Positions 1-64,000 of a stretch of 64,000 nucleotides of DNA are shown here, in pieces (positions within the stretch are counted from its first letter, which is position 1; each line of letters begins with the position of its first letter). The stretch comes from Candidatus Altiarchaeia archaeon (GTDB taxonomy: Archaea; Altiarchaeota; Altiarchaeia; IMC4; QMZM01): assembly GCA_049299895.1 (NCBI GenBank), contig JBAQYF010000031.1, forward strand, positions 1,627-65,626, in the 5' to 3' direction. A model generated the notes under the pieces. That model was not told the DNA's origin and ran no database searches. It saw nothing but the letters and a program-made list of their open reading frames with translations. Both the position numbers and the translations under genes were made by a program.

Positions 1-1
1 G

Positions 2-648
2 GAGCTGTCGCCGGTTTCCGACGAGGAGAAGCCTTATGAGCTACCGAAGGGGTGGGAATGGGTGCGACTGAGTTCGATTTTGCGATTATGCAACTATGGT
101 ACTTCAGAAAAATCTTCCAAGTTGATCGATGGGGTTCCTGTTTTGGCTATGGGGAATATACAAAATGGGGCGATAGAATACGATAATGTGAAATATGTCT
201 CAAAGCATATTGAAGAACTGCCGGGGCGTTATCTCAAGAATGGTGATATCTTGTTCAATAGAACAAACAGCTATGAACTTGTTGGGAAAGCAGGTCTTTT
301 CGATGAACAATATGATCGATACACATTTGCATCCTACTTGATCAGAATACAGTTTTTTACGAAATATACGCTCCCCGATTTCGCTAACTACTATATGATG
401 TCGCAGACGTTCAGACAATAACAGATAGAGCCTCAGATAGTAAAGCAATGTGGACAGGCCAATTTTAATGGTACGAAATTAAAAAATACGTTGTTTCCGC
501 TTCCACCGTTATCCGAGCAGCGCCGCATCGTCGCCAAGGTCGACGAGCTTATGCGGCTCTGCGACGAGCTTGAGGCGCGGGTCAGGGAGGGGGAGAAGTA
601 TGCGGGGCTACTGCTGGATGCTATTTTAAGAGATGCGTTTGATAACTG
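2..648 (+). pseudogene. hsdS: Type I restriction-modification specificity subunit HsdS, 3' part (runs in from upstream of the window), interrupted by an in-frame TAA at 419-421
   Basis: Frame 2 is open from nt 2 (..ELPKGWEWVRLSSI..). It contains a TRD-like region and the conserved HsdS C-terminal motif NFNGTKLKNTLFPLPPLSEQRRIVAKVDELMRLCDELE. Listed ORF 62..421 ends at TAA 419-421; the same frame continues QIEPQIVKQ.. to the TGA at 646-648. Confidence 0.6.
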
Positions 649-667
649 ATTTTCTTACTAAATTTTC

Positions 668-1732
668 TTATTCCCCCAATATTTTTCCTGCTTTCTTGAA
701 TTCAGCGTAATACCTCATTAGAAAATCATGACGATTTTTTATTGAATAATCCTCTGCGCCAGCTTGTGTCAAATTCTTCTGGAACTCTAGAAGAGGGACA
801 AACTCCGGGTCAGGAAGAAATCCTTTCTTTATCTGTTCTTTGAGTTTAATATCTAAATGATTAAAGAGAAAATCATAAAAATTTGAGACTTCTTGTTCTG
901 GTTTATCTCTTTGTTTTAGTTCATCGACGACAAAAAATATGGATAACGCTAGACCTTTACTGTGAATTTTTTCTGCATAATCCCCCAGACTCGTTCCTAA
1001 GATAGCTAGAGTATTCTCAATGCCTTCTTTCTTATCAACTGGAATTGGGTTCTCAGCGTATTCATTAAAAAATTTTTTTAAGTCGTTGAATCTACATCTA
1101 GCAAAGTCTCTGTCTTTTGTATCATACCGTGAAAAATAGTTTATGCATATTTGAGCTAGTAACATTTCATCTCCAAATCTTCTTTTTGGAGATTTAATTA
1201 TTTTGAAAAACTTGGGAAATTCTTCCCCTTTTCTAAAAATAAAATCCCTCATATTCCCGGTCATAGAATTTAATTTCTCTCCTGAATTTAAGGGTTCTCC
1301 CAACTGTAATCTAAAGAATAATAAGTTTAACTCATCGTCATCTTCCAATTCATCAATTATGACGATGCTTAAAGGATACGGCTTAATCTTCGTTTGAAGC
1401 TCAGTTTTTAGTTCAGAGAAATATACCTCTTTTTCTGTTTGTTTAGACTCTTCTCGTAAGTCATGAATCGGCTTGAAACGATATTTGTTCATTAAAAATT
1501 CAGTGATCGCTTCTATTCTTTGTTGTCCGTCAACGACATCGTACCCGTCATCCGATTTATAAAAATAAAGTTTAGGGATATCAAAATCTCTCAGAATTGA
1601 GTCAATTAATGACTTCTTTTTTTCTAAACTCCATATTTTTGGATTTCTTTGGTATTCCTGAAAACTAAATTTCCCCTCTTTGAATAGATTAAAAAGTTTT
1701 TCTATGCTCCAAGATTCGATATGCTGCTTCAT
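668..1732 (-). CDS. DUF262 (ParB/Srx-like NTPase/nuclease fold, GmrSD N-terminal-type) domain protein with no DUF1524/HNH partner domain
   Basis: Hallmark DVVDGQQRIEAI motif near the N-terminus. 354 aa. Start overlaps the upstream SIR2 stop (ATGA). AT-rich. Confidence 0.7.
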   Translation of the reverse strand: MKQHIESWSIEKLFNLFKEGKFSFQEYQRNPKIWSLEKKKSLIDSILRDFDIPKLYFYKSDDGYDVVDGQQRIEAITEFLMNKYRFKPIHDLREESKQTEKEVYFSELKTELQTKIKPYPLSIVIIDELEDDDELNLLFFRLQLGEPLNSGEKLNSMTGNMRDFIFRKGEEFPKFFKIIKSPKRRFGDEMLLAQICINYFSRYDTKDRDFARCRFNDLKKFFNEYAENPIPVDKKEGIENTLAILGTSLGDYAEKIHSKGLALSIFFVVDELKQRDKPEQEVSNFYDFLFNHLDIKLKEQIKKGFLPDPEFVPLLEFQKNLTQAGAEDYSIKNRHDFLMRYYAEFKKAGKILGE

Positions 1733-2931
1733 TATGAATACCCCATAAATTTACTAAAATGAGGGTTATGCGAAGTGATTTCTATTTGTCGTGCTTCAAG
1801 TAATTCCCCTTTCATTTTTAACCAAGCTTCAAATATGTTTTGGGTGTCAGACCAGTAGTTACTTATATCAACATCTTTATTTAATTCATGTAATTTTCTC
1901 AAATCAGCCAAATCATATAGTGTTTCTAAGTTTCTCAAAAATGGATATGATTGCTTTATGTTTTGCCCTACATCATTAAAATCAATTAATTCTATATTAA
2001 ATCCCCTTTTTCCGTTTGCCAACCGTTGGGTTTGAAATAATAATTCTAACAATCCCCAATCATTCCTATTTAGCGAGCAACCAACTATTCTCAATACCTC
2101 GCAATCAATCATTATTTCTCTAGCCCTACCCCAGATCATATTATATGGATATACTTCTTTATTTTTCAATACCCCTGGTGGAATCCAATAAGTATCTGAT
2201 TCGGATAATTCAGTTATTCTATCAACCACAGATATGGGACTTGTTTTTTTCCAATTAAAAGAACCATGTAATTTTAGAAGAGGGGGTATAGCCTGGTCAA
2301 GATTCTGACTTAAAATTTTAATATTGTAATTAACACCCCCATAAACATTTCTGAATGCTAGATCAGTTAAGTCTTCATAATTTAAGGATATCACTCCATT
2401 CAAAGTTTCGTTCACCCCGGGGATTTTGTGATAATCTAACAGTGCTTGAGTTAAATGAGGGTGCAAACGGTTTTCTCCAGAAAAAAGGTTTTGTTTGAAA
2501 TAGTCCTGAAAATAGCTTTTAAGAGTTCTCGCAGCCTTTTTATATTCCGCATCATCAATAGTCTCAAACAAAGTAATGTAGTGTTCTATGTCAATACTTC
2601 GCCCATGCTTGTTCACTGACCTGCTTGAATGAATTTCAAAATATTTTTTAAGATCTTCAGCAGCTTTAGTATAATCATCTTGACCGATATCCTCAAGTAG
2701 TTTTACATAGTATTCTACATCGATTCCCGGTTCACATTCTTCACCACTTGGTTCATCATCGGTATTAACAATTAATTCATTTACGATATTTTTTAAAATA
2801 GGATCATCTCTACTTATTTTTTCAACAATTTTTTCTGTGATAGCGTCCGTGAGAAAACTTGAATCCCAAGAGGTGTAACCCCTTTCAGCCTCAGTTACTC
2901 CAGTACCAAATATATACGTAACCCTTACCAT
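1732..2931 (-). CDS. SIR2-like (SIR2_2 family) putative NADase, defence-associated
   Basis: N-terminal Rossmann motif IFGTGVT, then ISLNYEDLTDL (TTNYDxL-like), then LLKLHGSFNW (the KLHGS motif of defence sirtuins). 1-nt spacer from the upstream MTase. Confidence 0.6.
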   Translation of the reverse strand: MVRVTYIFGTGVTEAERGYTSWDSSFLTDAITEKIVEKISRDDPILKNIVNELIVNTDDEPSGEECEPGIDVEYYVKLLEDIGQDDYTKAAEDLKKYFEIHSSRSVNKHGRSIDIEHYITLFETIDDAEYKKAARTLKSYFQDYFKQNLFSGENRLHPHLTQALLDYHKIPGVNETLNGVISLNYEDLTDLAFRNVYGGVNYNIKILSQNLDQAIPPLLKLHGSFNWKKTSPISVVDRITELSESDTYWIPPGVLKNKEVYPYNMIWGRAREIMIDCEVLRIVGCSLNRNDWGLLELLFQTQRLANGKRGFNIELIDFNDVGQNIKQSYPFLRNLETLYDLADLRKLHELNKDVDISNYWSDTQNIFEAWLKMKGELLEARQIEITSHNPHFSKFMGYS

Positions 2932-2932
2932 C

Positions 2933-4165
2933 TTACTTGTGCCATATGATGATACTTTCTCTTGAAGGTTTTCTTTTATATTTCTTCATTTGTTGTGAAC
3001 TATTCCCTCTGTACCTAGCGATATAAATGTTCTGCGTTGTCAATCCTGCCTGTTCACCGATGTCCGCAAGTATTTCATCAACTGGAACATTAACGCCACA
3101 GAAACGGACATTACTTACCACGAGGGCGATCTTTCCTTTAGCCTTTAGACGTTTTTGCATCTGTGATAATGATAAGTACATGTCCTCGAAATAGCCCTCG
3201 ATCATTTCAGTCACTTTCGAATTGTTTGGGCCTCCTACCTCCACATCAGCTATTATATCACTAATTATTGATGGTTTCTTGTACCCTTTCGGCTCAAATT
3301 GCTTCTTCGCTTCAACGTGGGACCTAAGCGTGTTATACCTTATTTTCTTTAATTGGTCGTTGTTGTCAACGAAGTTAAAGATCATTTCTAGGCCGTAGAT
3401 ACGTGTATAATCGTGTCTGTTTGGGTACGGGGGCGAGGTTATTACAGCGTTGAACTTTCTGTCAGTTGGCAGCTTTCTTGAATCCCCGGTTTTCGCAATT
3501 ATTTTTGCGTTTTTGTACTTCAGAGTATCATAAAATGACTCGTAGTCCTGAATCATTTGAGCGACCTTTGCATTAAACTTAGGATACACCTCATCAGCAT
3601 TGACCTTCCGCTCAGAAATCCTTAAGAACCCTCCTGATTTGACGGTGTTACTAACGGACTCAAGGATGCTTAATAACCCCAGAGTATAAAAATCTCTGAC
3701 GTACGGGTCCCTTATTCTATCGATCTTCTCTTTTAAACTTAGTAGCTCCGTTTTTACATCTTCATTAAATGCCTTCTTGATCAGGTCTATATCAGGGAAT
3801 TCAAGGGAGGTAAACTTTAAGTTGCCATCATCCTCAAAATTCTTCAACTGTATTCGTAATTTTGTGGTGTCGTAGGTCCTGGTTTTTACATTTGATAGAA
3901 AAACAGAAAAGGGTAGGATATCGAAACCACTTGCATTGATTCCTGATTCCTTACAGGATAGCAGGGTTGTTCCTCCCCCACAGAAGCTGTCCAATACCCA
4001 AGAACCTCTCTTTAGGTCAAATTCATCTAACAGTTTTTCTACCAGTTCCTTTGAGTAACTGTGTTTAAATGCATGCCAGTTGTATAAAGGCGTCTCCTTA
4101 TCTCTGGCTGGTGAGATATATTGTCCAAAATCCTCTGTTTTTTCAATTAATTTTGAGTTGAGCAT
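2933..4165 (-). CDS. DNA amino-methyltransferase (N6-adenine or N4-cytosine; alpha-type motif order)
   Basis: Motif I DSFCGGGTT and motif IV ITSPPYPN. Paralogous to the MTase at 47697..48953 (shared YNW.., FC/DPFCGxGTT, TSPPY, C-terminal ..ES[IV][IV]I..K). Confidence 0.75.
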   Translation of the reverse strand: MLNSKLIEKTEDFGQYISPARDKETPLYNWHAFKHSYSKELVEKLLDEFDLKRGSWVLDSFCGGGTTLLSCKESGINASGFDILPFSVFLSNVKTRTYDTTKLRIQLKNFEDDGNLKFTSLEFPDIDLIKKAFNEDVKTELLSLKEKIDRIRDPYVRDFYTLGLLSILESVSNTVKSGGFLRISERKVNADEVYPKFNAKVAQMIQDYESFYDTLKYKNAKIIAKTGDSRKLPTDRKFNAVITSPPYPNRHDYTRIYGLEMIFNFVDNNDQLKKIRYNTLRSHVEAKKQFEPKGYKKPSIISDIIADVEVGGPNNSKVTEMIEGYFEDMYLSLSQMQKRLKAKGKIALVVSNVRFCGVNVPVDEILADIGEQAGLTTQNIYIARYRGNSSQQMKKYKRKPSRESIIIWHK

Positions 4166-4262
4166 GCTGTAAGTAATTTTAATAACCTATTTTAAATACT
4201 CCGAGAGGCTCCTAGAATAGTGAATAAGTAATCCATAGGGTTTGCTGACGGGTACCACTTCC

Positions 4263-5189
4263 TCAGTACCCAATCGCCTTCATCGCCGGTATGCCCCTCG
4301 CTCTTTCCTGTAAATCCTTGAATATCTTCGTCTTCCCGTGGAGGTATTTGCCTTCTTCGATGATCTCTGCTTCCGTCGCTATCTGGTGGAGGTGGTTTTC
4401 GAATTTGGTCTTGAATTGGGCTCCGAGGCCTGTGTTGTATAGTCTTTTGTGTTCGAGCATAAGTTCGTCCGTCGTGGTATAGATCAGTTGCTGCGCTCTT
4501 AATGCAAGCGAGTAATAGGTGTTTGCGATCCGCAGGAACGGTACGATCGACGTCAGCCTTAGATGTTCTATGAAGTATTTTTTGCCGTCTTTCAGGGCGT
4601 ATCCTACGACGTATGTGATCACGTCTTGTTCTTTTTCCTGCTGGATGAGTTTTTCTATTTCTATGTATGCGTTTCCTCGTTCGTATTCTTTTCCTTTGGT
4701 TTTTCTTATGAGGTGCTGTGATTCCAGGAGGTCGAAGTATTTTCTCTGATTGATCCTGAAGTTTGCAGGGTTTGCCGAGTCGTTCTTGTTTATTTTTGTG
4801 AGTATGGAGTATATGGGGTTTAGGTTGGTCTTTACAAGGGATAGTTTAGCTAAGTAGCGGTATGTGGCGTCCAGGACGATCGCTTCGGTGTCAAGGGACA
4901 GCTCATAGCGTTTTTTGTAGGCCTTGGTATACAACTCCATCCGGTCGAACCTGGATTTGGGCTTCAGGCTTCCATCAAAGTTATAGTCGTATGTGCCGAC
5001 GTTGTCGAATTTCACGTATCTTAGGTGTTCTTCTTCGCCGTCAGTGTAATTTTTTATTATCTCGGGAAAGGCTACGCCGAACGCTATCCTGTATGCGTCC
5101 TTCTCCACTCTGCTGTAATCGTTTGCATAGACCTGCGGCCCTATCTTTCTTATTATGTATTCGTCTATGACCCCTTTTGTTAGTTCCAT
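4263..5189 (-). CDS. Hypothetical protein (308 aa), no recognisable domain; coupled to the upstream peptidase
   Basis: Long ORF. Its start is 1 nt from the stop of the upstream C39-like peptidase gene. AT-rich island. Confidence 0.5.
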   Translation of the reverse strand: MELTKGVIDEYIIRKIGPQVYANDYSRVEKDAYRIAFGVAFPEIIKNYTDGEEEHLRYVKFDNVGTYDYNFDGSLKPKSRFDRMELYTKAYKKRYELSLDTEAIVLDATYRYLAKLSLVKTNLNPIYSILTKINKNDSANPANFRINQRKYFDLLESQHLIRKTKGKEYERGNAYIEIEKLIQQEKEQDVITYVVGYALKDGKKYFIEHLRLTSIVPFLRIANTYYSLALRAQQLIYTTTDELMLEHKRLYNTGLGAQFKTKFENHLHQIATEAEIIEEGKYLHGKTKIFKDLQERARGIPAMKAIGY

Positions 5190-5190
5190 T

Positions 5191-5784
5191 TTACAAATAC
5201 GGTGATATTCTTGTTTGCTTCGACTTTTGTGTAAGGCATATCATCCTGCTTTTGGACTTGGACCACGCAGAAAGGAAAGCCTTATAGTCTATTTTTCGCA
5301 TAGCCTTATAATCGTATGTTTTTTTGCTGGCGTTGTCCTCTGGATCCCATATGCAGATTTCTTCTTTGTCCTCATTGTACCCGACGACTACGACGGCATG
5401 ATATCCTATCACGTCTGGGTCTCCTTTGGCCTTTATGCCTTTAGATAGGTAGTATTCTTCTGTGTTGAGGATTACGATCGGATAGCATCCTGACACTATA
5501 GTCTCCAGAAGCTTGTTTTTTGAAACATTTATGTCCTCAGTGACGGCGATAACATGGTTTTCGAGGAGTTTCTGAAGGGAGGACTGTATGTCGTCGAGGC
5601 CTTTAGGCACGTAGGCGTTGTATTTGTCCAGCCGGTCGCTAGTAGCCTCGATGATTTTCCGCAGACTTATTTTATAGTTGAACTGGTTGTCTATTACCGT
5701 TTTTACGCATGCAGGTATACACATCATCGGTTGCTGCTGGTGCGAGGGATTCTTTAACCTGAGGAAGTGCATACGCGGAATCAT
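5191..5784 (-). CDS. Papain-like cysteine peptidase, C39-like domain (standalone)
   Basis: Catalytic-Cys context PMMCIPACVK and His motif GYHAVVVVGYNEDKEEICIWDP, matching the C39 H[YF]VV..G....I.DP pattern. Confidence 0.5.
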   Translation of the reverse strand: MIPRMHFLRLKNPSHQQQPMMCIPACVKTVIDNQFNYKISLRKIIEATSDRLDKYNAYVPKGLDDIQSSLQKLLENHVIAVTEDINVSKNKLLETIVSGCYPIVILNTEEYYLSKGIKAKGDPDVIGYHAVVVVGYNEDKEEICIWDPEDNASKKTYDYKAMRKIDYKAFLSAWSKSKSRMICLTQKSKQTRISPYL

Positions 5785-5934
5785 CTTATACTGCCGGAAT
5801 AGAGTATTTAATGTATATTATTCGAATTATGGGTTAAAGAGGTATATCTACCGATTTCGAAGGGATATACGCTACGAAGCCTAAATACAGTGTAAGAGCC
5901 GCGAAAAATGAATCTATAAGAGGATATAATCAAT

Positions 5935-7950
5935 TCACCTAATCTTCGACCCCGCCAAAACTTCCTTGTCCGGCGTGAGCAGCACCGCCTTTCCTTCTAC
6001 GTCCGCCGCGAGCAGCATGCCTTCGGACTTAACTCCGCGCAGTTCCGCAGGCTTCAGGTTGGCGACAACGGCAACTCTTTTTCCAAGGAGTTCCTCTTTT
6101 GTGTAGTAGTTCCTTATCCCGGCGACTATCTGCCTTAGAGCAGGCTCCCCTACATCGACCTTCAATACATACAACTTATCAGCCTTCGGATGCTCTGTTA
6201 CCTCTTTGATAATGCCTATGCGCAGGTCGGTCTTCTTGAACTCGTCGAATTCCAGGTAATTGATTTCATCCATTTTTGTTTCCTCTTTTTTTCCCGAGCT
6301 CAGGTATTTCTTCCCGAATGCAGCGATATCGGGATCTTCTATCTTCTTGAATAATGCAGATACCTTCCCTATATTGTGTCCTTCCGGGATGGCAAGCTCT
6401 CCCGCATCTTCCCAGCGGCATTGCGATACGTATCCCGGCAGGTTGAGCATCTTCCATATCTTCTCAGCAGTGAACGGCAGGAACGGATATGATAGTATAG
6501 CGAGCGTCCTGCACAGGTTCGCGCACAGGTAGAGCGTCGTTGCGTTCTCGTTCTTCCACGGCTCTTTCTGCTGGAAGTATTCGTTGCCGAAGTGAGCGAT
6601 ACCCATCAGTTCCTTGAGTGCGTCCAGGAACTTGAAATTAGCTATGTGCCTCCCTACTTTCTCGGGCGCTTCCCTGATAGTTTCCTGCATCTTCTCGTCG
6701 AGTGCGTCGAATTCCTTTATCTTCGGGACAACGGAGCCGTTCTTTTCTATGAACGTAAGGCCACGGTTCACATAGTTCCCGTAGGTCCCTATGAGTTCGC
6801 TGTTGGTCTTCAATTGGAAGTCTTTGAGCGAGAAATCAGCGTCCTTCTTTTCGGGGTTTATCGCCATCAGGTAATATCGGATAACGTCGGGATCATAAGC
6901 TGAAAGCGCGTCATGCAGCCACAGCACCCAGTTCCTGCTGGTGGACATCTTCTTTCCTTCCAGCGTCAAATACTCGTTACTGGATATCTGCCAGGGTAAT
7001 GTATAACCGCCGTGGGCCATGAGCATCGCGGGCCATATTATCGCATGGAACGGGATATTGTCTTTCCCGAGGAAGTGCACTATCTTTGTGTCCTCCTGCT
7101 GCCAGTACTTCTTCCATTCTTCCGGTTTTCCGATCTTCTGCGCCCATTCCTTTGTCGCGGAAATGTAACCAATCGGCGCGTCGAACCAGACATAGAGGAC
7201 TTTTCCTTTTGCTCCTTCTACCGGGACGGGAACGCCCCATGATAAGTCTCTTGTGATGGCGCGATCCTCCAGGCCGTCCTTTATCCAGCCTAATGAGAAG
7301 TTCCGGGCATTGTCGGGCCAGTGCCGGTTCTCGTCTATCCACTCATGCAGTTCCGCAGAGAACCCCGAGAGCTTGAAGAACCAGTGCTCCGTCGCCTTCA
7401 TGACCGGCGGATTACGACAGGTGATGCAGTACGACTCCTTTAATTCATGCGGCTCCAGTTGCTTTCCGCAGGCTTCGCATTGATCGCCCCGTTCGTCCTT
7501 GCTCCCACAGTGCGGACATATTCCGCGAACGTAGCGGTCGGGGATGAATCTTTTGCAGCTATTACAATAGGGTCTCTCGACCACTTTCTTGTAGATAAAG
7601 CCCTTTTCCAGGATGTCTTTGAAGAACTGCTGGGAAGTCTCATAATGAATAGGCCTCGTCGTGCGCGAGAAGTTGTCAAAGCTTATCCCAAGATCGGCAA
7701 AGGACTTTTTGATTGCTTCATGATACCGATCGACTATGACCTGCGGCGAAACCCGTTCCTTTTCTGCGGCTACCGCGATAGGCGTTCCGTGCTCGTCCGT
7801 CCCTCCGACGAAGACGACGTCGTTCCCCTTCATGCGATTATACCGGACATACAAGTCCGCAGGGATGTATGCGCCGATGGCGTGGCCTACGTGAAGCGGG
7901 CCGTTTGCATAGGGAAGAGCGGATGTTACGAGGATCCTTTCTTTTGTCAT
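5935..7950 (-). CDS. metG: Methionyl-tRNA synthetase with C-terminal EMAP/Trbp111-like tRNA-binding domain
   Basis: HIGH motif (PYANGPLHVGHA), KMSKS variant (KMSTS), zinc knuckle CPHCGS..CEACG, C-terminal tRNA-binding domain. Likely start at MTKERIL (ORF has a 15-codon N-terminal extension). Confidence 0.9.
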   Translation of the reverse strand: MTKERILVTSALPYANGPLHVGHAIGAYIPADLYVRYNRMKGNDVVFVGGTDEHGTPIAVAAEKERVSPQVIVDRYHEAIKKSFADLGISFDNFSRTTRPIHYETSQQFFKDILEKGFIYKKVVERPYCNSCKRFIPDRYVRGICPHCGSKDERGDQCEACGKQLEPHELKESYCITCRNPPVMKATEHWFFKLSGFSAELHEWIDENRHWPDNARNFSLGWIKDGLEDRAITRDLSWGVPVPVEGAKGKVLYVWFDAPIGYISATKEWAQKIGKPEEWKKYWQQEDTKIVHFLGKDNIPFHAIIWPAMLMAHGGYTLPWQISSNEYLTLEGKKMSTSRNWVLWLHDALSAYDPDVIRYYLMAINPEKKDADFSLKDFQLKTNSELIGTYGNYVNRGLTFIEKNGSVVPKIKEFDALDEKMQETIREAPEKVGRHIANFKFLDALKELMGIAHFGNEYFQQKEPWKNENATTLYLCANLCRTLAILSYPFLPFTAEKIWKMLNLPGYVSQCRWEDAGELAIPEGHNIGKVSALFKKIEDPDIAAFGKKYLSSGKKEETKMDEINYLEFDEFKKTDLRIGIIKEVTEHPKADKLYVLKVDVGEPALRQIVAGIRNYYTKEELLGKRVAVVANLKPAELRGVKSEGMLLAADVEGKAVLLTPDKEVLAGSKIR

Positions 7951-8141
7951 AAGGTATTTATTGGACTTAGACGCAGAAAAAAGCGGAGAATACAATTGAG
8001 AACCGGAGGGCAGGAAGATATGTACATTACACCCCGAGTAAAAAACTGAGTTAAATTTTAAAAAATATCAAACTATAGTTTAATAAAAATTTAAATTATC
8101 TTAAACTCTACTTTATAAATTTCTAAAACCAATTATTTAGT

Positions 8142-9569
8142 ATGGTCGGCGAAAAAACCAGGAGAAAAAAATCCAGAATGCTCAGAGAGGAACCGGGGGA
8201 AGAGCCGAAGGTCGATGGAAAGATCATTAATTTCACCGTCACGCAGGCTGATGACTTGGACGCTGCCCTGCATTTCTACAACCCCTGGTGGACGGGGGAA
8301 ATGCCAAAGTATCTGACAAAAGAATACAAAAGAGATGTATACCAGAAACTGGAAAAATACCTGGGCCTGAACCGCATAGTGATCCTCAAAGGACCCAGGA
8401 GAGTTGGAAAGACAACTCTCATGTATCAGTTGATAGAAAAGCTCGCAAAGGAAATCGACAGCAGGCAGATATTGTATGTCTCATTCGACGACCCGAAACT
8501 GAAAGACTTTGATGCGATACTTGAAAAATACCAGACAACCATACTGCAAAACAGCCTGGAAAGCAAGCAGACCTACTTTTTCCTGGACGAGGTGCAGTAC
8601 CTCAAGGACTGGCAATACCACCTCAAAAAGTACTACGACAGGAACTACCCGATAAAGTTCATAGCCTCGGGTTCGTCCGCGACCATGATAAGACAGGGCA
8701 CCGAATCACTAATGGGAAGAACCGTCGAAGAGACAATTCTCCCCTTCTCGTTCAAGGAATACATGCAGTATAAGCTGAAAAGAGTAGTAGCGATTAAGCC
8801 CGACGCAGATAGCATAGAAATAAAGAAATACGAAAAAGACGCAAAGATACTCTTCGAAGAATACGTACTGAAAGGAGGATTCCCCAACATATTCGACGTA
8901 CGGGAACCGGAACTATGGGAAAAACTGATCAAAGAAGACATAATAGACAAAGTCATATACAAAGACATAGCCACACAGTACGACATAAAGAGACCGGAAA
9001 ACCTGGAAAAACTATTCCTGTACCTGACATCGATCAACGGACAGATCCTCAACGTAAGCAACATTGCGGGCAGCCTGCAAATGAGCGTCGAATACACAAG
9101 CAAATACATACAATACCTGAAAAACAGCTATCTAATACTCGAAGCAGGGAAATACGCTGCGAGCATCGAAAAAACGATCAGATCAAGCCAGAAGGTGTAC
9201 GTGATCGACCCGGGGATCGTAAACTCGCTACTCAGCAAGACAAAGACGGATGAAGCGGGACATACTATCGAATCGGTGATAGCGGTTCACCTGCAAAGGC
9301 AGGGGCTAGAATATTATTACTGGAGAGAATACTACGAAGTGGACTTTGTAATAGAAACGAAAGAAGGACCGCTGCCGATAGAAGTGAAATACGGTAACCA
9401 CCCGACGAAAGAGGATTTGAAAGGGCTAATAAAGTTCATGGATAAATACGACTGCAAGAAGGGACTTGTGGTGACAAAAGACCTCCGGCAGACAATTGAC
9501 GCGGGCGGGAGAAAGGTTGAGTGCGTGCCTGCGTGGCTGTATCTACTCTGGGAAAACGTGAAAAGATAA
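8142..9569 (+). CDS. AAA+ ATPase of the AAA_14/DUF4143 family
   Basis: Walker A GPRRVGKTT, DUF4143-like C-terminus. Paralogous to 53308..54615. Confidence 0.7.
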   Translation: MVGEKTRRKKSRMLREEPGEEPKVDGKIINFTVTQADDLDAALHFYNPWWTGEMPKYLTKEYKRDVYQKLEKYLGLNRIVILKGPRRVGKTTLMYQLIEKLAKEIDSRQILYVSFDDPKLKDFDAILEKYQTTILQNSLESKQTYFFLDEVQYLKDWQYHLKKYYDRNYPIKFIASGSSATMIRQGTESLMGRTVEETILPFSFKEYMQYKLKRVVAIKPDADSIEIKKYEKDAKILFEEYVLKGGFPNIFDVREPELWEKLIKEDIIDKVIYKDIATQYDIKRPENLEKLFLYLTSINGQILNVSNIAGSLQMSVEYTSKYIQYLKNSYLILEAGKYAASIEKTIRSSQKVYVIDPGIVNSLLSKTKTDEAGHTIESVIAVHLQRQGLEYYYWREYYEVDFVIETKEGPLPIEVKYGNHPTKEDLKGLIKFMDKYDCKKGLVVTKDLRQTIDAGGRKVECVPAWLYLLWENVKR

Positions 9570-9575
9570 AAAAAG

Positions 9576-9800
9576 TTACCCCGTCTCCACCTTTTTTATC
9601 TCAGGCACTTCCTTTCTGATCATTGCTTCCACGTAGTTCTTCAGAGTCATCTGGGCCATGGGGCATCCCGCGCATGCGCCTTGCAGCCGGACTTTGGCTA
9701 TGTCTCCTTTGACTTCCAAAAGCTTTATGTCTCCTCCGTCCTGCTGGAGCGCCGGGCGGACCTTCTCTATTACTTTCGCAACTTTTTCTTTTGTGTCCAT
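9576..9800 (-). CDS. NifU-like Fe-S cluster assembly domain protein
   Basis: 74 aa with GACAGCPMAQMTLK (the CxxC NifU C-terminal domain signature). Confidence 0.8.
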   Translation of the reverse strand: MDTKEKVAKVIEKVRPALQQDGGDIKLLEVKGDIAKVRLQGACAGCPMAQMTLKNYVEAMIRKEVPEIKKVETG

Positions 9801-9808
9801 TTTGAGTT

Positions 9809-10660
9809 TTACTGTTTTAGTTCGACGTTTTTATTGTCGCGGGCGATCACGTTGTCATTGTATAGGACTTGCACGGAAATAACATATGTTCCTTCCGCGA
9901 CGCCTGCGCATTTGTTGCACGGGGGGCTTGGGTAATCGAATGAGACGACGTTTGCTCCGGGATTGATCACGACTGCCTGCGTCTGATTCATCCGGTAGTA
10001 GCCTGCGAATATGCCGTAGACGTTCACGTTTACGTCCAGTCTTTTCTGGCTGTTTATCTTGACGGATATTTCCATCTTTTCACCGGAGTGGTACAAAGGC
10101 TTGTTGAGGGAAATGGCCGCTTTCACTTCGCCGTAGCGGGGGGTCTTTATCGCTGCGGCCCCGGAATCGTTCTTCTGCGCGCAGGCTCCATCGACGCATC
10201 CGTAGCCCGATGGACAGTCTATTGTATTATTCTTCAGGAGGAGGTTGCAGTCGATAACTTCACAGGCGTACTCCAGGACTGCAGTTCCATTAACGCATGA
10301 TTCGTTCTTCTCGCTCCAATTGTAGTGGGCAGGGTCTGACACGTCTGTCAGGTAGAGGTTCAGCCTGCCGGATACGGTCCCTTTTTTGTAGGGATCCATG
10401 CCGTCTGAGTCGATGCACTGCTGGATGGTGGGAATGGTACACTGGCGGCTGGTTGTTGTCGTCTGCGTGACCTGGGGTACCCGGGCGGTTGTCGTAGTTG
10501 AGATTGGAAGGGTCGTTGATTCTTCCGTTGACGTGGTTGTCTGGATGGTCGATTCGGCGGCGGTTACAGTAGTCACTGGGGGCTGCTCCTGCTGCACGCA
10601 TTCTGGCAGGCAGGCCGATACTAGGAGGAGAAATAAAAATAAGGCTTTTCCCGTATCCAT
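9809..10660 (-). CDS. Secreted Thr-rich, Cys-rich protein (hypothetical)
   Basis: Signal peptide, long Thr/Ser-rich linker, multiple Cys in the C-terminal domain. Confidence 0.5.
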   Translation of the reverse strand: MDTGKALFLFLLLVSACLPECVQQEQPPVTTVTAAESTIQTTTSTEESTTLPISTTTTARVPQVTQTTTTSRQCTIPTIQQCIDSDGMDPYKKGTVSGRLNLYLTDVSDPAHYNWSEKNESCVNGTAVLEYACEVIDCNLLLKNNTIDCPSGYGCVDGACAQKNDSGAAAIKTPRYGEVKAAISLNKPLYHSGEKMEISVKINSQKRLDVNVNVYGIFAGYYRMNQTQAVVINPGANVVSFDYPSPPCNKCAGVAEGTYVISVQVLYNDNVIARDNKNVELKQ

Positions 10661-10733
10661 CGGTATATGAATCGGATTACGGGATTAAATAGTTCTGCAC
10701 GATGCCTTCAGGGAGTGCAAGGGGCTTTGCCTC

Positions 10734-10994
10734 TCATATAACGCCCTTGAGGAGAATGCCCATATCCAGATAGAATAAAACAGAGCAGATCAGTTTTTCC
10801 TTATCAGCGATCAGTTTTTTGTCCTTCCACAACGCGAGCAGTTCCTCGCGGGACGGGATTCTCACTTTTTCGTATCTTGCGCAGTATGAGTTTTTAAGGC
10901 AGTCGAAGATATAACACTTGCCCCCCGGAAAAATATTTTCTTGGTTTTTCATTGGAAATACCTCGAATACTTTTCTCCGTTTATACTTGTGCAA
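10734..10994 (-). CDS. Small cysteine-containing protein (hypothetical; probable true start at MKNQENIF)
   Basis: FPGGKCYIFDCLKNSYCARYE motif. A paralogue lies at 11188..11337. Confidence 0.4.
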   Translation of the reverse strand: MHKYKRRKVFEVFPMKNQENIFPGGKCYIFDCLKNSYCARYEKVRIPSREELLALWKDKKLIADKEKLICSVLFYLDMGILLKGVI

Positions 10995-11187
10995 GTAGAA
11001 TATAAAAAGGGCGGTGCAATGTACTTTTTCAATAATAAATCATGATAAATATTGTTTATATGTCATGATAGATTATGAAGATTTTGTACCATTAGAATTA
11101 TAGTTTTATATTATAGTTCTAACGAAAAAGCACCTTCTACCCGCAGCACAAATGGCCCCCTGATCATTCCCCAAATGCAGTTATTGC

Positions 11188-11337
11188 TCAGCGGTTCCCG
11201 CAGGGCTTTTTCCATATCGCCCGCAACTCATCGGCACTCGGAGCCCTCACAGGTTCATAGCTTGCGCAAAAGCAGCCGTCTACACGGTCGAAGATATAAC
11301 ATTTGTCTCCCGGGAAATTGTCCGCCAACTCTTTCAT
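11188..11337 (-). CDS. Small cysteine-containing protein, shorter paralogue of 10734..10994 (49 aa, not in the ORF track)
   Basis: My own translation of the minus strand: MKELADNFPGDKCYIFDRVDGCFCASYEPVRAPSADELRAIWKKPCGNR. It shares FPG.KCYIFD...C.C..YE with the neighbour. Confidence 0.35.
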   Translation of the reverse strand: MKELADNFPGDKCYIFDRVDGCFCASYEPVRAPSADELRAIWKKPCGNR

Positions 11338-11421
11338 CGTGATCTGCACTCCTTTTTATATGCCGAAGCCAATATTATATCAGTATTACGAAATTAAAAA
11401 TAGTATTACCGGTGAAAAAAG

Positions 11422-11715
11422 ATGTGGCTGATTACAACATTCGTCGCGGCGATAATCGTCACCGCGATATGGGCGTACGCTCCGAAGAAATACAAGCTGG
11501 ATTTTTTGGCTTTGATGCTCTGGGGGCTTGCAGTGATGATCCTCGTGGATCACGTGTTGGGATATGAAGGAGAGGGACCGATCCTTGAGATGGAGACAGA
11601 AGGGCTGATAACGAATGGAACGGTTCTTGGGATAGCGATGCTGATACCGGTCTTCATCATCTGGGAGGCAGCATTGGTTTTATCGAAAACAAGAGGGGAG
11701 ATAACAGTGAGGTAA
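11422..11715 (+). CDS. Small membrane protein (2-3 TM), tandem paralogue A
   Basis: Hydrophobic. KKYKLDFLALMLWGLAVMILVDHVLG parallels the next gene. Confidence 0.5.
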   Translation: MWLITTFVAAIIVTAIWAYAPKKYKLDFLALMLWGLAVMILVDHVLGYEGEGPILEMETEGLITNGTVLGIAMLIPVFIIWEAALVLSKTRGEITVR

Positions 11716-11720
11716 AAAAA

Positions 11721-12056
11721 ATGGCATGTTTTGCAGCACCAACGGCCGTGGCAGTTGTGACCACGTTGGCAAGGAAAAAAATACCGAAGAAGTACCACAT
11801 AAACTGGCTTAATGCGATGCTCTGGGGAGGGACTGCGGGCCTGGCACTCGAACACGTCGCGCACGGCGAGATAGTACCCTATTTCCCGTTCCTGACTGCG
11901 ATGAAGAGCGCGGAAGACACGGCAGTAATGCTCCAGGAGATATTGACCATAGGCGGGGGAATGCTCGTCGCATGTGTCGTTGTCTGGGCTCTGATGGTTT
12001 ACGTTGCCTGGAAACTGGAAGCGAAGGCAAAAACCCCGGCAGTGCAGGCGGCATAA
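11721..12056 (+). CDS. Small membrane protein, tandem paralogue B
   Basis: KKYHINWLNAMLWGGTAGLALEHVAHG is homologous to the previous gene. Confidence 0.5.
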   Translation: MACFAAPTAVAVVTTLARKKIPKKYHINWLNAMLWGGTAGLALEHVAHGEIVPYFPFLTAMKSAEDTAVMLQEILTIGGGMLVACVVVWALMVYVAWKLEAKAKTPAVQAA

Positions 12057-12161
12057 AACTTTTTTTATGGGGAGTATTATATCTGCCCTCTTTCTCTCTC
12101 GCAGGGAAACGGGGGCAGACTATTTTCTATTCTTTTATTCGGAAAACGCTTAGTTTAATCC

Positions 12162-13400
12162 ATGACCCGTGTAATTAGGCGGATGAGCACATGCGTTATC
12201 ATGTTGTGCATCATGTTATTTTTCTGCGGATGCGCCGGCAACAAAGAGCCGCAAGCCACGTCTACGACCGTCTTTGAATCGCTGCCTGCGACAACGCTGC
12301 CGGCAGAGAACGTTTCTACGGCCTCGTTCGGGGAATATGCGACTTCTTACACCCGTATGGCCTATGCGGCGGACCTTGGGGGAAAGCCCGCGTACATTGT
12401 CACAAAGAGCGACGGGAAAAAGCTTATCTTGTACGATGGCGTAGAGACCGGCAAGGATTACGACCAGGCGCTTATGCCCAGATTGATCGCAGGGAAATTA
12501 TTCTACGCAGGGGTCAGGAACAACAAATACTATGCGGTGTATGACGGGCAGGAGATAGGGAAGGACTATTTTTCTATCTGGTCTCCGGGAGAATACAACG
12601 GAAAGCCGGTCTACATAGCCGAGAAAATAGGAAAGAGCGTCCTCGTCTATGAAGGAAACGAGATCTCCAACGCAAGCTACGACTACGTCTGGTCCTATGC
12701 AGCAATAGACGGGAAGATAGCATATCTCGCATCCAAGGCAGGAGAAACGTACACCGCCTTAAAGATCAATCCACAGACGTCGGAATCACGAAGGGACATT
12801 CCCCCGGAAGGCATCAAATCAGTGATAGTCTACGACGGGAAAGAGATAGGCAGGGAATATGACACCGTCGGGTTCCCGATGGAGATCGATGGAAAACTTG
12901 CATATGTCGCCCTTGTTAACGGCAGGAAATACATGGTCCTGGGAAGCTTTAAGGGGACAGAATACAACGATATAAGCGAGCCCCTGATGTACAACGGAAA
13001 ACCCGCGTACATCGCGGAAAAAGACGGTAAAAGTTTTTTAGTCTACGACGGCAGGGAGATGAAAGCATACGAGAGGATTGATCCCTCCTCGCTGAAGTAC
13101 GTCAACGGAAAACTGTGTTACCGGGCAGCGGATTCGACCGCTAAAAAGGGGAAATACTTTATCGTGTACGACGGAGCCGAGATAGGAAAGGACTATGACA
13201 ACGTGCTCTCGTTTGCCGCGTCCGGAGAAAAACAGGCCTACGTTGCGGACAAAAAGACCGCGCGTTCCGTTGTCTACGCAGGAGGGGACACAGGCAGGGA
13301 GTACGGCGCAATAGACTCCGGGTCTCTTGCATTCTACGGAGGAAAGCTTTCGTTCATCGCCCAGAAGAGCGGCATGTGGTACGTAGTATCGGAGGAATAA
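12162..13400 (+). CDS. Lipoprotein with about 9 tandem ~38-aa repeats (GKPAYIxxKdGKxxLVYDGxEIGKDYD)
   Basis: Signal peptide with lipobox-like FFCGCAG. Periodic repeat visible in the protein. Stop overlaps the nikR start. Confidence 0.6.
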   Translation: MTRVIRRMSTCVIMLCIMLFFCGCAGNKEPQATSTTVFESLPATTLPAENVSTASFGEYATSYTRMAYAADLGGKPAYIVTKSDGKKLILYDGVETGKDYDQALMPRLIAGKLFYAGVRNNKYYAVYDGQEIGKDYFSIWSPGEYNGKPVYIAEKIGKSVLVYEGNEISNASYDYVWSYAAIDGKIAYLASKAGETYTALKINPQTSESRRDIPPEGIKSVIVYDGKEIGREYDTVGFPMEIDGKLAYVALVNGRKYMVLGSFKGTEYNDISEPLMYNGKPAYIAEKDGKSFLVYDGREMKAYERIDPSSLKYVNGKLCYRAADSTAKKGKYFIVYDGAEIGKDYDNVLSFAASGEKQAYVADKKTARSVVYAGGDTGREYGAIDSGSLAFYGGKLSFIAQKSGMWYVVSEE

Positions 13401-13401
13401 C

Positions 13402-13836
13402 ATGAAAGAAGAACCCGTTACAAGGATTGCGATATCCCTTCCCCCGAAGCTCCTGGAAAAATTCGACAAGATGTCGGAGCACATGGGATACACAAACAGG
13501 TCGGAGGCGATAAGGGACGCGGTCAGGAACTATATCCTGAAGAACGAGCTCTCCAGCGAAAAAGGAAAGCGCATCGGGGTCATATCCATAGTCTACGACC
13601 ACGACGTGCGGGGGGTAAACGACGTACTCACAGACCTGCAGCACAGATACCACGACGTCATACAGTCGAGCACGCACCTGCACCTGGATGCGCACAACTG
13701 CATGGAGCTAATCATGGTGAAAGGAGAAGCTAAAAGGATAAATGAAATAAAGAACTTGCTCACCACCGTTTCAGGCGTGACGCACAGCGACCTGCTGATA
13801 ACCGGGATCGCAGGGGAACACGATCACACGCACTGA
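13402..13836 (+). CDS. nikR: Nickel-responsive transcriptional regulator NikR
   Basis: N-terminal ribbon-helix-helix (RIAISLPPKLLEKFD), C-terminal metal-binding domain with HLHLDAHNC (HxH...C nickel site). Confidence 0.85.
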   Translation: MKEEPVTRIAISLPPKLLEKFDKMSEHMGYTNRSEAIRDAVRNYILKNELSSEKGKRIGVISIVYDHDVRGVNDVLTDLQHRYHDVIQSSTHLHLDAHNCMELIMVKGEAKRINEIKNLLTTVSGVTHSDLLITGIAGEHDHTH

Positions 13837-14900
13837 GGACACGTTGCAAGCTCCCGGATGATGTCCTCGAACTCCTTTTTCTCGGAGTCCGGGTCTTGTT
13901 TAGATTCATATCCGTTGCCTATGCGCACATACTTGCAGCCGAAGACATACGTCGGCACGCCGCCTGAGGGGTTGTATTTGTCGAATACCGCCTTCTCTGA
14001 ATCAGGCACTGCATTTTCCGCATCCGGCGTCAATGAATCGTCGAGCGTATCAAACTCCCAGTGCCGGGCGACTATCTTCCCTTCCAAGGCGTATTTTTTG
14101 ACGGTCTCATCAAACGTATCTTTTATCCATTTACAGTGAGGGCACCAGGTAGTGGAAAACATGCGGATCACGGGCATACCGTTCTCCTTGCATACCTCAT
14201 CCCCCGTGTCTTGAAAGGTTCGATTAACGCCCGGCTTGTATGATACGGCCCCAAGGTCATCCGCCTGCCCTGATGGAAGAACGTAATCCGAGTAAGACAC
14301 GTTGTTCGAGTACCTGATTGCTTCCTGCTTGACCGTAACTCCGACGCTCTCCGCGACCACATACAATGGCACGCCCTCTTCGGATATGCAGTATAGATAG
14401 TTCCATGGCACACCCGAGGTATAGCCGGAAAGGTTATAGCACCGGGCATTCAATCCCGCAACTTCCCTGTCATCAAGCTTTATCACGTTCGCAGTGCTTA
14501 TCACATCCTCCATCTTCTGCCGGGATTCCTGGTATGAGTTCGCGGATCCTTCTTCCAGTTCCGAAGTGGAACAGGACCAGACGGATTCGTTCAGGTAGCA
14601 GAGGGTGGAGGTATTGCCCAGGAAATATATGCGGGATTCCTGCATGCCCCCGGCTGAATCCATCCTGCTGTCTATCCGGACATAATTGTCTCCAAGGATG
14701 TAGTAGTCCATCTCCTGGGAATACTCCTCGGCAGGCGACGAGATAATCAGGAGATATGAAGCCGAATACGCCCGGGACTGGTTCCCAAAGGCCGCAAGAA
14801 GCTCTGACCTGGCTGCAGGATCGTTGTCACCAAAGGGCGCGGTGCAGCCTGCGAACATGAGCGCAGAAAGGAAAATTCCCATAAGTAAAAATCTGTTCAT
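13824..14900 (-). CDS. Lipoprotein with C-terminal thioredoxin-fold domain (WCPHCK), N-terminal domain paralogous to 14973..15812
   Basis: Likely start at MNRFLL (signal peptide, lipobox AGCT). CxxC thioredoxin motif. Shares the DYYIxGD..RxD / CxNxxGEWNC-type and YCxSxEGVxLY blocks with the neighbour. Confidence 0.6.
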   Translation of the reverse strand: MNRFLLMGIFLSALMFAGCTAPFGDNDPAARSELLAAFGNQSRAYSASYLLIISSPAEEYSQEMDYYILGDNYVRIDSRMDSAGGMQESRIYFLGNTSTLCYLNESVWSCSTSELEEGSANSYQESRQKMEDVISTANVIKLDDREVAGLNARCYNLSGYTSGVPWNYLYCISEEGVPLYVVAESVGVTVKQEAIRYSNNVSYSDYVLPSGQADDLGAVSYKPGVNRTFQDTGDEVCKENGMPVIRMFSTTWCPHCKWIKDTFDETVKKYALEGKIVARHWEFDTLDDSLTPDAENAVPDSEKAVFDKYNPSGGVPTYVFGCKYVRIGNGYESKQDPDSEKKEFEDIIRELATCPQCV

Positions 14901-14972
14901 ATAGTAAATAATAAAAGAGAGAAATAAAAGAGAAAAAAGGAATAAAACATAGACGCCGATGATCAAGCGCCC

Positions 14973-15812
14973 CTACTCTGCCGACGGCGCATCCGGCCCG
15001 CTGAAAGAAAGGCTCTTCGGCTCTGCGGGAGGCACAAGATCGGAATCGGCAACCGTGTTACTGTAGCTCGTCGCCTCCTGTATCACGTGCATGTTCTCAG
15101 TCGTTGTGTCCGAATACAATAGGACGCCTTCCGGCGACAGGCAGTATATGTTCTCCAATGAGGATATGCCTGCATTCTTTGCTTCCTCGGATGATATCGT
15201 TACGATCATCTTAAAGCATTTGGCGGTTACTCCCGCAATGACCCTGTCGGGCTGCGAGGATATCTCGCTCAGGTCTATGTCATTTTGTATGTCCTCTGAT
15301 TGCTTCTTTGGGTCCTTCGAGGAATCCGCCTGCTGGGGCATCTTTATGCAGTTCCATTCTCCGCCCTGCTTGTTGCACATGATGAAGCTTCCGTCGAGCA
15401 TGTAAAATCTTGATTCTCCGGCACCGGGCATATCCGCAGACAACGTGTCCACACGCATCTTGCTATCGCCCTTTATGTAATATGCCATCTGGGCTTTGTA
15501 CTCAGGCTGCCCTCCGCCGGACAACGTGGTTTCATATGCCACCATGTATTCCTTTGCCGCGTTGCTAAACAGGCCCTTGAGCTGGGATTTTAGGTCCGTC
15601 CCACCGGCGGGCTTGGTATCGGCTGTCTTAATCTCCTGGGTAGTCACTGTTTCTTCTTCGGAGAGTGTTGTCACCGTTCCCCCAGTTTCTTCACTCAATG
15701 TCTCCTGAGTGGAGGAAGACTCTTTAACGTCTTCCTGCTTCGGAGCATTCGTACATCCTGCAACAGTCAACAGTATAACCAGAAAAACCGCGAAAAACAT
15801 CTTTTTCATCAT
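14973..15812 (-). CDS. Secreted lipoprotein, paralogue of the N-terminal domain of 13824..14900
   Basis: Signal peptide/lipobox (TVAGCT). Homologous blocks as described for the neighbour. Confidence 0.55.
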   Translation of the reverse strand: MMKKMFFAVFLVILLTVAGCTNAPKQEDVKESSSTQETLSEETGGTVTTLSEEETVTTQEIKTADTKPAGGTDLKSQLKGLFSNAAKEYMVAYETTLSGGGQPEYKAQMAYYIKGDSKMRVDTLSADMPGAGESRFYMLDGSFIMCNKQGGEWNCIKMPQQADSSKDPKKQSEDIQNDIDLSEISSQPDRVIAGVTAKCFKMIVTISSEEAKNAGISSLENIYCLSPEGVLLYSDTTTENMHVIQEATSYSNTVADSDLVPPAEPKSLSFSGPDAPSAE

Positions 15813-15884
15813 TGTTTCCTCGTAATGGTTTAATAATTTGGTCGCGACAGAATAAAAGAAGGCCCATACAACAGTACCCGCGGC

Positions 15885-16904
15885 CTAACAGACCCGCGGA
15901 ACAGGATCCCCTGCCGGCGCCTCAAGAAGCCGCTCCCCGCCTATCGAGGTCTTCAGGATAACGCGCCCCGTCCCCTTTATTACCTCGCCGAACATGACCG
16001 CATCTCTCCCGTATTTCGTCTTCTTCAGTGCTTTCAGGACCGCCTCCGCATCACCGGGAGCAACGCCGAACACTGCCTTGCCCTCGTTTGCGACGGTCAA
16101 TGGATCGATCCCCAGCATCCCGGAAGCGGCGCGGACGCTTTCGCGAACAGGGATAAGATCCTCGTCCAAAAAGACGTCCACTTTGGCCTTGTGCGCCATC
16201 TCGTTTACGCAGCTTGCAAGTCCCCCACGAGTAGGATCCTTCAAAGCATGCAGGTCGTAACCAATCACTTTTTCCACCATGTGCCACAGAGGCGCGCAGT
16301 CGGATACAAGCGAGGTCTCGAACGCAATACCTTCGCGCCCGGCCAAAACCGCCATCCCATGATCCCCCACGGGTCCGTTTATTATTATCTTGTCCCCTGG
16401 ACGCAGGCCTGCATCGGATACGACCTTCTTTGCAACGCCCAGACCCGCAGTATTGATCAGGATGCCAATATCGCTCTCCACGACCTTTGTATCGCCGGTC
16501 ACGATAGGAACTCCTATCTCCCGGGAAACGGCGTCCATGGACTCAACTATCGTGTGCAGGTCATCTATAGGGAAGCCTGCGCCCACGATGAACGCGGACG
16601 AAATGGCAAGAGGCTTGCCGCCCATCATTGACAAATCATTAATAGTTCCGCACATGGAAAGTTTTCCTATGTCCCCGCCCGGAAAGAAGATCGGCTTAAC
16701 GGTGTACGAATCGGTCGTGAACACCAACTGCTCGCCCTTGAAGGGAATCGTCGCCGCATCGTCCAGTTCCGCAAGGCCGATCCCTCCCGCCACGTTCTTG
16801 TTGGAGATCTTTCCCAGCAGGACGGACAAAAGGCCGTGCATCGCTTCTCCCCCACCTCCGTGCACAAGTTTAACTCTTTGAGTACTATTGAAACTGTTTT
16901 TCAT
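15885..16904 (-). CDS. hypE: Hydrogenase maturation factor HypE
   Basis: VKLVHGGGGEAMHGLL N-terminal motif, AIR-synthase-like fold, C-terminal PVPRVC. True start probably at MKNSFNS (the ORF track begins at an upstream TTG). Confidence 0.85.
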   Translation of the reverse strand: MKNSFNSTQRVKLVHGGGGEAMHGLLSVLLGKISNKNVAGGIGLAELDDAATIPFKGEQLVFTTDSYTVKPIFFPGGDIGKLSMCGTINDLSMMGGKPLAISSAFIVGAGFPIDDLHTIVESMDAVSREIGVPIVTGDTKVVESDIGILINTAGLGVAKKVVSDAGLRPGDKIIINGPVGDHGMAVLAGREGIAFETSLVSDCAPLWHMVEKVIGYDLHALKDPTRGGLASCVNEMAHKAKVDVFLDEDLIPVRESVRAASGMLGIDPLTVANEGKAVFGVAPGDAEAVLKALKKTKYGRDAVMFGEVIKGTGRVILKTSIGGERLLEAPAGDPVPRVC

Positions 16905-16905
16905 T

Positions 16906-17028
16906 TCATTCAGATGCGTACTGAGGGGTTGAAAACCCCTCAAAACTCGTAGTGATGATCAACCTTTCAGAAGGTTGGTGCATAGCCGCCCCGCCGCCAT
17001 GTATCAGCTTAACCCGTTCGCCTTTCAT
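16906..17028 (-). pseudogene. 40-codon duplicate of the hypE 5' end between hypB and hypE (fragment or uORF)
   Basis: Tail of listed ORF 16906..17313: MKGERVKLIHGGGAAMHQPSE.. resembles the HypE N-terminus (VKLVHGGGGEAMHG). Its ATG overlaps the hypB stop (ATGA) and its stop is 1 nt before the hypE ATG. Confidence 0.4.
16923..16941 (-). promoter_or_regulatory. Perfect 8-bp stem hairpin GAGGGGTT-TTC-AACCCCTC at the hypE 5' junction
   Basis: Derived from listed ORF translations (..EGFSTPQ.. / MRGFQPL..). Lies in the transcript just upstream of the hypE start. Confidence 0.35.
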
Positions 17029-17678
17029 TTCCTCTTCTCTTTCTCTTTTATTATCCAGTCCGCGAATACGTCTATACCCTTGTCTTTGCGGATGCTCGTC
17101 ATAAAGACGTTCAATTTGGAATTGATATGCAGGGCGTCTTTTCGCATCTTCTCCGCGTCCGCGCCCACGGCTTCCGCGATGTCTATCTTGTTTATGACCG
17201 CGGCATCGGACGACACGAATATCATCGGGTGCTTCTCCACGGTGTCGTCTCCCTCGGACACGGAAACGATGGTCACGTTCAATTGAGTGCCGAGATCGAA
17301 ATCCACGGGACATATCAGGTTGCCCACGTTCTCAACGAATAGGATATCGACATCCGACAGGTCGAAATGATCGACCGCATGCTCCACAAGATGCGCGTCC
17401 AGATGGCACTCTTTCCCGGTGTTCACGCCGATCACAGGGATCCCGAGTTTCTTCAGGCGGTTCGCGTCAAGGTCGCTTATGATGTCTCCTGCTATCGCCG
17501 CAATCCGGTAGCCCTTGAGCTTTTTATGGAGTACCTCGATCATAGCAGTCTTCCCGGAGCCGATCGCGCCCATGAAATTTATCGCAAGGACTCCGGCTTC
17601 GTCGAATGTCTTCCGGTTGCGCTCTGCGATCTTCTTGTTTATCTCGAAAACGTCCTTACCCATGCCGATCACGTGCAT
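17025..17678 (-). CDS. hypB: Hydrogenase nickel-incorporation GTPase HypB
   Basis: P-loop GAIGSGKT, CH motif (GKECHLDAH), ENVGNLICP. Confidence 0.9.
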   Translation of the reverse strand: MHVIGMGKDVFEINKKIAERNRKTFDEAGVLAINFMGAIGSGKTAMIEVLHKKLKGYRIAAIAGDIISDLDANRLKKLGIPVIGVNTGKECHLDAHLVEHAVDHFDLSDVDILFVENVGNLICPVDFDLGTQLNVTIVSVSEGDDTVEKHPMIFVSSDAAVINKIDIAEAVGADAEKMRKDALHINSKLNVFMTSIRKDKGIDVFADWIIKEKEKRK

Positions 17679-17687
17679 TTTCTTCTC

Positions 17688-18050
17688 TCACTCCGCAGTT
17701 ATCTCTTTTATCATGCATTCCCGCCCCCCGAGGGGTTTGGCTGATTCACCGCATACCGGGCATTTCAGCCTCCGGGTTAGGGAATACATGTCCTTTTTTT
17801 CAGGAATAATCTCGCCCGCATGCTTTTTATCGCACTCGATCTTCAGAGGGAGTATCCTGCAGTCTATCTTCGCACCCTCGGCAGCCGTTCCCTCGATCAG
17901 TATCTCAAGAGCGAATACTAGCTGGTCGACGCTTATCATCGAGAGCTGGCCTATCTCGAGGACGATCTTCGTGACTTTCTTTGCCCCGTGCTTCCCTGCT
18001 TCTGCAAGCACGCTGTCTACTATCCCTGAAGCGACTGAAAACTCGTGCAT
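17688..18050 (-). CDS. hypA: Hydrogenase nickel-insertion protein HypA
   Basis: MHEFSVASGIV N-terminus, C-terminal zinc finger C..C...CPVCG. The ORF track carries an N-terminal extension. Confidence 0.85.
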   Translation of the reverse strand: MHEFSVASGIVDSVLAEAGKHGAKKVTKIVLEIGQLSMISVDQLVFALEILIEGTAAEGAKIDCRILPLKIECDKKHAGEIIPEKKDMYSLTRRLKCPVCGESAKPLGGRECMIKEITAE

Positions 18051-18051
18051 C

Positions 18052-19131
18052 TTATTTTCTGCCGTACTTGTATGAGATGTTGCATGAGCCCTCGCCCGAG
18101 ACCATGCATGGTCCAACGGGACTGTCCGGCGTGCATCTCTTGCCGAACAGCGGGCAGCTTGCCGGGTATGCGATGCCCTTCAATATCTTCCCGCATATGC
18201 ATCCCCCGGGCTCGGGAGATTCTTTTACGTCTATCTGGAATTTTACGCGGGCGTCGTGGTCTTTGTATTCGTCTCTTATAGCAAGGCCCGAACCGGGGAT
18301 CACGGGAAAGCCGCGCCATTTCACGTCGCATGGGACGAATACTTTTTCCAATACGTCGAGCGCCTTCCGGTTACCTTCCTCTTTTACGACCCGCGAGTAT
18401 TCGTTGCGTACGCCGTGATCTTTTTGTTTGATCATCTTTAATAACATGAGTACGCCGTATAGTACGTCGACCGGCTCGAATCCTGCGACCACCTGGGGTA
18501 TCCCGTATTTCCCGCAAAGAGCCCTGTAAGGCGTGATCCCGATTATCGCGGACACGTGTCCCGGGTCTATGAATCCGTCTATCTTCGTATCGCCTTCTGA
18601 CAGGAGATAATCCATCGCCGGAGGGATCGTCCTGTGGCATGAAAGAACGTAAAAGTTCTCGGGGGCAGTCAGTAATTCGACAGCGCTCGAAGGCGCAGTC
18701 GTCTCGAAGCCTATCCCTATGTGGACGACCTCTTTTCCCGGCTTCTCTTTTGCCAGTTTCACCGCGTCGGTTATCGAATATACTATGCGCACGTCCGAGC
18801 CCGCAGCTTTCGCGTCGGCAAGAGTCAATGCGCTCCCGGGAACCTTAAGCATGTCCCCGAAAGAGGTGACGGTCGCGCCCTCCTTTGCAAGGGCAATCGC
18901 CTCGTCTATCTCCCTTGCGGTTGTAACGCATACGGGGCATCCCGGCCCTGAGATTATTTCCACGTCGTCAGGCAGCAGTGAGCGGATGCCTGCTTTTGCG
19001 ATAGCATCCTCGTGGGTTCCGCAGACGTGCATCAGGCGTACAGGGCCCATGCCTTCCGCGGTGGCCCGGATCTTCGCGGTTATTTTTTCCGCTATCCTGC
19101 GGTCCCTGAATCCCGCAAGGCCCTTATTCAT
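18052..19131 (-). CDS. hypD: Hydrogenase maturation factor HypD
   Basis: CGTHE, GPGCPVC and FEPVD-type motifs. Confidence 0.9.
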   Translation of the reverse strand: MNKGLAGFRDRRIAEKITAKIRATAEGMGPVRLMHVCGTHEDAIAKAGIRSLLPDDVEIISGPGCPVCVTTAREIDEAIALAKEGATVTSFGDMLKVPGSALTLADAKAAGSDVRIVYSITDAVKLAKEKPGKEVVHIGIGFETTAPSSAVELLTAPENFYVLSCHRTIPPAMDYLLSEGDTKIDGFIDPGHVSAIIGITPYRALCGKYGIPQVVAGFEPVDVLYGVLMLLKMIKQKDHGVRNEYSRVVKEEGNRKALDVLEKVFVPCDVKWRGFPVIPGSGLAIRDEYKDHDARVKFQIDVKESPEPGGCICGKILKGIAYPASCPLFGKRCTPDSPVGPCMVSGEGSCNISYKYGRK

Positions 19132-19336
19132 CCAGCATCTCCTCCAGTATTTTGAGGGTTTCCAGGGCGTCTTCCTCGCTCATGACCTCGATTGCGTACC
19201 CTGCATGGACTATGACGTATTCTCCGGGTTTTACGTTCACCAGGTCCGTTTTAACGGACCTCTTAACGCCTCCGAAGTCCACGGTCGCTTCCTTTCCCTT
19301 TATTTCCAGGACTTTCCCGGGTATTGCAAGGCACAT
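19124..19336 (-). CDS. hypC: Hydrogenase maturation factor HypC
   Basis: MCLAIP N-terminus, 70 aa. Confidence 0.85.
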   Translation of the reverse strand: MCLAIPGKVLEIKGKEATVDFGGVKRSVKTDLVNVKPGEYVIVHAGYAIEVMSEEDALETLKILEEMLDE

Positions 19337-19356
19337 TTTTATAATTATATAATTCT

Positions 19357-19377
19357 TAATGATTTATCATTATAATT
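19357..19377. promoter_or_regulatory. Shared promoter/operator element TAATGATTTATCATTATAATT in the hypC/hypF divergent intergenic
   Basis: Matches 22469..22489 at 20 of 21 positions. Imperfect palindrome TAATGAT..ATCATTA fused to a TATA-like ATTATAATT, about 17 nt upstream of the probable hypF ATG (19395). Confidence 0.55.
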
Positions 19378-19394
19378 CGTATATTATTGGAATC

Positions 19395-21647
19395 ATGTAC
19401 AAAAAAGCCGTTATCGGGATATCCGGGACCGTGCAGGGAGTGGGCTTTCGGCCGTTCGTCTACCACGCGGCCAGCGCCCTTGGGATAAAAGGGCAGGTCA
19501 GAAACCTCGGAGACGCGGGAGTCGAGATAATCGCCGAGGGACGCACCCCGGCAATAGAAAAGCTCATAGAGAAAATAAAAAAAGAAAGCCCGGGGAACGC
19601 AAGGATAGACAACGTGTCGGTCAGATGGACGACGGATGGACCGGGATACAAAGACTTCAGAATAGTCCCGAGCGGAGGAACCGGCATCGGCGGAAAGGTG
19701 GTCCCGGATTACGGCATCTGCGCTTCCTGCGTAAAAGACATAACTGAAAAAAAGAACAGGAGATATGATTACGCTCTGACGTCCTGCACCGACTGCGGCC
19801 CGCGATTCTCGGTTCTGGGAAATATGCCCCTCGACAGGGGGAACACGTCCTACAAAGCATTCCCGCCCTGCAATCGATGCTCAAAGGAATACTCAGACCC
19901 GGACGACAGGAGATTCTACGCCCAGACCATCGCCTGCCCCGCGTGCGGACCGGAATATTTCCTCCTGGACGGATCAGTAAAAAAAATCGATAAGCCGATA
20001 GAAGCGGCCATTAGGAAACTTATGGAGGGAAGAATCGTTGCCATAAAAGGAATGGGCGGAATGCACCTTGCATGCCTTGCAAAAGACGATTCAGCGGTGG
20101 AGAATCTTAGAAGTAGAAGGCAGCGCCCGCAGCAGCCCTTCGCGGTGATGGCAACGCTCGCGATGGCCCGGAAAATAGGGCATATCTCTAGGTGGGAGGA
20201 AAAACTGCTCAATTCGAAGGAAAGACCAATCGTCGTTCTGAAGAAAGGGGAAGGCTATGACCTGTCGGAACAGGTCGCGCCCGGGCTGGGCAACATAGGC
20301 GTGATGCTCCCATACAGTGGTTTGCATTACATTCTGTTCGATGAGATCAAAGAGCCTCTGGTCATGACGTCTGCCAATGCCCGCGGAGAGCCGATGATAA
20401 AGGACAACGAAGCAATATTAAAAAACAAGGCCGCAGACTACTACCTGCTGCACGACCTTTCCATCAGGAACAGGTGTGACGACTCCGTAATAAAGATAGT
20501 GAACGATAGTCCCGTTTTTATCCGCAGGAGCAGGGGATACGTCCCAAAGCCGGTCGCCCTTGCCAATCCAGGGAACAAAACAGTTCTTGCGTTGGGCGCA
20601 GGGGAGAACGTATCATTCTGCTTATTGAAAGGAAACGATGCCTTCCTCAGCCAGCACATAGGGAACACGGAGAACCTTCGAACAATTGAATATTTGCGGG
20701 AAGCAATAGAAAAATTTCTTGAGATCATACCTGCGAAAATAGATTCCATAGCCTGCGACCTGCACCCCTCTTTCAATACGACGAAACTTGCGGAAGATTT
20801 GAGCAAGAAATACGCCGCCCCGGCAACGCGCGTGCAGCACCACCATGCGCACCTTATGTCCCTCGCAGGGGAACATGGCATCGAAGAAATGATCGGTATC
20901 TGCTGCGACGGAGTGGGGTACGGTCTCGACGGAAAGGCATGGGGGGGCGAAGTATTCTCATTGAAGAACGGATCGATCGACCGCATCGGGCACCTGATAG
21001 AACAGCCCATGCCCGGAGGAGATGCTGCGTCACATTATCCTGCGAGGATGGTTGCAGGCATGTTCTACGATGAATTCCCGCAGGAGGAACTGAAAAAGAT
21101 ACTTTCGGACCTGCATTTCCGGCACGGAAAAAAAGAGATCGGCGTCGTCCTAAAACAGCTCGAAAGAAGGATAAACGTCCAGGAGACCACGTCCACCGGC
21201 CGGGTGCTGGATGCCGCCGCAGCATTGCTCGGGATCTGCCCGTACAGGACATACGAAGGGGAGCCTGCGATGAAACTGGAAGCGGCGGCTTTCGGAGGAA
21301 AGGACCTGCAATTCAATTACGTCGCAGAGAAGAACATACTGGACACAACCGCGCTGCTGATGGACGCACTAGACGCCAAAAAGAAAAAACGCAAAACAAG
21401 GGACATCGCATACTCGCTGGAGACCGCCCTTGCAAGAGGGCTTGCAGACATCGCTTTAAAGGCCGCGGGCAGGGAAAAGATCAACACGATCGGAGTATCG
21501 GGCGGCGTAGCATACAATGACGTATTCGTCAGGACAATTGCAGGATGCGTAAAAGAGAAAGATCTGAGGTTCCTGCAGAACAAAGAAGTCCCGTGCGGAG
21601 ACGGGGGGATCTCGTACGGACAGGCCGCATACGTCTCAAGGATCTGA
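19395..21647 (+). CDS. hypF: Carbamoyltransferase HypF
   Basis: Acylphosphatase domain (VQGVGFRPFV), two Zn-finger CxxC pairs, YrdC and Kae1-like domains. True start likely MYKKAVIG. Confidence 0.9.
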   Translation: MYKKAVIGISGTVQGVGFRPFVYHAASALGIKGQVRNLGDAGVEIIAEGRTPAIEKLIEKIKKESPGNARIDNVSVRWTTDGPGYKDFRIVPSGGTGIGGKVVPDYGICASCVKDITEKKNRRYDYALTSCTDCGPRFSVLGNMPLDRGNTSYKAFPPCNRCSKEYSDPDDRRFYAQTIACPACGPEYFLLDGSVKKIDKPIEAAIRKLMEGRIVAIKGMGGMHLACLAKDDSAVENLRSRRQRPQQPFAVMATLAMARKIGHISRWEEKLLNSKERPIVVLKKGEGYDLSEQVAPGLGNIGVMLPYSGLHYILFDEIKEPLVMTSANARGEPMIKDNEAILKNKAADYYLLHDLSIRNRCDDSVIKIVNDSPVFIRRSRGYVPKPVALANPGNKTVLALGAGENVSFCLLKGNDAFLSQHIGNTENLRTIEYLREAIEKFLEIIPAKIDSIACDLHPSFNTTKLAEDLSKKYAAPATRVQHHHAHLMSLAGEHGIEEMIGICCDGVGYGLDGKAWGGEVFSLKNGSIDRIGHLIEQPMPGGDAASHYPARMVAGMFYDEFPQEELKKILSDLHFRHGKKEIGVVLKQLERRINVQETTSTGRVLDAAAALLGICPYRTYEGEPAMKLEAAAFGGKDLQFNYVAEKNILDTTALLMDALDAKKKKRKTRDIAYSLETALARGLADIALKAAGREKINTIGVSGGVAYNDVFVRTIAGCVKEKDLRFLQNKEVPCGDGGISYGQAAYVSRI

Positions 21648-21697
21648 TTTATATCTTCGTTTTACATATGTATTACTAATTGTAAAACTTAGGTAAT

Positions 21698-21907
21698 ATG
21701 TCATTCGATGCAACGGTCAGGAAGATAGGCAATTCAGTCGGGGTGGTTTTCCCAAAAGAGTATGCTAAGAGCATGAACCTCAAGGTGAATGAAAAAGTGC
21801 GCTTGAACGTGGTCAGGGAAGCGGATTTCTCGGATATCTACGGTTTGCTTAAAGCAAAGAAAAGCGCGCAGAAGTTCAAAGACGAGGCGAGGGCAGGATG
21901 GAAGTAG
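21698..21907 (+). CDS. vapB: AbrB/SpoVT-fold antitoxin (VapB-like)
   Basis: VRKIGNSVGVVFPKE swapped-hairpin motif. 10-nt overlap with the downstream PIN gene. Confidence 0.7.
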   Translation: MSFDATVRKIGNSVGVVFPKEYAKSMNLKVNEKVRLNVVREADFSDIYGLLKAKKSAQKFKDEARAGWK

Positions 21908-22269
21908 GGCCTTATTTCTTTGATACGTACGCGCTGTACTCAATAGCCAATGGAACGCATTCTTACGCACCATACAAGCGTGTTCCCTGCGTAACTTCGG
22001 TCCTGAACCTGATGGAATTGCATTACTGCCTTCTGAAGGATCATGGAAAGGAAACTGCTAACAGATACTTTGACAGGTTCCGATCTTATGCCTGGGACAC
22101 TGACGACGACACGATAAAGCAGGCAATGGAATTCAAGCTCGAAAATAAAAAGAGGAACCTCTCTTATGTCGACTGCGTAGGTTATCTCATGGCCCAAAGA
22201 AACGGCCTGGTCTTTCTGACGGGGGATAAGGAATTCAAAGACATACAGGGAGTAGAATACGTGAAGTAG
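21898..22269 (+). CDS. vapC: PIN-domain toxin (VapC-like)
   Basis: N-terminal YFFDTYAL (first acidic residue), C-terminal DCVGYLMAQRNGLVFLTGDKEF. Confidence 0.7.
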   Translation: MEVGPYFFDTYALYSIANGTHSYAPYKRVPCVTSVLNLMELHYCLLKDHGKETANRYFDRFRSYAWDTDDDTIKQAMEFKLENKKRNLSYVDCVGYLMAQRNGLVFLTGDKEFKDIQGVEYVK

Positions 22270-22468
22270 GATTTCATACGGGCAGGCTGCGTATTACGCC
22301 GGACTGGAGTGATTTTTGAATTTGATTGATGCGGTTTTAGTTTCCTTTGATAACTTTTTCCATTCCATTCATTTATTTTCTAAACTATTTTTTCAGTTCT
22401 CCGGCCGCGCCTTTTTCCTTCTTTAAATTTTTGCCTTCCAGTATATATTCATACAATCAATCTTATCG

Positions 22469-22489
22469 TAATGATTAATCATTATAATT
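22469..22489. promoter_or_regulatory. Shared promoter/operator element TAATGATTAATCATTATAATT (perfect 16-bp palindrome TAATGATTAATCATTA) upstream of hdrA-mvh
   Basis: Verified from the reverse translation of listed ORF 22423..22641. About 15 nt upstream of the hdrA start. Confidence 0.55.
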
Positions 22490-22502
22490 AGCTCAGTTTT
22501 GT

Positions 22503-24644
22503 TTGGTGAAGCAATTGAAAGTATTCCTGTACGACTTCGGCGGGGAGATAAAGTATCCCGATAACCTTGATTTTGGAGAGGACGTAGAGATAATCCGCCT
22601 AAAAGACATATCCACTGACGAGACGCAAAGGGCGGTCGCAAAGGCGCTCAAGACAGACAAAGTGATATTCGTCGGCCCGAGCCACAGGATATCCGAGAGG
22701 TTCTTTTCCGATCCCAACATAAAGTTCGTGAACGCCCGCGAGCAGGTGGCGTGGGTCGGGCACAATCCTGAGAAGATAAGGGACCTGATAGAGGGATCGA
22801 TTGCGAAATTGCGCAACTCGAAGAAGATTGAGAAGAAGCGTTTTCTGATAAAGCACAAGAGCGCACTTGTCATAGGCGCGGGGATTGCCGGCCTTGAGAC
22901 CGCGCGCCAGATAGCGAATTCCGGATACAAAGTATATCTTATTGAGAAGAAACCATTCGTGGGCGGGCTTGTCGCAAGGCTCGACAGGCTGTATCCCGCC
23001 GGGACTCCGAGCTCGCACGTTCTGTATCCGCTCATAAACGAGGTTGTCAGCAACCCCAATGTCGAGGTTCTCACAAACACCCAGATGTTGGACGTCGACG
23101 GCGTGGTGGGAGACTACAAGGTAAAACTGAAGACCAAGGGGAACGTCGTCGAGGGGAAATTGCCGAAGAAATGCGAGGAGGTGTGCCCGGTAGAAGTCGT
23201 GGACAAGATACCAAGAAAGGCTATCTACTACCAGCCTACGTATCCTGAATCGTATGGGATAGATTTCGACGCCTGCACGAAATGCGGGAACTGCGTAAAG
23301 GTATTGCGAGAGCTGTCCCTTGGGGAGACCGAGAAAACGATACACGTGGGCGCGATAGTCGTCGCGACAGGCCTCAAAGGATACGACGCAAAGAGGATAA
23401 GGGAATACGGCTACGGGAAGTACCCAAACGTGTACACGAAGCTCGAATTCGAAAGAAAATTCGCAAACGGCCTGATAAAACCCAAGAGCGTAGTAATCGT
23501 GAACTGCGCAGGTTCAAGGGACAAGAACCACCTGCCGTACTGCTCGCGCGTCTGCTGCATGCTCGGGCTGAAAGCAGCGAAGCTCATAAAGGACACCGCA
23601 CCGGATACCGACGTCTACGTGAATTACATAGACATGCGAAGCTACGGCGTATTCGAAGAATTTTATAACATCGTACGGGAAACCTATGGAGTAAAATTCG
23701 TCCAGGGCCGGCCTTCGGAGATACTCCAGGAAGCGGACGGAAAGCTCGTCGTAAGATGCGAAGACATACTCCTTGGAAAGAACCTGGAGATGAAAGCGGA
23801 TTGTGTCGTCCTCATGACAGGCTTTGTCCCGGACAAGGAGACGTTCGACCAACTGGGCATATACACAGCGGGCGCTTTCCCGATAGAATACGTCAACTCC
23901 ACATACTCAATCGACTCTAATCCAAGGGGAATCTTCATCGCAGGCTCTGCGGGCTATCCCAAGGACGTCGCGGAGATACTCATCAATGCAGCGAACGCGC
24001 CGGGAGGAGTGATAGAGATACTCTCCAAGGACTTCGTCGAGAACAAGACGCCGATAGCTAAGATCGACTCTAAGGTATGCAGCGAGAACAACTGCAGGAT
24101 ATGCGTGACCTCATGCCCGTACGGCGCTGTGCAGGTCAAAGAGGAGATCGTGACAGTGAATGAAGAGGTCTGCATGGGCTGCGGCATATGCACGGCGACA
24201 TGCGCCGCGGGGGCAAACCAGCTTGAAGGATTCGAGGAGAAAGGAATGCTCGCGCAGATAGGCGCAATGACGAAACACGAAGACATAATCGCGTTCATGT
24301 GCAAATGGAGCAGCTACAACGCCGCAGACAAGGCTGGGCAGGAGAGGATGACGTATCCTGAGAATGTGAAGATAATACGGGTGCCGTGCACCGGCCGCGT
24401 CTCTGGACAGATGATACTCAAGGCGTATGAATCGGGAGCAAAAGCCGTGCTCGTCGCGGGCTGTCCGCCGGACGCCTGCCACTATTTCACCGGGAACTTC
24501 AAAGCAAGAAAGAGGATAACTGCATTAAAAGCGATGATAAAGCAGTTCGGCATAAACCCGGACTCTCTTGCCATCGAATGGATAGGAAAGGATGAGTCCA
24601 AGAAATTCACTGACATCGTTACGAAACTGAATGAGGCTAATTAA
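22503..24644 (+). CDS. hdrA: Heterodisulfide reductase subunit A-like flavoprotein fused to a C-terminal MvhD domain
   Basis: FAD site ALVIGAGIAGLETA, several 4Fe-4S ferredoxin Cys motifs, C-terminal MvhD-like domain (DIIAFMCKWSSY...VPCTGRV...AGCPPDACHY). The N-terminal ~120 aa contain no Cys. Confidence 0.8.
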   Translation: MVKQLKVFLYDFGGEIKYPDNLDFGEDVEIIRLKDISTDETQRAVAKALKTDKVIFVGPSHRISERFFSDPNIKFVNAREQVAWVGHNPEKIRDLIEGSIAKLRNSKKIEKKRFLIKHKSALVIGAGIAGLETARQIANSGYKVYLIEKKPFVGGLVARLDRLYPAGTPSSHVLYPLINEVVSNPNVEVLTNTQMLDVDGVVGDYKVKLKTKGNVVEGKLPKKCEEVCPVEVVDKIPRKAIYYQPTYPESYGIDFDACTKCGNCVKVLRELSLGETEKTIHVGAIVVATGLKGYDAKRIREYGYGKYPNVYTKLEFERKFANGLIKPKSVVIVNCAGSRDKNHLPYCSRVCCMLGLKAAKLIKDTAPDTDVYVNYIDMRSYGVFEEFYNIVRETYGVKFVQGRPSEILQEADGKLVVRCEDILLGKNLEMKADCVVLMTGFVPDKETFDQLGIYTAGAFPIEYVNSTYSIDSNPRGIFIAGSAGYPKDVAEILINAANAPGGVIEILSKDFVENKTPIAKIDSKVCSENNCRICVTSCPYGAVQVKEEIVTVNEEVCMGCGICTATCAAGANQLEGFEEKGMLAQIGAMTKHEDIIAFMCKWSSYNAADKAGQERMTYPENVKIIRVPCTGRVSGQMILKAYESGAKAVLVAGCPPDACHYFTGNFKARKRITALKAMIKQFGINPDSLAIEWIGKDESKKFTDIVTKLNEAN

Positions 24645-24647
24645 AAA

Positions 24648-25637
24648 ATGGCAGAAGCAAAAGAAAAGCTCAAAATCGCGATATGCAGGGGAGCTACTTG
24701 CTCGGGATGCGACATAGCGATACTCGACATACACGAGCGGCTCCCGGCGGTCCTGGAGAAGGCAGAGATAGTATATGCCCCCACCCTCATCGACGCGAAG
24801 AACTCGGACGTCGAGAACATGAAAGACGGATCTATAGACGTCTGCTTCTATCACGGCTGCGTGCGCGACTCGGACAACGAGGAGCTCGCGCACCTCCTGC
24901 GAAAGAAGTCCAAGATAATGATAGCCTTCGGCGCATGCGCCTGTTTCGGCGGGATATTCGGCCTCGCGAACGTGACGGACCGGGAGGGCATAATAGAAGA
25001 GGTATACAAGAATACGGCCTCCACCGAGAACCCGGAAGGAACGACACCCCAGACGGAGTACTGGGACAAAAAAGACCACCGGCTCACTCTTCCCGAATTA
25101 TACGACAGCGTCTACGCGCTTAATGACAAAGTCGACGTAGACTACTATGTGCCATTGTGCCCGCCGATAGCAGAGCAGATAATGGCCGCGCTCACGGCGA
25201 TAACTACGTGGAACCTCCCGCCGAAGGGAACTATAATCGCCTCGGAAAAAACGCTGTGCAGCGAATGCACCCGGACGAGATCCGCTGTCAGGAAGATAGC
25301 GAAGATACACAGGCCTCATGAGATAAAGATAGACCAGGAGAAATGCATGCTCGACCAGGGACTGCTATGCATGGGACCTGCTACGAGAGCCGGATGTGGT
25401 ACCATCTGCGTGAAGGCTAACGTGCCGTGCAGGGGATGCAGCGGACCCACGAAGGAGGCATTCGACCAGGGGGCGAACATGCTTGGACTTATAGCCACAA
25501 TCTACGGGATACCCGAGGAATCCCTGACGGAAGAAGACGTAAAGAAGATAATGAAGGAGATAAAGGACCCGCTTGGTACGTTCTACAGATTCACTCTGCC
25601 TAAGTCGATCCTAAAGAGAAAGAGGATGGAAAAATGA
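24648..25637 (+). CDS. mvhG: [NiFe]-hydrogenase small subunit (MvhG/VhuG type)
   Basis: IAICRGATCSGCDIA, GCVRDSD, FGACACFGG cluster motifs. Confidence 0.8.
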   Translation: MAEAKEKLKIAICRGATCSGCDIAILDIHERLPAVLEKAEIVYAPTLIDAKNSDVENMKDGSIDVCFYHGCVRDSDNEELAHLLRKKSKIMIAFGACACFGGIFGLANVTDREGIIEEVYKNTASTENPEGTTPQTEYWDKKDHRLTLPELYDSVYALNDKVDVDYYVPLCPPIAEQIMAALTAITTWNLPPKGTIIASEKTLCSECTRTRSAVRKIAKIHRPHEIKIDQEKCMLDQGLLCMGPATRAGCGTICVKANVPCRGCSGPTKEAFDQGANMLGLIATIYGIPEESLTEEDVKKIMKEIKDPLGTFYRFTLPKSILKRKRMEK

Positions 25638-26113
25638 TGGAGAAGAGAATATTTATGTATAGGGAAGACAATAGTCGATACATATCAATTTTAGATATAT
25701 GCATAGACTTTTATAAGACCAAAGTTACGTACAGATCATCCAAAACTGTGTTGTTATTATCCATCTCAGTTTCGTTTATAATTGCGCTTTTATCACTTTC
25801 GTGTAATAACATTATCGCTAATTTTCCCTTTATGCAGATAGTAATAATGATCACTATGATCATTTTAGGTGGGATTGCCTTTTCAGAAGCGTCTGATTTC
25901 GGAAGAGATTTTAAAACTTTGAGAAAACTACATAGAGCCAAGATTGAACCTGACCAATGGCGGCTAATTGTGATGTTTGATGAAGTAGGAATTAAGGAGG
26001 CAAATACCGAGAGGATATTAACCGTTGAAAATAATGATGGCTCAGGATTAATCGAGGGGGCAATTTTATTACTGCTTTGCTCTCTTTTAAAGAGTAGTCG
26101 ACATACAAAATGA
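25634..26113 (+). CDS. AT-rich hypothetical membrane protein inserted between the hydrogenase small and large subunit genes
   Basis: ATG overlaps the mvhG stop (ATGA). About 30% GC against about 50% flanks. Three predicted TM segments. No homology recognised. Confidence 0.4.
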   Translation: MMEKRIFMYREDNSRYISILDICIDFYKTKVTYRSSKTVLLLSISVSFIIALLSLSCNNIIANFPFMQIVIMITMIILGGIAFSEASDFGRDFKTLRKLHRAKIEPDQWRLIVMFDEVGIKEANTERILTVENNDGSGLIEGAILLLLCSLLKSSRHTK

Positions 26114-26126
26114 ACGACAAAAACGC

Positions 26127-26182
26127 ATCACCATCAACCCAGTCACAAGACTGGAGGGCCACCCAAAGATAGACCATCAACC
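26127..26182 (+). pseudogene. Decayed duplicate of the mvhA 5' coding end (translates ITINPVTRLEGHPKID..)
   Basis: About 75% nt identity to mvhA codons 9-26 (IIINPVTRLEGHAKIDIF). Stops after about 20 codons. Confidence 0.4.
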
Positions 26183-26253
26183 CTTTTGAGTTGGCGAAAC
26201 GGGCCACATACGCTAACGCTAGTGGCCCAGACGAAATAAACCAATAAAAGAAA

Positions 26254-27732
26254 ATGACTCACGAGAAGAAAAAAGAGATAATCATAAACCCTGTTACAAG
26301 GCTCGAAGGCCACGCGAAGATAGACATCTTCCTGAACGATTCGGGGAACGTGGAAGACGCCTATTTCCAGGTCATCGAGCTGCGGGGCTTTGAGAAGTTC
26401 TGCCAGGGCAGGCCTGCGGAAGAGATGCCCAGGATCGCTCCAAGGATATGCGGCGTCTGCCCTAATCCGCATCACATGGCTTCAGGGAAGGCTGTTGACA
26501 TGGTGTTCGGAGTCGAAGCAACGGAGACGGCAAAGAAACTGAGGGAACTGTCGCTCTGCGCGCACTACATGCACAGCCACATAGCGCACTTCTACGCGCT
26601 GGGTGGGCCGGATTTCATAATAGGCCCGGCGGCTGATCCTGCTGAGAGGAATATTGTTGGAGTCATAAACAAAGTGGGTGGAGAGATAGCAGGACAAGTA
26701 ATAACCGCCCGCGCATACGCACAAAGAATACAGCAGATAATAAGCGGAAGGGCGACTCACCCCATAAACAATCTTCCAGGAGGGCTTGCAAAACCCATAA
26801 CTTCAGAAGAGCAGAAGGAAATAGAGAAGATGAGTAAGACCCTTCTGGGCTTTGGCAAATTCACGCTGCAGATATTCGAAGACATCGTCCTCAAGAACAA
26901 GGATTACGTGGACATAATAACAGGAGACATATACCAACACAGGACGTATTATATGGGGACGGTTGACGCGAAGAACAAGGTCACATTCTACGACGGAGAC
27001 ATACGCGTCGTATCTCCCGAAGGAAAGGAGTATGAAAAATTCAGGGGTGAAAAATACCTGGACCACATAGCGGAACACGTGGAGCCCTGGACGTATCTCA
27101 AGTTCCCGTACCTGAAAAAGAACGGCTGGAAGGGCATAGTCGACGGAGCGGACTCTGGAGTATACAGGGTCGCCCCACTCGCCCGGCTGAACGCCGCGGA
27201 CGGGATGGCAACGCCTCTTGCAAACGAGGCATATGATAAGATGTACGAGACCCTCGGGGGAAAGCCCGTGCACGCGACACTCGCCATGCACTGGGCGAGG
27301 GTTATAGAGATAATGTATGCTGCGGAAAGGATAAAAGAACTCATAGAGGACCCGCAGATAACGGATACGGACGTCAGGAACATCCCCACAGACGTCGTCG
27401 GAGAAGGCATCGGACAAGTGGAAGCACCGCGAGGCACTTTATTCCATCATTACAAAACGGACGACGAAGGGATACTCACGAAGATAAACATCGTGGTCGC
27501 GACAGGGAACAACAACGCAGCGATATGCATGTCCGTGAAGCGCGCGGCAGAGAAGCTCATAAAGAACTGGAAAGTAGACGACGGCATACTCAACATGATA
27601 GAGATGGCATTCCGGGCATACGACCCGTGCTTCGCATGCGCGACGCACACGCTGCCGGGGCACATGCCACTTGAGATAAGGATATACGATGCGGAGAAGA
27701 AATTGTACAAGAGGATAACCAGATATGAATAA
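26254..27732 (+). CDS. mvhA: [NiFe]-hydrogenase large subunit (MvhA type)
   Basis: N-terminal RICGVCPNPH and C-terminal DPCFACATH Ni-Fe ligand motifs. Confidence 0.85.
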   Translation: MTHEKKKEIIINPVTRLEGHAKIDIFLNDSGNVEDAYFQVIELRGFEKFCQGRPAEEMPRIAPRICGVCPNPHHMASGKAVDMVFGVEATETAKKLRELSLCAHYMHSHIAHFYALGGPDFIIGPAADPAERNIVGVINKVGGEIAGQVITARAYAQRIQQIISGRATHPINNLPGGLAKPITSEEQKEIEKMSKTLLGFGKFTLQIFEDIVLKNKDYVDIITGDIYQHRTYYMGTVDAKNKVTFYDGDIRVVSPEGKEYEKFRGEKYLDHIAEHVEPWTYLKFPYLKKNGWKGIVDGADSGVYRVAPLARLNAADGMATPLANEAYDKMYETLGGKPVHATLAMHWARVIEIMYAAERIKELIEDPQITDTDVRNIPTDVVGEGIGQVEAPRGTLFHHYKTDDEGILTKINIVVATGNNNAAICMSVKRAAEKLIKNWKVDDGILNMIEMAFRAYDPCFACATHTLPGHMPLEIRIYDAEKKLYKRITRYE

Positions 27733-28183
27733 CAAGACCCTCGTGATGGGCGTAGGGAACCCCATACTCAAAGATGACGGAGTTGGGATCCACGCAGTAA
27801 GGGAACTACAGAAGACAGTTACTGGAGTGGATTTCCTTGAAGAATCGTTGTCGGGGCTGGAACTCATCGAGCAGTTCCGCGGATACGATAGGGTCGTGAT
27901 AATAGACGCAGTGAAGACACAGGGAGGCGTACCTGGAGAGATGTATCATCTGACTCCCGAGGACATGCCGACCCTGCACGGGCTCTCGCCGCACGACGCG
28001 GACTTTCGCAGTGCTATCGAATACGGAAAAAAATTCATGGGAGTAATGCCCTTAATAGAGATATACGGAATAGAAGTAGAGAATGTAACAGAATATGGAG
28101 AAACTCTTACAGCGGAAGTGGAGAGGTCTCTTCCGGGGCTGGTAGAGAAGATTAAGGTCAAACTCGAAGATGGATCTACGTGA
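27725..28183 (+). CDS. Hydrogenase maturation endopeptidase (HycI/FrhD-like)
   Basis: LVMGVGNPILKDDGVGIHAV, VVIIDAV. Immediately follows the large subunit gene. Confidence 0.75.
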   Translation: MNNKTLVMGVGNPILKDDGVGIHAVRELQKTVTGVDFLEESLSGLELIEQFRGYDRVVIIDAVKTQGGVPGEMYHLTPEDMPTLHGLSPHDADFRSAIEYGKKFMGVMPLIEIYGIEVENVTEYGETLTAEVERSLPGLVEKIKVKLEDGST

Positions 28184-28610
28184 GGAACTAAAGCACGAAA
28201 TAGATGCAAAGACATTAAGCTATTGCTTTTCATGCGGCATGTGCACCGGAGGGTGCCCCTCGGCCCGGATGAATGAGAAATACAATCCCAGGAGGATACT
28301 CCACAGGGCGGTGATAGAAGGAAAGATAGAAGACGACGTCTGGCTCTGCACGAACTGTTACACATGCCAGGAACGCTGCCCGACAAAAACGAAAGTAGCG
28401 GACATCATAAGCCTCCTGCGCCGGCTCTATGTTAAAGAAAAAGGGATACCTGAATCAATAAGACCGCTCGTAACGAATTTACAGGCCTGCGGATTCACGG
28501 CGACCATAGGCGAACTCGAGAACAAGAGAAGGGAGAGAATGGGCCTTCCGCCCGTTAAGACGAATGACGAGATAAAGAGGATCATCGAGAAGACAGGAGG
28601 AGGGAAATGA
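28170..28610 (+). CDS. hdrC: Heterodisulfide reductase subunit C-like
   Basis: Two 4Fe-4S motifs, CFSCGMCTGGCP and CTNCYTCQERCP. Confidence 0.75.
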   Translation: MDLREELKHEIDAKTLSYCFSCGMCTGGCPSARMNEKYNPRRILHRAVIEGKIEDDVWLCTNCYTCQERCPTKTKVADIISLLRRLYVKEKGIPESIRPLVTNLQACGFTATIGELENKRRERMGLPPVKTNDEIKRIIEKTGGGK

Positions 28611-29485
28611 AAAACAAATATGCTTATTTCATCGGCTGCACGATACCATTCCGCGCCTCCAACTACGACCTTGCCACAAGGAAGGTTACGGAGTCGCTGG
28701 GAATAGAGCTTGTCGACCTCCCGGATGCGGGATGCTGCGGCCTGTATTTCGAGCTCATAAACGAGATGACGTATCTTTCCATGGCCGCCCGCGTGCTGTC
28801 GATGGCGGAAGAGAAGAAACTCGACCTCCTCGTACTATGCAACGGATGCAACGGCTCATTGTACCGGGCCAACAAGAAGCTGAAGGAGAACCCGGAACTA
28901 AAGGACAAAGTGAACGAAGTCCTGACTGAAGTAGGCCGCGAGTACAGGGGAACTATAGAAGTAAAGCACCTCATCCGTGTGCTGTACGAAGACATCGGGA
29001 TAGAGAAAATAAAAGAAAAGATCGCTAACCCCCTCACGAACGTGAAAGCCGCGGCGCACTACGGCTGCCACCTTTTGAAGCCTTCGGAAGAGATCATGTT
29101 CGACGATCCGAAAAATCCAGTAAGTTTGGACAGGCTAATCGAAGTAACGGGAGCAAAGTCGGTCGACTACTACGACAAGCTGCAGTGCTGCGGAGGATAC
29201 GTGCTGGCAGCGGACGCGAAGACCGCCTATAAGATGACTGGCGAGAAGCTTTCGCACGTCAAAGCGGCCGGTGCCGACATAATGATCACAGGCTGCCCGT
29301 TCTGCAACGTCATGTATGATGCTAACCAGAGGGCTGCGGAGACTGAGACAGGTCAGCAGTACAAGATACCGTGCCTGCATTATCCGCAGCTTCTGGCGCT
29401 TGCGATGGGGGTCGATCCGAAGGAATTGGGCTTCGAACAGAACAGGGTGAGGCCTGATATGAAACTGTTTATCAAATCTCCTTAA
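28607..29485 (+). CDS. hdrB: Heterodisulfide reductase subunit B-like (two CCG domains)
   Basis: GCTIPF, DAGCCGLY, CCGG, GCPFC motifs. Confidence 0.8.
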   Translation: MKNKYAYFIGCTIPFRASNYDLATRKVTESLGIELVDLPDAGCCGLYFELINEMTYLSMAARVLSMAEEKKLDLLVLCNGCNGSLYRANKKLKENPELKDKVNEVLTEVGREYRGTIEVKHLIRVLYEDIGIEKIKEKIANPLTNVKAAAHYGCHLLKPSEEIMFDDPKNPVSLDRLIEVTGAKSVDYYDKLQCCGGYVLAADAKTAYKMTGEKLSHVKAAGADIMITGCPFCNVMYDANQRAAETETGQQYKIPCLHYPQLLALAMGVDPKELGFEQNRVRPDMKLFIKSP

Positions 29486-29498
29486 GCTATAAAAAATA

Positions 29499-30770
29499 TC
29501 AGTTCGGCGCGTGGCCGGCCGGATTAGCCCATGAGTTTATCAGGTCTATCACTTCCCCTATACTCATTTCTCCAGTTACCCACTCGTTGATCCCTGATAA
29601 TACCTCTGACAATTCTACTATTTCACAAGGGGGCGAGTTCCCGGGCATAAGGCATGAGGCAGTTGTCGTGGATGTCGTACTGCTTGTCGAAGTCGTAGTG
29701 ACCATCGTGGTTGTGGATGTCGTACTGCTCGTAGACGTTGTCGTGAGGATCGTAGTAGTGGTTGTAGAAGTGGTTGTCGTAGTAGTGGTTGTGGAAGTAG
29801 TCGTCGTAGTGACGCCTTCTAGTACCAGAACGCCCCCGTCGTTGTCAGTTACTTGTGTTCCCTGCCCGGCATATAGTTTTCCATTATAGGATTCAAGCGC
29901 ATATACAGTCTTGTTGCCGGCGTAGCTTGTCTGCCAGCCAACCCCATTGTAGACTATTATTCCTCCGACACCAAGCCCTGCATACAGCTTTCCGCCAAAG
30001 CTCTTCAATCCATAGACAGTGTGGCTGCTTGGATATGTAGTATACCAGTTTGTCCCGTCGAGGACGAAGATGCCTTGATTCGTTCCCACGTAGAGCTTTC
30101 CGTCATATTCTTCCATGGATTCGACGAACTCAGTACCATTGTGAACTATTTCCCAGGAGGTGCCGTTGAATGCGATCACGTTGTTGTGGGTGAGCCAAAC
30201 AGTTTCTATCCCGGCATAAAGTTTACCATTATACGCCTTTAGTGCATAGACCCTTCCCTCTGGAGAGTAAGCTATAGCCCAATTTGTTCCGTTAAAATAG
30301 ATAATTGCAGGAATTTCAGAGTAACCGGTCAGGCTACCTGAGTACAGCTTCCCATCATACACTTCAAGGGATGCAGACAGAGAGCAACCGGGTACATCAT
30401 AAGTCCAGACTGCGCTTAAATTTTGGCTCCATCCGCTGCCGTTATATGCGAGTATATCGCTGTAAGGATCCCCATAAATTTCAGATGCATAAAGCCTGCC
30501 GTCGTATTCTTTGATAGCCATGATAAGAGAACCTGCAAGGGTCGCATACGACGTCCGCCAGGAGCTGCCGTTAAAGGCGTAGATATTGCTGGTCCGTTTA
30601 CCGTCTTCCTGATACCCGCCGGCATACAGACTCCCCTGATACGCCCCAAGAGAGTAGATGCTGACGTTGCCTTTGTCATATATACGAGTCCATGTGTCCG
30701 CATACCCGCAAAAAGGAAGCACCATCAATAATAAAAGGCCCCCCCCCAGTAGAAGATTTTTAGTTTCCAT
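29499..30770 (-). CDS. Secreted beta-propeller-like repeat protein with a long Thr/Ser-rich linker
   Basis: Signal peptide, about 7 YxGKLYAG..NGTxW repeats, more than 60 aa of Thr/Ser low complexity encoded by degenerate nucleotide repeats at about 29640-29810. Confidence 0.5.
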   Translation of the reverse strand: METKNLLLGGGLLLLMVLPFCGYADTWTRIYDKGNVSIYSLGAYQGSLYAGGYQEDGKRTSNIYAFNGSSWRTSYATLAGSLIMAIKEYDGRLYASEIYGDPYSDILAYNGSGWSQNLSAVWTYDVPGCSLSASLEVYDGKLYSGSLTGYSEIPAIIYFNGTNWAIAYSPEGRVYALKAYNGKLYAGIETVWLTHNNVIAFNGTSWEIVHNGTEFVESMEEYDGKLYVGTNQGIFVLDGTNWYTTYPSSHTVYGLKSFGGKLYAGLGVGGIIVYNGVGWQTSYAGNKTVYALESYNGKLYAGQGTQVTDNDGGVLVLEGVTTTTTSTTTTTTTTSTTTTTILTTTSTSSTTSTTTMVTTTSTSSTTSTTTASCLMPGNSPPCEIVELSEVLSGINEWVTGEMSIGEVIDLINSWANPAGHAPN

Positions 30771-31031
30771 CGTATAGAATATTATAAACTCAGGTAAAAA
30801 AGCATGTAATGCCCTGGCTGATTCAACCTACTACTCTTGAACTCAAAAGAGAGTTCAGTCCAAAGAATCTGGACTTCGGGCAGAACAGGCGACTCCAACA
30901 GGAATCGTACCCCCAGATGCTCTTCGTTTATGGCTTGAGGCCGGATATGAAAATGTTCCTAAGGAAGGTTTGAATATTCTTCTCTTTTTTTACTTTGTTT
31001 CTCTAAGATACGACGCAACGGTGTATCTGCC

Positions 31032-31313
31032 ATGACATACATAATAAAGAGGATAACAGGAGACCGCGAGGCCTTCAAAACCGAGAAGATCAGGCGCTCC
31101 GTGCGCAAGGCTTACATAGACGCCGGAAAATGCCTGGGCGAATGCGAGGAGGAGATCCTGCGCATAGCCGAGGAAGTTATATCCATCGCGAGGAATGAGG
31201 AAGCGATCGAGACGAAAAGAATACGAGACCTCGTGGTGGAGAGACTTGAGAAAGTGCAGCCTGCCGCCGCAGAATCTTGGAAGATGTTCGAGAAGAGATA
31301 TAAGAAAAAGTAA
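31032..31313 (+). CDS. ATP-cone domain protein
   Basis: IKRITGDREAFKTEKIRRSVRKA matches the ATP-cone consensus (DGxxExFdxxKI). Confidence 0.6.
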   Translation: MTYIIKRITGDREAFKTEKIRRSVRKAYIDAGKCLGECEEEILRIAEEVISIARNEEAIETKRIRDLVVERLEKVQPAAAESWKMFEKRYKKK

Positions 31314-31392
31314 AACAAAAAAACATCCTTTCGGCACCGTAACTGGCCTGATGTTGTCTATCAGTTCTCCAGAAGACATTCCGTTTAGATCC

Positions 31393-31761
31393 TTATCTTG
31401 CGTCCCTGTCCTCCTGCCACAGGCCGAATGTATTCCCTTCCGTGTCCATGCATATAGCCAGATATCCCCATCCTGGAACTGGCATCTTGGGTGACAGGAC
31501 CTTTCCTCCTGCGTTTTTTACTTTTTCCATATACTCGTCCACGGAGTCTACGCCTATATAATTGGTTATCCTCTGCTCCGGACTGTCTCTCCTGCCCATT
31601 CCTCCTGCGAGGCCCGGTTTGCCCTGCGCGTCTTTCATCTCTATGAAAAAATAATCCATGCCGGGAACCCCTGAGAACTTCCAGTCAAACAGTGACTCAT
31701 AGAACTTTTTTGCCCGAGCAAGATCGTCTGCCGGCAGGTCGAAGTGTACAAATGAGGCCAT
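31393..31761 (-). CDS. VOC-family (glyoxalase/bleomycin-resistance fold) protein
   Basis: HFDLPADDLARAKKFYESLFDW..GNTFGLWQ. Start taken at MASFVHF. Confidence 0.7.
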   Translation of the reverse strand: MASFVHFDLPADDLARAKKFYESLFDWKFSGVPGMDYFFIEMKDAQGKPGLAGGMGRRDSPEQRITNYIGVDSVDEYMEKVKNAGGKVLSPKMPVPGWGYLAICMDTEGNTFGLWQEDRDAR

Positions 31762-31958
31762 TATGGATTGCCCTGACAGATCTCGTCTATCTTTATCCAT
31801 CGGCAGACTTCTGATTTTCCCTTTTGGCTCACGGGATCGCGTACCTGAAAAGTCATAGCCCCGTCCATCAGGCCGGGAACGTCCACAAGAGTAGGCCGCA
31901 TCCAGCCGTATTTTCGCATGCCCTTCATGCCGTCCAGAACATCATATTTTGTTTCCAT
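31761..31958 (-). CDS. Small hypothetical protein (65 aa) coupled upstream of the VOC gene
   Basis: ORF whose stop abuts the VOC start. No domain recognised. Confidence 0.3.
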   Translation of the reverse strand: METKYDVLDGMKGMRKYGWMRPTLVDVPGLMDGAMTFQVRDPVSQKGKSEVCRWIKIDEICQGNP

Positions 31959-32043
31959 TTAAACCACCCACCTATTTTTCCCCCAAAGAAGCTTTTGGAG
32001 GGTTGTATATTTAGAAAAGGAGAGAATAAAACACGGCCAGACT

Positions 32044-33243
32044 TTAGGTGGCAGGTGTCTTTTTTGGATAAGTTGCATAAAGGAAAACAGCAGTGATCAC
32101 GACCGCAAGGACCGTGCTTGCCATGAAGCCCGCAGCATAGCTTGCCGAAACGATTATCATCCCGGTCAGAAGGGGGCCTGCAGTCTGCCCGATATCCATA
32201 ATGGCTGAAAGCGCGCCCATAGACGCTCCAAGCTCTTTTGTTTTCGCGATGTCGGCGGTGTACGTCGTCGTCGCTATCGTCGAGGTGGAGATCGCAAGCC
32301 CTGCGACCACGCTTATCAGGAGGAAATGGTTCATATCCGCAGCGTACGGAACCGCTGCCATCGCCATCCCCAGTGCAAAGAGGCCGAGTGCTATCTGCTT
32401 TCTCTTGTCCACCTTGTCTGCCGCCTTGCCTAGAAGGGGTTTTGTTGCCGCTATCGTGAATATCTGTATTGAGAATATGATGCCGGTGTCTGCCGCCGAA
32501 AAACCTTTTATCTGGAGGAACAATGGAAGATACGTTTCCAGCGCGCCGTACGCAAAATACGTCGAGAGGTCGACGAGGGCGGTCGCGAATAGTAGCCGGT
32601 CTGAAAAGAACGTGAGAAGGCTTTCCCTAAAGTCGGAAAATGTAATGGCTCCCTGCACACGCCCCGAGTCTTCTTTGTAGAGGAGGATTATGAGGAACAC
32701 TGGAATCGCTGCGGCCGTTGCTATCAGATACACCGTCTGGTAATTGCTGAATCCTGCGAATGCGTAATGTGATATCACGGCGCCGCCTATCAAGGGGGCA
32801 ATGGTCCTTCCAATCAGCGTCGATGAGGAATAGAGGCCTATTTTCTCGCCTTTGGTGGATGAATATTTTTCCGCGAGGATAGCGGATACTACCGGTCCGA
32901 GGATCGCTGTCGCCGCTCCGTGGAAGAATCTTATGGGTATGAGGAGCCAGGGATTTGCTCCGACAAGAAGGTACATTGGCGGCGCGGAGACGAATATGAG
33001 GCCCGCAAATGTCAGGAGTTTTTTTCTTCCTAACCGGTCGGATGCAACGCCTATCGGAAAGCTGAAGACTACTCCTGCGAAAGGGGAGAGCGCGGATATG
33101 AGGCCTATCAATGATGCGTCTGCGCCCAGGTCTTTTGCGTAGAGCGGGAGAACGGGATTCTTGCTTATGGTCGTTGAAAAAATGGCGAATAATCCGATCA
33201 ATGAAAAATAGTATATCAGGTTCTTGTTTGCTTCGCTTGCCAT
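32044..33243 (-). CDS. MFS transporter
   Basis: About 12 predicted TM helices. GxxSDRxGRKK MFS motif (ASDRLGRKK). Confidence 0.8.
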   Translation of the reverse strand: MASEANKNLIYYFSLIGLFAIFSTTISKNPVLPLYAKDLGADASLIGLISALSPFAGVVFSFPIGVASDRLGRKKLLTFAGLIFVSAPPMYLLVGANPWLLIPIRFFHGAATAILGPVVSAILAEKYSSTKGEKIGLYSSSTLIGRTIAPLIGGAVISHYAFAGFSNYQTVYLIATAAAIPVFLIILLYKEDSGRVQGAITFSDFRESLLTFFSDRLLFATALVDLSTYFAYGALETYLPLFLQIKGFSAADTGIIFSIQIFTIAATKPLLGKAADKVDKRKQIALGLFALGMAMAAVPYAADMNHFLLISVVAGLAISTSTIATTTYTADIAKTKELGASMGALSAIMDIGQTAGPLLTGMIIVSASYAAGFMASTVLAVVITAVFLYATYPKKTPAT

Positions 33244-33346
33244 GTTGCTGTGCCCGGATATTAACAGGTCGTTATGACTATAAATCCTTAGAAATAGCCG
33301 GTATTTCTGCTACGGGTCGCAATGCTTGAATCAGGTATTTGTTTTT

Positions 33347-33787
33347 TCACGCAAATTTTACCCTGTCCGAGTGGCCGAAGCCCCGGGAATAGTCCAGGTA
33401 ATCGCATTCGATGGGTTCCAGTTTCACCATGACGGCGTTCTTGTCCTGGGGCATGCTTGCGACCATTGGAAATTTTGCGATCAAAAGGTCTCTTGCCTTC
33501 TTCTGTTCAGAGGGATCGGTCACGATCGATGCCCTTGCCTGCATCTGTACTCCTTTCATGCACGTCCATTCCCTGCTGTCCGGGTCCACGGTATAGGCTA
33601 CATAAGGGTTTTCTGATATGTGTTCCATCTTGCGGCTGCGGCGGTCCGTGGAGAAATATGCTACTGCGCCTTCTGATGCGTATGCGATAGTATGGACGAG
33701 CGGTCTCCATTCGCGGGAAACCGTGGCCAGATTCAGATAATCCATCGAGTTCAGGAACCTTGAAACCTCTGTTTTTAGATCGGACAT
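33347..33787 (-). CDS. Pyridoxamine 5'-phosphate oxidase-like FMN-binding split-barrel protein
   Basis: LATVSREWRPLVHTIAY...YFSTDRRSRK pattern. Confidence 0.7.
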   Translation of the reverse strand: MSDLKTEVSRFLNSMDYLNLATVSREWRPLVHTIAYASEGAVAYFSTDRRSRKMEHISENPYVAYTVDPDSREWTCMKGVQMQARASIVTDPSEQKKARDLLIAKFPMVASMPQDKNAVMVKLEPIECDYLDYSRGFGHSDRVKFA

Positions 33788-33856
33788 GGAATAAACACCT
33801 CCCTGGTTATATTACGGAAAACAGAGGATAAAACACATATTCCAATGTCCAGGGTC

Positions 33857-34198
33857 TTATTTTGCGCCATAGTCGTCCAGCGCCTTCATCACTCTCCCCA
33901 TCTGCATCATGGCAGGGCCTCCGCCCATGAGGACGGCAACGTAGCAGGATTCCATTATCTCTTCTCTGCTCGCACCGGAGTCTATCGCGTTCTTCACGTG
34001 GTAGGCTATGCACCATTTGCATTCCGACGTGACTGACAGGGCAACTGAAATCAATTCTTTTGTTTTCACGTTCAGGGACCCTACTCCTTCCGCCTTTTTC
34101 ATGAACATGCCGAAAGGGGCCATATATGCAGGATATTCTTTTTGCATCTTTCCCATGGAGGCGGAAACTTCCGCCAGTAAATCGTTTGTGTCTTCCAT
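33857..34198 (-). CDS. Carboxymuconolactone decarboxylase/AhpD-like protein
   Basis: KELISVALSVTSECKWCIAYH (CxxxH catalytic motif). Confidence 0.7.
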   Translation of the reverse strand: MEDTNDLLAEVSASMGKMQKEYPAYMAPFGMFMKKAEGVGSLNVKTKELISVALSVTSECKWCIAYHVKNAIDSGASREEIMESCYVAVLMGGGPAMMQMGRVMKALDDYGAK

Positions 34199-34296
34199 GT
34201 TCGATATTAGGGATTCATCGGAGAAAACAACCCTCCGGGCGTCCTAGCCCGGTTTTTTTCGTGTTTTATTGTCCTGAGTTCATAGAATAAGATGAG

Positions 34297-34608
34297 GTGT
34301 TCTACATGCCCAAGTTCGCGAAGCTTTTGGAGAAACTAAGAATGTCCTCTGAGGAGGAGCGGTCGAAGTTTATTTTTGAGAACAAGAATCTTTGCGTGTG
34401 CAGGACCTGCAGGTCGTATACTCCATGCGCCGAGAAGAACAAGGAGGTCTTGTTTTGCCTGGCCGGCGAGAGCCCTACCTGTATAAAAGAGGCAAAGGGA
34501 TGCTATTGCCACCGCTGCCCGTTTAATTTCAAGGCCGGGCTAACGAAGGGTTTTTTCTGCCTGAGGGGATCGGAAGAGGAGCGGAGGAAGAAAAAAACGT
34601 CTCCTTGA
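34297..34608 (+). CDS. Small cysteine-rich protein (about 10 Cys; hypothetical metal-binding)
   Basis: CVCRTCRS..C..C..C.C.RC motifs. Confidence 0.4.
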   Translation: MFYMPKFAKLLEKLRMSSEEERSKFIFENKNLCVCRTCRSYTPCAEKNKEVLFCLAGESPTCIKEAKGCYCHRCPFNFKAGLTKGFFCLRGSEEERRKKKTSP

Positions 34609-34830
34609 TGTAGTCTGGTTTGTTGCATGGGTCTTGCCTTCTTCTTTTTTTGTGGGTCAGATGGCCGGGTAAGCGTCCGACAGCTTGAACCGGCCGTATT
34701 ACTTTAACACGCTCTCAGAATCCTTTACTGCATCGGTCTCTTTCTCCATTGGACGCCTTATTTACTTCCCGGGTATCTTAGAATTTTTTTGGATAAAACA
34801 CGGCCTGCGCTTTTATATGTAGTGCCTAAC

Positions 34831-35466
34831 TTATTTTCTCAGCGTGAAGACCCATTCGCAGAAGCGTTCTTTCAGGTGCTCATCCGGCGGCGCATGCACG
34901 CATCTTATCTCGATTCGTTCGTCGATCTCTTTTGCGAATGCCGAGAAGTCTTTTATGTGCATTTTCTTGCAGGGGAATTCCCCGAGGCCGCTCTTGATCC
35001 TGCCTTCCTGGGGCGGGCAGTGTGCGACCGTCAGGGTGATTTTTCCCGTGTCCTTTTTTATTTCGTATCCGGTTATCCTTGTCCAGGGGTAGTATGACAG
35101 GGCTTTAACTAATCCGTCCAGCCCTTTTTTGTCTATGCCGAATCTGCGTTTTATCTCTCTTGCAGTCTTCGCGGAAAGATGCTCCCAGACTTCTTCGTTC
35201 ATTTCCACGGCGGAGGAGAGGCCGTATTTCTTCTCCACGGAAAGGAACCAGTAGGCATCTACCAGCCGGTATTGCCGCAGCATGAATTCCGCGTATTCAT
35301 CCGTTTCTTTTTTCATTTTTATGGAAATATCCTGGTTCTTCCGGGGAGCCTCCTGCCAGAGTAGAACTGCCAGTTGGTTGAATCCCGGGGTAACCGCTCT
35401 GTTAACCATTGCGGCAGATGCCTGCTTTACGTGTAGGTTTATAAGAGACGAACAGATAAAAGACAT
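34831..35466 (-). CDS. Hypothetical protein (start uncertain)
   Basis: Long ORF, no domain recognised. Confidence 0.4.
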   Translation of the reverse strand: MSFICSSLINLHVKQASAAMVNRAVTPGFNQLAVLLWQEAPRKNQDISIKMKKETDEYAEFMLRQYRLVDAYWFLSVEKKYGLSSAVEMNEEVWEHLSAKTAREIKRRFGIDKKGLDGLVKALSYYPWTRITGYEIKKDTGKITLTVAHCPPQEGRIKSGLGEFPCKKMHIKDFSAFAKEIDERIEIRCVHAPPDEHLKERFCEWVFTLRK

Positions 35467-35677
35467 GCTTACGTTATTTTAGTCTGGCATATGTCCAATA
35501 CAACAAAAAAAAAAGTTCAGCACATGAATGTAGTATGAACCGGCCAATAGTGCCTACTGTCGTGTGCCCGCCGGGTACGTGCGCTGTTAGCGCATATTCG
35601 GCACATACGCCTTCTTTCGAGCGGGAGCATTTGATTTTTCCCCTTACGCGGCATAAATAGATAAATAAATAGATGAC

Positions 35678-36658
35678 ATGGATCCTTTACTTGGCGTGTT
35701 TCTTGCGGCCCTGTTCGGACTGCTTCCCATGGCGGCATTTGCGTTAATGCTGACCCGGCTGGACGTCTATAAGAAGGAGCCGCCTCTTTTATTCGTCACG
35801 GTCTTCCTCTGGGGTTTTTTAGTGGCCTCAGTATCTGCTTTTTCCATAAACACGTTATTCGGGCTGAGCGTCTTTTTGATAACCGGAAATCGGGGAATAT
35901 CCGACGCCACTACAACGGTCTTCGTCGGGCCGTTTGTCGAGGAGTGTGTAAAGGGCCTTGCCCTGCTTCTTTTATTCCTGTATTCCCGCAGGCATTTCAA
36001 CACTCCTTTGGACGGGATAATATACGGGAGCCTCGTCGGTTTCGGCTTCGCCGCCGCAGAGAACATGTTATATATCTTCAGGGGGTTCACGAGGTCCGGC
36101 GTAACGGGCCTGCTGACAGTAGCGCTTGTCCGTACCGTGCTCATCCCTTTTCTCCATGCGACCCTGACAAGCCTGACTGGCATGGGATTATCGGTCGCCA
36201 GGCTCTCGAAAGGCATTAAAAGGTACACGACGCCTGTAGCGGGATTCGCCGCCGCCGTCGGACTACATTCCCTGCATAATTTTCTAACGGTAACAATGAT
36301 ACCTGCCTTGCAGGTGGCAGGCTTTTTCATCGACTGGATGGGAGTTGCCATGGTTATATCCCTTGTAGGCCATCTCGTAAGGAGCGAGACACGCATAATG
36401 CGTAAATACCTTTTGGAGGAAGTAACCAGGGGCAATATCCGCCTGGACCAGTATATCAACACAGTGTCCGTTTACAGGAGGAACGCAACCTGCTGGACCT
36501 GTCTGAACGCAAAAAGAAGGTCGGATCTGAAAGAGTTATACAAGATTTCAGGAGAACTGGCATTCCTGAAGCACGAACAAGAGAAAACCAACGTTAATAA
36601 ATCTTTGGATATCTCCGCCTTGAGAACTGGACTGAGGGAGGTTTCAGGCAGGCTTTGA
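35678..36658 (+). CDS. PrsW-family intramembrane metalloprotease
   Basis: Polytopic membrane protein with EECVKGLALL (EExxK), GFGFAAAEN (FxxxE) and HSLHN (HxxxN) motifs. Confidence 0.7.
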   Translation: MDPLLGVFLAALFGLLPMAAFALMLTRLDVYKKEPPLLFVTVFLWGFLVASVSAFSINTLFGLSVFLITGNRGISDATTTVFVGPFVEECVKGLALLLLFLYSRRHFNTPLDGIIYGSLVGFGFAAAENMLYIFRGFTRSGVTGLLTVALVRTVLIPFLHATLTSLTGMGLSVARLSKGIKRYTTPVAGFAAAVGLHSLHNFLTVTMIPALQVAGFFIDWMGVAMVISLVGHLVRSETRIMRKYLLEEVTRGNIRLDQYINTVSVYRRNATCWTCLNAKRRSDLKELYKISGELAFLKHEQEKTNVNKSLDISALRTGLREVSGRL

Positions 36659-36756
36659 ATTCCGCCTAAAAGCCCGTTCTCCAATAAGTTTTTTAAGGTA
36701 ATCGCTTAAACTATATAACATATGTTTATATTTAGTCCCCTGGATTAGTCCTGCCC

Positions 36757-37158
36757 ATGAAAACAATTGTTTTGATAGTCGACGACAACAAAGACATCCT
36801 TTTCGCAGTAAAGGAGTCCCTGGAGTCGAACCCGTCCTACAGCGTGGAATGCGCCGGAAGCGGAAAAGAATGCCTGGAAAAGATGAAGTCCTGCAAGCCG
36901 GATATCATACTGATGGATATAATGATGCCGGAAATGGACGGCTTTGAAGTTGTGGCCAAGATCAAATCAGACGAACAGACCAAGGACATACCTGTGGTAT
37001 TCCTCACCGCCAAGACCGACAAACTCAGCAAAGGCATAGGGAAAGCCATGTCAGTAGACTACATAGAGAAACCCTTTGACCCTGCGGACCTGAAGGGAAG
37101 GATAGAGAAAATAATCAAGAGGAGGCATATGTATGAAAATAGCGGTCCTGGCGGTTGA
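36757..37158 (+). CDS. Single-domain response regulator (CheY-like receiver)
   Basis: LIVDDNKD, phospho-acceptor D in ILMDIMMPEMDG, conserved T and K. Confidence 0.8.
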   Translation: MKTIVLIVDDNKDILFAVKESLESNPSYSVECAGSGKECLEKMKSCKPDIILMDIMMPEMDGFEVVAKIKSDEQTKDIPVVFLTAKTDKLSKGIGKAMSVDYIEKPFDPADLKGRIEKIIKRRHMYENSGPGG

Positions 37159-37516
37159 CGACAGCAAGGACGTCCTGTTTTCTATTAAAGAGTCCCTGGA
37201 ATCAGACAACAATTTTTCCGTGTCCTGCGCGGAAAGCGGAAAAGAGTGCCTGAACAGATTGAAGCGCTGCAAGCCGGACGTCATACTAATGGATATAATG
37301 ATGCCGGAAATGGACGGCTGGGAAGTTGTCGCAAGGATCAAGGAGAACAAAGACCTGGCCAAAATACCCTTGATATACCTGACAGGCAAAACAGACAGCC
37401 TCTCAAGGGAATTAGGCTCCCTGTCATCCGAGGATTACATTGACAAACCGTTCGATCCCGCGGATCTGCGGGCCAGGATCTTTTTGGCAGTAACAAAAAA
37501 GGAAGTGAACAAATAG
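37133..37516 (+). CDS. Single-domain response regulator, recent tandem duplicate of the previous gene
   Basis: Long stretches of nucleotide identity to 36757..37158 (for example CAAGCCGGA..ATGGATATAATGATGCCGGAAATGGACGGCT). Confidence 0.8.
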   Translation: MKIAVLAVDDSKDVLFSIKESLESDNNFSVSCAESGKECLNRLKRCKPDVILMDIMMPEMDGWEVVARIKENKDLAKIPLIYLTGKTDSLSRELGSLSSEDYIDKPFDPADLRARIFLAVTKKEVNK

Positions 37517-37538
37517 GCCAGTATTCTCCGGGGTTTTT

Positions 37539-40500
37539 ATGGACATCAGAAGCAAGACCTTCGCAGTCTTGGCATTGGTTTTTTTATGCATAATGGGGGC
37601 AGTCTATTTCTCTGCCGAAAACCTGCTTTTCAAGGGCTTCGAATCCGTTGAAATAAGCGACATGCAGGTGAATACTTACCGCGTGTACTCGGTCCTTTCC
37701 AGCAAATACTCCGCATTGGAGGTAATGACCGGGGATTGGGCCACGTCGAATGAGGCATATGAGTTTTTAGAGAACAGGGACGCCGGATACATAAAAGAGA
37801 ACCTTGACGACAAGGTCTTTGAAACAAACAGGATAAACCTCATTTTGTTCTACAACGCCTCCGGAAGCATATTATGGGGCAAGGCGTATGATTACAAGAA
37901 GTACGAGGAGCTGCCTATCCCCGACAGCCTGTTGTACATGCAGCCAAACGACCCCCTGATAAAACTCGACGCCAAAGACGCGAACACGGGAATATTAGTC
38001 ACTTCAAGCGGCCCCATGTACATATCCTCAAAACCCGTATTGACCGTGAAAGGCGAAGGGCCCCCTGATGGAACCCTCATAATCGGCCGCTTCCTCGACG
38101 CAGAAGAACGAGGCGACATATCCTGGATAACAGGGCTCCCGGTTTCTATTTACGCCGTATGGGACAAGGACCTCCCCCCGGATTACAAGGATGCCAGAAC
38201 GCATATTTCAGATGAGAGCCCAGTGTACGTTCGCCTGACCGGGAACGCATCCTTGAACGGATACGGAGTGATAAAGGACGTTTACGGAAAAGCAGCCATG
38301 ATATACCGGACGGAAAGCCCGAGAACTGTTTATCCTGTCGGCAAGGCCACCACAAGAGACCTCCTCGTGCTGGTGCTATTATCCAGCGTATTCTCCTGGC
38401 TGGTCATGCTGTTCTTCTTTGACCGAACAGTCCTCTTCAGGCTGTCCAAGATCGTCGGGGGCGTCATGAAAATAGGGGAAACAGGCAACCTCGAAACAAG
38501 GATCTCAGACAAAGGGAAAGATGAATTAAACGACCTTGCAGGGGCTATCAACACGATGCTTTCAAGGATAAACGATTCGGAAAAGGCGTTGAAAACATCA
38601 GAAGAGAAATATCACAGCCTCGTGGACAACATAAACGACGTCATATACGCGCTGGACAAGAAAGGATATTTTATTTATGTCAGCCCGACAGTAGAACGGC
38701 TCTTTGGATATAAAACAGAACAAATCATCGGAATCCATTTCTCAAGATTTATCTACCCGGAGGACTTGCATGACCTGATGGCAAGCTTTGAAAAGGTTCT
38801 CGCAGGAAAACTGGAGCCATACGAGTTTCGGATGACAGATATATCGGGTTCTATCCATTATATACGCAGCTCCAGCAGAGCCATAATAGAGAAAGACAAT
38901 GTGAGAGGCATATCCGGGATACTGACCGATGTCACCGAACGCAAGAAAGCCGAGGCCTCGCTCAAACAGAGCGAGGAAAAATATCACAGCCTCGTGGACA
39001 ACATAAACGACGTCATATACACGCTGAACGAAAAAGGAAAATTTACTTACGTCAGCCCGGCCGTTAAAAGAGCTTTGAAATACGAACCCAGGGAGATCAT
39101 CGGCAAGAGCTTTTCAGACATTGCGCATCCTGACGACCTGCAGGGGATGATAGACAACCTCCAGAGGACTCTGTTAGGGGAATTCGAACCCTATGAGTTC
39201 AGGGTAATAGACGGGGCCGGGGCCACGCGTTATCTGCGAAGCAGCGGCAAGGCCTTATTCGAGCGAGGCGTAGTCAAGGGGATCACCGGGATATTTACCG
39301 ACGTCACAGCCAGAAGAAAAGCAGAAAACGAACTACTTGAAACGACAAATTACCTGGAGAGTCTGATAAATTCAGCCAACGCACCCATCATCGTCTGGGA
39401 CCAGGGCTACCGGATAACGAGATTCAACCGCGCCTTTGAGTATCTCACGGGATATACCGCCGGCGAAGTCATAGGAAAGGATCTGAGCCTTCTATTCCCA
39501 AAAGAGAAGGAGGAAGAATCCATGTATAAGATCGCGAGGACCCTGAAAGAAGAGCGCTGGGAATCTGTGGAGATATCCATCCAGTGCAAGAACGGCGAGA
39601 TGCGCCTCGCGCTTTGGAATTCCGCCCACATTTATGACAAAGACGGAAAGACCCTGAGGGCAACTATCGCCCAGGGAGTCGATATCACAGAACGCAAGTA
39701 TACGGAAAAACGGCTCAGCCAGGAATTGAATAAGTTCAAGGTTCTCTATGACCTGGCTTTGAACATGTCGGAAAAGACATTGGAAGAGAACCTGAGATTT
39801 ATCGTGGAAAAAAGCCGCGAGATCCTGTCTACCGATACCGCATATATCGGACTATGCGACGACGAATACGGGGAAGTGCACATGCATACCGTTTCAGGCA
39901 TCAGGACCGAGTCTTTCAAACAGATGAAAGTCCCGTACGGAAAGGAGTTGGGCGGCCTGGTAATGCAGACGCGCAGAGGCTACATAGTAGACGACTATTT
40001 CAAGGACAAAAAGATATCGCACCCGGTCAACGGGATAATATCCGATGAAGGGCTTCTTTCAGGCATGGCGGTACCAATACAGGCCGGCCCTACGAACCTG
40101 GGAGTGCTGTATGTATTCAACCGCGAAAAGACCGGATTCACAGGCGAGGACCTTGCAACCCTCACGCTGCTCGGAAACCTCGCAGCCGTGGAGATAACCA
40201 ATAAGCGATCGCAGCAGGCTTTGCAGGATTCGAAGCAGCGTCTGGCGGACATAATAGACTTCCTCCCGGATGCAATGTTCGTAATAGACGGGAACGGAAG
40301 GGTCATAGCCTGGAACAAAGCGATAGAGGAACTCACAGGGCTCAAGGCGGACGATATCGTCGGCAGAGGGGATTATGATTATGCCCTCCCGTTCTACGGC
40401 AAGAAAAGGCCGCTCTTGATTGATCTAATCGGCAGGCCCGGGGATGAGATAAAAGCCCTTGGATACGCCGAAGTAGAGCGGGCCGGGGACACATTATTCG

Positions 40501-42206
40501 CCGAGTCCCGCTCTAATATTCTCAATCCGGGGAAAGGAGAAGAAACAGTCCTCTGGCTTAAAGCATCTCCCTTGTTTGATCGCACGGGCCGCCGCGTCGG
40601 CTCTATCGAATCCATGAGGGACGTTACGGAAAGAGAGAAAGCGGAGAACGCCCTGCAGGAATCGGAAAGCAGGCTTATGGACATAATAGACTTCCTGCCC
40701 GACGCGACATTCGTAATAGACGGGAACGGGAGGGTCATTGCCTGGAACAAGGCAATAGAGAAGATGACGGGCGTGAAAGCTGCGGATATACTGGGTAAAG
40801 GGGATTATGAGTATGCCCTGCCGTTCTACGAAGAGAGGAATCCCATCCTTGCAGACCTGGTGCTGAAGCCCGACGCATCGAAGAAAGAGATAAGATACGG
40901 AACCATGCATAGGGCGGGTAATGTCCTTATCGAGGAATCATATGTAAAGAAACTCGGCATGTATCTTTCTTCCGTGGCCGTGGCATTGTATGATTCGGAA
41001 GGAAACATCACGGGAGCTATCGAATCCATAAGGGATATAACGGAACGCAATCTCATGGAAGAAGCACTCTCGGAATCCGAGCAGAAGTTCAGAACGCTTT
41101 TCAATTCGGCAAGCGACACAATATTCATATATGATCTGGAAGGAAAATTCATAGAAGTGAATGACGCGGCATGCGATAAGCTGGGTTTTACAAGAGAGCA
41201 GATCCTCAGGATGTCCTCCAGCGAAATAGAGGCTCCCGAATACGGCGAACTCATGCATCAGAGGATAAATGAGGTCCTGGAAAAGGGCCGCATAATATTC
41301 GAAAGCGGCCATGTGCGAAGAGACGGGAGGCTTATACCGGTAGAAATAAACAGCAGGGCAATAGAGTATTCAGGAAAGAAAGCGGTTCTCAGCATAGCAA
41401 GAGACATAACCGAGAGGAAAAAGGCAGAAGAAAAACTGAAAGAATATTCATTAAACCTGGAGAGAATGGTTGAAGAGCGCACAAAAGATCTGGAGGAAGA
41501 AAAGAACCGGGTGCAGGAACTGCTTAACTTCAAGACGCAATTCATGAACCAGCTAAGCCACGACCTCAGAACTCCGCTGACTCCGATGATGGCCCTGATG
41601 CCGCTCCTTGAACCGCACATAACGAACGAAAGAGACAAAGAAAGATTCCATGTCATAAATAACAACATCCAGTACATGAGGAATCTTGTTGTAAGCATTC
41701 TTGACATAGCCAGAATGGACGCAGGAAGATTCACCCTCAACAAGACAAAAATAAATCTTTATAAGATGGTGGAAAATATAATATCAGACACAATGGTAGT
41801 CTTCGAAAAATCCAATATCACATCAATAAACAGGGTACCGGAAAACATATATGTGTACGCGGATGAACTCCACATAAAAGAGGTTTTCGAGAACCTGATA
41901 AGTAACTCCATAAGATACAGCCCGGCAGGAGGGACCATAACCCTTGCCGCAGCAGAAAGAGAAAACGCGGTGGAGATATCAGTCACAGACACGGGAATAG
42001 GAATGGAAAAAACCCAGATAAGCGGGCTATTCACAGAGTTCTTTAAAGCAGACACATCAAGGCACGACCCATACTCAACAGGCCTCGGACTGTCAATATG
42101 CAAGAGAATAGTCGAGAAACACGGAGGCAGGATAAACGCTTCAAGCAATGGAATAAACAAGGGCATGACCATATCATTCACGCTTCCAAAAGAAAAAACA
42201 GAATAG
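37539..42206 (+). CDS. Multi-domain sensor histidine kinase (TM plus extracytoplasmic sensor, at least 6 PAS, GAF, HisKA, HATPase_c)
   Basis: N-terminal TM helix, repeated PAS blocks (two pairs near-identical at nt level), GAF region, H-box SHDLRTPL, G-boxes DTGIGM / GLGLSIC. Confidence 0.85.
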   Translation: MDIRSKTFAVLALVFLCIMGAVYFSAENLLFKGFESVEISDMQVNTYRVYSVLSSKYSALEVMTGDWATSNEAYEFLENRDAGYIKENLDDKVFETNRINLILFYNASGSILWGKAYDYKKYEELPIPDSLLYMQPNDPLIKLDAKDANTGILVTSSGPMYISSKPVLTVKGEGPPDGTLIIGRFLDAEERGDISWITGLPVSIYAVWDKDLPPDYKDARTHISDESPVYVRLTGNASLNGYGVIKDVYGKAAMIYRTESPRTVYPVGKATTRDLLVLVLLSSVFSWLVMLFFFDRTVLFRLSKIVGGVMKIGETGNLETRISDKGKDELNDLAGAINTMLSRINDSEKALKTSEEKYHSLVDNINDVIYALDKKGYFIYVSPTVERLFGYKTEQIIGIHFSRFIYPEDLHDLMASFEKVLAGKLEPYEFRMTDISGSIHYIRSSSRAIIEKDNVRGISGILTDVTERKKAEASLKQSEEKYHSLVDNINDVIYTLNEKGKFTYVSPAVKRALKYEPREIIGKSFSDIAHPDDLQGMIDNLQRTLLGEFEPYEFRVIDGAGATRYLRSSGKALFERGVVKGITGIFTDVTARRKAENELLETTNYLESLINSANAPIIVWDQGYRITRFNRAFEYLTGYTAGEVIGKDLSLLFPKEKEEESMYKIARTLKEERWESVEISIQCKNGEMRLALWNSAHIYDKDGKTLRATIAQGVDITERKYTEKRLSQELNKFKVLYDLALNMSEKTLEENLRFIVEKSREILSTDTAYIGLCDDEYGEVHMHTVSGIRTESFKQMKVPYGKELGGLVMQTRRGYIVDDYFKDKKISHPVNGIISDEGLLSGMAVPIQAGPTNLGVLYVFNREKTGFTGEDLATLTLLGNLAAVEITNKRSQQALQDSKQRLADIIDFLPDAMFVIDGNGRVIAWNKAIEELTGLKADDIVGRGDYDYALPFYGKKRPLLIDLIGRPGDEIKALGYAEVERAGDTLFAESRSNILNPGKGEETVLWLKASPLFDRTGRRVGSIESMRDVTEREKAENALQESESRLMDIIDFLPDATFVIDGNGRVIAWNKAIEKMTGVKAADILGKGDYEYALPFYEERNPILADLVLKPDASKKEIRYGTMHRAGNVLIEESYVKKLGMYLSSVAVALYDSEGNITGAIESIRDITERNLMEEALSESEQKFRTLFNSASDTIFIYDLEGKFIEVNDAACDKLGFTREQILRMSSSEIEAPEYGELMHQRINEVLEKGRIIFESGHVRRDGRLIPVEINSRAIEYSGKKAVLSIARDITERKKAEEKLKEYSLNLERMVEERTKDLEEEKNRVQELLNFKTQFMNQLSHDLRTPLTPMMALMPLLEPHITNERDKERFHVINNNIQYMRNLVVSILDIARMDAGRFTLNKTKINLYKMVENIISDTMVVFEKSNITSINRVPENIYVYADELHIKEVFENLISNSIRYSPAGGTITLAAAERENAVEISVTDTGIGMEKTQISGLFTEFFKADTSRHDPYSTGLGLSICKRIVEKHGGRINASSNGINKGMTISFTLPKEKTE

Positions 42207-42657
42207 AAAAAAACAACAACTACGCCTTAAAGAACATATGCTGCGCACCCCAATAGGCACACACCAAATATGAGGCTCGCAGGGCATCCTTGCATGTTTC
42301 TAATAACGGAATATGGGACACATTGGACCGATTCGCTTCCAGAACCTACGGCTGCCCGCAGTTGGGATCCTATCCGATAGACCAACCGGGATCCCAAATC
42401 CGTTATCCAAATGCACACACATAAACGCATACCCCGGCAAAAAGAACGCGAACATCGACAATGAGAAGGACTATTAATAATCCTTTCGGCCTAAACCGAA
42501 AGAAAACGGCAGGGTTTATATAAGCCGGCAGAGCATACAATAACATGAGGAACAACGGATTCGTGCTGGCCTATTCCCTGCTTACATCGGGGCTGCTCCT
42601 GGTGGTAGTGATCGGCTACATGTTCAGGGACTTGTTAAGAGGGATCGGAATCTAAGA

Positions 42658-42972
42658 TCATTTCACAACTGCGCCTTTCCAGGAGCGCATGCCTCCCGCC
42701 ATGATCTTCACGTTGAAGCCTTTTTCTCCCAGGAGTTTAGCCGCAACCTTCGCCCTGCCGCCCGAAAGGCAGATGGCAACGATGCTCTTATCTTTCTTCA
42801 GCTCTTTTATGCGGTTATGCAGGTCTGACAGGGGAACGTTGACAGCGCCGGGTATGTGCCCCAGCGCGTATTCGTCCTCCTCCCGGACATCCAGTAAAAG
42901 GCATTCTTTTTGATACTCGGATAGTTTTTCCGAGACTCTTGCAGGATCAACGTCCGCATCAATGCTTGTCAT
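42658..42972 (-). CDS. Single-domain rhodanese-like sulfurtransferase
   Basis: Active-site loop AICLSGGRA. Confidence 0.75.
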   Translation of the reverse strand: MTSIDADVDPARVSEKLSEYQKECLLLDVREEDEYALGHIPGAVNVPLSDLHNRIKELKKDKSIVAICLSGGRAKVAAKLLGEKGFNVKIMAGGMRSWKGAVVK

Positions 42973-42980
42973 TTTTACAG

Positions 42981-44243
42981 TTATACGCCGCTCACGGTAG
43001 TGCTTCCCTCGGGTATCACCAGGACGCTTGCTTCTTTTCCGTGTTTTTTCAGTGTCTGCTGCAGCGCCTCGTCAACGGATTTCGCGTACTTGAATCTGTA
43101 TAGGCCCTCGACTTCATCCCTGGGCATCGCAGTTACAAGGTATATGTCCGCCTTCTCGATAGCCAGAAGGTTGTAGTAGGCCTTGTGCCCGCCGATGTTA
43201 AACTCCCGGTCAAGCTCTTTTCTCATCTCTTCCTTGGTCTTGTATTTCTTCATCCAGGCCTCATAGTTCTTGTTTCCGGGACCCTCCGGGCACTCGGCGA
43301 GCAGGATGACCGATCCTCCGTCTTTCACCACGGCAAGGGCTAGATGGAGCGCCTTGTAGGCCTGGTATAGGTCGATGTCATGGGGGGATCCGTTGGCCGA
43401 CGATATCACGATATCTGCTTTCTCTTTTGCCTTTGCCATGTAGATCTTCTCCACGAGGGCCGCGCCTTTCTTCAGGACTATGTCGAAGTCGCCGGCATAC
43501 GCGCCCACTATCCCTTTTTCGTCCTGGACGACGTTTATGGTATAATCGACTTTTGCGAACCTTGCAGCTTCGGTCATGTTCTCGTACATCGGGTTCCCGT
43601 CCAGCTTTGCGGGCCTGGCGTTCGGGTCGAAGAAATTACGTTTATAGTTGTCCTGTATGGTGTCATAGCGCACTATTCCCGGGAGGATGCTTTTACGTCC
43701 TCCGCCGTAGCCTGCGAAGTAGTGTATCTCCACGTCGCCTGTGAGGATCTTTATGTCCGCATCGTAGAACGCTTTTTTGAGCATGACTTTCGTCCCTCTC
43801 CCGGTCGTCCCGATGTCCACGTAATCCGTTCCCCAGGAGTCGTTGCTTATGTATCTTATCCTCGACGCGATCTCTTTTCCGAGGAGCTTTTCCGCTTCGT
43901 CCTTCGAGGTCGTCCTGTGGCTCCCGGTAGCAAATATTATCAGGATGTTCTCGTCTTTCACGCCCGCGGAATACAATTCCTCAAGCAGGGGCGGAAGGAT
44001 CCTGTCCGTGGGACAGGGCCTCGTATGATCGTCTACGGCGATCGCAACGACGTCCTTTTTCTTTTTTGCCTTTAGGATCTCGGAAAGAGTCTTTGTCCCC
44101 TGGGGATTCCTGAGCGCGTTCTTTATCAGGCTTTCAGGGTCTTCTTTAGCAGTATATTCGGCGGGCCTGAGTATTCCTGCAAGATTCTTCTCGGGTACGT
44201 TAACGGTTGTTCCTTTTTTTCCGTATGGCAGATGTATATTCAT
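42981..44243 (-). CDS. LarA-like (lactate racemase family, DUF2088) nickel-pincer-cofactor enzyme homologue
   Basis: 420 aa with the LarA N-terminal domain pattern (..VAIAVDDHTRP.., ..GSHR.., ..HYFAGYGGG..). Confidence 0.6.
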   Translation of the reverse strand: MNIHLPYGKKGTTVNVPEKNLAGILRPAEYTAKEDPESLIKNALRNPQGTKTLSEILKAKKKKDVVAIAVDDHTRPCPTDRILPPLLEELYSAGVKDENILIIFATGSHRTTSKDEAEKLLGKEIASRIRYISNDSWGTDYVDIGTTGRGTKVMLKKAFYDADIKILTGDVEIHYFAGYGGGRKSILPGIVRYDTIQDNYKRNFFDPNARPAKLDGNPMYENMTEAARFAKVDYTINVVQDEKGIVGAYAGDFDIVLKKGAALVEKIYMAKAKEKADIVISSANGSPHDIDLYQAYKALHLALAVVKDGGSVILLAECPEGPGNKNYEAWMKKYKTKEEMRKELDREFNIGGHKAYYNLLAIEKADIYLVTAMPRDEVEGLYRFKYAKSVDEALQQTLKKHGKEASVLVIPEGSTTVSGV

Positions 44244-44497
44244 TTTGCTTGCGTTTTATGCTACAAACGATATTTATTAAAGAGCGGGGCAATAAATTTC
44301 AGGATGGACACGATCCTTACACGCCGGAGCATCGGGAAATACGGGAAAAAGCAGGTTTCCGGCGTAATCGTAAGGGACCTCCTTAAAGCTGCAATGGCTG
44401 CGCCTTCCGCCTGAAACGAGCGGACGCGGGAATTCGTTATCATACGGAAGACCGCTTCGATGAGGCCAGGATACGTTATAATAAATGGTGAGATATA

Positions 44498-45052
44498 ATG
44501 AAAGCAGTTGGTTTCATAGGTAGTCCGAGGAAGGGCGGGAGCACTGAGATACTCGTAAATGAGATACTGGCGGGCGCATCGGAAAAAGGGGCGCAGATCG
44601 CAGTTTATAATGTCACGGAACTGAACATCAAAGGCTGCAAGGCATGTTACAGCTGCCGTGACCGCATAGGCTGCATCTTAAAGGACGACATGCAGAAGCT
44701 TTATGAGGAGATAAACAAAGCGAGTGCAGTAGTATTCGGATCCCCTATATACATGTGGCAGATGAGCGGGCAGATGAAGTTATTCATCGACCGGCTGCTG
44801 CCGTTCCAGAACCCCGGGTCCCCGCTGAAAAAAGGGAAAAGAAAAGACCTGATCCTGGCATTCACCCAGGGACAAACCGACAGCGCGCTCTTTATGCCTT
44901 ACTATGAATCGACAGGGGAGATGCTTGAAGTCCTTGGATTCAACATTAAAGGGCTTATCGTCGCACCCGGCGTGGACGAAAAAGGGGGCGTCCTGAAGCA
45001 GAAAGACACCCTGAAGAAGGCAAGGATGATGGGCAGGGACCTTTTTAATTAA
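44498..45052 (+). CDS. Flavodoxin-like NADPH-dependent FMN reductase / iron-sulfur-flavoprotein-like
   Basis: GSPRKGGST FMN-binding loop, CKACYSC, FGSPIYMW. Confidence 0.7.
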   Translation: MKAVGFIGSPRKGGSTEILVNEILAGASEKGAQIAVYNVTELNIKGCKACYSCRDRIGCILKDDMQKLYEEINKASAVVFGSPIYMWQMSGQMKLFIDRLLPFQNPGSPLKKGKRKDLILAFTQGQTDSALFMPYYESTGEMLEVLGFNIKGLIVAPGVDEKGGVLKQKDTLKKARMMGRDLFN

Positions 45053-45293
45053 AATGCTCATACTGTTTCTTTAGTCTTGGCTTCGGCTGCTTTTCTATTA
45101 TCGAATTATGCTGGGGGCATAGACCCGTTCCTGGAAGAGACAAGGCCATATATCTGTGATCGATACGGAAGGATCCGAGAGCGATGATCTGTGCCCTGAC
45201 AGGGATAGTGCATGAGGGGTATTCCGTGGACGAAGCTTGGGGGGATGAGAAGTTTATATACTCTTATCCAGCATTATATAATGGCATATCAAA

Positions 45294-46130
45294 ATGGTCA
45301 ACCTGGACAGGAGATGCCCCAGCGGCATAATAGGCTTGGACGAGTTAATCGAGGGCGGATTCCCTAGGCAGAGAAGCATTCTTTTATCGGGAACGTGCGG
45401 GAGCGGGAAGACTACATTCGCCGTGCAATTCCTATACAAGGGGATAACAGATTATAATGAACCCGGGATACTCATATCCTTAGAGCAGGACCCAAGAGAA
45501 CTGAAGGAGGATATGGCGGCTTTCGGTTTCGACCTCCAGAAGGAGGAAGACCAGGGACGGCTTATAATAATAGATGCAAGCCTTGCGAGAGCAGGCACAA
45601 GCAGGATGGACGCCTCCATAACCTCTTCGCGCATGTTCTCAGAGCAGCCCTTCGGAAGCAGGTCTTTGATGCCGGACGAATTCAACATAGACAGGATACT
45701 GGACTTAGTCGTTGAAGACGCACGCAAGATAGGCGCAAAAAGGGTGGCTTTAGACAGCCTGCCTGCACTCGAGTTCCTGATGGGAAACCAGAGCGAGACA
45801 GAGATGAGACACTCCATAAGGCAACTCCTGATATCGATCAATTACCGGCTTAAGAGCGCAGGACTTACAACCATGCTCATAACAGAGATACCCGAGGAAG
45901 GTCCGAGGATCAGTTCCGCCCACGGGGTGGAAAGTTACATTGCCGACGGCGCAATAAACATGTACTACACCACCATGGGAATGGAATCGGGAAGAAACAT
46001 GATAATCAGAAAAATGAGAGGAACCGCCCACTCGGAAGACGTGCACCCGCTGGCATTTAAAAAGGGTATGGGGATATATGTAATGAAGTCCGCAGATACC
46101 TTCCAGGAACTGGAGAAACGACCGTTCTAG
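45294..46130 (+). CDS. KaiC-like single-domain RecA-superfamily ATPase, paralogue A
   Basis: GIIGLDELIEGGFPRQRSILLSGTCGSGKTTFAVQFLYKG (Walker A). KaiC/RadA-like fold. Confidence 0.75.
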   Translation: MVNLDRRCPSGIIGLDELIEGGFPRQRSILLSGTCGSGKTTFAVQFLYKGITDYNEPGILISLEQDPRELKEDMAAFGFDLQKEEDQGRLIIIDASLARAGTSRMDASITSSRMFSEQPFGSRSLMPDEFNIDRILDLVVEDARKIGAKRVALDSLPALEFLMGNQSETEMRHSIRQLLISINYRLKSAGLTTMLITEIPEEGPRISSAHGVESYIADGAINMYYTTMGMESGRNMIIRKMRGTAHSEDVHPLAFKKGMGIYVMKSADTFQELEKRPF

Positions 46131-46159
46131 GCAAAAGAGGTACGGATCATAAGGTTGAC

Positions 46160-46981
46160 ATGAATAAACGGTGCCCAACCGGCATTCCAGGTTTGGATAA
46201 CCTCCTTGAAGGAGGGTTTCCCAGACAGCGTAGCATACTTCTTTCAGGTTCTTCCGGCAGCGGGAAAACCACGTTCGCAGTGCAATTTCTGTATAAGGGC
46301 ATAACGGAGTATAACGAACCGGGCATACTCATATGCCTCGAACAGGACCCAAAAGAGCTCAAACAGGACATGCTCGACTACGGCTTCGACCTGCAGAAAG
46401 CAGAATTAGACGGAAAACTCATAATAATAGACGCAAGCCTCTCAAGGGTGGGAACAGAAATAAAAAGCTCTGGTTCCAACATATGCTCAAGCAGCTTCAA
46501 AGACCGACCGGAAGGCAGCATGTCTCTTCTCCCGGACGAATTCAACATAGAAAAGATACTGGACATAGTAATCGAAGACGCAGCGAAGATCAATGCAAAA
46601 AGAGTGGCTCTGGACAGCCTGCCGGCGTTGGAATTCCTCCTGGGGAACAGGAACGAGACAGAGATGAAGCACGCGGTGAGGCAGTTGTTAATATCCATAA
46701 ACTTCCGGCTGAAGAACGCAGGATTAACGACGCTCCTCATAACGGAAATACCCGAAGACGGGGGCCCGAGGATGGGCTCTGCCCACGGGGTGGAAAGCTA
46801 TGTCGCAGACGGCGCAATAAACATGTACTACACCACCATGGGAATGGAATCAGGAAGAAACATGATAATCAGAAAAATGAGAGGAACAGCCCACTCGGAA
46901 GACGTGCACCCGCTCTCATTCAAAAGAGGCGTCGGCATACAGATAATGGAACCTGCGGACGTTTCCAGAAGACCGTTCTAA
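46160..46981 (+). CDS. KaiC-like single-domain ATPase, paralogue B
   Basis: GIPGLDNLLEGGFPRQRSILLSGSSGSGKTTFAVQFLYKG. The 3' ~140 nt are nearly identical to paralogue A. Confidence 0.75.
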   Translation: MNKRCPTGIPGLDNLLEGGFPRQRSILLSGSSGSGKTTFAVQFLYKGITEYNEPGILICLEQDPKELKQDMLDYGFDLQKAELDGKLIIIDASLSRVGTEIKSSGSNICSSSFKDRPEGSMSLLPDEFNIEKILDIVIEDAAKINAKRVALDSLPALEFLLGNRNETEMKHAVRQLLISINFRLKNAGLTTLLITEIPEDGGPRMGSAHGVESYVADGAINMYYTTMGMESGRNMIIRKMRGTAHSEDVHPLSFKRGVGIQIMEPADVSRRPF

Positions 46982-47115
46982 ACAAGCCCGGCATCAGAAC
47001 AAAACCACGACAGGATAAACACACAGGGGGACTATTTAAGCCCTGCGCGCCGCATGACGAAAATAGCTCATAGCACGCCTTGCAAGGCCCGTAAAAAAAA
47101 AGATATTGAAAGAAA

Positions 47116-47697
47116 TCAGCGATTCATCCTGGAAGAAATATCATAAACCCTTAAGCCAAGATTTTTTACAGTCGCAACCCCTGTCTCATCCATCAGCGCA
47201 TCCCCGGGGTTCCGTCCAATCGCGATCCCTCCGAAATGCGCAGTCTTTTTGTCCGCGACGACGATCATCTCGTGTATCATCATCCAGTTCTGTATGTCGC
47301 GTATGACGTTCTCCTGTCCGCCGTTCCGGGAGCCGCCGATGGCTATTGCTCCGCCGACTTTCCCGGACAGCCGGAAATTGTTTCTGCGCAGGGGCATGGT
47401 TCTGTCAAACAACGTCTTCAGTTGACCGGATACCGAGCCGAAGTATGTAGGCGAGCCTATGATGATCGCGTCTGCCGCCGCCATCGCGTCGAGTATTTGC
47501 CGTACATCGTCTTCCTTCGGGCAAGGCGCTTTTCCCCCGGAGCATGCGTCGCAGTTGTCGCAGAACAGGATATTCTTTCCAGATAGGGATATCAATTCAG
47601 TCTCTGCGCCCTTCCCGTCACATACTTTAAGCGCTTCTTTTACTAGCTGCTCTGTGTTGCCGTTCCTTCGGGGCGACCCTGCTATTCCGAGGATTTT
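47116..47697 (-). CDS. Flavodoxin-like FMN reductase / Isf-like flavoprotein
   Basis: MKILGIAGSPRRNGNT, CDNCDAC, IGSPTYFG. Its ATG overlaps the stop of the upstream MTase. Confidence 0.7.
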   Translation of the reverse strand, partial: KILGIAGSPRRNGNTEQLVKEALKVCDGKGAETELISLSGKNILFCDNCDACSGGKAPCPKEDDVRQILDAMAAADAIIIGSPTYFGSVSGQLKTLFDRTMPLRRNNFRLSGKVGGAIAIGGSRNGGQENVIRDIQNWMMIHEMIVVADKKTAHFGGIAIGRNPGDALMDETGVATVKNLGLRVYDISSRMNR

Positions 47698-48953
47698 CAT
47701 TTTTTGAGTATCACAACGCTTTCCCTCACAGGCCTTTCTTTGCGTATGCCTCCTACGTCGCACCACCTGGCTTTCGCGACGAGTATTTTTTCCGCTGTGA
47801 AACCTGCCTGTTCTCCGAGTTCCGCAAGGATCAAGTCAACATCTACCGTAAGGTCCGGGAGGCACGTGTTCCCGACGACGTAGCAGGCGTATCCGCCTAC
47901 TTTCATCTTTGGGTAGAGGTTTTCCAGGTGTATGTACATGTCTTCGAAATATCCTGTCAGGACTTCGGGGAACCTGCTTGACGTGATCGTTACCTCTTTT
48001 ACTTTTTCAAGTGTTTCTTTGAGTTTTTCAGACTTTATGCCTCCTTCTTTTTTGTATTCCGCACCCACGTGAGAGCGCAGGGACCTTTTGCGCAGATCTA
48101 TCAGTTCTTTTGTCCCGGACAGCAGGAGCGAGAGTTCCAGGCCGTACAGTTTTGTGTAATCGATGTAATTCAGGTATGGAGGAGACGTTATGCATGCTCC
48201 GACGCTGTCGTTTTCCAGCGGGAGGTCTCTTGCGTCTCCGATATGCGCTTCGGCAAAAATTCCTGTCGGCTGCGCGTTCTTCAGGTCTTTGTACATCCGT
48301 TTAAGCCGGTTCTTCAGTAGGTATCTTACGGGAGGAAGATGCCTTTTCTGCACTATCCTTATCACCCCGCCGTCTTTCTTTGTGTTGCTTGCTTCCGAGA
48401 CTATCGAGAGCAAACCGAGCATGAGGAAGTTACGCATCCTGTCGTCTTCTACGTCGAGTATTTTTTCCCGGAAGAATAGTATGTCGTTTCTCGCGTAGCG
48501 GGAGAATGCTTTACGCATGTCTATGAAGCCGGGATCCGCCCATTTGGTCGACGGCGTTCCGAATTTGAGTGCCGTGATATCCCGTATCTTCTGCGAGAGC
48601 GCGTCCAGGTCGTATCCTTCCTGGAGCTTTGTGTTCGCGACGAACACCCCTATAGGCAGTATGTCAAATCCTATCGCAGAATAGCCCGTCTGCTTTGCTG
48701 CTAGAAGCGTTGTGCCCGTACCGCAGAAGGGGTCGAGGACTAATGCGCCAGCGGGCACCTCCAGTTCTTTTAAGAGGTCTGTTACCAGGGTCTTTGAGAA
48801 TCCTTCCTTGTAATAGAACCAGTTGTATACGGGTTCCGTCTTGTTTTCCGCGAATGTTACCAGTTCTTCGTATTCAGGCTTCTTCTCAAGGAGTCCCGCG
48901 TATTTCCCTGCATGGGGTATCGACAATTCGAACAGGTCTTCAGCTCTTCTCAT
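47697..48953 (-). CDS. DNA amino-methyltransferase, paralogue of 2933..4165
   Basis: DPFCGTGTT (motif I), ITSPPYLN (motif IV), shared N- and C-terminal blocks with the first MTase. Confidence 0.75.
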   Translation of the reverse strand: MRRAEDLFELSIPHAGKYAGLLEKKPEYEELVTFAENKTEPVYNWFYYKEGFSKTLVTDLLKELEVPAGALVLDPFCGTGTTLLAAKQTGYSAIGFDILPIGVFVANTKLQEGYDLDALSQKIRDITALKFGTPSTKWADPGFIDMRKAFSRYARNDILFFREKILDVEDDRMRNFLMLGLLSIVSEASNTKKDGGVIRIVQKRHLPPVRYLLKNRLKRMYKDLKNAQPTGIFAEAHIGDARDLPLENDSVGACITSPPYLNYIDYTKLYGLELSLLLSGTKELIDLRKRSLRSHVGAEYKKEGGIKSEKLKETLEKVKEVTITSSRFPEVLTGYFEDMYIHLENLYPKMKVGGYACYVVGNTCLPDLTVDVDLILAELGEQAGFTAEKILVAKARWCDVGGIRKERPVRESVVILKK

Positions 48954-49485
48954 CTTTGCACAAGCTCTCTATATAGTCGTTTAATTCTATTATCCGTTTT
49001 ACCGCAGGGTGTCCTGCCCCAAGGCGGCTCTCGAATTTTTTCACGGTCTCTTCTATCGGTACGATACGATCGCCCTCTGTGAGATTGTCCGCATGGGCTA
49101 TCACTTTTTCTTCGAGGGACATTGGCAGATAGTCTTTTACCGGGAGTCCCAGTATCTCTGCTTCTTTCCGGTCTATCCCTGCGCCGATGTGCCGCTCGCA
49201 GACGCGCGCAATATCCGGGGAAATCTGCTCCATTATTTTTGCGCCCTCTATGCCGTGCTTTATCCCGTGGGTGCGGCATCTTCCGATGTCGTGCAAAAGG
49301 GCTGCGGTCTCCACAAAATCTACATCGATAACGACGCCTTTGGCCTTGATGGATTCTGCGATGCTTTTAGCATGCCTTGAAACGGCGCAGACGTGCTTCA
49401 TAAGGGATTCGTCGCATCCCTCTTTTTTTAGCAGAGAAATAGCCTGGTTCTTATCTACGGATCTTGTTGAGCTTTTTGATTTCAA
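48940..49485 (-). CDS. HD-domain phosphohydrolase
   Basis: LLHDIGR...HG....GA...HIGAG..IAHADNL. Confidence 0.7.
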   Translation of the reverse strand: MKSKSSTRSVDKNQAISLLKKEGCDESLMKHVCAVSRHAKSIAESIKAKGVVIDVDFVETAALLHDIGRCRTHGIKHGIEGAKIMEQISPDIARVCERHIGAGIDRKEAEILGLPVKDYLPMSLEEKVIAHADNLTEGDRIVPIEETVKKFESRLGAGHPAVKRIIELNDYIESLCKDEKS

Positions 49486-49942
49486 TCTCGAGCTTTTTTA
49501 TGATCTTGTCGTTGTCGGATTCTACGAATGCCTCGCTGCAGGACGGGCACATGAAGTTTGTCTCCATCGCTTCGCCGAGAGTCACGCGGTTGCATGCGCA
49601 GTTGAACGTGACGCCTTCTTTTTCCAGGTCGAGCTGCTTTTGCAGGTCGTTTAGTTTGCCGCTTATATGCGACTGGACGAATTCGTCTATGCGGTCCTCC
49701 CTTCTCTTCCAGAGATAGGTGTACCAGCCGGTCTTTTTGTTCTTGCTCCTCTCGTATTCCACGAGGTTCTTTATGTGCAGGTCATTTAAGAGCGTACGGA
49801 CGACTGTCGCCTTCAGGTTCAGTTCCGCGGCTATGTCCTCGTCATGCTTGGGCTTAGAAAGAGTTCCTATGACGGTCACATGTCCTTCACTCAAAGTCTC
49901 AGAAAGAATATCAGTTAGTAGAGAATTTTCGGCAACCATCAT
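49451..49942 (-). CDS. tfe: Transcription factor E (TFE alpha, TFIIE-alpha homologue)
   Basis: Winged-helix N-terminal domain followed by Zn-ribbon CACN...CPSC. Archaeal marker. The ORF track has an N-terminal extension; start taken at MMVAEN. Confidence 0.7.
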   Translation of the reverse strand: MMVAENSLLTDILSETLSEGHVTVIGTLSKPKHDEDIAAELNLKATVVRTLLNDLHIKNLVEYERSKNKKTGWYTYLWKRREDRIDEFVQSHISGKLNDLQKQLDLEKEGVTFNCACNRVTLGEAMETNFMCPSCSEAFVESDNDKIIKKLEIEIKKLNKIRR

Positions 49943-49983
49943 ATAACTATACGAATTACACAAATAAATATGCATTCTGGACA

Positions 49984-52167
49984 CTATTCTGCCGAACCAT
50001 TCTTGGTTTCTTGTGTTTTGTCCTTCTCATCTGACTCTTTTTCGTTCTTCTTTCCGGGGGCATATCCCATAGGTATGGCTTTTCCTCCGGCCGCATTTTT
50101 CTGTTCCCCCGCATCGTTTTCCGGGGAGGATTTGCCGACAGCAGGTTCGGATGAAACGGTCTTTTCAATGGGGGATTCAGGAGATCCGGTTATGTTTTCA
50201 ACTACATCCGCGCCCAGTGGGATAGCACCCGACCGGTAGGACGTTTGTTTCTCAGTCTCTGCGGAGTCTAAAGGCTCTCTTTCATCGGATACTGTACTTG
50301 AAGCTGCGAATTCGTCCATGGTTTCTTCCCTGCCGACAGCCGTTGAAACCCCGCCTAAATAATCTTTTTGCGTTTCGTCCTTTGGCCCCTTTTTGGACTT
50401 AGACGGTTTGTGATCCTTCATCTGCTTTATGCCGAATCCGATTAATAGTACAAGTACTAGTCCCGCCAGCCCGAGGATCAATGGAGATTGTCCCTTGCTG
50501 TCTACTGAAGAAGGCTCTGTTGTTGAGGGCACATCCTCCGGAAGGGTTGTATCCTCTTCTTGAACGGTTGTGGTCGATGACGTGGTCTCTTCGCTTTTTC
50601 CCATCTCCTCCAGGAATTCCTCGCATCTGGTAACTCCTTCGGAATCGCCCGCCTCAATGTATAAGTCTTTAGCCTTTAGGAGTAACTCTTTTGCTTCCGC
50701 GTATCTGCCCAGGTAATATTCGCTTCGCGCCTTCTTGTAGAAGGATAGCCCGGTATCTTTTCGCACATCCTTTACGCTGGAGTTTATCGTAAGGAACAAT
50801 GAATCGCACGCAGTCAGTCCCTCGGAATCGGAAAGCTGCGAATAAATGTCTTTTGCATACGTTAAGTTGACCAGTGCCCCGGAGTATTTTCCGGCCGCAT
50901 AATTGTCCCTTGCCTCCTGATAATATGCTGCCGCAAGCTGCGCTTTTATGAATCGCTCGTTGGTCTCGTAGACAGTTATGTCTTTCCCTGAGGACATGAC
51001 ATAGTCGGCATACTTATTTTCCCCCAGATCGGTTACGATGATCCTCTCTATCGGCGCCGAGAGCACGTAGGACCATTTAAGCTTCCCTGCGCCGTTAAGA
51101 ACGTATATGTTCTGCGTAGTTGCAAGCACCACTTCTTTTCCTGCGTCTATGTCCAGGTTCAGGGAATAAACGCTCCTCAGGTTACGCGACGGGCTCCGGT
51201 ACTGCCACAGCATGATGCCATCCAGGTCCAGGAGATACGCTCCCTCGACTGATGGACTGGTAAACCAGACTAGGAATTCGTTAGCCTTTCCCCCGGATAT
51301 CTTGTCGGAGAAGACATCAGTTATAGTATAAGTGTTGTCAAGAGACTTGAACAATGAAACGGTAGTTCCGTCCAGGGCCCACAGGGAAATATCCGTTGAA
51401 CCGGAGACCATGACCTTTCCTGCCGCCTTCTGCAGGTAGATGGAATGAACATACCACAGGATATTATTGGTCCGGTAAGAAACCGCCAGAGTCCGGTTCG
51501 GAAGGAATACCAGGACGCTCCCGTTCTCGTAGCGATTCTCAGTATAGTTGCGTAGGTAAGTCTGATTCCCGGTATCAGGATTCGTCCCGGTCGAAATCTT
51601 TTCGATATAATCGATATTCGATCCGCCCGACGCGACCAGAAGCTCGGGGATGCCGTCTCCGTTGAGGTCTTCAGCCCTGATATCCCGCACCCAGTCGCCC
51701 ACCTCAAGCCACTTGACGGGCTCTTTTGCCCCGTACTCGATCATGTAAACGTCCCCCAGGCTGCGGGTGACCATGTAGACTATCTCGGGCTTCTCATGGA
51801 TGTTGTTCCTGTCAGAGAAATCAAAGCGCTCAACCGACAGGTTCCAAGTCTTCATATAGCCTGCGCCGAGAAGTATCTCGCCTGCGCCGTCTCTGTCTAT
51901 ATCGGCAACGTATATCACGGAAACAGTATAATTGATCGGGTAGGTACGTATCTGCCGTCCCCCGGCGTTGAACACATATACCTTGAGGGAATCTGCGGCA
52001 ATTATCTCGGAAACATTGTCTCCGTCAAGATCGCCAACTCCAAGGGCCGTTATCCCGTCATCCACAGACGCAGCCCACTTGGAGGAAAGCTGCTCTACCG
52101 CAGCGTACGCAGACCCGGCAGTACATATGAGCACACACAAAATGAATACGGCGTTATTTGTAGACAT
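49984..52167 (-). CDS. Large cell-surface protein (FG-GAP/VCBS-like beta-propeller repeats, TPR-like segment, Ser/Thr-rich stalk, C-terminal TM anchor)
   Basis: Signal peptide, repeated D.DGDG..E(I/L)(I/L) motifs, TM helix PLILGLAGLVLVLLIGF near the C-terminus with a charged tail. Confidence 0.55.
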   Translation of the reverse strand: MSTNNAVFILCVLICTAGSAYAAVEQLSSKWAASVDDGITALGVGDLDGDNVSEIIAADSLKVYVFNAGGRQIRTYPINYTVSVIYVADIDRDGAGEILLGAGYMKTWNLSVERFDFSDRNNIHEKPEIVYMVTRSLGDVYMIEYGAKEPVKWLEVGDWVRDIRAEDLNGDGIPELLVASGGSNIDYIEKISTGTNPDTGNQTYLRNYTENRYENGSVLVFLPNRTLAVSYRTNNILWYVHSIYLQKAAGKVMVSGSTDISLWALDGTTVSLFKSLDNTYTITDVFSDKISGGKANEFLVWFTSPSVEGAYLLDLDGIMLWQYRSPSRNLRSVYSLNLDIDAGKEVVLATTQNIYVLNGAGKLKWSYVLSAPIERIIVTDLGENKYADYVMSSGKDITVYETNERFIKAQLAAAYYQEARDNYAAGKYSGALVNLTYAKDIYSQLSDSEGLTACDSLFLTINSSVKDVRKDTGLSFYKKARSEYYLGRYAEAKELLLKAKDLYIEAGDSEGVTRCEEFLEEMGKSEETTSSTTTVQEEDTTLPEDVPSTTEPSSVDSKGQSPLILGLAGLVLVLLIGFGIKQMKDHKPSKSKKGPKDETQKDYLGGVSTAVGREETMDEFAASSTVSDEREPLDSAETEKQTSYRSGAIPLGADVVENITGSPESPIEKTVSSEPAVGKSSPENDAGEQKNAAGGKAIPMGYAPGKKNEKESDEKDKTQETKNGSAE

Positions 52168-52223
52168 AATAATTAATAAGTTAAATTATTATATATAGAT
52201 TCACCTTTTACACATATATTAGA

Positions 52224-52892
52224 ATGAATAGAATGGAAAAAACACCCCAAAACGCGCTCTGGATAGAATTAAAGAACGTGGTAGGAGCAATAAAAAGCAT
52301 CAGCACCGTCATCGCTGACCACGAGGGGAACATAACCCACATAGAACAGATAGGCCAAAAAGAGAACGCCTACCTCTACCTGGAAATAGAAGGAGCCCAG
52401 AATTTTCCAAAGCTCGTAAAAGACATGCAAAAACTCGCCGTCGCAGTGAGCGTTACCACCGTCCCGACATTCGGGAACGTATACGGAAAACGGGTGATCG
52501 TGATCGGCGGAGGAGCGCAAATAGCGGAAGTCGCCAAGGGAGCGATATCGGAAGCCGACCGCCACAACCTCAGGGGAGAGAAAATATCTGTCGACACCAT
52601 CCCGCTCGTAGGCGAAAAAGAGATATCCGAAGCGGTACGCGCAGTCGCAAGGCTGCCTAGGGCGAAAATAATCATACTGGCCGGAGCCATCATGGGAGGA
52701 GAGATAACGGAAGCCGTAAAGGAAGTGCAGGAACACGGAATACCCGTCGTGTCTTTGAACATGGCAGGATCAGTGCCAGACGTCGCAGACCTTGTCGTGA
52801 CGGATCCGATACAGGCAGGAGTGATGTCGGTAATGCACATTGCGGATACGGCGAAATTCAGGATAGAGAAGCAGAAGGGGCATAGGTACTAG
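52224..52892 (+). CDS. Hypothetical protein with N-terminal ACT-like domain (archaeal DUF5612-like)
   Basis: ORF only. Weak recollection of the archaeal ACT-domain family. Confidence 0.45.
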   Translation: MNRMEKTPQNALWIELKNVVGAIKSISTVIADHEGNITHIEQIGQKENAYLYLEIEGAQNFPKLVKDMQKLAVAVSVTTVPTFGNVYGKRVIVIGGGAQIAEVAKGAISEADRHNLRGEKISVDTIPLVGEKEISEAVRAVARLPRAKIIILAGAIMGGEITEAVKEVQEHGIPVVSLNMAGSVPDVADLVVTDPIQAGVMSVMHIADTAKFRIEKQKGHRY

Positions 52893-53303
52893 ATGAAAGA
52901 TACTAAGGATGTTGCAGTAGAATTTGTCTTGGATTATGAAAAGAAACAGGGACGGATCGCTCGAGACGTGCAATCAGACCAGAAATGCAAAGGTTACGAC
53001 GTTCTTAGCCATTCAAATGAGGGAAAGATTGCCCGGACAATAGAGGTGAAAGGAACACGTTCGGGGAATATTCCTGATTTCTATGCTACGGAAATTGAAA
53101 ATGGAAAGCTAGTTGCTTCGCATCTTTATGTGGTTTCCGTCAAAGAAAATTCTGATGAAATAGATAGATTTTTTATTATTGAAAGATCTGAAATAAGACC
53201 TGAAGATTTCAGTAAGGAAAAACCCCGTTACCGAATAAAGTTCAGAAAATTAGACTCAGGAAATATTGACAAATATGAGATGAAGCGATCAAATTTTATA
53301 TGA
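52893..53303 (+). CDS. Small DUF3883-like (restriction-endonuclease-fold) domain protein
   Basis: KGYDVLSHSNEGKIARTIEVKGT resembles the DUF3883 core (GYD...IEVK). AT-rich gene immediately after the previous stop. Confidence 0.45.
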   Translation: MKDTKDVAVEFVLDYEKKQGRIARDVQSDQKCKGYDVLSHSNEGKIARTIEVKGTRSGNIPDFYATEIENGKLVASHLYVVSVKENSDEIDRFFIIERSEIRPEDFSKEKPRYRIKFRKLDSGNIDKYEMKRSNFI

Positions 53304-53307
53304 TCAA

Positions 53308-54615
53308 TTACATTTCCTCCATCAGCCACTTCCACATGGGAACCATTTTCACCTTCTTCCCCGCGTGCTCCTCTACTCCTTCCTCGTCCCACGTTATTAT
53401 CATGAGTTCATCGCATCTCAGGTCCTTTGACGCCGCTATCAGCCCTTTGATCTCCCGTTTTTTCGTCTTTTCGTCTGAGAGGTTGTGGCATACTTGTATG
53501 ATCTCCGTTACTTTCGTCCCTTTCTTTGTTATGAAATCCGTCTCGTTTCCTGCGTAGTCTTTCCAGTAGTATAGCTCTGTGCCTGCTTCTCCTTTGCGTC
53601 TCATCAGTTCTATTGCGGCGATGTTCTCCATCAGTCTACCGGTGTTTTCAGTGCTCGTTATTCCGATCGCTTTTATCAGGCCAGTGTCTATCGCGTATGT
53701 TTTCCTGGGCATGCGTATCTGTTCTTTGATCTTGTAGGAAAAGTTTGGCAGCTGTATCACGAGGTATGATTCTTCGGCGTATGCCGCGTAATTCTTTATG
53801 GTGTGCTTGCTCTTTATTTCAAAGACGTTCTTTATCTTTTTGTAGGTTAGCGGGCTTGCGTAGTTCGATACCATATAGGTCACTATCTCGCGCAGAGTGT
53901 TTGTATTTCTTATTTTGTGCCTGCCTACGATGTCTTTGCTTACTATGGAGTCGTAGAGGTCTCTTAGGTATCTTGCGGGGTCGGGGAAGAGGTATGCTTC
54001 CGGGAAGCCTCCTTTTTCCATGTATTCCTTTAGTTCGTTTTTGGATTTTCCAAGGTCTTCTGCGATTTGGGGGCGTTCTTTCTGATCGGTTTTCCGGTAT
54101 TGCAGGAATTCAGCGTAGGAGAAGGGAAAAAGCTCTAAGGAGACGTGTCTTCCAGTTAAGTGCGTTGCCAGCTCTTTTCCGAGGAGTTTTGCATTGCTTC
54201 CAGTGACCAGTATCTTTAGTCCCTGCCTTTGCAGGCGGTTTACGAATAATTCCCAGCCGGGAACGTTTTGTGCTTCGTCCAGGAGCAGGTGCTCAAAGTC
54301 TCCATATACTTCGTACAACAGTTCTAGAATAGTGTCCAGATCGCCCGTTGAGACGCCGTAAAAACGCTCGTCGTCAAAGTTGACATATGCATACTTTTTG
54401 TCTCTCAGAAGCTGGAGGCATAGAGTGGATTTGCCGCATCGTCTGACCCCAAGTACGACGATTATAAGACCTGATTTCAGCAGCTGCTCACCTGTTACAT
54501 AGGCTTCCCTTTGTATGTAGTCCCTGTTTTGGTATTTCTTTTCTATTTCTGCTTTCTGCGCCAGGAGGACTGAACGGGCAGTGTTTCTATCCATTAAGTT
54601 ATATATAGAATGCAA
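53308..54615 (-). CDS. AAA+ ATPase of the AAA_14/DUF4143 family (paralogue of 8142..9569)
   Basis: Walker A GVRRCGKST, Walker B LLLDEAQ. Confidence 0.7.
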   Translation of the reverse strand: MHSIYNLMDRNTARSVLLAQKAEIEKKYQNRDYIQREAYVTGEQLLKSGLIIVVLGVRRCGKSTLCLQLLRDKKYAYVNFDDERFYGVSTGDLDTILELLYEVYGDFEHLLLDEAQNVPGWELFVNRLQRQGLKILVTGSNAKLLGKELATHLTGRHVSLELFPFSYAEFLQYRKTDQKERPQIAEDLGKSKNELKEYMEKGGFPEAYLFPDPARYLRDLYDSIVSKDIVGRHKIRNTNTLREIVTYMVSNYASPLTYKKIKNVFEIKSKHTIKNYAAYAEESYLVIQLPNFSYKIKEQIRMPRKTYAIDTGLIKAIGITSTENTGRLMENIAAIELMRRKGEAGTELYYWKDYAGNETDFITKKGTKVTEIIQVCHNLSDEKTKKREIKGLIAASKDLRCDELMIITWDEEGVEEHAGKKVKMVPMWKWLMEEM

Positions 54616-54825
54616 AACATATAAATTAGAGCATTATACTGCACTAATTCGGCCAAATTAGTGCACTATACTGCACTATTTTAGAAAGGTCTTAAAAAAG
54701 CATACCCAGCAACCCCTATTTTTTTGGATTTTAATCATCTAACGGCAGTGGTACCCTTGGGTACCACCCGGGGAGGGTCAGGTCCCAGGGAATGCAGGGC
54801 AGTGCCTGCAAATACCAAAAACTGG

Positions 54826-54845
54826 GGAGGGGCGGTAGCCCCTCC
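54826..54845 (-). terminator. Hairpin GGAGGGGC-GGTA-GCCCCTCC followed on the minus strand by a T5 tract, 3' of gene 54855..55160
   Basis: Perfect 8-bp GC-rich stem plus a T-run immediately downstream of the minus-strand stop codon. Confidence 0.4.
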
Positions 54846-54854
54846 GCGGTTTGG

Positions 54855-55160
54855 TTAGAAAAACTCGTTCAGCGGCTTTGCCGGCAGCTTCGTATAGCTT
54901 CTGCCTGCTTCGATCTTTGTTGAGTCCACAAGTTTTTTCATCAGCTTGTTGTTCTCTTTCTGCAGTTCCATCAGTGGGTGCATGTCTATCCTTGCGGGGA
55001 CGGACGTTTTGGTCTCCATTAGCGCAGTCAGCTTGTCCATCTTTCTGTTCTGCTCCCTTACGGCTTCTATGTGGCTCTTTAACAGCTTGTTTGTCTCTTT
55101 CTGCGCTTCGAGGATCTTGTTTAGGGCGTTTTTTTCGCCGTTTTCGGTTTTTTGAGGCAT
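54855..55160 (-). CDS. Small coiled-coil hypothetical protein
   Basis: ORF with heptad-like Lys/Glu/Leu-rich sequence. Confidence 0.4.
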   Translation of the reverse strand: MPQKTENGEKNALNKILEAQKETNKLLKSHIEAVREQNRKMDKLTALMETKTSVPARIDMHPLMELQKENNKLMKKLVDSTKIEAGRSYTKLPAKPLNEFF

Positions 55161-55257
55161 TTTTGCGGTCTTATAAGCCTGTAAGTCGCTTATATATTAT
55201 TCGGTTATTATTATAGATGCGTATAAGAAAACACATTCTTTTTTGGAGGATTCTAAG

Positions 55258-56091
55258 ATGAAGGTTCCGTTTGTTAAGATGCATGGGGCAGGAAACGATT
55301 TCATCGTTATAGACGAATACTCAGGGCAGCTTATCGCAGAGAGGGATAAGCCTGCATTCATCGCCAAGTATTGCAGGAGACATTTTGGCGTGGGAGCCGA
55401 CGGAGTCATATTCGTGCAGAAGTCAACGTCAGCCGATGCGAGGTTTGTGTTCTATAATCCTGACGGAAGCCGCGCGGAGATGTGCGGAAACGGCATACGC
55501 TGCTTTGCCAAATATGTCTACGACAAGGGCATTGTCAAAAAGCAGAACATGAGCGTAGACACGACCGCAGGAGTAAAGAACGTGGAGGTCTTCTTATCGG
55601 ACGGCAAGGTCTCCTCGGCCAAAGTGGACATGGGCGTTCCGGGGATAGAATTCACGGCAAAAGAAGTGGAAGTATCAGGCCTCATCAACAGAGTCACTTC
55701 GATCAACATGGGCAACCCTCATGCCATCGTCTTCGTCGACGACGTGGACGAAGTGGACGTTGTCGCTGTGGGTAGAAGGCTTCGCAATCAGAATGAACTT
55801 TTTCCAAGGGGAACGAATGTTCATTTCGTCCAGAAAACAAAAGACAATGAATTCTGCATCAGGACCTATGAGCGGGGCGTTGAAGACGAAACACTTGCCT
55901 GCGGTACGGGCATCTGCGCTTCAGCGGTAGCCGGGGTCCTGGACGAGTTAGCGGACGGTTCCAGGCCTATCGTCTTCCATGCCCGGGGGGGCAAATTGAT
56001 AATCGATTTAAAGAACGATTTTGCGAACACAAAGAGGGTATATATGACAGGCCCCGCAGAGGAAGTATTCAGCGGCGAACTGGATGTATAA
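55258..56091 (+). CDS. dapF: Diaminopimelate epimerase
   Basis: MHGAGNDFIVID, catalytic CGNGIRC and ACGTG motifs. Confidence 0.85.
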   Translation: MKVPFVKMHGAGNDFIVIDEYSGQLIAERDKPAFIAKYCRRHFGVGADGVIFVQKSTSADARFVFYNPDGSRAEMCGNGIRCFAKYVYDKGIVKKQNMSVDTTAGVKNVEVFLSDGKVSSAKVDMGVPGIEFTAKEVEVSGLINRVTSINMGNPHAIVFVDDVDEVDVVAVGRRLRNQNELFPRGTNVHFVQKTKDNEFCIRTYERGVEDETLACGTGICASAVAGVLDELADGSRPIVFHARGGKLIIDLKNDFANTKRVYMTGPAEEVFSGELDV

Positions 56092-56101
56092 GAGGGATAG
56101 G

Positions 56102-56902
56102 TCACTCATTTACCGCGTAATTTCTCATGCGCCCGATTTCTTCTATCTCCGAATCGATGACGTCTCCGTCTTTTATCGGCCCAACCCCTTCGGGTGTCCC
56201 CGATGCTATGACGTCTCCCGGCATCAGGGTCATGTATCCGGATACATAGGACACTATTTGCGCAGGCTTCAATAACATGTCCCCTGTGTTAGACTTCTGC
56301 TTCGTCTTCCCGTTGACCTTCAGTTCCAGGAATAGGTTCCCGGGATCCTTGATATATTCCTTTGGCACGATGCACGGACCGATCGGCGCGAACGTATCCA
56401 TTCCCTTGCATATGTCCCATGGGTCGCCTTTTTTCCTGGCTTCCCATTGCAAGTCTCTTGCGGTTATGTCCAGTATCATCGTGTATCCCGCGATGTAGTC
56501 CTGCGCCTCCTCCGGGCCTATGTGTTTTCCTTTTTTTCCGATGACTATTCCAAGTTCTATCTCGTGCTCGACCTGGGACGAGATATCCGGGAGTTTTATC
56601 GCTTCGTTTGGCCCTATCACGGATGTCGAAGGCTTTAGGAATATTATGGGCTTGTTGTCTGCGGATTTTAGTTCCTTGTTGTGTTCGGCGTAGTTCCATC
56701 CGAGGCCGATTATTTTCGGGGGAATCAGTGGAGAAGATAGTTTAATCCGAGCGCCCGGTGTTATCTCTTTTTTCCCGGAGGAATCAAAGCCCGATGCGAT
56801 GCATTCGATCATGCCCCGGTATGGTAGAATGTAGGTCTTTTTCCCGGATACGCAGCCTACATGCGCCTTTCCTTCATAAAGAAAGGAAATGAAGGAAATC
56901 AT
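56102..56902 (-). CDS. Fumarylacetoacetate hydrolase (FAH) family protein
   Basis: GLGWNYAEH...EHEIELGIVIGKKG...GDVIASGTPEGVG. ATG overlaps the ilvC stop (ATGA). Confidence 0.75.
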   Translation of the reverse strand: MISFISFLYEGKAHVGCVSGKKTYILPYRGMIECIASGFDSSGKKEITPGARIKLSSPLIPPKIIGLGWNYAEHNKELKSADNKPIIFLKPSTSVIGPNEAIKLPDISSQVEHEIELGIVIGKKGKHIGPEEAQDYIAGYTMILDITARDLQWEARKKGDPWDICKGMDTFAPIGPCIVPKEYIKDPGNLFLELKVNGKTKQKSNTGDMLLKPAQIVSYVSGYMTLMPGDVIASGTPEGVGPIKDGDVIDSEIEEIGRMRNYAVNE

Positions 56903-57882
56903 TTCTTCGCAAACATCCTGCGTAGTTCGGCTCCGACTTTCTCTATCTGGAGCTCTGATTCGTCGTGCCTCATCTTGTTCAGATTGGGCATGCCGTTCTT
57001 GCATTCCGCCATCCATTCATCCGCGAATTTGCCGCTCTGTATCTCTTTTAGGATAACCGACATGTTCTTTTTCACATGGTCGTCTACTATCCTTTTCCCC
57101 CGGGTCCTGCCGCCGAATTCAGCGGTGTTGGATACGCATCTCCACATGTATTCCAGGCCCCCGTTCTGTATGAGGTCGGTTATCAGTTTCATCTCGTGGA
57201 GGGTCTCAAAGTATGCTATCTCCGGCTTGTATCCTGCGTCGACGAGCGTCTGGAACGACGCTTTTATGAGTTCCGTTGCTCCCCCGCAGAGGTCTACCTG
57301 CTCGCCGAACAGGTCGGTCTCCGTTTCCTCGGTGAACGTAGTCTCAAGGACGCCCGCCCTTGTCGCTCCAAGAGCTTTCGATAATGCAAGCGCCATTTCA
57401 CGGGCCTTCCCGGTGTAGTTCTGTTCGATAGCAATCAGTGCAGGCGTCCCGAATCCTTCAAGGTATGTTTCCCTGACGCGTAAACCGGGCCCTTTTGGCG
57501 CGATCATTATAACGTCTATGTTTTCCGGCGGCACTATCTGCTTGAATCTTATGTTGAATCCGTGGGAGAACGAGAGGGCGTTCCCTTCGTCAAGATTTTT
57601 TTGTATGCTGTCCTTGTATGTCTGACCCTGTATCTCGTCTGGTATTAGTATGTGGACTATGTCTGCCTGTTTTGCGGCCTTGTCTATGGACATTACGTTG
57701 AACCCTGCTTCCGCCGCAGCATCGAAGCTTTTGCCCCTGCGCGCGCCGATTAACACGTCCAGGCCGGAATCCCTCATGTTCTGAGCCTGCGCTGCTCCCT
57801 GGTTACCGAATCCGATGACCGCTATGGTCTTTTCTTCCAGGACGCCTAGGTCGGCGTCTTTGTCGTAGTACATTTTTGCCAT
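56899..57882 (-). CDS. ilvC: Ketol-acid reductoisomerase
   Basis: IAVIGFGNQGAAQAQNMRDSG Rossmann N-terminus, class I KARI length. Confidence 0.9.
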   Translation of the reverse strand: MAKMYYDKDADLGVLEEKTIAVIGFGNQGAAQAQNMRDSGLDVLIGARRGKSFDAAAEAGFNVMSIDKAAKQADIVHILIPDEIQGQTYKDSIQKNLDEGNALSFSHGFNIRFKQIVPPENIDVIMIAPKGPGLRVRETYLEGFGTPALIAIEQNYTGKAREMALALSKALGATRAGVLETTFTEETETDLFGEQVDLCGGATELIKASFQTLVDAGYKPEIAYFETLHEMKLITDLIQNGGLEYMWRCVSNTAEFGGRTRGKRIVDDHVKKNMSVILKEIQSGKFADEWMAECKNGMPNLNKMRHDESELQIEKVGAELRRMFAKK

Positions 57883-57956
57883 TTTAAGAAAAACACTTGA
57901 ATGTTTGCAATATGTATTGGGGCAGAAAAGAAATAAATCAAAATATGCAGGTTAAA

Positions 57957-58075
57957 GCGGCAGGGCCCCGTCGGGGGGTGGTATAACAGGACCCTGCCGC
58001 CATAATCCAAATGAACACCAATAAAAGGGAAGCGGCATGGGCATCGTTCGGGGGGTGAACAGACACCCATGCCGC
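57957..58075 (+). repeat. Two tandem ~44-nt hairpin elements (10-bp stem GCGGCAnGGG.../...CCCnTGCCGC, loops sharing TCGGGGGGTG), the second followed by GTTTTCT
   Basis: Verified against listed ORF 57846..58070 translation. Intergenic between the Cys-rich protein gene and the ilvC start. Confidence 0.45.
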
Positions 58076-58094
58076 GTTTTCTAAAATGATTGAA

Positions 58095-58541
58095 TTAACA
58101 CCCTCCCTTGTACAGGCACGACCAGCATGTCCCCCTTCCAAGGACCGTAGGCGTGAACCTGCAATAAGGCGCTATGCTAGCGCACTCTTCCCCGGTGCAG
58201 GCTATGTGCAGGCCGCTTATGCTGTTGCAGTCATCGCATGTTTTGTAGGGTTGATTTGCATTGGCTGCGATGCATTTAGATAGGTAGCACAGGGTATCCG
58301 CCGGGCACTGCGTTCTTACGGTCGTGCATTTGTTGTTGGTTCCGCATGAGGCTTTTATCACGTATAATGGATTGCCGCGATCGCAGCTGTCATAGGTCGA
58401 ACCCCCGCCGGTGTCAGTGCATGCTCCCGATTCGGTCGGCGCCCCGGAATATGGAGCATCGGAAACCTGCTCAGACGCTGCCGGATTAGCCAACAGTATC
58501 GAGAACACCAGAACTAACAAAAAGATTATTTGTTTTCTCAT
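58095..58541 (-). CDS. Secreted cysteine-rich small protein (hypothetical)
   Basis: Signal peptide. About 20 Cys in 148 aa. Confidence 0.5.
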   Translation of the reverse strand: MRKQIIFLLVLVFSILLANPAASEQVSDAPYSGAPTESGACTDTGGGSTYDSCDRGNPLYVIKASCGTNNKCTTVRTQCPADTLCYLSKCIAANANQPYKTCDDCNSISGLHIACTGEECASIAPYCRFTPTVLGRGTCWSCLYKGGC

Positions 58542-58712
58542 AATTAGAGGATATATTATTTCTTAAGTAAGAATTATAGAATTTCTGCTTAATATACTAA
58601 TAAAATAACATCACAAGTTAGACAATTTTTTGATTAGGAATAGAAAAATTGGGTTCCAGCAGAAAAAGGGCGCATAACAAAAAGAAAAAAATCAACGGAT
58701 AATACATATATA

Positions 58713-58970
58713 TTATATAGTCATCTTCAGAGCCATTCTGACCGCAAGAAGCAGACCTATTATGGATCCTGCCAGGAGACCAGTCATCGTACCGACGTTC
58801 CCATAAGGCTTCCCCAGGAGGTAACCGACGATTATCGGGACGATTATGTAAACAGCGACTTCTATACCTGATACCGCCCCCTTGTAGAATATCTCCCCCG
58901 GGAGTATCTTCCTTTTGGGATTAAGATATTTTTCTATCAGCGCCTTTTTATGATTTTTTGCGCCTGTCAT
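58713..58970 (-). CDS. Small two-TM membrane protein (AtpZ/AtpI-like?), translationally coupled to tyrA
   Basis: Start MTGAKNHKK overlaps the tyrA stop (ATGA). Two hydrophobic helices rich in G/I/L. Confidence 0.35.
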   Translation of the reverse strand: MTGAKNHKKALIEKYLNPKRKILPGEIFYKGAVSGIEVAVYIIVPIIVGYLLGKPYGNVGTMTGLLAGSIIGLLLAVRMALKMTI

Positions 58971-60310
58971 CTCGAATGCCCCCCGATACCATCGAAGAAT
59001 TTTTTGATGTTCTCCTCGGTTGCTTTCACGCAGGAGTCCACTAGAGTAAAACTGAAGCATACGCTCTTTTTCCCGGCGCCCGCCTGTTTCCCGCGATAGA
59101 CGTCCTTAATGCAGGCAGAAACGATGCCGTCATTCAAATGCTTTAACAGAGACACCAAATAAGCCTCGTCTGTCTCATCGGACAGCACGATAGAATAGTC
59201 CCGTTCAACGGTCCCGTAAAACTCTCTTTTGAATAATGCCTTTTCTTCTTCGTCCAATACCTGCAGGTTGGATATCTTGAGAGTAGACTTCTTCCCCCCG
59301 GATTCAAGCACCACCGTATCAGGGGTCACGGATCGAACGATCCCAATGTGCCGCGTCCCCGAGTATATGTGACGCAGGCATATCTCTTTTCCTACTGATT
59401 TTTTGAGATAATCCAGTTCGGAGATAAGGGAATGGATCGCCTTATCGCTTCTCCCCATAGCCCGTTCCACGTCGTCGAAATTGCCCGCCGCATCCTTCAT
59501 GATACGGATAAAGCGCGCCTCATCCTTCTTCTTCACGGCGTCCGCTAGTTCCCCCGCAGTCTCAAGGAAAACCCTGTGCACCTTCGATACCTGGGGATTC
59601 TGCATCTGTATGGAAGCATACAACTCGGGATTCTGCCCCACTATGCGGCCGATCATGTCCAGCATGAGGTCGTATATCGGCGAGGAGTATTTGCGGGATT
59701 CCTTTATGTCGAAGTCAAGTTTTTCCAGGGTCTTTCCAACGGATATGTAATTAAAGTGGGTGAGCCCCTGGACGACGGCCATGATGTGATCATGCTCTTT
59801 TGGCGTGGAGTCGTATACCCTGGCCTTATGCTCCCCGAGGAATTCCCGGATAAAAGAGGTCCATCTCTTTCCCCTGACGGGCGTGAGAACAAACACCTGT
59901 CCTTCGAGGCCTCCTACGCGGTGCCCGAATACCGGATGAGTGCCAAGAACCTCGGCATCCCTGGGAGCGTATTTCTCCATGTACTCGCAGGGCTTCTCTT
60001 TGACGCTCGTAAGATCCATCAATAAAGAACCTGCCATCACATGAGGCGCAACCTCTTTTATCACGTCGAGAGTCGCATTGATCGGAACAGAAATGATCAC
60101 GATGTCTGCGTCTTTTGCAGCGAGCGCATTATCCTTTACGTATCCTGCGCCGATCTTTCTTGCAGTCTCCCGGCCTGGGATCTCATTCGGCCCGCTTATG
60201 GTTACGGGAAATCCTTCGACCGCGAAAAGCGAAGCAAAGAACCTGCCCATGCCCCCGTACCCGCCTATAATCGCTATCCTGGGTTTCTGCCCTGCAGCCG
60301 TTTTAGCCAT
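58967..60310 (-). CDS. tyrA: Prephenate dehydrogenase with a ~170-aa C-terminal extra domain
   Basis: [11 protein letters not shown] Rossmann, [22 protein letters not shown]. Start taken at MAKTAAGQ. Confidence 0.8.
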
Positions 60311-60416
60311 TTCCAGAGAAACAGTAATAATAGGCGCTTTGAATAATATATCACCAATAATGTTGAAGCGGGCGTTTTCAGGATTTATACCGTGCAGCAA
60401 AATAATTATCTGCCAG

Positions 60417-62015
60417 ATGGAAAAGAAAACAGCTATAATAATAGGCGCGGGACCCGCAGGACTGACAGCCGCCTATGAATTGCTTGAGAAAACGGATATC
60501 AAACCCATAATCTACGAAGCAAGCGACTCGATAGGAGGGATATCCCGCACCATAAACTACAAGGGCAACCGCATGGACATCGGCGGACACCGCTTCTTCT
60601 CCAAATCCGACAGGGTGATGGACTGGTGGAAGAACGTGCTCTTTCTCCAGGGGGAGCCCTCGAAAGACGAACTCATCCTGGACAAAAAATACCCCGGGCA
60701 AAAGCACAACCTGAAAACAGTCCCCGGCGGCCCGGACCCGGAGAAAACAGACAATGTAATGCTCATAAGAAAGCGCATTTCAAGGATCTTCTTCCTGAGA
60801 AAATTCTTCGACTACCCGGTCTCGCTCAACGCAAACACATTCAAGAACCTGGGCATCGTCCGCATAATAAAGATAGGGATAAGCTACGTCTGGATACGCG
60901 TATTCCCGATAAAAAAAGAAAAGTCCCTGGAAGACTTCTTCATGAACAGGTTCGGAAAAGAGCTGTATGAGACGTTCTTCAAGGATTACACCGAAAAAGT
61001 GTGGGGCGTCCCATGCAGCAAAATAGACCCGGACTGGGGGGCGCAGAGGGTAAAAGGCGTCTCCATTTCCAAAACCATCGAGCATGCGCTAAAAAAACAA
61101 TTCAAAAAAGACGAATCAATATCGCAGAAGAACGTAGAGACCAGCCTGATAGAACAGTTCATGTACCCCAAATACGGCCCGGGACAGATGTGGGAAACGG
61201 TCGCGGACAAGTTGAGAGCAAAAGGCGCAAAGATCCATATGGATCACGAGGCGATAGGGCTGATAAACGAAGGCAACAGGATAAGCGGCGTGAGAGTGCT
61301 GGACAAAAAAACAGGACAGATAACAGTCAACAGCGCAGACTATGTCTTTTCCACCATGCCGGTCAAAGAGCTGATAGCAGACCTGGAGAACGGAGCGCCC
61401 GAGGAAGTAAAGAAGATATCCGACGGACTGGTATACAGGGACTTCATAACCGTCGGGATCCTGCTCAAAAAATTAGCGATACGAAACGAGACGGATCAGC
61501 ACACCGTAGGGAACATCGTCCCGGACAACTGGATATACATACAGGAAAGGGACGTCTCGATAGGCCGCCTGCAGATATTCAACAACTGGAGCCCCTACAT
61601 GGTAGCGGACCTGGAGAACACCGTATGGATGGGCCTGGAATATTTCTGCAGCGCCAAAGATTCCTTATGGAACAAGAGCGACGAGGAATTCAAAAAATTC
61701 GCAGCGGACGAACTGGAAAAGATAAGCATCATCCGCAAAGAAGACATACTGGACTCGACCATAGTGCGCGTCCCGAAGACGTATCCTGCGTATTTCGGAA
61801 CGTATCACAGGTTCGACATGATCAAAAAGTACGTTGACACCTATGAGAACCTGTTCCTCATCGGAAGGAACGGCATGCACCGCTACAACAACCAGGACCA
61901 CTCCATGCTCACCGCGATGCTCGCTGTCGAGAACATCGCAAAAGGGATCACATCGAAGGACAACATCTGGGCAGTGAACACCGAAGAGGAATACCACGAG
62001 GGGAAAGGCAATTAA
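60417..62015 (+). CDS. FAD/NAD(P)-binding oxidoreductase (amine-oxidase/UDP-galactopyranose-mutase-like)
   Basis: [22 protein letters not shown] dinucleotide-binding motif, GGHRFF. The ORF-track N-terminal extension overlaps tyrA antisense and was discarded. Confidence 0.75.
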
Positions 62016-62059
62016 CGAAAAAGACGTGATTTATCTCTCTCTTACCTAATTCTAAGATA

Positions 62060-63475
62060 ATGGCCTCAGACAAAAAAAGCGTCCGCGAATCAGTAATAGC
62101 CGGCTCCTGGTATCCCGGCAAAAAAGAGGATTTGGCAAAGCTCATAGATTCATTTCTCGGGAACGCCGACAACGCCGGTCTCGGAGACGTAAAGGCATTG
62201 ATCGCACCCCATGCCGGCTACGCATACTCCGGGCAGGTTGCGGCCCACGCCTACAAGCAGATAGCCGGAAAAGAATACAAAAAAGTGATGATACTTGCCC
62301 CCAGCCATCACGTAGGCTTCAGGGGCGCATCCATCCCGGATTATACCTATTTTGAAACGCCCCTGGGGGAGATAAAAGTATCCAGCGCCGCAGGATCACT
62401 GAAAAAAGAGTCAAAACTCATACAGTCCATAGACCTGATTGAGGAAAAGGAGCATTCTTTGGAGATACAGCTTCCGTTCCTGCAGAAAGTCCTCGGCTCA
62501 GGGTTCGAGTTGATCCCGATGGTAGTAGGCGACCTCTCCGAGAAAGACAGAACGGACCTTGCCGAGTTGTTAACAAAGCATCTGGACGATGAAACGCTCC
62601 TTGTCGTAAGCACCGATCTCTCCCACTATTATCCGTATGACACCGCCGCGTTAATGGATACAGAATGCACCGATGCCATAACCGACCTGGATATCGAAGC
62701 CGCGGAAGGCTGCGAGATGTGCGGCATGAACCCGGTACTTGTCCTGCTGGAGATAGCAAAGAAACTGAACTGGAACGCGCATCTGTTGAAATACGCGAAC
62801 TCGGGAGATGCGACAGGCGATACCTCCGGGGTTGTTGGCTACGCTGCTATCGCATTCTACTCCGGGAAAAAGGAGGGGAATAAGGGAAATAAAAAAGGTG
62901 CTGCCGGCGACTTGAACAACGCGGAAAAAAAATATCTCCTCGGCCTGGCAAGGGAAACGATAGAAAACTATGTCAAATCAGGCGAAGTAACTGAACCGCA
63001 TACCGACGACCGGAAATTGAAAGAGACGCGCGGAGCCTTCGTAACGCTGGAAAAGAAAGGCCAACTGAGGGGATGCATCGGCCACATAGTGCCGGTACAA
63101 CCGCTGTTCCTTGACGTAAGGGACAACGCCATAAGCGCCGCAACCGAGGATCCGAGGTTCCGGCAGGTGGTGGAAGAAGAGCTCGACAAAATAGAGATAG
63201 AGATATCGGTCCTGACGTTCCCGGAAGAGATCAAGACAAAAAGCGCCAAGGAGACATTGGAAGCAATCAAGCCAGGGATCGACGGTATAATCCTCGAATA
63301 TAAAGGCAGAGGTGCTACATATTTGCCGCAGGTATGGGAGCAGCTGCCCGGAAAAGAGGAATTCCTGGACAGCCTGTGCATGAAGGCGGGACTATCCCCC
63401 GGCGACTGGAAGCAAAAGGATGCGAAGATCTCGCGCTACCAGGTGCAGGCATTCAAGGAATCAGATCTGCCGTAA
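62060..63475 (+). CDS. MEMO1-like (AmmeMemoRadiSam system protein B) fused to a C-terminal AMMECR1 domain
   Basis: N-terminal LIAPHAGYAYSG..ILAPSHH..VVSTDLSHY (Memo). C-terminal RGAFVTLEK..LRGCIGHIVP (AMMECR1). Confidence 0.75.
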   Translation: MASDKKSVRESVIAGSWYPGKKEDLAKLIDSFLGNADNAGLGDVKALIAPHAGYAYSGQVAAHAYKQIAGKEYKKVMILAPSHHVGFRGASIPDYTYFETPLGEIKVSSAAGSLKKESKLIQSIDLIEEKEHSLEIQLPFLQKVLGSGFELIPMVVGDLSEKDRTDLAELLTKHLDDETLLVVSTDLSHYYPYDTAALMDTECTDAITDLDIEAAEGCEMCGMNPVLVLLEIAKKLNWNAHLLKYANSGDATGDTSGVVGYAAIAFYSGKKEGNKGNKKGAAGDLNNAEKKYLLGLARETIENYVKSGEVTEPHTDDRKLKETRGAFVTLEKKGQLRGCIGHIVPVQPLFLDVRDNAISAATEDPRFRQVVEEELDKIEIEISVLTFPEEIKTKSAKETLEAIKPGIDGIILEYKGRGATYLPQVWEQLPGKEEFLDSLCMKAGLSPGDWKQKDAKISRYQVQAFKESDLP

Positions 63476-63484
63476 ATAAAGGAG

Positions 63485-64000
63485 TTAAAGATTATACTTC
63501 ACCGACGGGTGGACGGCATTCAGGTTGTAAGAAAAGACGAGGCCATTTGATTCTTCCATTACCTCATATCCTACTTCTCCCCGCTTCTTTGCCCCAGGAG
63601 CAATCTCCCCGTCCCTAAAACAATTTTCCAGAGCGCCCATGATCGCTATACTGGGCTTGGAATTGTGACCTGCCGAATCGGATATTTCACTGTTTAGCAT
63701 CGTGTTGATCACCTGGACCTGGCCGGGGTCGGTATTTTCAAAAGACACGTCCACTATCAGAAACTTCTTCCCTTTAGAGGCAGTTATGGCAAGGAACTTG
63801 CTGCCTTTCTCGTCTATGACGCTTGCGTATCTGACAGAGTGAACGGTGATCTTCATACCGTCTACGCTCGCCGATTCCCCTACCGAGAATTTCTTGGTCT
63901 GGTTCTTATCTTCTGCGCGGGTTGATTCAGTGGTGCAGCAGCTCAGGAAGAGAGCAAAAAACATCAATACCGCCAGGCAATAGATAGAGAGATTTTTCAT
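63485..64000 (-). CDS. DUF4352-like secreted lipoprotein
   Basis: Signal peptide with lipobox LSCCT, beta-rich domain (KITVHSV...FLIVDVSFENT). Confidence 0.6.
   Translation of the reverse strand: MKNLSIYCLAVLMFFALFLSCCTTESTRAEDKNQTKKFSVGESASVDGMKITVHSVRYASVIDEKGSKFLAITASKGKKFLIVDVSFENTDPGQVQVINTMLNSEISDSAGHNSKPSIAIMGALENCFRDGEIAPGAKKRGEVGYEVMEESNGLVFSYNLNAVHPSVKYNL

Follow-up and report, generated by a model that had tools for sequence, protein, structure and literature searches.

A methylase, SIR2-like and DUF262 gene cassette beside a separate peptidase gene pair in an archaeal genome: a candidate abortive infection system

Gene arrangement at the locus

The window, that is, the whole stretch of 64,000 nucleotides which was analysed from contig JBAQYF010000031.1 of a Candidatus Altiarchaeia archaeon, had originally been predicted to contain a single defence operon of five tightly coupled genes between metG and a disrupted hsdS. 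An open reading frame check of the window recovered all five minus-strand reading frames at the positions predicted, and the Pfam matches agree with their domain assignments. The genes encode a C39-like peptidase (5191–5784, 197 amino acids), a protein with no family match (4263–5189, 308 amino acids), a methylase (2933–4165, 410 amino acids), a SIR2-like protein (1732–2931, 399 amino acids), and a DUF262 protein (668–1732, 354 amino acids). Close coupling was found for the peptidase and 308-residue protein genes and for the methylase and SIR2-like genes, which are each separated by 1 nucleotide; the stop codon of the SIR2-like gene and the start codon of the DUF262 gene share 1 nucleotide (TAATG) and not the ATGA overlap that had been proposed. 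Between the 308-residue protein gene and the methylase gene lies a gap of 97 nucleotides (4166–4262, minus strand), in which a TATA-like element, TATTTAAAATA, was read from the sequence at positions 4188–4198. With its start 33 nucleotides ahead of the methylase ATG, it probably serves the cassette as an archaeal promoter of its own. Because of this gap with its TATA-like element the genes form two tight groups rather than five coupled genes.

The two groups also differ in composition. The methylase-SIR2-DUF262 block has a GC content of 35.5% as compared to 48.7% for the window, with GC3 values of 26–44% in its genes. The peptidase and 308-residue protein genes, which had been assigned to the same AT-rich region, are host-like with 44–45% GC and 55–59% GC3 (metG has a GC3 of 65%). 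The 3' part of a type I hsdS gene at positions 1–649 of the plus strand, mentioned for context only as it is outside both modules, is disrupted as predicted, by one in-frame TAA at 419–421; both pieces are in the same frame and match PADLOC Specificity_I with E values of 8.7e-34 and 9.7e-13. A contig of a relative shows the order metG, peptidase gene, 308-residue protein gene, and hsdS, without the methylase-SIR2-DUF262 trio, and its hsdS is likewise split and adjoins hsdM and hsdR. As the trio is missing in a relative whose 308-residue protein is 98% identical, acquisition of the three genes (668–4165) as a cassette is established, apparently by horizontal transfer. The 97-nucleotide gap, the difference in composition, and the separate occurrence of the two groups speak against the proposed single operon, and the region is best described as two independent units, 668–4165 and 4263–5784, rather than as one operon or system.

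Proteins encoded by the cassette

The methylase matched Pfam N6_N4_Mtase (E 4.1e-10) and, over its full length, PADLOC MTase_II PDLC03224 (E 1.9e-75). Its motifs are arranged in the order I to IV, with DSFCGGG at residue 59 and SPPY at residue 244. A motif IV of the sequence SPPY suggests N4-cytosine methylation (m4C). The methylase is predicted to be the self-marking component of the cassette.

The match of the SIR2-like protein to Pfam SIR2_2 (E 1.4e-5) scored 25.7 bits, which is barely over the cut-off of 24.5, and its catalytic motifs are intact. It contains a glycine-rich N-terminus, asparagine 184 (LNYE), and histidine 222 (KLHGSFNW); both residues and the glycine-rich loop were invariant in an alignment of 22 members of the family. 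A helical segment of about 30 residues is duplicated in tandem (residues 69–98 and 113–142), a lineage-specific feature. The AF2 model (pLDDT 83.5) has a SIR2 fold, and the closest solved structures retrieved with it by Foldseek were the SIR2 subunit of SIR2-HerA (E 2e-9) and then DSR2, as well as sirtuins. SIR2-HerA and DSR2 are NADase defence effectors (PMC13064643). The SIR2-like protein is thus predicted to be an NAD+-consuming effector, although NADase, ADP-ribosyltransferase, and deacylase chemistry cannot be separated by sequence.

The DUF262 protein (Pfam GmrSD_N, E 2.4e-15) consists of an N-terminal ParB-like NTPase domain and a C-terminal ParBDB-like DNA-binding domain, an architecture of the NsnA type. 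Its top PADLOC match was NsnA (E 8.5e-28), residues 6–339 aligning to positions 49–376 of the 385-position profile; further PADLOC matches were to PD-T4-2_A (E 1.8e-12) and, weakly and with the N-terminus, to REase_II PDLC03418 (E 2.4e-6 to 6e-5). The motifs YQR..W, DGQQR, and F..L..G..LN.GEKL are kept across 54 DUF262 partners of the SIR2 family. A Pfam search detected no DUF1524/HNH domain, in line with the prediction of a standalone DUF262 protein, and Pfam and PADLOC yielded no known nuclease motif or domain in either this or the SIR2-like protein. No PADLOC model match to DzbA or DzbB occurred at the locus. The DUF262 protein is predicted to sense DNA or its modification.

Recurrence of the cassette in other genomes

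Genome and contig searches yielded 63 distinct loci of the SIR2 family from more than 15 phyla, all of them from uncultivated bacteria and archaea. Conservation of the SIR2-DUF262 adjacency, on which the original prediction depended, was clearly seen: the DUF262 gene is located directly 3' of the SIR2 gene on the same strand in 58 of the 61 loci with room for it, with a median gap of 4 nucleotides, and an N6_N4 methylase with an SPP[YF] motif was found within 2.7 kb of the pair in 50 of 54 cases. This methylase is often translationally coupled to the pair (gaps of 1–17 nucleotides), and homologues of the methylase from the window (E 1e-100 to 1e-187) adjoin the pair in 19 loci. In the SIR2 loci, of about 14 kb each, just one more methylase match was located away from the pair. 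The 50 adjacent methylases belong to two circularly permuted classes and several subfamilies, and since every one of them is of the SPPY type, an N4-cytosine mark is suggested as their common product. Four of the 54 pairs have no SPPY methylase nearby; in one of these the sole methylase is a Dam-like one with DPPY, and in two the DUF262 gene is truncated.

Pairwise distances of the SIR2 and DUF262 proteins correlate with r = 0.96–0.97, and those of the methylase and the pair with r = 0.14–0.19, so that the pair co-evolves as one unit while the methylase is exchangeable. SIR2 and DUF262 appear to be an obligate pair which depends on a resident methylase. Some 15 sister loci have a complete restriction-modification system of the XhoI or BsoBI type, the pair following directly on the homologue of R.XhoI or R.BsoBI. 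Neither these nuclease-bearing loci nor the uniform SPPY motif of the methylases had been part of the original prediction. One clade with a 337-residue methylase includes loci with R.XhoI and loci without, which indicates that methylase and pair can remain linked after loss of the nuclease. Type III restriction-modification systems, SRA-HNH, and AbiEi are frequent defence neighbours of the SIR2 loci.

Methylase, SIR2, and standalone DUF262 form a real and recurrent architecture, and the linkage of the three genes is established. As had been supposed, this architecture is unnamed: PADLOC v2 gave no match to a named system, and no description of it was found in the searchable literature.

Comparison with known defence systems

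Several characterised systems share parts of this arrangement. Like the cassette, SspABCD-SspE joins a modification module to a DUF262/ParBDB-like middle sensor which reads the system's own mark and controls the effector by its NTPase (PMC10952713, PMC12065111). There, however, the mark is a phosphorothioate introduced by SspABCD and the effector a fused DUF1524 nickase, whereas the cassette has a single SPPY methylase and a separate SIR2 protein. AbiR/LlaKR2I of Lactococcus also places methylase-dependent abortive infection and a ParB-like protein inside a type II restriction-modification locus (PMC13064643), but with sigma70-like and Snf2-helicase/nuclease proteins and no SIR2, as judged by description and not by sequence. 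NsnA of Menshen (NsnABC) has the same ParB-DUF262 plus ParBDB architecture (PMC12065111), its partners being the ABC-ATPase NsnB and the inPIN-nuclease NsnC in place of SIR2 and a methylase. GmrSD and BrxU share the N-terminal DUF262 NTPase with DGQQR and sense the modification state of DNA (PMC10952713), but carry a DUF1524 HNH nuclease which is absent from the cassette; unlike these, the cassette pair is co-encoded with a methylase and is therefore unlikely to attack the product of that methylase. Dazbog and PD-T4-2 also have a standalone DUF262 protein with a separate partner and no DUF1524, but neither methylase nor SIR2, the partner in PD-T4-2 being a HEPN protein. The SIR2 fold with conserved catalytic asparagine and histidine is common to SIR2-HerA, DSR1/DSR2, Thoeris ThsA, and SPARSA, which work with HerA, a TIR/SLOG protein, pAgo, or a fused sensor and without a methylase, where the cassette has DUF262. 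Type II restriction-modification systems of the XhoI and BsoBI/AvaI types share the adjacent N6_N4 methylase, but in the window SIR2-DUF262 takes the place of a recognisable endonuclease.

Proposed mechanism and alternatives

The reading which we favour, with a probability of roughly 0.55, is that the cassette is an acquired restriction-modification-like abortive infection system depleting NAD+, and that the peptidase and the 308-residue protein are a separate pair. The methylase would mark the host genome. The DUF262 protein with its ParBDB domain would, like SspE, GmrSD, and NsnA, be an NTP-dependent sensor which binds DNA and reads both the DNA and how it is modified, and on meeting unmarked DNA would switch on its SIR2 partner, which in turn would hydrolyse NAD+ and arrest or kill the infected cell. 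In cassettes like that of the window the pair would stand in for the restriction endonuclease; in the sister loci it would be a second effector behind the XhoI- or BsoBI-type nuclease, sharing its methylase. In SspE the phosphorothioate mark of the host is sensed by DUF262 and the effector is activated (PMC10952713), and AbiR, which includes a ParB-like protein, depends on the LlaKR2I methylase, in whose absence it is toxic (PMC13064643). The originally suggested hybrid of restriction-modification and abortive infection fits this evidence, with NADase activity, gating by modification state, m4C chemistry, and a role in defence all being inferred. Some observations stand against it. Detection of an absent mark requires sequence-specific recognition, and the uncoupled methylase phylogeny is hard to reconcile with this unless all partner methylases have a single specificity in common; next to a classical nuclease, killing the cell over the same unmethylated DNA looks superfluous; and there are the four pairs with no SPPY methylase nearby.

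An unlikely alternative is that the pair is an accessory type IV-like or guard module, which, without regard to the methylase, would detect modified DNA of foreign origin or an anti-restriction factor and merely travel with restriction-modification systems, like BrxU with BREX or PrrC with EcoprrI. GmrSD and BrxU, the best-characterised DUF262 systems, recognise modified DNA, Dazbog probably senses methylated DNA (PMC10952713), and both the complete systems in about 15 loci and the frequent defence neighbours would be expected company. The adjacent partner, however, is a methylase in nearly all cases, of a single chemical type and frequently coupled, and not a random defence gene; methylase and pair are kept where the nuclease is missing, and the cassette in the window has no nuclease to guard.

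Quite improbable, too, is an alarm derived from the methylome, in which the methylase would make the signal and not protect the host: N4-methyl-deoxycytidine nucleotides, set free on viral degradation of the chromosome marked with m4C, would enter the ParB-like (CTPase-fold) pocket of DUF262 and turn on the SIR2 NADase. This would explain why the partner methylases are all of the SPPY type although they fall into several subfamilies and two permutation classes that are unrelated, and the uncoupled phylogeny would suggest that the chemistry of the mark matters and not a recognition sequence that co-evolves. Both NTPs and dNTPs serve as ligands and hydrolysis substrates of DUF262 domains (PMC10952713, PMC12065111), and a precedent is a PUA-Cal-HAD system triggered by Dam-derived m6-dAMP (PMC12871103). 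On the other hand the C-terminal ParBDB domain favours binding of DNA over free nucleotides (PMC12065111), and one specificity common to the conserved 408-residue methylases may explain the same data.

Very doubtful is an unusual type II system in which the SIR2-like and DUF262 proteins would together be a two-subunit restriction endonuclease cutting unmethylated DNA, with no depletion of NAD+. The operon layout with the pair in the position of the nuclease and the weak REase_II match would suit this, and in early comparative genomics Sir2 and ParB are listed by Makarova et al. as nuclease folds linked to restriction-modification loci (PMC3506569, PMC3632139); but characterised defence SIR2 proteins deplete NAD+ (PMC13064643), asparagine and histidine of the NAD site are invariant, neither protein contains a nuclease domain known to Pfam or PADLOC, and the R.XhoI and R.BsoBI loci already have a nuclease at hand.

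The peptidase and the 308-residue protein

A single five-gene system in which the peptidase would activate the 308-residue protein within the methylase-SIR2-DUF262 machinery, although the genes are contiguous on one strand, is hardly credible and has largely been refuted by comparative data, since no homologue of either protein occurs in 76 SIR2-related loci, the relative keeps both without the trio, the two recur on their own in nine other contexts, and GC3 and the TATA-like element set the methylase group apart. What stands of the proposed partnership is the obligate pairing itself: a peptidase homologue was found directly upstream of each gene of the 308-residue family examined, and positions 4263–5784 thus appear to be a separate, always-paired unit. 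The peptidase (Pfam Peptidase_C39_2, E 9.4e-7, 29.9 bits with a cut-off of 24) is a cytoplasmic papain-like cysteine peptidase with conserved cysteine (MCIPAC), histidine (YHAVVVVG), and aspartate (WDP). A protease with its regulator, or a toxin-antitoxin-like pair, would be our guess at low confidence.

The 308-residue protein was rightly called unrecognisable, having no Pfam, NCBIfam, PHROG, or reliable PADLOC match, and the structure prediction that had been suggested gave a poor AF2 model (pLDDT 52). It belongs to an undescribed family of proteins of about 300 amino acids with 148 representatives at E ≤ 1e-3. A weak match to the Sso10a winged helix-turn-helix (E 0.01) was obtained; a stretch around residues 125–193 may form a winged helix, and the protein may bind DNA.

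Gene Content and Composition of the Locus

The five minus-strand reading frames beside metG were found where the original prediction had placed them, and the HMM searches it had proposed supported its domain assignments (C39_2, N6_N4_Mtase, SIR2_2, and DUF262 in Pfam). In the direction of transcription they encode a C39-like peptidase (5191–5784, 197 aa; Peptidase_C39_2, E = 9.4e-7, 29.9 bits against a cut-off of 24), a 308-aa protein with no Pfam match (4263–5189), a DNA methylase (2933–4165, 410 aa; N6_N4_Mtase, E = 4.1e-10), a SIR2-like protein (1732–2931, 399 aa; SIR2_2, E = 1.4e-5, 25.7 bits, cut-off 24.5), and a DUF262 protein (668–1732, 354 aa; GmrSD_N, E = 2.4e-15). The peptidase and 308-aa genes and the methylase and SIR2 genes are each 1 nt apart, as had been claimed, and the supposed ATGA overlap of the SIR2 and DUF262 genes turned out to be a single base (TAATG). 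A spacer of 97 nt lies between the 308-aa gene and the methylase gene and contains a TATA-like element, TATTTAAAATA, which begins 33 nt ahead of the methylase ATG. The AT-richness ascribed to the whole region is confined to the methylase, SIR2, and DUF262 genes (35.5% GC, GC3 26–44%); the peptidase and 308-aa genes (44–45% GC, GC3 55–59%) resemble metG (GC3 65%) and the window (48.7% GC). The neighbouring type I hsdS fragment at 1–649 on the plus strand is indeed disrupted, by a single in-frame TAA at 419–421 with both halves in the same frame.

The claim that all five genes constitute one operon had to be given up on comparative, compositional, and promoter-element evidence. Close relatives of the 308-aa protein number only 10. 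On a JGI contig from a related genome, whose 308-aa protein is 98% identical to that of the window, the gene order is metG, a 303-aa ORF, peptidase, 308-aa gene, a 186-aa ORF, split hsdS, hsdM, and hsdR, and the methylase, SIR2, and DUF262 genes are absent. Conversely, no peptidase or 308-aa homologue occurs among the 76 loci retrieved via SIR2 relatives. The break in composition and the trio's own TATA-like element lead to the same conclusion: the trio of methylase, SIR2-like, and DUF262 genes (668–4165, minus strand) is a cassette inserted beside a resident pair of peptidase and 308-aa genes (4263–5784, minus strand), and we consider this division into two units very probable.

The extra 303-aa ORF of the related contig lies between metG and the peptidase gene (window counterpart 5785–5934) and the 186-aa ORF occupies the position of the trio, which indicates at least two variable insertion slots in the 3′ flank of metG. 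As hsdS is also split on that contig (339 aa and 74 aa, adjoining intact hsdM and hsdR), its disruption may be older than the event by which the trio was gained or lost. A search for flanking repeats or att sites around the trio yielded short AT-rich chance matches only, and no relatives were found on mobile elements, either in the viral_contigs scan or by tblastn against 72,556 plasmids. Beyond the other side of metG, at 8142–9569 on the plus strand, a 475-aa ATPase with AAA_14 and DUF4143 domains matches the PADLOC candidate single-gene system PDC-S01 (E = 1.3e-84), so that defence-type genes flank metG on both sides.

Distribution and Linkage of the Cassette

A protein search returned 206 SIR2-family relatives of about 330–400 aa, and 70 loci came from a scan that covered one genome for each GTDB species. 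Their bacterial hosts belong to Acidobacteriota, Dehalococcoidia/Chloroflexota, Omnitrophota, Patescibacteria, Bacteroidota, Ignavibacteria, Nitrospirota, Verrucomicrobiota, Zixibacteria, Latescibacterota, and Proteobacteria, the archaeal ones to Aenigm-, Bathy-, and Haloarchaea, and the source genomes are metagenome-assembled in nearly all cases. The system spans more than 15 phyla and is found in uncultivated lineages only, which explains why screens in E. coli and Bacillus missed it and illustrates what such screens leave out.

Linkage was measured with the window proteins as phmmer queries against all ORFs of the loci. A true SIR2-family member is present in 63 distinct loci, and where there was room for a neighbour a DUF262 gene lies directly downstream on the same strand in 58 of 61 (median gap 4 nt); conservation of this neighbourhood in archaea and bacteria was among the checks that the original prediction had proposed. 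The three exceptions look disrupted, with truncated genes or 1.2–1.6 kb intervening. By neighbour clustering and Pfam, an N6_N4 methylase adjoins the SIR2-DUF262 pair in 50 of the 54 loci with adequate flanks. Among the four others, the SPPY methylase of L013 lies at a distance of 5.2 kb, the only methylase close to the pair in L050 is a DPPY Dam-like one, and in L058 and L060 the DUF262 gene is truncated.

Restriction nucleases also occur beside the pair. A homologue of R.XhoI adjoins it in 11 loci, where it mostly separates the SIR2 gene from the methylase gene (PF04555, lowest E 1.7e-79), an R.BsoBI homologue in four (PF09194, E = 1.4e-134), and an XcyI-type enzyme in one. The recognition sites of these three types of enzyme, CTCGAG, CYCGRG, and CCCGGG, resemble one another. 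The loci thus fall into three architectures, methylase-SIR2-DUF262 as in the window and the same arrangement with R.XhoI or with R.BsoBI following the methylase.

Some loci have further neighbours of note. In Bathyarchaeia (L002–L004/L011) a SIR2-DUF262-methylase cassette directly follows an SRA-HNH, type IV-like gene (7163–7933), and terminase and portal genes are found a few kb away (14.5–17 kb), which suggests a provirus or defence-island junction. In Aenigmatarchaeota (L001/L010) a second SPPY methylase and an MvaI/BcnI-type endonuclease (5265–7245) lie just upstream of the pair and a convergent window-type methylase lies downstream, so that two restriction-modification-type modules flank one SIR2-DUF262 pair. 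Three bacterial loci (L017, L018, and L055) have a type III restriction-modification system directly beside the trio, with a res helicase-endonuclease of about 884 aa and, in L018 and L055, a mod methylase of about 652 aa.

The SIR2-Like and DUF262 Proteins

The SIR2-like protein has the N-terminal glycine-rich loop of its family (YLFGAGAT in the alignment, YIFGTGVT in the window), and asparagine 184 (LNYD/E) and histidine 222 (KLHGSFNW) are invariant in 22 sequences and 38 residues apart, as in other SIR2 enzymes. An AlphaFold2 model (pLDDT 83.5) was matched best by Foldseek to the SIR2 subunit of SIR2-HerA (E = 2e-9), followed by DSR2 and classical sirtuins, and a profile search of PDB sequences agreed with this ranking. 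The modelled Rossmann fold and the spacing of the putative catalytic asparagine and histidine match the SIR2-superfamily effectors, in which these residues are about 38–40 positions apart; the protein is a predicted NADase. Residues 69–98 and 113–142 are a tandem duplication of a helical segment of about 30 residues (IDVEYYVKLLEDIGQDDYTKAAEDLKKYFE and IDIEHYITLFETIDDAEYKKAARTLKSYFQ; alignment score 82 against 22.5 ± 4.6 for shuffles), which the window protein alone has among the 22 aligned relatives; the linker between the copies was modelled with low confidence.

The DUF262 protein matches the PADLOC model NsnA over residues 6–339 (profile positions 49–376 of 385, E = 8.5e-28), and six other family members likewise gave a full-length match, which assigns it the ParB-DUF262 plus ParBDB architecture (PMC12065111). 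Conserved motifs of the family are YQR..W, DG(Q)QR, and F..L..G..LN.GEKL, and the window protein has the conserved DGQQR at residues 68–72.

The Methylase and Its Relation to the Pair

The window methylase matches the PADLOC type II methylase model MTase_II over its full length (E = 1.9e-75) and has intact motifs I (DSFCGGG at residue 59) and IV (SPPY at residue 244). The methylases beside the pair fall into two circularly permuted classes, one of about 410 aa in which motif I precedes motif IV, to which the window enzyme belongs, and one of about 337 aa with the reverse order, and all 50 pair-adjacent methylases have SPPY as motif IV. In amino-methyltransferases motif IV typically reads SPP(Y/F) if the target is N4 of cytosine and (D/N)PP(Y/F) if it is N6 of adenine, which makes the SPPY methylases putative m4C enzymes; a literature check of M.BsoBI, M.AvaI, and M.XhoI as m4C enzymes yielded nothing usable. 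The window methylase had no relatives in the PDB; the best PDB match of the 337-aa class was 2zie, a "putative modification methylase," and N4-cytosine methylases matched in the motif I region only.

Pairwise protein distances of SIR2 and DUF262 correlate with r = 0.97 (54 pairs) and r = 0.96 (32 pairs), as opposed to r = 0.14–0.19 for the methylase against either partner. The SIR2-DUF262 pair is therefore one evolutionary unit, and the methylase has been exchanged, always for another SPPY enzyme. In the DUF262 tree, the clade that goes with the 337-aa methylase comprises both R.XhoI-bearing loci and loci that lack this enzyme, so that the nuclease is dispensable while methylase and pair persist. 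The window methylase is closest to Patescibacteria methylases (L024/L063; phmmer E = 4e-187 to L024, the strongest of any locus), and the window SIR2 and DUF262 proteins have diverged much further, no relative exceeding 48% identity; the methylase is either much more constrained than its partners or was swapped recently.

Comparison with Known Systems

In keeping with the original prediction, scans with PADLOC, NCBIfam, and PHROGs gave domain-level matches only and no named system. The literature searched in full text, outside of which systems named after 2023 may fall, contained no description of a methylase-SIR2-DUF262 architecture. The systems named in a 2025 systematic survey of gene neighbourhoods of ParB-DUF262 proteins are GmrSD, PD-T4-2, Dazbog, Ssp, and Menshen, and SIR2 is not mentioned there at all (PMC12065111). 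The presence of Sir2 and ParB domains in restriction-modification loci was pointed out, in a general way, by Makarova and colleagues (PMC3506569, PMC3632139).

Menshen (NsnABC) shares the NsnA-type protein; its nsnA is directly followed by the ABC-ATPase NsnB (AAA_15/DUF3696) and then by the effector NsnC, neither of which was matched by the window proteins in PADLOC or found among conserved neighbours in 54 loci, and in the window the cassette ends with the DUF262 gene, beyond which lies the convergent hsdS. GmrSD, BrxU, and SspE share the DUF262 NTPase domain with DGQQR and have a C-terminal DUF1524 His-Me/HNH nuclease, fused or adjacent; no DUF1524 or HNH domain was detected in any of the five proteins (Pfam, E ≤ 0.1). 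For a classical type II restriction-modification system the methylase with motifs I and IV is present and a recognised endonuclease family is absent from the window; sister loci carry R.XhoI or R.BsoBI, which the window cassette does not. No HerA/FtsK-type hexameric ATPase, as in SIR2-HerA, occurs in the window cassette or among conserved neighbours, and no TIR, SLOG, or Ths model, as expected for ThsB TIR and ThsA SLOG/Macro proteins of Thoeris, matched in Pfam and PADLOC. The Dazbog proteins DzbA and DzbB were unmatched in PADLOC at E ≤ 0.1 for the window proteins and at E ≤ 0.001 for 10 family members; PD-T4-2_A matched at E = 1.8e-12, weaker than NsnA, and its HEPN partner is absent from the cassette. 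AbiR, as described, comprises a ParB-like protein with sigma70-like and Snf2/nuclease proteins and depends on a restriction-modification methylase; the window cassette contains a ParB-like protein and an adjacent methylase, and no sigma-like or Snf2 protein was found. As the cassette lacks defining features of Menshen, GmrSD/BrxU/SspE, SIR2-HerA, Thoeris, Dazbog, PD-T4-2, and classical type II restriction-modification, the trio is best described as a putative defence system which is linked to DNA modification and combines sensor and effector folds that are already known, not categorically new in kind and apparently unnamed.

Proposed Mechanism and Alternatives

SIR2 proteins of Thoeris, DSR, SIR2-HerA, and SIR2-pAgo deplete NAD+ once infection is sensed (PMC13064643). 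In GmrSD, BrxU, and SspE the DUF262 domain is an NTPase that senses DNA modification (PMC10952713), and the domain following DUF262 binds DNA (PMC10952713, PMC12065111). Two precedents fit the cassette, SspE, which reads the phosphorothioate mark of its own host and then activates its effector (PMC10952713), and lactococcal AbiR, a system with a ParB-like protein within the LlaKR2I restriction-modification locus, which requires the methylase of that locus and is toxic without it (PMC13064643). We favour an acquired, methylation-linked SIR2/DUF262 immune cassette beside a separate peptidase/308-aa unit, with a probability of roughly 0.55 for this composite reading. The methylase would mark self DNA, the DUF262-ParBDB protein would scan DNA and read the mark, and unmarked DNA would license the SIR2 partner to consume NAD+; in loci with an XhoI- or BsoBI-type nuclease the pair would form a second, abortive layer on the same methylase. 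Linkage, co-evolution, motifs, and fold are demonstrated, and the activities and the trigger are inferred. For this specific trigger we would give slightly less than even odds.

A first weak point of a missing-mark trigger is that it calls for sequence-specific recognition, although the phylogeny of the methylase does not follow that of the pair. A second one is the single chemistry, predicted from motif IV, which all methylases of two structural classes would have in common. Both would be accounted for if m4C nucleotides from a degraded host chromosome were the ligand of the ParB-like nucleotide pocket and acted as an alarm, for which the m6-dAMP-triggered PUA-Cal-HAD system (PMC12871103) offers an analogy. 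A type IV-like or guard module merely travelling with restriction-modification systems is a further rival, to be weighed against the near-constant methylase neighbour and its exchange for SPPY enzymes only. A true two-subunit restriction endonuclease is another rival, the sole REase-type match in the window being a weak one of PDLC03418 to the DUF262 domain (E = 2.4e-6).

To return to the methylation-linked cassette, a wider generalisation is put forward tentatively, namely that the pair and its SPPY methylase may represent a class of methylation-based immunity which is new and occurs widely among uncultivated bacterial and archaeal lineages. In it a ParB/DUF262 NTPase would read m4C status, and NAD+ would be depleted where other systems cleave DNA. 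The signal could be a missing mark on DNA entering the cell, or m4C nucleotides set free when the host chromosome is degraded. Restriction-modification logic would then be wired to a suicide effector, and the effector pair may be pluggable into different m4C methylases and XhoI- or BsoBI-type systems. If confirmed, the cassette would clearly exemplify base methylation as the means of telling self from non-self, with an NAD+-depleting abortive response attached to it in place of a nuclease, and would be a bridge between restriction-modification-type discrimination and Abi-type suicide, the two main logics of prokaryotic immunity. It would also extend the sensor roles of DUF262/ParB proteins (GmrSD, SspE, and Menshen) to in-trans control of a SIR2 enzyme and give N4-methylcytosine a specific biological role. 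The strongly conserved and phylogenetically broad methylase-SIR2-DUF262 cassette, with its concrete and testable mechanism, is the valuable core of the locus.

The Peptidase and Its 308-Residue Partner

An exhaustive profile search placed the 308-aa protein in a family whose members are uniformly about 300 aa long; 148 representatives were counted at E ≤ 1e-3, and at E ≤ 1e-10 the number was 59. Contexts were taken from the contig of the related genome and from L077, L078, L079–81, L082, L085, L087, and L088, and in every one with upstream sequence a gene of about 200 aa lies immediately upstream, with a gap of at most 37 nt or a short overlap. Wherever sequence or precomputed Pfam data existed, this gene either is homologous to the window peptidase or matches Peptidase_C39_2 (profile E 1e-19 to 1e-86; 22% identity and E = 5e-9 in one pairwise comparison). 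Conservation of the cysteine (MCIPAC) and the histidine (YHAVVV) in homologues down to 22% identity is indicative of a papain-like C39_2 peptidase. Neighbourhoods of the family are mixed, with housekeeping genes in L077, an integrase in L087, and a transposase and a Pol-beta nucleotidyltransferase in L082. A metagenome scan for contexts with a close alignment gave three loci, and divergent alignments had no usable conserved stretch.

Bacteriocin-processing C39 peptidases are fused or adjacent to an ABC exporter and act on double-glycine leader substrates. No adjacent ABC exporter was found in nine contexts, the peptidase being a standalone protein of 197 aa whose partner is always the protein of about 300 aa, and the window peptidase is thus not of this kind; it also scored below cut-off with the classical Peptidase C39 model PF03412. 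PADLOC matches to PDC-S47 (peptidase, E = 0.0012) and PDC-M01B (308-aa protein, E = 0.0032) were not reproduced in homologues and were regarded as noise. Searches for remote homology of the 308-aa family (Pfam on 60 members, PDB profile search) gave marginal winged-helix signals only, Sso10a (E = 0.01) and HTH_45, and the structure prediction which had been suggested as a check, run with AlphaFold2 and 10 close homologues, reached a pLDDT of 52, too poor for a fold search. The strict linkage is compatible with the original idea that the peptidase may act on its 308-aa partner; a protease/DNA-binding-regulator or toxin-antitoxin-like pair is a low-confidence guess. With its 148 family representatives, the pair constitutes a second uncharacterised, strictly linked module which deserves a name and a test.

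One family member of 338 aa (P0124) starts with the first approximately 30 residues of the peptidase (MIPRSHFLELKNPQHQQQPMMCTPAC...), which looks like a deletion fusing the two genes or an assembly artefact. The window peptidase is annotated by NCBI as 178 aa with a start just before the catalytic cysteine, and conservation of the longer N-terminus (HF..LKNP.HQQQ) in homologues supports the 197-aa start.

What the first reader, a model, noticed from the sequence alone, without database searches (positions are those of the whole stretch)
16902..17028. Partial tandem duplication of the hypE 5' end creating a 40-codon uORF with a strong hairpin at the hypB/hypE junction
Between the hypB stop and the hypE start lies an ORF, MKGERVKLIHGGGAAMHQPSE..., whose first 18 residues mirror the HypE N-terminus (VKLVHGGGGEAMHG). 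Its ATG overlaps the hypB stop, and its stop is 1 nt before the hypE ATG. A perfect 8-bp GC hairpin (GAGGGGTT/AACCCCTC) sits inside its 3' end. This could be a decayed duplication, or a translational-coupling/attenuation device tuning HypE dosage relative to HypB.
Basis: seen in the sequence. Interest (0 to 1): 0.5.

Follow-up and report, generated by a model that had tools for sequence, protein, structure and literature searches.

The report
Displaced hypE start left as uORF
Between hypB and hypE of this Altiarchaeia genome lies the gene's original start, cut off by a 142-base insertion that a 98%-identical sister strain lacks; it is mainly a recombination scar, although the leftover 40-codon reading frame probably still passes ribosomes on to the relocated hypE start.

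Summary
On the minus strand a 40-codon ORF (17028-16906) starts on the hypB stop (ATGA) and ends 1 nt before the hypE ATG (16904).

It is not an in-place tandem duplication. A 98%-identical HypE (L050) has a plain hypB/hypE overlap, and its first 17 codons are the uORF's. Relative to L050 the window carries 142 extra bases: a 73-nt two-hairpin spacer plus a second hypE 5' end. That second copy is only 69% identical to the first, with differences mostly at third codon positions. At least 13 other related loci have plain junctions.

A homologous spacer lies between a hypE 5' fragment and hypE in a distant lineage (L025/L052). One hairpin stem there is unchanged and the other differs by two compensatory pairs. 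The peptide and the stop/start spacing are not conserved.

A second locus in the window (hydrogenase large subunit, 26111-26253) has the same fragment-spacer-gene layout with an unrelated spacer.

Best reading: a recombination scar or laterally exchanged leader cassette. The old start likely acts as a termination-reinitiation relay. Attenuation is unsupported. Modest interest.

The parts
17025..17678 (-). hypB (217 aa, CobW/HypB/UreG GTPase). Its TGA (17027-17025) overlaps the uORF ATG.
17031..17034 (-). SD-like GAGG, 2 nt upstream of the uORF ATG. It is the ancestral hypE ribosome-binding context AAGAGGAAATGA, also present in L003, L021, L023, L044 and L050.
16906..17028 (-). 40-codon uORF (pseudo-start of hypE), including its TGA stop at 16908-16906.
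16978..17028 (-). Copy U: the original hypE 5' end (17 codons). It is identical to the hypE start of the 98% relative L050 except for loss of one GGC and GAG to GCG.
16836..16977 (-). 142-nt segment absent from L050 (spacer plus second hypE 5' end), bounded by a 6-nt ATGCAC direct repeat.
16905..16977 (-). Spacer S1 (73 nt, GC 0.44). It is homologous to the spacer upstream of hypE in L025/L052.
16960..16977 (-). Hairpin A, CAACCTT-CTGA-AAGGTTG. The stem is identical in L025, where two extra hairpins sit in its loop.
16948..16966 (-). 19-nt block AAGGTTGATCATCACTACG, identical in L025 (19/19) and unique in the window.
16922..16942 (-). Its L025 counterpart TGTGGTG...CACCACA differs by two compensatory pair changes.
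16836..16904 (-). Copy D: the second, foreign-looking hypE 5' end (23 codons, MKNSFNSTQRVKLVHGGGGEAMH). It is A/T-rich at the start, has no SD upstream, and is fused in frame to the rest of hypE.
15885..16904 (-). hypE as now expressed (339 aa; equals NCBI MFZ2456848.1, Candidatus Altiarchaeia archaeon MAG).
26111..26253 (+). Parallel case, not part of the finding. A decayed, frameshifted copy of the hydrogenase large-subunit 5' end (about 26111-26173) is followed by an 80-nt spacer with a hairpin at 26201-26228, just upstream of the full gene (26254-27732).

Best explanation
The hypB-hypE interval is a displaced-start scar.

Origin. In the ancestral state hypE started on the hypB stop (ATGA), as in the 98%-identical strain L050 and in at least 13 other Altiarchaeales loci. 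In this lineage a 142-nt segment now separates the old start from the gene. The segment consists of a 73-nt non-coding spacer with two hairpins plus the first 23 codons of a diverged hypE allele.

The segment most likely arrived by recombination with DNA from another Altiarchaeales lineage that already carried the fragment-spacer-hypE arrangement. A homology-anchored illegitimate event is the alternative. Because hypE-like sequence flanks the cassette on both sides, ordinary homologous recombination can gain it, lose it or pass it between strains.

Consequence (inferred). The old start keeps its SD-like GAGG and its overlap with the hypB stop, so it is very probably still translated. Its frame stays open through the spacer and closes at TGA 1 nt before the new hypE ATG, which has no SD. 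Ribosomes finishing the 40-codon ORF can therefore reinitiate on hypE. This bridges the otherwise uncoupling 123-nt gap between the hypB stop and that ATG.

The hairpins are inherited parts of the spacer. They are unwound by ribosomes translating the uORF and do not occlude the hypE start. At most they affect mRNA stability or processing.

Status of each step. Shown: the anatomy, the indel relative to L050, the different origin of the two copies, and the homologous spacer in a second lineage. Inferred: the direction and mechanism of the event, translation of the uORF, and the relay.
For: L050 carries a plain junction, and its hypE begins MKGERVKLIHGGGGEAMH, which is the uORF start.

blastn and the alignment delimit a 142-nt insertion bounded by ATGCAC repeats.

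Copy U matches L050 at 37/39. U against D is 27/39, with 9 of 12 differences at third codon positions. D's best match is 36/42, to L022.

Junctions are plain in L001, L002, L003, L019, L021, L022, L023, L024, L026, L041, L043 and L044 and on the P0013 contig.

The spacer is homologous to the L025/L052 spacer. No shuffle of 2000 reached the observed score. Blocks of 11/11 and 19/19 nt are identical, the hairpin A stem is unchanged, and hairpin B carries two compensatory pair changes.

GC content is 0.44 for the spacer and for copy D, against 0.52 for hypB and 0.57 for hypE.

The operon is chain-coupled: hypC/D -8, hypD/A +1, hypA/B +9, hypB/uORF -4, uORF/hypE +1. No SD motif lies in the 20 nt before the hypE ATG.

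Only 2.3% of 20,000 dinucleotide shuffles of the spacer give a stop within -4 to +3 of the ATG, and 51% stop 20 nt or more upstream.

Termination-reinitiation coupling in archaea needs overlaps or very short gaps and is nearly lost at about 20 nt (PMC6728339, PMC10666635).

A second fragment-spacer-gene scar with an unrelated spacer sits upstream of the hydrogenase large-subunit gene. Relative L055 has a plain +1 junction there.

One-sided homologous integration with remnants of the displaced gene is a documented process (PMC3240628, PMC5361080).
Against: No donor sequence was found, so the direction of the event is not proven. It could be a gain in this lineage or a loss in L050 by recombination between U and D.

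The left edge of the spacer (CAACCTTCTGA) is the same nucleotide in the window and in L025. Two independent illegitimate joins would not give that. It points to one ancestral event followed by spread, or to a defined element end.

The relay geometry is not conserved. In L025 the uORF is in another frame, stops 36 nt before a TTG start, and is not preceded by hypB.

The new hypE start lies in an A-rich, weakly structured stretch that might initiate on its own.

The 2.3% figure is post hoc and rests on one sequence. No expression data exist.
Confidence: 0.55

Rival explanations
1. Same origin, but functionally inert. The uORF is a neutral remnant on its way to decay. hypE is translated by independent initiation at its A/U-rich, unstructured new start. 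The tight stop/start spacing is coincidence or inherited.
For: Copy U already carries two lesions in the most conserved motif. The peptide beyond the hypE-like part is not conserved, and the stop/start spacing differs in L025. The second scar, at the hydrogenase large-subunit gene, has an 80-nt gap between the fragment's stop and the gene start, with no relay. The hypE start region is A-rich with little predicted structure.
Against: The uORF keeps the full ancestral initiation context (GAGG plus the ATGA overlap). The +1 stop/start spacing arises in only 2.3% of shuffles. No SD precedes the new ATG in an operon that is otherwise tightly coupled.
Confidence: 0.25
2. The spacer is a selected structured RNA leader for hypE, acting in mRNA stabilisation, processing or regulation. 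It is kept by selection in several Altiarchaeales lineages, and the uORF and hairpins are working parts of it.
For: Identical blocks of 19 and 11 nt and an unchanged hairpin A stem are shared between lineages whose HypE proteins are only about 71% identical. Hairpin B keeps pairing through two double changes. Folding is significant: z = -3.6 in the window and -3.5 for the L025 version.
Against: Only two lineages carry it, and each has a close sister with a plain junction (L050 at 98% amino-acid identity; L043 at 92% nucleotide identity). The high conservation may therefore simply reflect recent transfer. There is no Rfam match, no terminator or anti-terminator logic and no occlusion of the start codon. 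With two sequences, covariation evidence is thin.
Confidence: 0.12
3. The spacer is a small non-autonomous mobile element, for example derived from the ends of an IS200/IS605-type element. It inserted near the hypE start, and the duplicated hypE 5' end is a by-product of insertion or repair.
For: The left boundary is the same nucleotide in both lineages. The spacer is a two-hairpin unit. In L025 its hairpin loops and the upstream 320 nt are packed with perfect hairpin modules. Those modules resemble the terminal hairpins of an IS200-like element in relative L001.
Against: There is a single copy in 64 kb and none at other places in the 56 loci held. There are no terminal inverted repeats. IS200/IS605 elements make no target duplication, and no known prokaryotic element makes 30-50-nt duplications of variable length. 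The window's two copies are 69% identical, not identical as a fresh target duplication would be. No tnpA is present in the window. There were no hits in the viral, plasmid or phage collections.
Confidence: 0.08
4. In-place tandem duplication of the hypB/hypE junction followed by divergence.
For: Two hypE 5' copies lie head-to-tail 142 nt apart.
Against: The copies are 69% identical while the flanks are 95-98% identical to L050. The differences lie at third codon positions, so they arose under coding constraint. The spacer shows no similarity to the hypB 3' end or to hypE.
Confidence: 0.03
5. Assembly artefact: a chimeric join of two strain variants.
For: The Logan contigs of run SRR28062479 break at 17027/17056 with a k-1 overlap, which points to a branch in the assembly graph near the junction.
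Against: Contig L054 runs through the whole cassette at 100% identity with the MAG. The spacer has a homologue in two independent assemblies of another lineage (L025 and L052). All reading frames are coherent.
Confidence: 0.02

Closest known systems
Remnants left by displacement through homology-facilitated illegitimate recombination or homeologous recombination (for example orphan Rhs/CDI 3' ends and orphan T6SS immunity genes; PMC5361080, PMC3240628)
   Same: An incoming diverged allele arrives with its own flanking DNA. It is anchored by homology inside the gene. A piece of the resident gene is kept next to it as an orphan fragment. Close strains differ by presence or absence.
   Different: Here the orphan is a 5' end, not a 3' end, and only 17 codons long. 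The incoming tract is tiny (142 nt). The host is an archaeon. No donor has been identified. A homologous spacer at the same place in a second lineage suggests later spread of one cassette by ordinary homologous recombination.
Translational coupling by termination-reinitiation at overlapping or abutting gene pairs (ATGA, TGATG; Huber et al., PMC6728339, PMC10666635)
   Same: There is an ATGA overlap with the upstream gene and a stop 1 nt before the next start, in an operon whose other junctions are -8, +1 and +9.
   Different: The intermediate ORF is not a gene but a gene remnant acting as a relay. Whether it is translated is untested. The related cassette in L025 lacks the tight spacing.
Leader-peptide transcription attenuation (trp-type) and uORF-controlled hairpins
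   Same: A short ORF with a stable hairpin inside its 3' part lies upstream of a gene.
   Different: There is no terminator (no T-run), no alternative pairing, no regulatory codons and no conservation of the peptide. The hairpin does not mask the start.
Partial gene duplicates at attachment sites of integrated elements
   Same: A native truncated gene end and a replacement end brought by incoming DNA flank the inserted sequence.
   Different: Only 73 nt lie between the copies. There is no integrase and no identical core, only the 6-nt ATGCAC repeat.
REP/BIME clusters and palindrome-associated elements mobilised by IS200/IS605-family Y1 transposases
   Same: L025 carries perfect GC-rich hairpins with short A/T loops, clustered and nested, that resemble the end hairpins of an IS200-like element in L001.
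   Different: The window's spacer hairpins have other loops, occur once, and lie between gene-fragment copies. Such elements do not duplicate their target.

Membership tests
In-place tandem duplication | The copies are as similar to each other as the age of the event allows, that is at least as similar as the flanks are to the nearest strain. | tested here: not met
   U against D is 27/39 (69%), while the flanks are 95-98% identical to L050.
In-place tandem duplication | The sequence between the copies is itself a copy of adjacent DNA (the hypB 3' end). | tested here: not met
   Local alignment of the spacer to hypB and to hypE scored no better than shuffles (379/500 and 496/500 shuffles scored at least as high).
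Recombination or insertion scar (indel polymorphism with an orphan gene fragment) | A closely related genome lacks the segment and has an intact plain junction. | tested here: met
   L050 (HypE 98% identical) has the ATGA junction, and the window carries 142 nt more. At least 13 further plain junctions were seen.
Recombination or insertion scar (indel polymorphism with an orphan gene fragment) | One copy is native and the other is of different ancestry. | tested here: met
   U matches L050 at 37/39. D matches L050 at 29/42, and its best match is L022 at 36/42. Differences show a third-position bias. GC is lower (0.44) than in the flanking genes.
Recombination or insertion scar (indel polymorphism with an orphan gene fragment) | An identified donor and microhomology at the illegitimate joint. 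| tested here: inconclusive
   Only a 6-nt ATGCAC repeat bounds the segment. No donor was found.
Termination-reinitiation relay | The start overlaps the upstream stop, and the stop lies within a few nt of the downstream start. | tested here: met
   ATGA at 17028-17025, and TGA-A-ATG at 16908-16902.
Termination-reinitiation relay | The geometry is conserved in related copies. | tested here: not met
   In L025 the uORF is in another frame, stops 36 nt before a TTG start, and has no hypB upstream.
Termination-reinitiation relay | The uORF is translated, and downstream synthesis depends on it. | not testable with these tools
   This needs ribosome profiling or reporter fusions.
Transcription attenuator or intrinsic terminator | A GC-rich hairpin followed by a T-run (an oligo-T signal in archaea), with alternative pairing. 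| tested here: not met
   No terminator-like site on either strand between 16700 and 17200. The hairpin is followed by CAGTACGC.
Known RNA families (Rfam 15) | A match to a covariance model. | tested here: not met
   Nothing beyond chance-level matches (E > 0.8) in the window region or in L025, and no gathering-score hit anywhere in the window.
Archaeal bulge-helix-bulge intron | A helix, 3-nt bulge, 4-bp helix, 3-nt bulge, helix motif that joins the two copies in frame. | tested here: not met
   Only weak matches with 2-bp flanks, as expected by chance. None sat at equivalent sites in both the window and L025.
MITE or IS200/IS605-derived element | Multiple copies, defined ends (inverted repeats or subterminal hairpins next to a fixed target), and a transposase in the genome. 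| tested here: inconclusive
   One copy in 64 kb and none at other sites in the loci held. No tnpA in the window. However, the left edge is identical in two lineages, and IS200-like hairpins occur in relatives. The rest of the genome could not be searched.

The most novel reading that the evidence does not exclude
The fragment-plus-spacer unit may be a small, laterally spreading 'start-displacing' leader cassette of Altiarchaeales hydrogenase-maturation operons. In this reading it is a structured RNA or DNA module with a conserved two-hairpin core. It uses the hypE-like sequence on both sides to move between genomes by recombination, uncouples hypE from hypB, and serves as a landing pad for nested perfect-hairpin modules of IS200/REP type, as seen in L025. 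That would make it a selected or selfish element, not a one-off scar.
Probability: 0.13. Interest if true: 0.6.

Novelty: new member of a known kind. Interest (0 to 1): 0.3.

Why it matters
This is a cautionary case. What looks like a designed uORF-and-hairpin regulator is mainly the footprint of recombination between diverged strains. Comparison with a 98%-identical sister genome shows this directly.

It also illustrates how a tightly coupled archaeal operon can tolerate displacement of a start codon. The orphaned start can keep ribosomes flowing to the new one.

If the spacer proves to be a recurrent, structured cassette, it would point to an undescribed small element in an uncultivated archaeal phylum. 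Two such scars occur within 10 kb, both in hydrogenase-related operons, which suggests frequent inter-lineage recombination at these loci.

Tried and rejected
- **Rfam scans** of the region, of L025 and of the whole window found nothing. No tRNA or tmRNA genes were found.
- **Terminator and promoter scan** found nothing.
- **Bulge-helix-bulge intron** that would splice the old start onto the gene: only chance-level motifs.
- **C/D-box sRNA or anti-SD mimicry**, checked by eye: no consistent boxes, so dropped.
- **Spacer as a copy of the hypB 3' end or of hypE sequence**: no similarity beyond shuffles.
- **Similarity between the hypE spacer and the hydrogenase-locus spacer**: it looked suggestive by eye but is not significant (246 of 2000 shuffles reach the score).
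- **Spacer core in viral contigs, plasmids and phages**: no hit.
- **uORF peptide in the 5.8-billion-protein set**: no candidate.
- **Exact look-ups of the uORF and of HypE**: not on record. Searches used start coordinates that differ from the 339-aa annotated product. One search used the correct protein and still found nothing. The protein was identified instead through its cluster.
- **Short HypE calls of 318-319 aa** (P0013, P0014), suspected to hide more insertions: these are non-ATG starts or contig ends.
- **Sharp change of divergence at the junction relative to L050**: not seen. The last 300 nt on the left are 96-100% identical.
- **Partial 3'-end duplicates downstream of genes in the window**: none beyond a paralogue pair.
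Full report
**Anatomy**

The minus strand of the window carries hypC (19336-19124), hypD (19131-18052), hypA (18050-17688), hypB (17678-17025) and hypE (16904-15885). hypF is divergent on the plus strand, and nikR lies nearby.

Its ATG (17028-17026) overlaps the hypB TGA. It has 40 codons and its TGA is at 16908-16906. One base follows, and then the hypE ATG at 16904. Residues 5-17 (RVKLIHGGGAAMH) mirror HypE residues 10-23 (RVKLVHGGGGEAMH).

The hairpin is real: TGAGGGGTT/AACCCCTCA at 16942-16922. A second perfect hairpin, CAACCTT/AAGGTTG at 16977-16960, lies just upstream of it. The 85-nt stretch that contains the spacer folds better than all 200 shuffles (z = -3.6). The window holds only 21 perfect hairpins with stems of 7 bp or more.

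**Source organism and assemblies**

The HypE protein is NCBI MFZ2456848.1 from a Candidatus Altiarchaeia MAG, on a contig of 160,990 nt. The closest genomes are Altiarchaeales MAGs.

Two Logan contigs from run SRR28062479 are 100% identical to the window. One of them (L054) runs from 17056 through the whole junction into hypE. The junction is therefore not peculiar to one assembly. The two contigs overlap by k-1 at 17027-17056, which indicates a branch in the assembly graph there.

**The decisive comparison**

A JGI contig (L050) encodes a HypE that is 98% identical and 334 aa long. It begins MKGERVKLIHGGGGEAMHGLL, which is the uORF's N-terminus, and its ATG overlaps the hypB stop.

blastn and the alignment show that the window equals L050 plus 142 nt (16977-16836), bounded by a 6-nt ATGCAC repeat. 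The 51 nt upstream of that segment (copy U) are L050's hypE start, apart from the loss of one GGC codon and a GAG to GCG change. Both changes fall inside the conserved HGGGGEAMH motif.

The extra segment consists of two parts:
- a 73-nt spacer (S1), and
- a second hypE 5' end (copy D, 69 nt, MKNSFNSTQRVKLVHGGGGEAMH), fused in frame to the rest of hypE.

The rest of hypE is again 98% identical to L050.

**Not an in-place duplication**

U and D share only 27 of 39 compared positions, and 9 of the 12 differences are at third codon positions. U matches L050 at 37/39. D matches L050 at 29/42, and its best match among all relatives is 36/42, to L022.

The copies therefore diverged as functional alleles in separate lineages and were brought together recently. 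U has had time for only two lesions. S1 has no detectable similarity to hypB or hypE. S1 and D both have GC 0.44, against 0.52-0.57 for the flanking genes.

The junction is plain, with an overlap or a few nt and no fragment, in L001, L002, L003, L019, L021, L022, L023, L024, L026, L041, L043, L044 and L050, and by gene coordinates on the P0013 contig.

**A related cassette in another lineage**

L025 (JGI) and L052 (ENA, 99.6% identical to L025) encode a HypE about 71% identical to the window's. They also carry a hypE 5' fragment (MEEERIKLIHG...), a spacer, and then hypE.

Their spacer is homologous to S1. No shuffle of 2000 reached the local alignment score. The shared features are:
- the left edge CAACCTTCTGA (11/11 identical);
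- the hairpin A stem, unchanged;
- the block AAGGTTGATCATCACTACG (19/19 identical);
- the hairpin B position, where the stem reads TGTGGTG/CACCACA instead of TGAGGGG/CCCCTCA, which is two compensatory pair changes and no broken pair;
- ACGCATC just before the hypE start.

In L025, extra perfect hairpins are nested in both loops. A sister contig (L043, 92% nucleotide identity from the start codon onward) has a plain hypB-hypE junction.

Beyond the hypE-like part, the L025 uORF is in a different frame. It stops 36 nt before a TTG start and is not preceded by hypB. Neither the peptide nor the stop/start geometry is conserved. What is conserved is nucleotide sequence and hairpin architecture.

Both carrying lineages have close plain-junction sisters, and the spacer is better conserved than the gene. 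Recent lateral exchange is therefore at least as likely as selection. The cassette is flanked by hypE-like sequence on both sides, so homologous recombination can insert, delete or transfer it with variable crossover points. This would explain why D is foreign in the window while both copies look native in L025. The shared left edge argues for one founding event rather than two independent illegitimate joins.

**A second scar in the same window**

I compared the N-termini of 105 long ORFs with their own upstream 400 nt. One further case appeared besides a pair of paralogous response-regulator genes.

Upstream of the [NiFe] hydrogenase large-subunit gene (26254-27732) lies a frameshifted copy of that gene's 5' end (...KRITINPVTRLEGHPKID, 26111-26173). 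An 80-nt spacer with a hairpin (26201-26228) follows. A relative that is 90% identical (L055) has the small- and large-subunit genes 1 nt apart. The window has 625 extra nt there (25626-26250), including an AT-rich 159-codon ORF bounded by 7-nt AAAATGA repeats.

Here the upstream fragment resembles the 5' end of another lineage (L056, 85% over 60 nt). The gene's own start matches L055 at 47/48. Again the differences are mostly at third codon positions.

The two spacers are not significantly similar: 246 of 2000 shuffles reach the score. The architecture therefore recurs but the element does not. This favours a general process, recombination between diverged alleles that leaves 5' orphan fragments, over a device dedicated to hypE.

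**How it probably works now**

The operon is chain-coupled: hypC/D -8, hypD/A +1, hypA/B +9, and ancestrally hypB/hypE -4.

The insertion moved the hypE ATG so that 123 nt now separate it from the hypB stop. In archaea, termination-reinitiation coupling is almost lost at about 20 nt (PMC10666635; PMC6728339). The new ATG has no SD-like motif in the 20 nt before it.

The old start keeps GAGG and the ATGA overlap, so it should be translated whenever hypB is. Its frame runs through the spacer and ends 1 nt before the new ATG. Only 2.3% of 20,000 dinucleotide shuffles of the spacer give a stop within -4 to +3 of the ATG, and 51% stop 20 nt or more upstream.

I therefore consider a relay the most likely current role: hypB to uORF to hypE. 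It is inferred, not shown.

The hairpins lie inside the uORF and would be unwound by translating ribosomes. They are not followed by a T-run and do not pair with the hypE start. Attenuation is unsupported. An effect on mRNA stability or processing cannot be excluded.

**Rejected or unresolved**

No Rfam family, intron motif, terminator or mobile-element hallmark was found. No copies turned up in the viral, plasmid or phage collections.

The origin of the spacer and the donor of copy D remain unknown.

The hairpin modules nested in the L025 version resemble the end hairpins of an IS200-like element (Pfam Y1_Tnp) in relative L001. This keeps a mobile-element contribution open for L025 but does not explain the duplicated gene end.

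**Verdict**

The finding is real but is best read as a recent recombination or insertion scar that displaced the hypE start and left the original start as a probably translated relay ORF. It is a new example of known processes: orphan gene fragments after displacement, and termination-reinitiation coupling. A minority possibility is that the spacer is a recurrent structured cassette. Interest is modest.

Noticed in passing
window 25626-26253 (+): Second fragment-spacer-gene scar. A frameshifted copy of the hydrogenase large-subunit 5' end (26111-26173) and an 80-nt spacer with a hairpin (26201-26228) precede the full gene. Relative L055 has the small and large subunit genes 1 nt apart.
   Followed up: yes
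window 25631-26113 (+): An AT-rich 159-codon ORF (GC of the 625-nt insert is 0.37; only a weak ABC-2-type membrane-protein hit) sits between the hydrogenase small and large subunit genes. It is bounded by 7-nt AAAATGA direct repeats at 25631-25637 and 26107-26113, and both ends keep ATGA stop/start overlaps.
   Followed up: partly
L025 1-330 (same in L051 and L052): An extraordinarily hairpin-dense non-coding stretch upstream of the hypE fragment. About a dozen perfect 5-9-bp hairpins are enclosed by a 15-bp long-range helix. MFE is -159 kcal/mol and z = -10.2. There is no Rfam match. The same hairpin types are nested in the spacer loops.
   Followed up: partly
L001 6160-6820: An IS200-like Y1 transposase gene (Pfam PF01797) is flanked by stem-TTTA-stem hairpins that resemble the L025 hairpin modules. 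The L025 cluster may therefore be REP/PATE-like. No such transposase is present in the window.
   Followed up: partly
L049 1470-1580: This metagenome contig joins a GC-rich KdpD-like gene, about 105 nt of an Altiarchaeales hypE 5' end (including the GAGGAAATG context) and the middle of a glucose-6-phosphate isomerase gene. It is probably an assembly chimera.
   Followed up: partly
window 17027-17056: The Logan contigs of SRR28062479 end and begin here with a 30-nt (k-1) overlap. This points to a branch in the assembly graph, that is strain variation, at the end of hypB.
   Followed up: no
window 54640-54860 (+): A non-coding stretch holds four perfect hairpins with stems of 7-10 bp within about 200 nt. 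There is no Rfam hit.
   Followed up: no
window 29470-30935: About 1.47 kb is absent from relative L055. It encodes, on the minus strand, a 423-aa secreted repeat protein with a long Thr/Ser-rich tract.
   Followed up: no
window about 36700-37550 (+): Two adjacent paralogous response-regulator-like genes form a genuine tandem gene duplication. They were the top hit of the N-terminus-versus-upstream scan.
   Followed up: no
window 19337-19366 (-): The hypC ATG is directly preceded by an A/T-only stretch (TTATATAATTATAAAA). This suggests a TATA-like promoter and a leaderless or very short-leader operon transcript.
   Followed up: no

What the first reader, a model, noticed from the sequence alone, without database searches (positions are those of the whole stretch)
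19340..22489. Near-identical 21-nt palindromic promoter element shared by hypF and the hdrA-mvh operon; NikR encoded nearby
TAATGATTTATCATTATAATT at 19357-19377 lies in the hypC/hypF divergent intergenic. TAATGATTAATCATTATAATT at 22469-22489 lies upstream of hdrA and contains a perfect 16-bp palindrome TAATGATTAATCATTA. They match at 20 of 21 positions. Both sit about 15-17 nt upstream of the probable start codons, the spacing expected for leaderless archaeal transcripts. Each consists of a dyad-symmetric half (TAATGAT..ATCATTA) fused to a TATA-like ATTATAATT. This implies that a dimeric regulator overlapping the TATA/BRE co-regulates nickel-hydrogenase maturation (hyp) and the Mvh/Hdr hydrogenase. 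The nikR gene at 13402..13836 is an obvious candidate, since NikR operators are AT-rich palindromes.
Basis: seen in the sequence. Interest (0 to 1): 0.7.

Follow-up and report, generated by a model that had tools for sequence, protein, structure and literature searches.

The report
Shared palindromic operator at hydrogenase promoters
Two promoters in an uncultured archaeon, one for hydrogenase maturation and one for the Mvh/Hdr hydrogenase complex, share a conserved 16-bp palindrome that looks like the docking site of one regulator, but that regulator is probably not the nearby nickel sensor NikR.

Summary
TAATGATTTATCATTATAATT (19357-19377) and TAATGATTAATCATTATAATT (22469-22489) match at 20 of 21 positions, with none expected by chance, and no other promoter in the 64 kb carries the motif. 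The window is from a 'Candidatus Altiarchaeia' MAG.

The palindrome TAATGAT-WW-ATCATTA is kept at both promoters in relatives with 90% and 69% HdrA identity, while the flanks diverge. A variant precedes an [FeFe]-hydrogenase/hdrACB operon in another Altiarchaeales lineage. The same element occurs in Methanomicrobiales at acetate-assimilation genes (acs, acetate permease). It also occurs in a betaproteobacterium between a Fur-family gene and znuCBA.

It lies 19.5-46.5 nt upstream of start codons, in the TATA/TSS zone. This fits an operator for a homodimeric regulator, most likely a repressor, that co-controls hyp and hdrA-mvh.

NikR is not supported. Known NikR operators are 25-28 bp with half-sites two helical turns apart, the motif also serves nickel-unrelated genes, and a better NikR-like box (GTATTAC-N13-GTATTAC, 11383-11409) precedes the nikR operon.

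Leading candidate regulators are an uncharacterised small HTH/Cys-rich family encoded beside the motif in relatives, and a Fur-family protein. The leaderless claim fails for hdrA, which has an SD and a TTG start at 22515.

The parts
19357..19377 (+). Motif copy 1, TAATGATTTATCATTATAATT. The palindrome arms span 19357-19372 (centre 19364.5). It lies in the 58-bp hypC/hypF divergent intergenic region, 30.5 nt from the hypF ATG and 28.5 nt from the hypC ATG.
   Evidence: Conserved in L008 (CAATGATTTATCACTATAATT), L078 and L124 (TAATGATTTATCATTA):
22469..22489 (+). Motif copy 2, TAATGATTAATCATTATAATT. The perfect 16-bp palindrome spans 22469-22484 (centre 22476.5), upstream of the hdrA-mvh-hdrCB operon.
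   Evidence: Identical 21-mer in L008. L124 has TAATGATAAATCATTATAATT and L125 has the variant TAATGATCATTCATTA:
22442..22449 (+). TATATATT, a canonical TATA-like box 31 nt upstream of the palindrome centre. Equivalent boxes lie 28-31 nt upstream in L008, L124 (TTTATATA) and L125 (TTTATATA). If this box is used, the palindrome overlaps the transcription start.
   Evidence: the sequence shows it directly; the function is inferred
22505..22509 (+). Shine-Dalgarno GGTGA, 5 nt before the TTG start of hdrA
   Evidence: conserved GGTGA-N5-TTG in L008
22515..24644 (+). hdrA-mvhD fusion gene (709 aa from TTG 22515)
24648..29485 (+). Rest of the operon: mvhG 24648-25637, extra 159-aa ORF 25634-26113, mvhA 26254-27732, hycI-type protease 27725-28183, hdrC 28170-28610, hdrB 28607-29485
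   Evidence: synteny
19395..21647 (+). hypF (750 aa), transcribed rightwards from the motif-bearing intergenic region
15885..19336 (-). hypC-hypD-hypA-hypB-hypE cluster, transcribed leftwards from the same intergenic region
It is a genuine NikR but is not supported as the factor for this motif.

Best explanation
The two 21-mers are copies of one cis-regulatory operator. It is a 16-bp palindrome, TAATGAT-WW-ATCATTA, with a gene-proximal TAATT extension, embedded in two core promoters: the divergent hypC/hypF promoter and the hdrA-mvhGA-hycI-hdrCB promoter.

A homodimeric helix-turn-helix type regulator binds it. Because the site coincides with the TATA box or the transcription start, binding most likely represses. 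The effect is to switch [NiFe]-hydrogenase maturation and the Mvh/Hdr electron-bifurcating complex on and off together. In the 44-58 bp hypC/hypF spacer, one bound dimer would control both directions.

The regulator is most likely not NikR. The best candidate is a member of an uncharacterised family of about 120-aa archaeal HTH proteins with a Cys-rich tail. In related Altiarchaeales this gene sits directly beside motif-bearing hydrogenase/hdr promoters. A Fur-family protein is the second candidate.

Shown: existence, non-randomness, conservation and promoter specificity of the element, and its occurrence in Methanomicrobiales. Inferred: protein binding, repression, and the identity of the factor.
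For: Non-random and promoter-specific:
- 0 of 100 shuffles reproduce the motif.
- No other copies in 64 kb.

Phylogenetic footprint:
- L008 (HdrA about 90% identical) keeps the 21-mer perfectly at hdrA and 19 of 21 at hypF. The flanks and the distance to the SD change.
- L124 (69% identical) keeps a perfect palindrome at both promoters. Its hypC/hypF spacer is only 44 bp, with the palindrome centred 21.5 and 23.5 nt from the two ATGs.
- L125-127 have TATAATGATCATTCATTATA 33 nt before the SD of an ECF/[FeFe]-hydrogenase/hdrA/hdrC/hdrB operon.
- Only the symmetric inner arms are invariant, as expected for a dimer site.

Same element elsewhere in Archaea:
- It is invariant in eight Methanolinea/Methanoregulaceae acs-argC intergenic regions of 54-61% GC with diverged flanks.
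- It forms a 26-bp perfect palindrome 9-14 nt before the start of the acetate permease gene in Methanomicrobium-like genomes.

Candidate factor:
- A 118-aa HTH/Cys protein lies between hypF and the hdrA motif in L124. Its 70%-identical homologue lies directly upstream of the motif in L125-127.
- A sister subfamily sits beside thi4-iscS-nifU with its own palindrome, TAACAATTGTTA.
- The family has 1,381 clusters at E<=1e-10.

Not an RNA structure: fold z-scores are -1.0, -0.05 and -0.37.
Against: - There are no TSS, binding or expression data, so repression versus activation, and TATA versus TSS overlap, are inferred.
- The HTH/Cys gene is not in the 64-kb window or in any Methanomicrobiales locus fetched (tblastn and HMM). 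None of the 16 word-index homologues is recorded on the long contig carrying this window (160,990 bp) or L008 (94,206 bp), though other contigs of those MAGs cannot be excluded.
- Closer relatives L007, L122 and L123 (78-85% HdrA identity) lack the motif or have only a decayed copy, so the regulon is evolutionarily patchy.
- The distance from the palindrome to the start codon varies by up to about 25 nt.
Confidence: 0.7

Rival explanations
1. NikR operator. Ni-NikR, encoded 5.5 kb away, binds the element and couples hyp and mvh/hdr expression to nickel supply.
For: - A genuine nikR is nearby and syntenic in L008.
- The target genes make or mature a nickel enzyme.
- The half-site TAATGA resembles the E. 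coli NikR half-site GTATGA (PMC7055735).
- From my own recollection, not checked with the tools here, the outer arms AATTATA-N12-TATAATT of the 26-bp Methanomicrobium palindrome resemble the H. pylori NikR consensus TATWATT-N11-AATWATA.
- The window NikR beta-strand (R-I-A-I-S) is of the P. horikoshii type; 2bj1 reads R-F-S-I-S in the aligned position. That it also matches the H. pylori type rests on my recollection of the Hp sequence.
Against: - The invariant part is a compact 7-2-7 palindrome with half-site centres 9 bp apart. Described NikR operators need half-sites about two helical turns apart.
- The left outer arm is not conserved in Altiarchaeia.
- The identical element serves acs and acetate-permease loci in Methanomicrobiales.
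- The best match in the window to a published NikR box (GTGTTAC-N13/14-GTAACAC) is GTATTAC-N13-GTATTAC at 11383-11409, directly before the operon that contains nikR.
Confidence: 0.07
2. Operator of a Fur-family metalloregulator (Fur, Zur or PerR-like) present elsewhere in the genome. The 21-mer is read as two overlapping xxxTAAT-N-ATTAxxx (7-1-7) sites offset by 7 bp.
For: - The arms (A)TAATGAT are identical to those of the Fur box GATAATGATnATCATTATC and of a PerR-type box GtTAATgATnATcATTAaC (PMC545781).
- In betaproteobacterial contig L093 (56% GC), the exact 20-mer, as the 18-bp perfect palindrome ATAATGAT-TT-ATCATTAT, lies between a divergent Fur-family gene and znuC-znuB-znuA.
Against: - No Fur-family gene was seen in any archaeal locus fetched.
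- The centre is 2 bp, not the 1 bp of classical boxes.
- The archaeal targets (hydrogenase/Hdr, acetate uptake and activation) are not metal-homeostasis genes.
- Only one contextual example exists, and it is bacterial.
Confidence: 0.18
3. No dedicated regulator. The palindrome is itself a symmetric core promoter, with a TATA box GATTWATC flanked by inverted BRE-like arms, that fires in both directions. The two promoters share it simply because it is a strong promoter.
For: - The palindrome centre lies 19.5-30.5 nt from the hypC, hypF and aceP start codons, about where a TATA box of a leaderless gene sits.
- The octamer GATTTATC occurs as the TATA-like box at -27 of gene 62060.
- In L124 there is no room for any other TATA in the 44-bp spacer.
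Against: - It is absent from about 35 other promoters of the window.
- The arms are not purine-rich BRE-like, and no other promoter shares them.
- The hdrA-type promoters have a separate canonical TATA 28-31 nt upstream.
- hdrA and aceP are not divergent pairs, yet they keep the dyad.
- Cross-phylum identity combined with rarity within each genome fits a specific factor better.
Confidence: 0.1
4. Recent local duplication or gene conversion copied one promoter onto the other, and the similarity has no regulatory meaning.
For: The two copies are only 3.1 kb apart and are 95% identical over 21 nt.
Against: - Similarity stops abruptly at the motif edges.
- Both copies are maintained independently in lineages down to 69% protein identity.
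- The motif occurs in another archaeal order.
Confidence: 0.02

Closest known systems
Archaeal repressor operators overlapping TATA/BRE or the transcription start (e.g. MDR1, LrpA, Phr, NrpR, TrmB-type control; from general knowledge)
   Same: It is a short dyad-symmetric site inside the core promoter. It is found at a small set of functionally linked operons, and one site serves a divergent gene pair.
   Different: The sequence matches none of those regulators' published boxes as far as I recall. The factor is unidentified and no TSS is known. The same box is shared between two distant archaeal lineages with different target genes.
Fur-family boxes (Fur GATAATGATnATCATTATC; PerR-type GtTAATgATnATcATTAaC; PMC545781)
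   Same: The arm sequence (A)TAATGAT / ATCATTA(T) is identical. It can be read as overlapping TAAT-N-ATTA units. One bacterial instance of the exact 20-mer sits between a Fur-family gene and znuCBA (L093).
   Different: The centre is even, 2 bp (7-2-7), instead of 1 bp. The archaeal targets are hydrogenase/Hdr and acetate assimilation genes, not metal uptake. No Fur gene was found near any archaeal copy.
NikR operators (E. coli GTATGA-N16-TCATAC; delta-proteobacterial GTGTTAC-N13/14-GTAACAC; PMC7055735, PMC545781)
   Same: It is an AT-rich inverted repeat near a nickel-enzyme gene cluster with nikR in the neighbourhood. The hexamer TAATGA resembles GTATGA.
   Different: The half-sites are 9 bp apart centre to centre, rather than about 18-22 bp. 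The conserved bases lie where NikR operators have a non-specific spacer. The motif also occurs at nickel-unrelated genes.
SurR control of hydrogenase and hyp genes in Thermococcales (general knowledge)
   Same: The concept is the same: one regulator coordinating hydrogenase structural genes and hypF-type maturation genes through promoter-proximal sites.
   Different: As I recall it, the SurR motif (GTTn3AAC) is unrelated. No SurR homologue was identified here.

Membership tests
NikR operator | Two half-sites separated by an 11-16 bp spacer, giving a 25-28 bp inverted repeat that spans two helical turns | tested here: not met
   The invariant bases form a 7-2-7 palindrome. The outer-arm reading AATTATA-N12-TATAATT holds only in Methanomicrobium. 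The left outer arm matches at only 2-6 of 7 positions in Altiarchaeia.
NikR operator | Sites lie in front of nickel uptake or nickel-enzyme genes, often including the nikR operon itself | tested here: inconclusive
   hyp and mvh fit this feature. The same element at acs, argC and the acetate permease gene in Methanomicrobiales does not. The nikR operon carries a different, more NikR-like repeat at 11383-11409.
NikR operator | Ni2+-dependent binding by NikR | not testable with these tools
   This needs EMSA or footprinting.
Fur-family box | Inverted repeat with (A)TAATGAT-type arms and TAAT-N-ATTA cores | tested here: met
   Comparison with the consensus sequences in PMC545781. The motif reads as cgTAAT-G-ATTAatc and gatTAAT-C-ATTAtaa.
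Fur-family box | Odd central spacing (7-1-7, or the 19-bp 9-1-9 form) | tested here: not met
   The centre is 2 bp in every archaeal copy (TT, TA, AA or CA) and in L093.
Fur-family box | A Fur-family regulator encoded in the genome, often adjacent | tested here: inconclusive
   It is adjacent in bacterial L093. None appears in the window or in the fetched archaeal loci.
Archaeal core-promoter operator (repressor type) | Dyad symmetry conserved in orthologous promoters while the flanks diverge | tested here: met
   Alignments A2 and A3; Methanolinea set.
Archaeal core-promoter operator (repressor type) | Overlaps TATA/BRE or the transcription start | tested here: inconclusive
   The palindrome centre lies 19.5-46.5 nt upstream of start codons. 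No TSS data are available. In Methanolinea it is about 220 nt from both flanking genes.
Generic BRE/TATA promoter element | Present at most promoters of the organism | tested here: not met
   Only 2 sites in 64 kb. Upstream regions of 44 genes were inspected.
Operator of the small HTH/Cys-rich regulator family (L124 7076-7432 type) | Regulator gene adjacent to the operator-bearing promoter | tested here: inconclusive
   This is met in L124 and L125-127. It is not met in the window, L008 or the Methanomicrobiales loci.

The most novel reading that the evidence does not exclude
The palindrome is the operator of a widespread but uncharacterised family of about 120-aa archaeal HTH regulators with an N-terminal PCE motif and a C-terminal Cys cluster, possibly sensing Fe-S or redox state. 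One subfamily would switch hydrogenase/heterodisulfide-reductase operons in Altiarchaeia, and perhaps acetate assimilation in Methanomicrobiales. A sister subfamily would control thi4-iscS-nifU through TAACAATTGTTA. Functionally this would be an archaeal counterpart of IscR-type regulators.
Probability: 0.25. Interest if true: 0.7.

Novelty: new member of a known kind. Interest (0 to 1): 0.45.

Why it matters
Almost nothing is known about transcriptional control in Altiarchaeia, or about how archaea coordinate hydrogenase maturation with the Mvh/Hdr electron-bifurcating complex. This is a sharply defined, conserved operator shared by hyp and hdr/mvh promoters. It recurs at acetate-assimilation genes of Methanomicrobiales. 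That gives a concrete, testable handle: a 16-bp probe, two candidate regulator families, and predicted target operons. It could be used to find a regulator of hydrogen and carbon metabolism in uncultured and cultured methanogen-related archaea. It also warns against assigning AT-rich palindromes near nickel genes to NikR by proximity alone.

Tried and rejected
- RNA element: Rfam found nothing in the window or around the Methanolinea copy. Folding of the motif regions is no better than shuffles.
- Generic promoter element: rejected.
- AT-rich metagenome hits: most of the 108 exact hits lie in DNA below 35% GC. They are in coding sequence or next to genes with no family hit, and so are treated as chance or uninformative.
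- C/D-box sRNA downstream of the Methanolinea copy: the TGATGA box is not consistently present across the eight loci, so this was dropped.
- A conserved partner NikR half-site about 20 bp from the palindrome (TCATAC at 22449-22454): not conserved in L008.
- Literature search for the core sequence: no prokaryotic regulatory hit. Searches for archaeal Fur boxes and for Altiarchaeal Hdr regulation gave nothing useful.
- HypF-based genome scan: only two distant Methanomassiliicoccaceae loci, both without the motif.
- Homologue of the HTH/Cys regulator in the window or other loci: none found by tblastn or HMM.
- Structure of the HTH/Cys protein: AF2 gave pLDDT 81. There is no significant PDB fold match beyond generic HTH proteins, and no NCBIfam family above cut-off.
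- L002 as a test of conservation of the nikR-upstream region: it is the same species (97% identity), so uninformative.
- A TATA-position survey of 27 window genes gave only a broad mode at -24 to -38. It cannot fix the promoter geometry.
Full report
**Observation.** The window holds TAATGATTTATCATTATAATT at 19357-19377 and TAATGATTAATCATTATAATT at 22469-22489. They match at 20 of 21 positions. In 100 dinucleotide-preserving shuffles no match with up to 3 mismatches appeared. The 16-mer core with up to 3 mismatches gives only these two real sites plus chance-level hits (6 found vs 3.5 expected). The arm ATCATTATAATT with up to 1 mismatch occurs only here. So this is not a generic promoter word.

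**Gene context.**
- nikR lies at 13402-13836, in an apparent operon with a 412-aa unknown protein.
- hypE, hypB, hypA, hypD and hypC are on the minus strand, ending at hypC 19124-19336.
- hypF is on the plus strand.
- A MazE-like/PIN toxin-antitoxin pair lies at 21698-22269.
- Then come an hdrA-mvhD fusion, mvhG, an extra 159-aa ORF, mvhA, a HycI-type protease, hdrC and hdrB.

Exact-sequence look-ups name the source as a 'Candidatus Altiarchaeia archaeon' MAG with a 160,990-bp contig. NCBI starts HypF at ATG 19395 (750 aa). So the organism is an archaeon, and TBP/TFB-type promoters apply.

**Start codons and spacing.** The motif ends 17 nt before the hypF ATG. For hdrA, all close homologues begin MKVFLYDF, which corresponds to TTG 22515. 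In relative L008 an in-frame TAA sits immediately upstream of the equivalent TTG. A GGTGA Shine-Dalgarno 5 nt upstream is conserved in both. hdrA therefore starts 25 nt after the motif and is SD-led, not leaderless.

**Phylogenetic footprinting in Altiarchaeales.**
- L008 (GCA_023252215.1, HdrA about 90% identical) has the identical 21-mer before hdrA and CAATGATTTATCACTATAATT in the hypC/hypF spacer. The flanking bases, the spacer length to hypC and the distance to the SD all differ.
- L124 (HdrA 69% identical) has perfect palindromes at both promoters. One is TAATGATTTATCATTA in a hypC/hypF spacer of only 44 bp, centred 21.5 nt from the hypF ATG and 23.5 nt from the hypC ATG. The other is TTATAATGATAAATCATTATAATT before hdrA.
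- L125-127, another Altiarchaeales lineage, have TATAATGATCATTCATTATA 33 nt before the SD of an operon encoding an ECF-S component, an [FeFe]-hydrogenase-like protein, hdrA-mvhD, hdrC and hdrB.
- Across these independently retrieved sites the inner arms AATGAT/(A/T)TCA are invariant. The gene-proximal TAATT is mostly kept. The distal outer arm is not.
- Relatives L007 (82%), L122 (85%) and L123 (78%) lack the motif or have a decayed copy, so the element turns over.

**Occurrence outside Altiarchaeales.** One exact scan of public metagenome contigs with AATGATTWATCAYTATAATT returned 108 stretches. Most lie in DNA below 35% GC, within coding regions or beside unannotatable genes. I treat these as chance. 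Four groups stand out.
- (a) L078 is the orthologous hypC/hypF spacer.
- (b) Eight contigs of 54-61% GC (seven with the acs-argC architecture), plus one of 43% GC (L020) where only the argC side was identified, carry the full palindrome. In the seven it sits in the middle of a roughly 460-nt intergenic region between acetyl-CoA synthetase and argC-CBS-argJ; in L104 acs lies at the same distance but the other flank differs. The motif is invariant and the flanks diverge. Cluster names identify several of these contigs as Methanolinea/Methanoregulaceae.
- (c) L048 and L098, extended to L118-121, carry a 26-bp perfect palindrome AATTATAATGATTAATCATTATAATT. It lies 9-14 nt upstream of the GTG start of a Gpr1/Fun34/YaaH acetate permease in Methanomicrobium-like genomes.
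- (d) L093 (56% GC) has ATAATGAT-TT-ATCATTAT between a divergent Fur-family gene and znuC-znuB-znuA. The Fur protein's nearest named relatives are betaproteobacterial, Orrella and Rubrivivax.

The element is therefore a functional, protein-recognised DNA word in at least two archaeal orders and one bacterial lineage.

**Where it sits in the promoter.** The palindrome centre lies 19.5-30.5 nt from the start codons of hypC, hypF and aceP. It lies 36.5-46.5 nt from the SD-led hdrA-type starts. Two geometries fit.
- (i) The centre GATTWATC is itself the TATA box. The same octamer is the TATA-like box at -27 of gene 62060. In L124 there is no room for another TATA.
- (ii) In the four hdrA-type promoters a canonical TATA (TATATATT, TTATATAT or TTTATATA) lies 28-31 nt upstream of the palindrome centre. 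That would put the transcription start inside the palindrome.

A survey of 27 window promoters shows only a broad mode of TATA-like boxes at -24 to -38 and cannot decide between them. Either way a bound dimer would collide with TBP/TFB or RNAP. I therefore infer repression, with one site controlling both hypC and hypF. This step is inference; no TSS or binding data exist.

**Which factor: NikR.** The nikR gene is genuine. It is closest to P. horikoshii NikR (2bj1, E=2e-37). Three findings argue against it.
- Described NikR operators are 25-28-bp inverted repeats with half-sites two turns apart: GTATGA-N16-TCATAC and GTGTTAC-N13/14-GTAACAC. Here the invariant bases form a 7-2-7 palindrome, exactly where a NikR operator has its spacer.
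- The only NikR-like reading uses the outer arms AATTATA-N12-TATAATT. That holds in Methanomicrobium, but the left arm is not conserved in Altiarchaeia.
- The same element at acs, argC and aceP has no nickel logic.

In addition, the window's best match to the published NikR box is GTATTAC-N13-GTATTAC at 11383-11409. It lies 12 nt before the first gene of the putative operon that ends in nikR. I put NikR at about 7%.

**Which factor: Fur family.** The arms equal those of Fur and PerR-type boxes in PMC545781. The 21-mer can be read as two overlapping TAAT-N-ATTA units. L093 gives a textbook Zur-type context. Against this, the centre is 2 bp rather than 1, no Fur gene was seen in any archaeal locus, and the archaeal targets are not metal-homeostasis genes. 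I put this at about 18%.

**Which factor: a small HTH/Cys-rich family.**
- In L124 a 118-aa protein lies between hypF and the hdrA motif. It has an HTH and a C-terminal C-x2-C-x9-C-x2-C-x9-C tail.
- Its 70%-identical homologue, named '[Candidatus Altiarchaeales archaeon] transcriptional regulator', lies directly upstream of the motif-bearing [FeFe]-hydrogenase/hdr operon in L125-127.
- A sister subfamily (53-58% identical) sits beside thi4-iscS-nifU and thiI. It has its own palindrome, TAACAATTGTTA, in the shared intergenic region.
- A profile search finds 1,381 clusters at E<=1e-10, so the family is widespread.
- It has no NCBIfam or Pfam assignment above cut-off and no significant PDB fold match for an AF2 model of pLDDT 81.
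- Against: no homologue is present in the 64-kb window or in any Methanomicrobiales locus fetched. None of the 16 word-index homologues is recorded on the long contigs that carry the window or L008.

I rate this the single best candidate at about 25-35%, but it is unproven.

**Other rivals.** A factor-independent symmetric bidirectional promoter (about 10%) is disfavoured. The element is rare within each genome, the arms are not BRE-like, and hdrA and aceP are not divergent pairs. A meaningless local duplication is excluded by the conservation pattern. An RNA-level role is not supported.

**Verdict.** The co-regulation idea is supported. The NikR assignment and the leaderless claim for hdrA are not. 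This is a new member of a known kind, a dyad operator in archaeal core promoters. Interest is moderate, and would rise if the HTH/Cys family proves to be the cognate redox or Fe-S sensing regulator.

Noticed in passing
window 11383-11409: GTATTAC-N13-GTATTAC direct repeat, 12 nt upstream of ATG 11422. That ATG starts the first gene of a putative operon: two small membrane proteins, a 412-aa lipoprotein-like protein and nikR. It is the window's best match (2 mismatches in 14) to the delta-proteobacterial NikR box GTGTTAC-N13/14-GTAACAC, so it is a plausible NikR autoregulatory site.
   Followed up: partly
window 11040-11068: TCATGA-N17-TCATGA (…AATCATGATAAAT…GTCATGATAGATT…) in an AT-rich intergenic region upstream of two small paralogous minus-strand ORFs (10734-10953 and about 11150-11350). 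It could be another operator; the half-site resembles E. coli NikR TCATAC.
   Followed up: no
window 25634-26253: A roughly 620-bp lower-GC insertion between mvhG and mvhA. It carries a 159-aa membrane-like ORF whose start overlaps the mvhG stop. In relatives L007, L008 and the P0121 contig (and L009), mvhG is followed directly by mvhA.
   Followed up: partly
window 21698-22269: A MazE/AbrB-like antitoxin plus PIN toxin (vapBC-type) pair inserted between hypF and the hdrA promoter. It is absent in L008. In L124 the same slot holds the HTH/Cys regulator gene.
   Followed up: partly
L124 7076-7432; L125 7150-7515; L128 10001-10360; L129 3617-3973: An uncharacterised family of about 120-aa HTH proteins with an N-terminal MKxPCE motif and a C-terminal Cys cluster. 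There are 1,381 clusters at E<=1e-10, no curated family and no PDB fold match. One subfamily sits next to hydrogenase/hdr operons. Another sits next to thi4-iscS-nifU/thiI with the palindrome TAACAATTGTTA.
   Followed up: partly
L032, L056, L090, L092, L106, L109, L111 (Methanolinea/Methanoregulaceae; cluster names obtained for L032, L056 and L106) and L104 (acs side only): The palindrome sits almost exactly midway (about 223 and 220 nt) between acs and argC. A third half-site-like cTGATGATT lies about 30 nt downstream. A conserved GGATTAACATC lies about 25 nt before the argC ATG, and a conserved GTTCGAGTGTTCA lies on the acs side. Long regulated leaders or an unannotated small transcript are possible.
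   Followed up: partly
window 42658-44243 and L008 18410-20007: A LarA-family nickel-dependent racemase with an adjacent rhodanese gene lies in the same neighbourhood as nikR, hyp and mvh in both genomes. This adds to a local concentration of nickel-related genes.
   Followed up: no
window 36757-42206: Two receiver-only response regulators followed by a 1,555-aa ORF. The large ORF was not annotated here and may be a large sensor protein.
   Followed up: no
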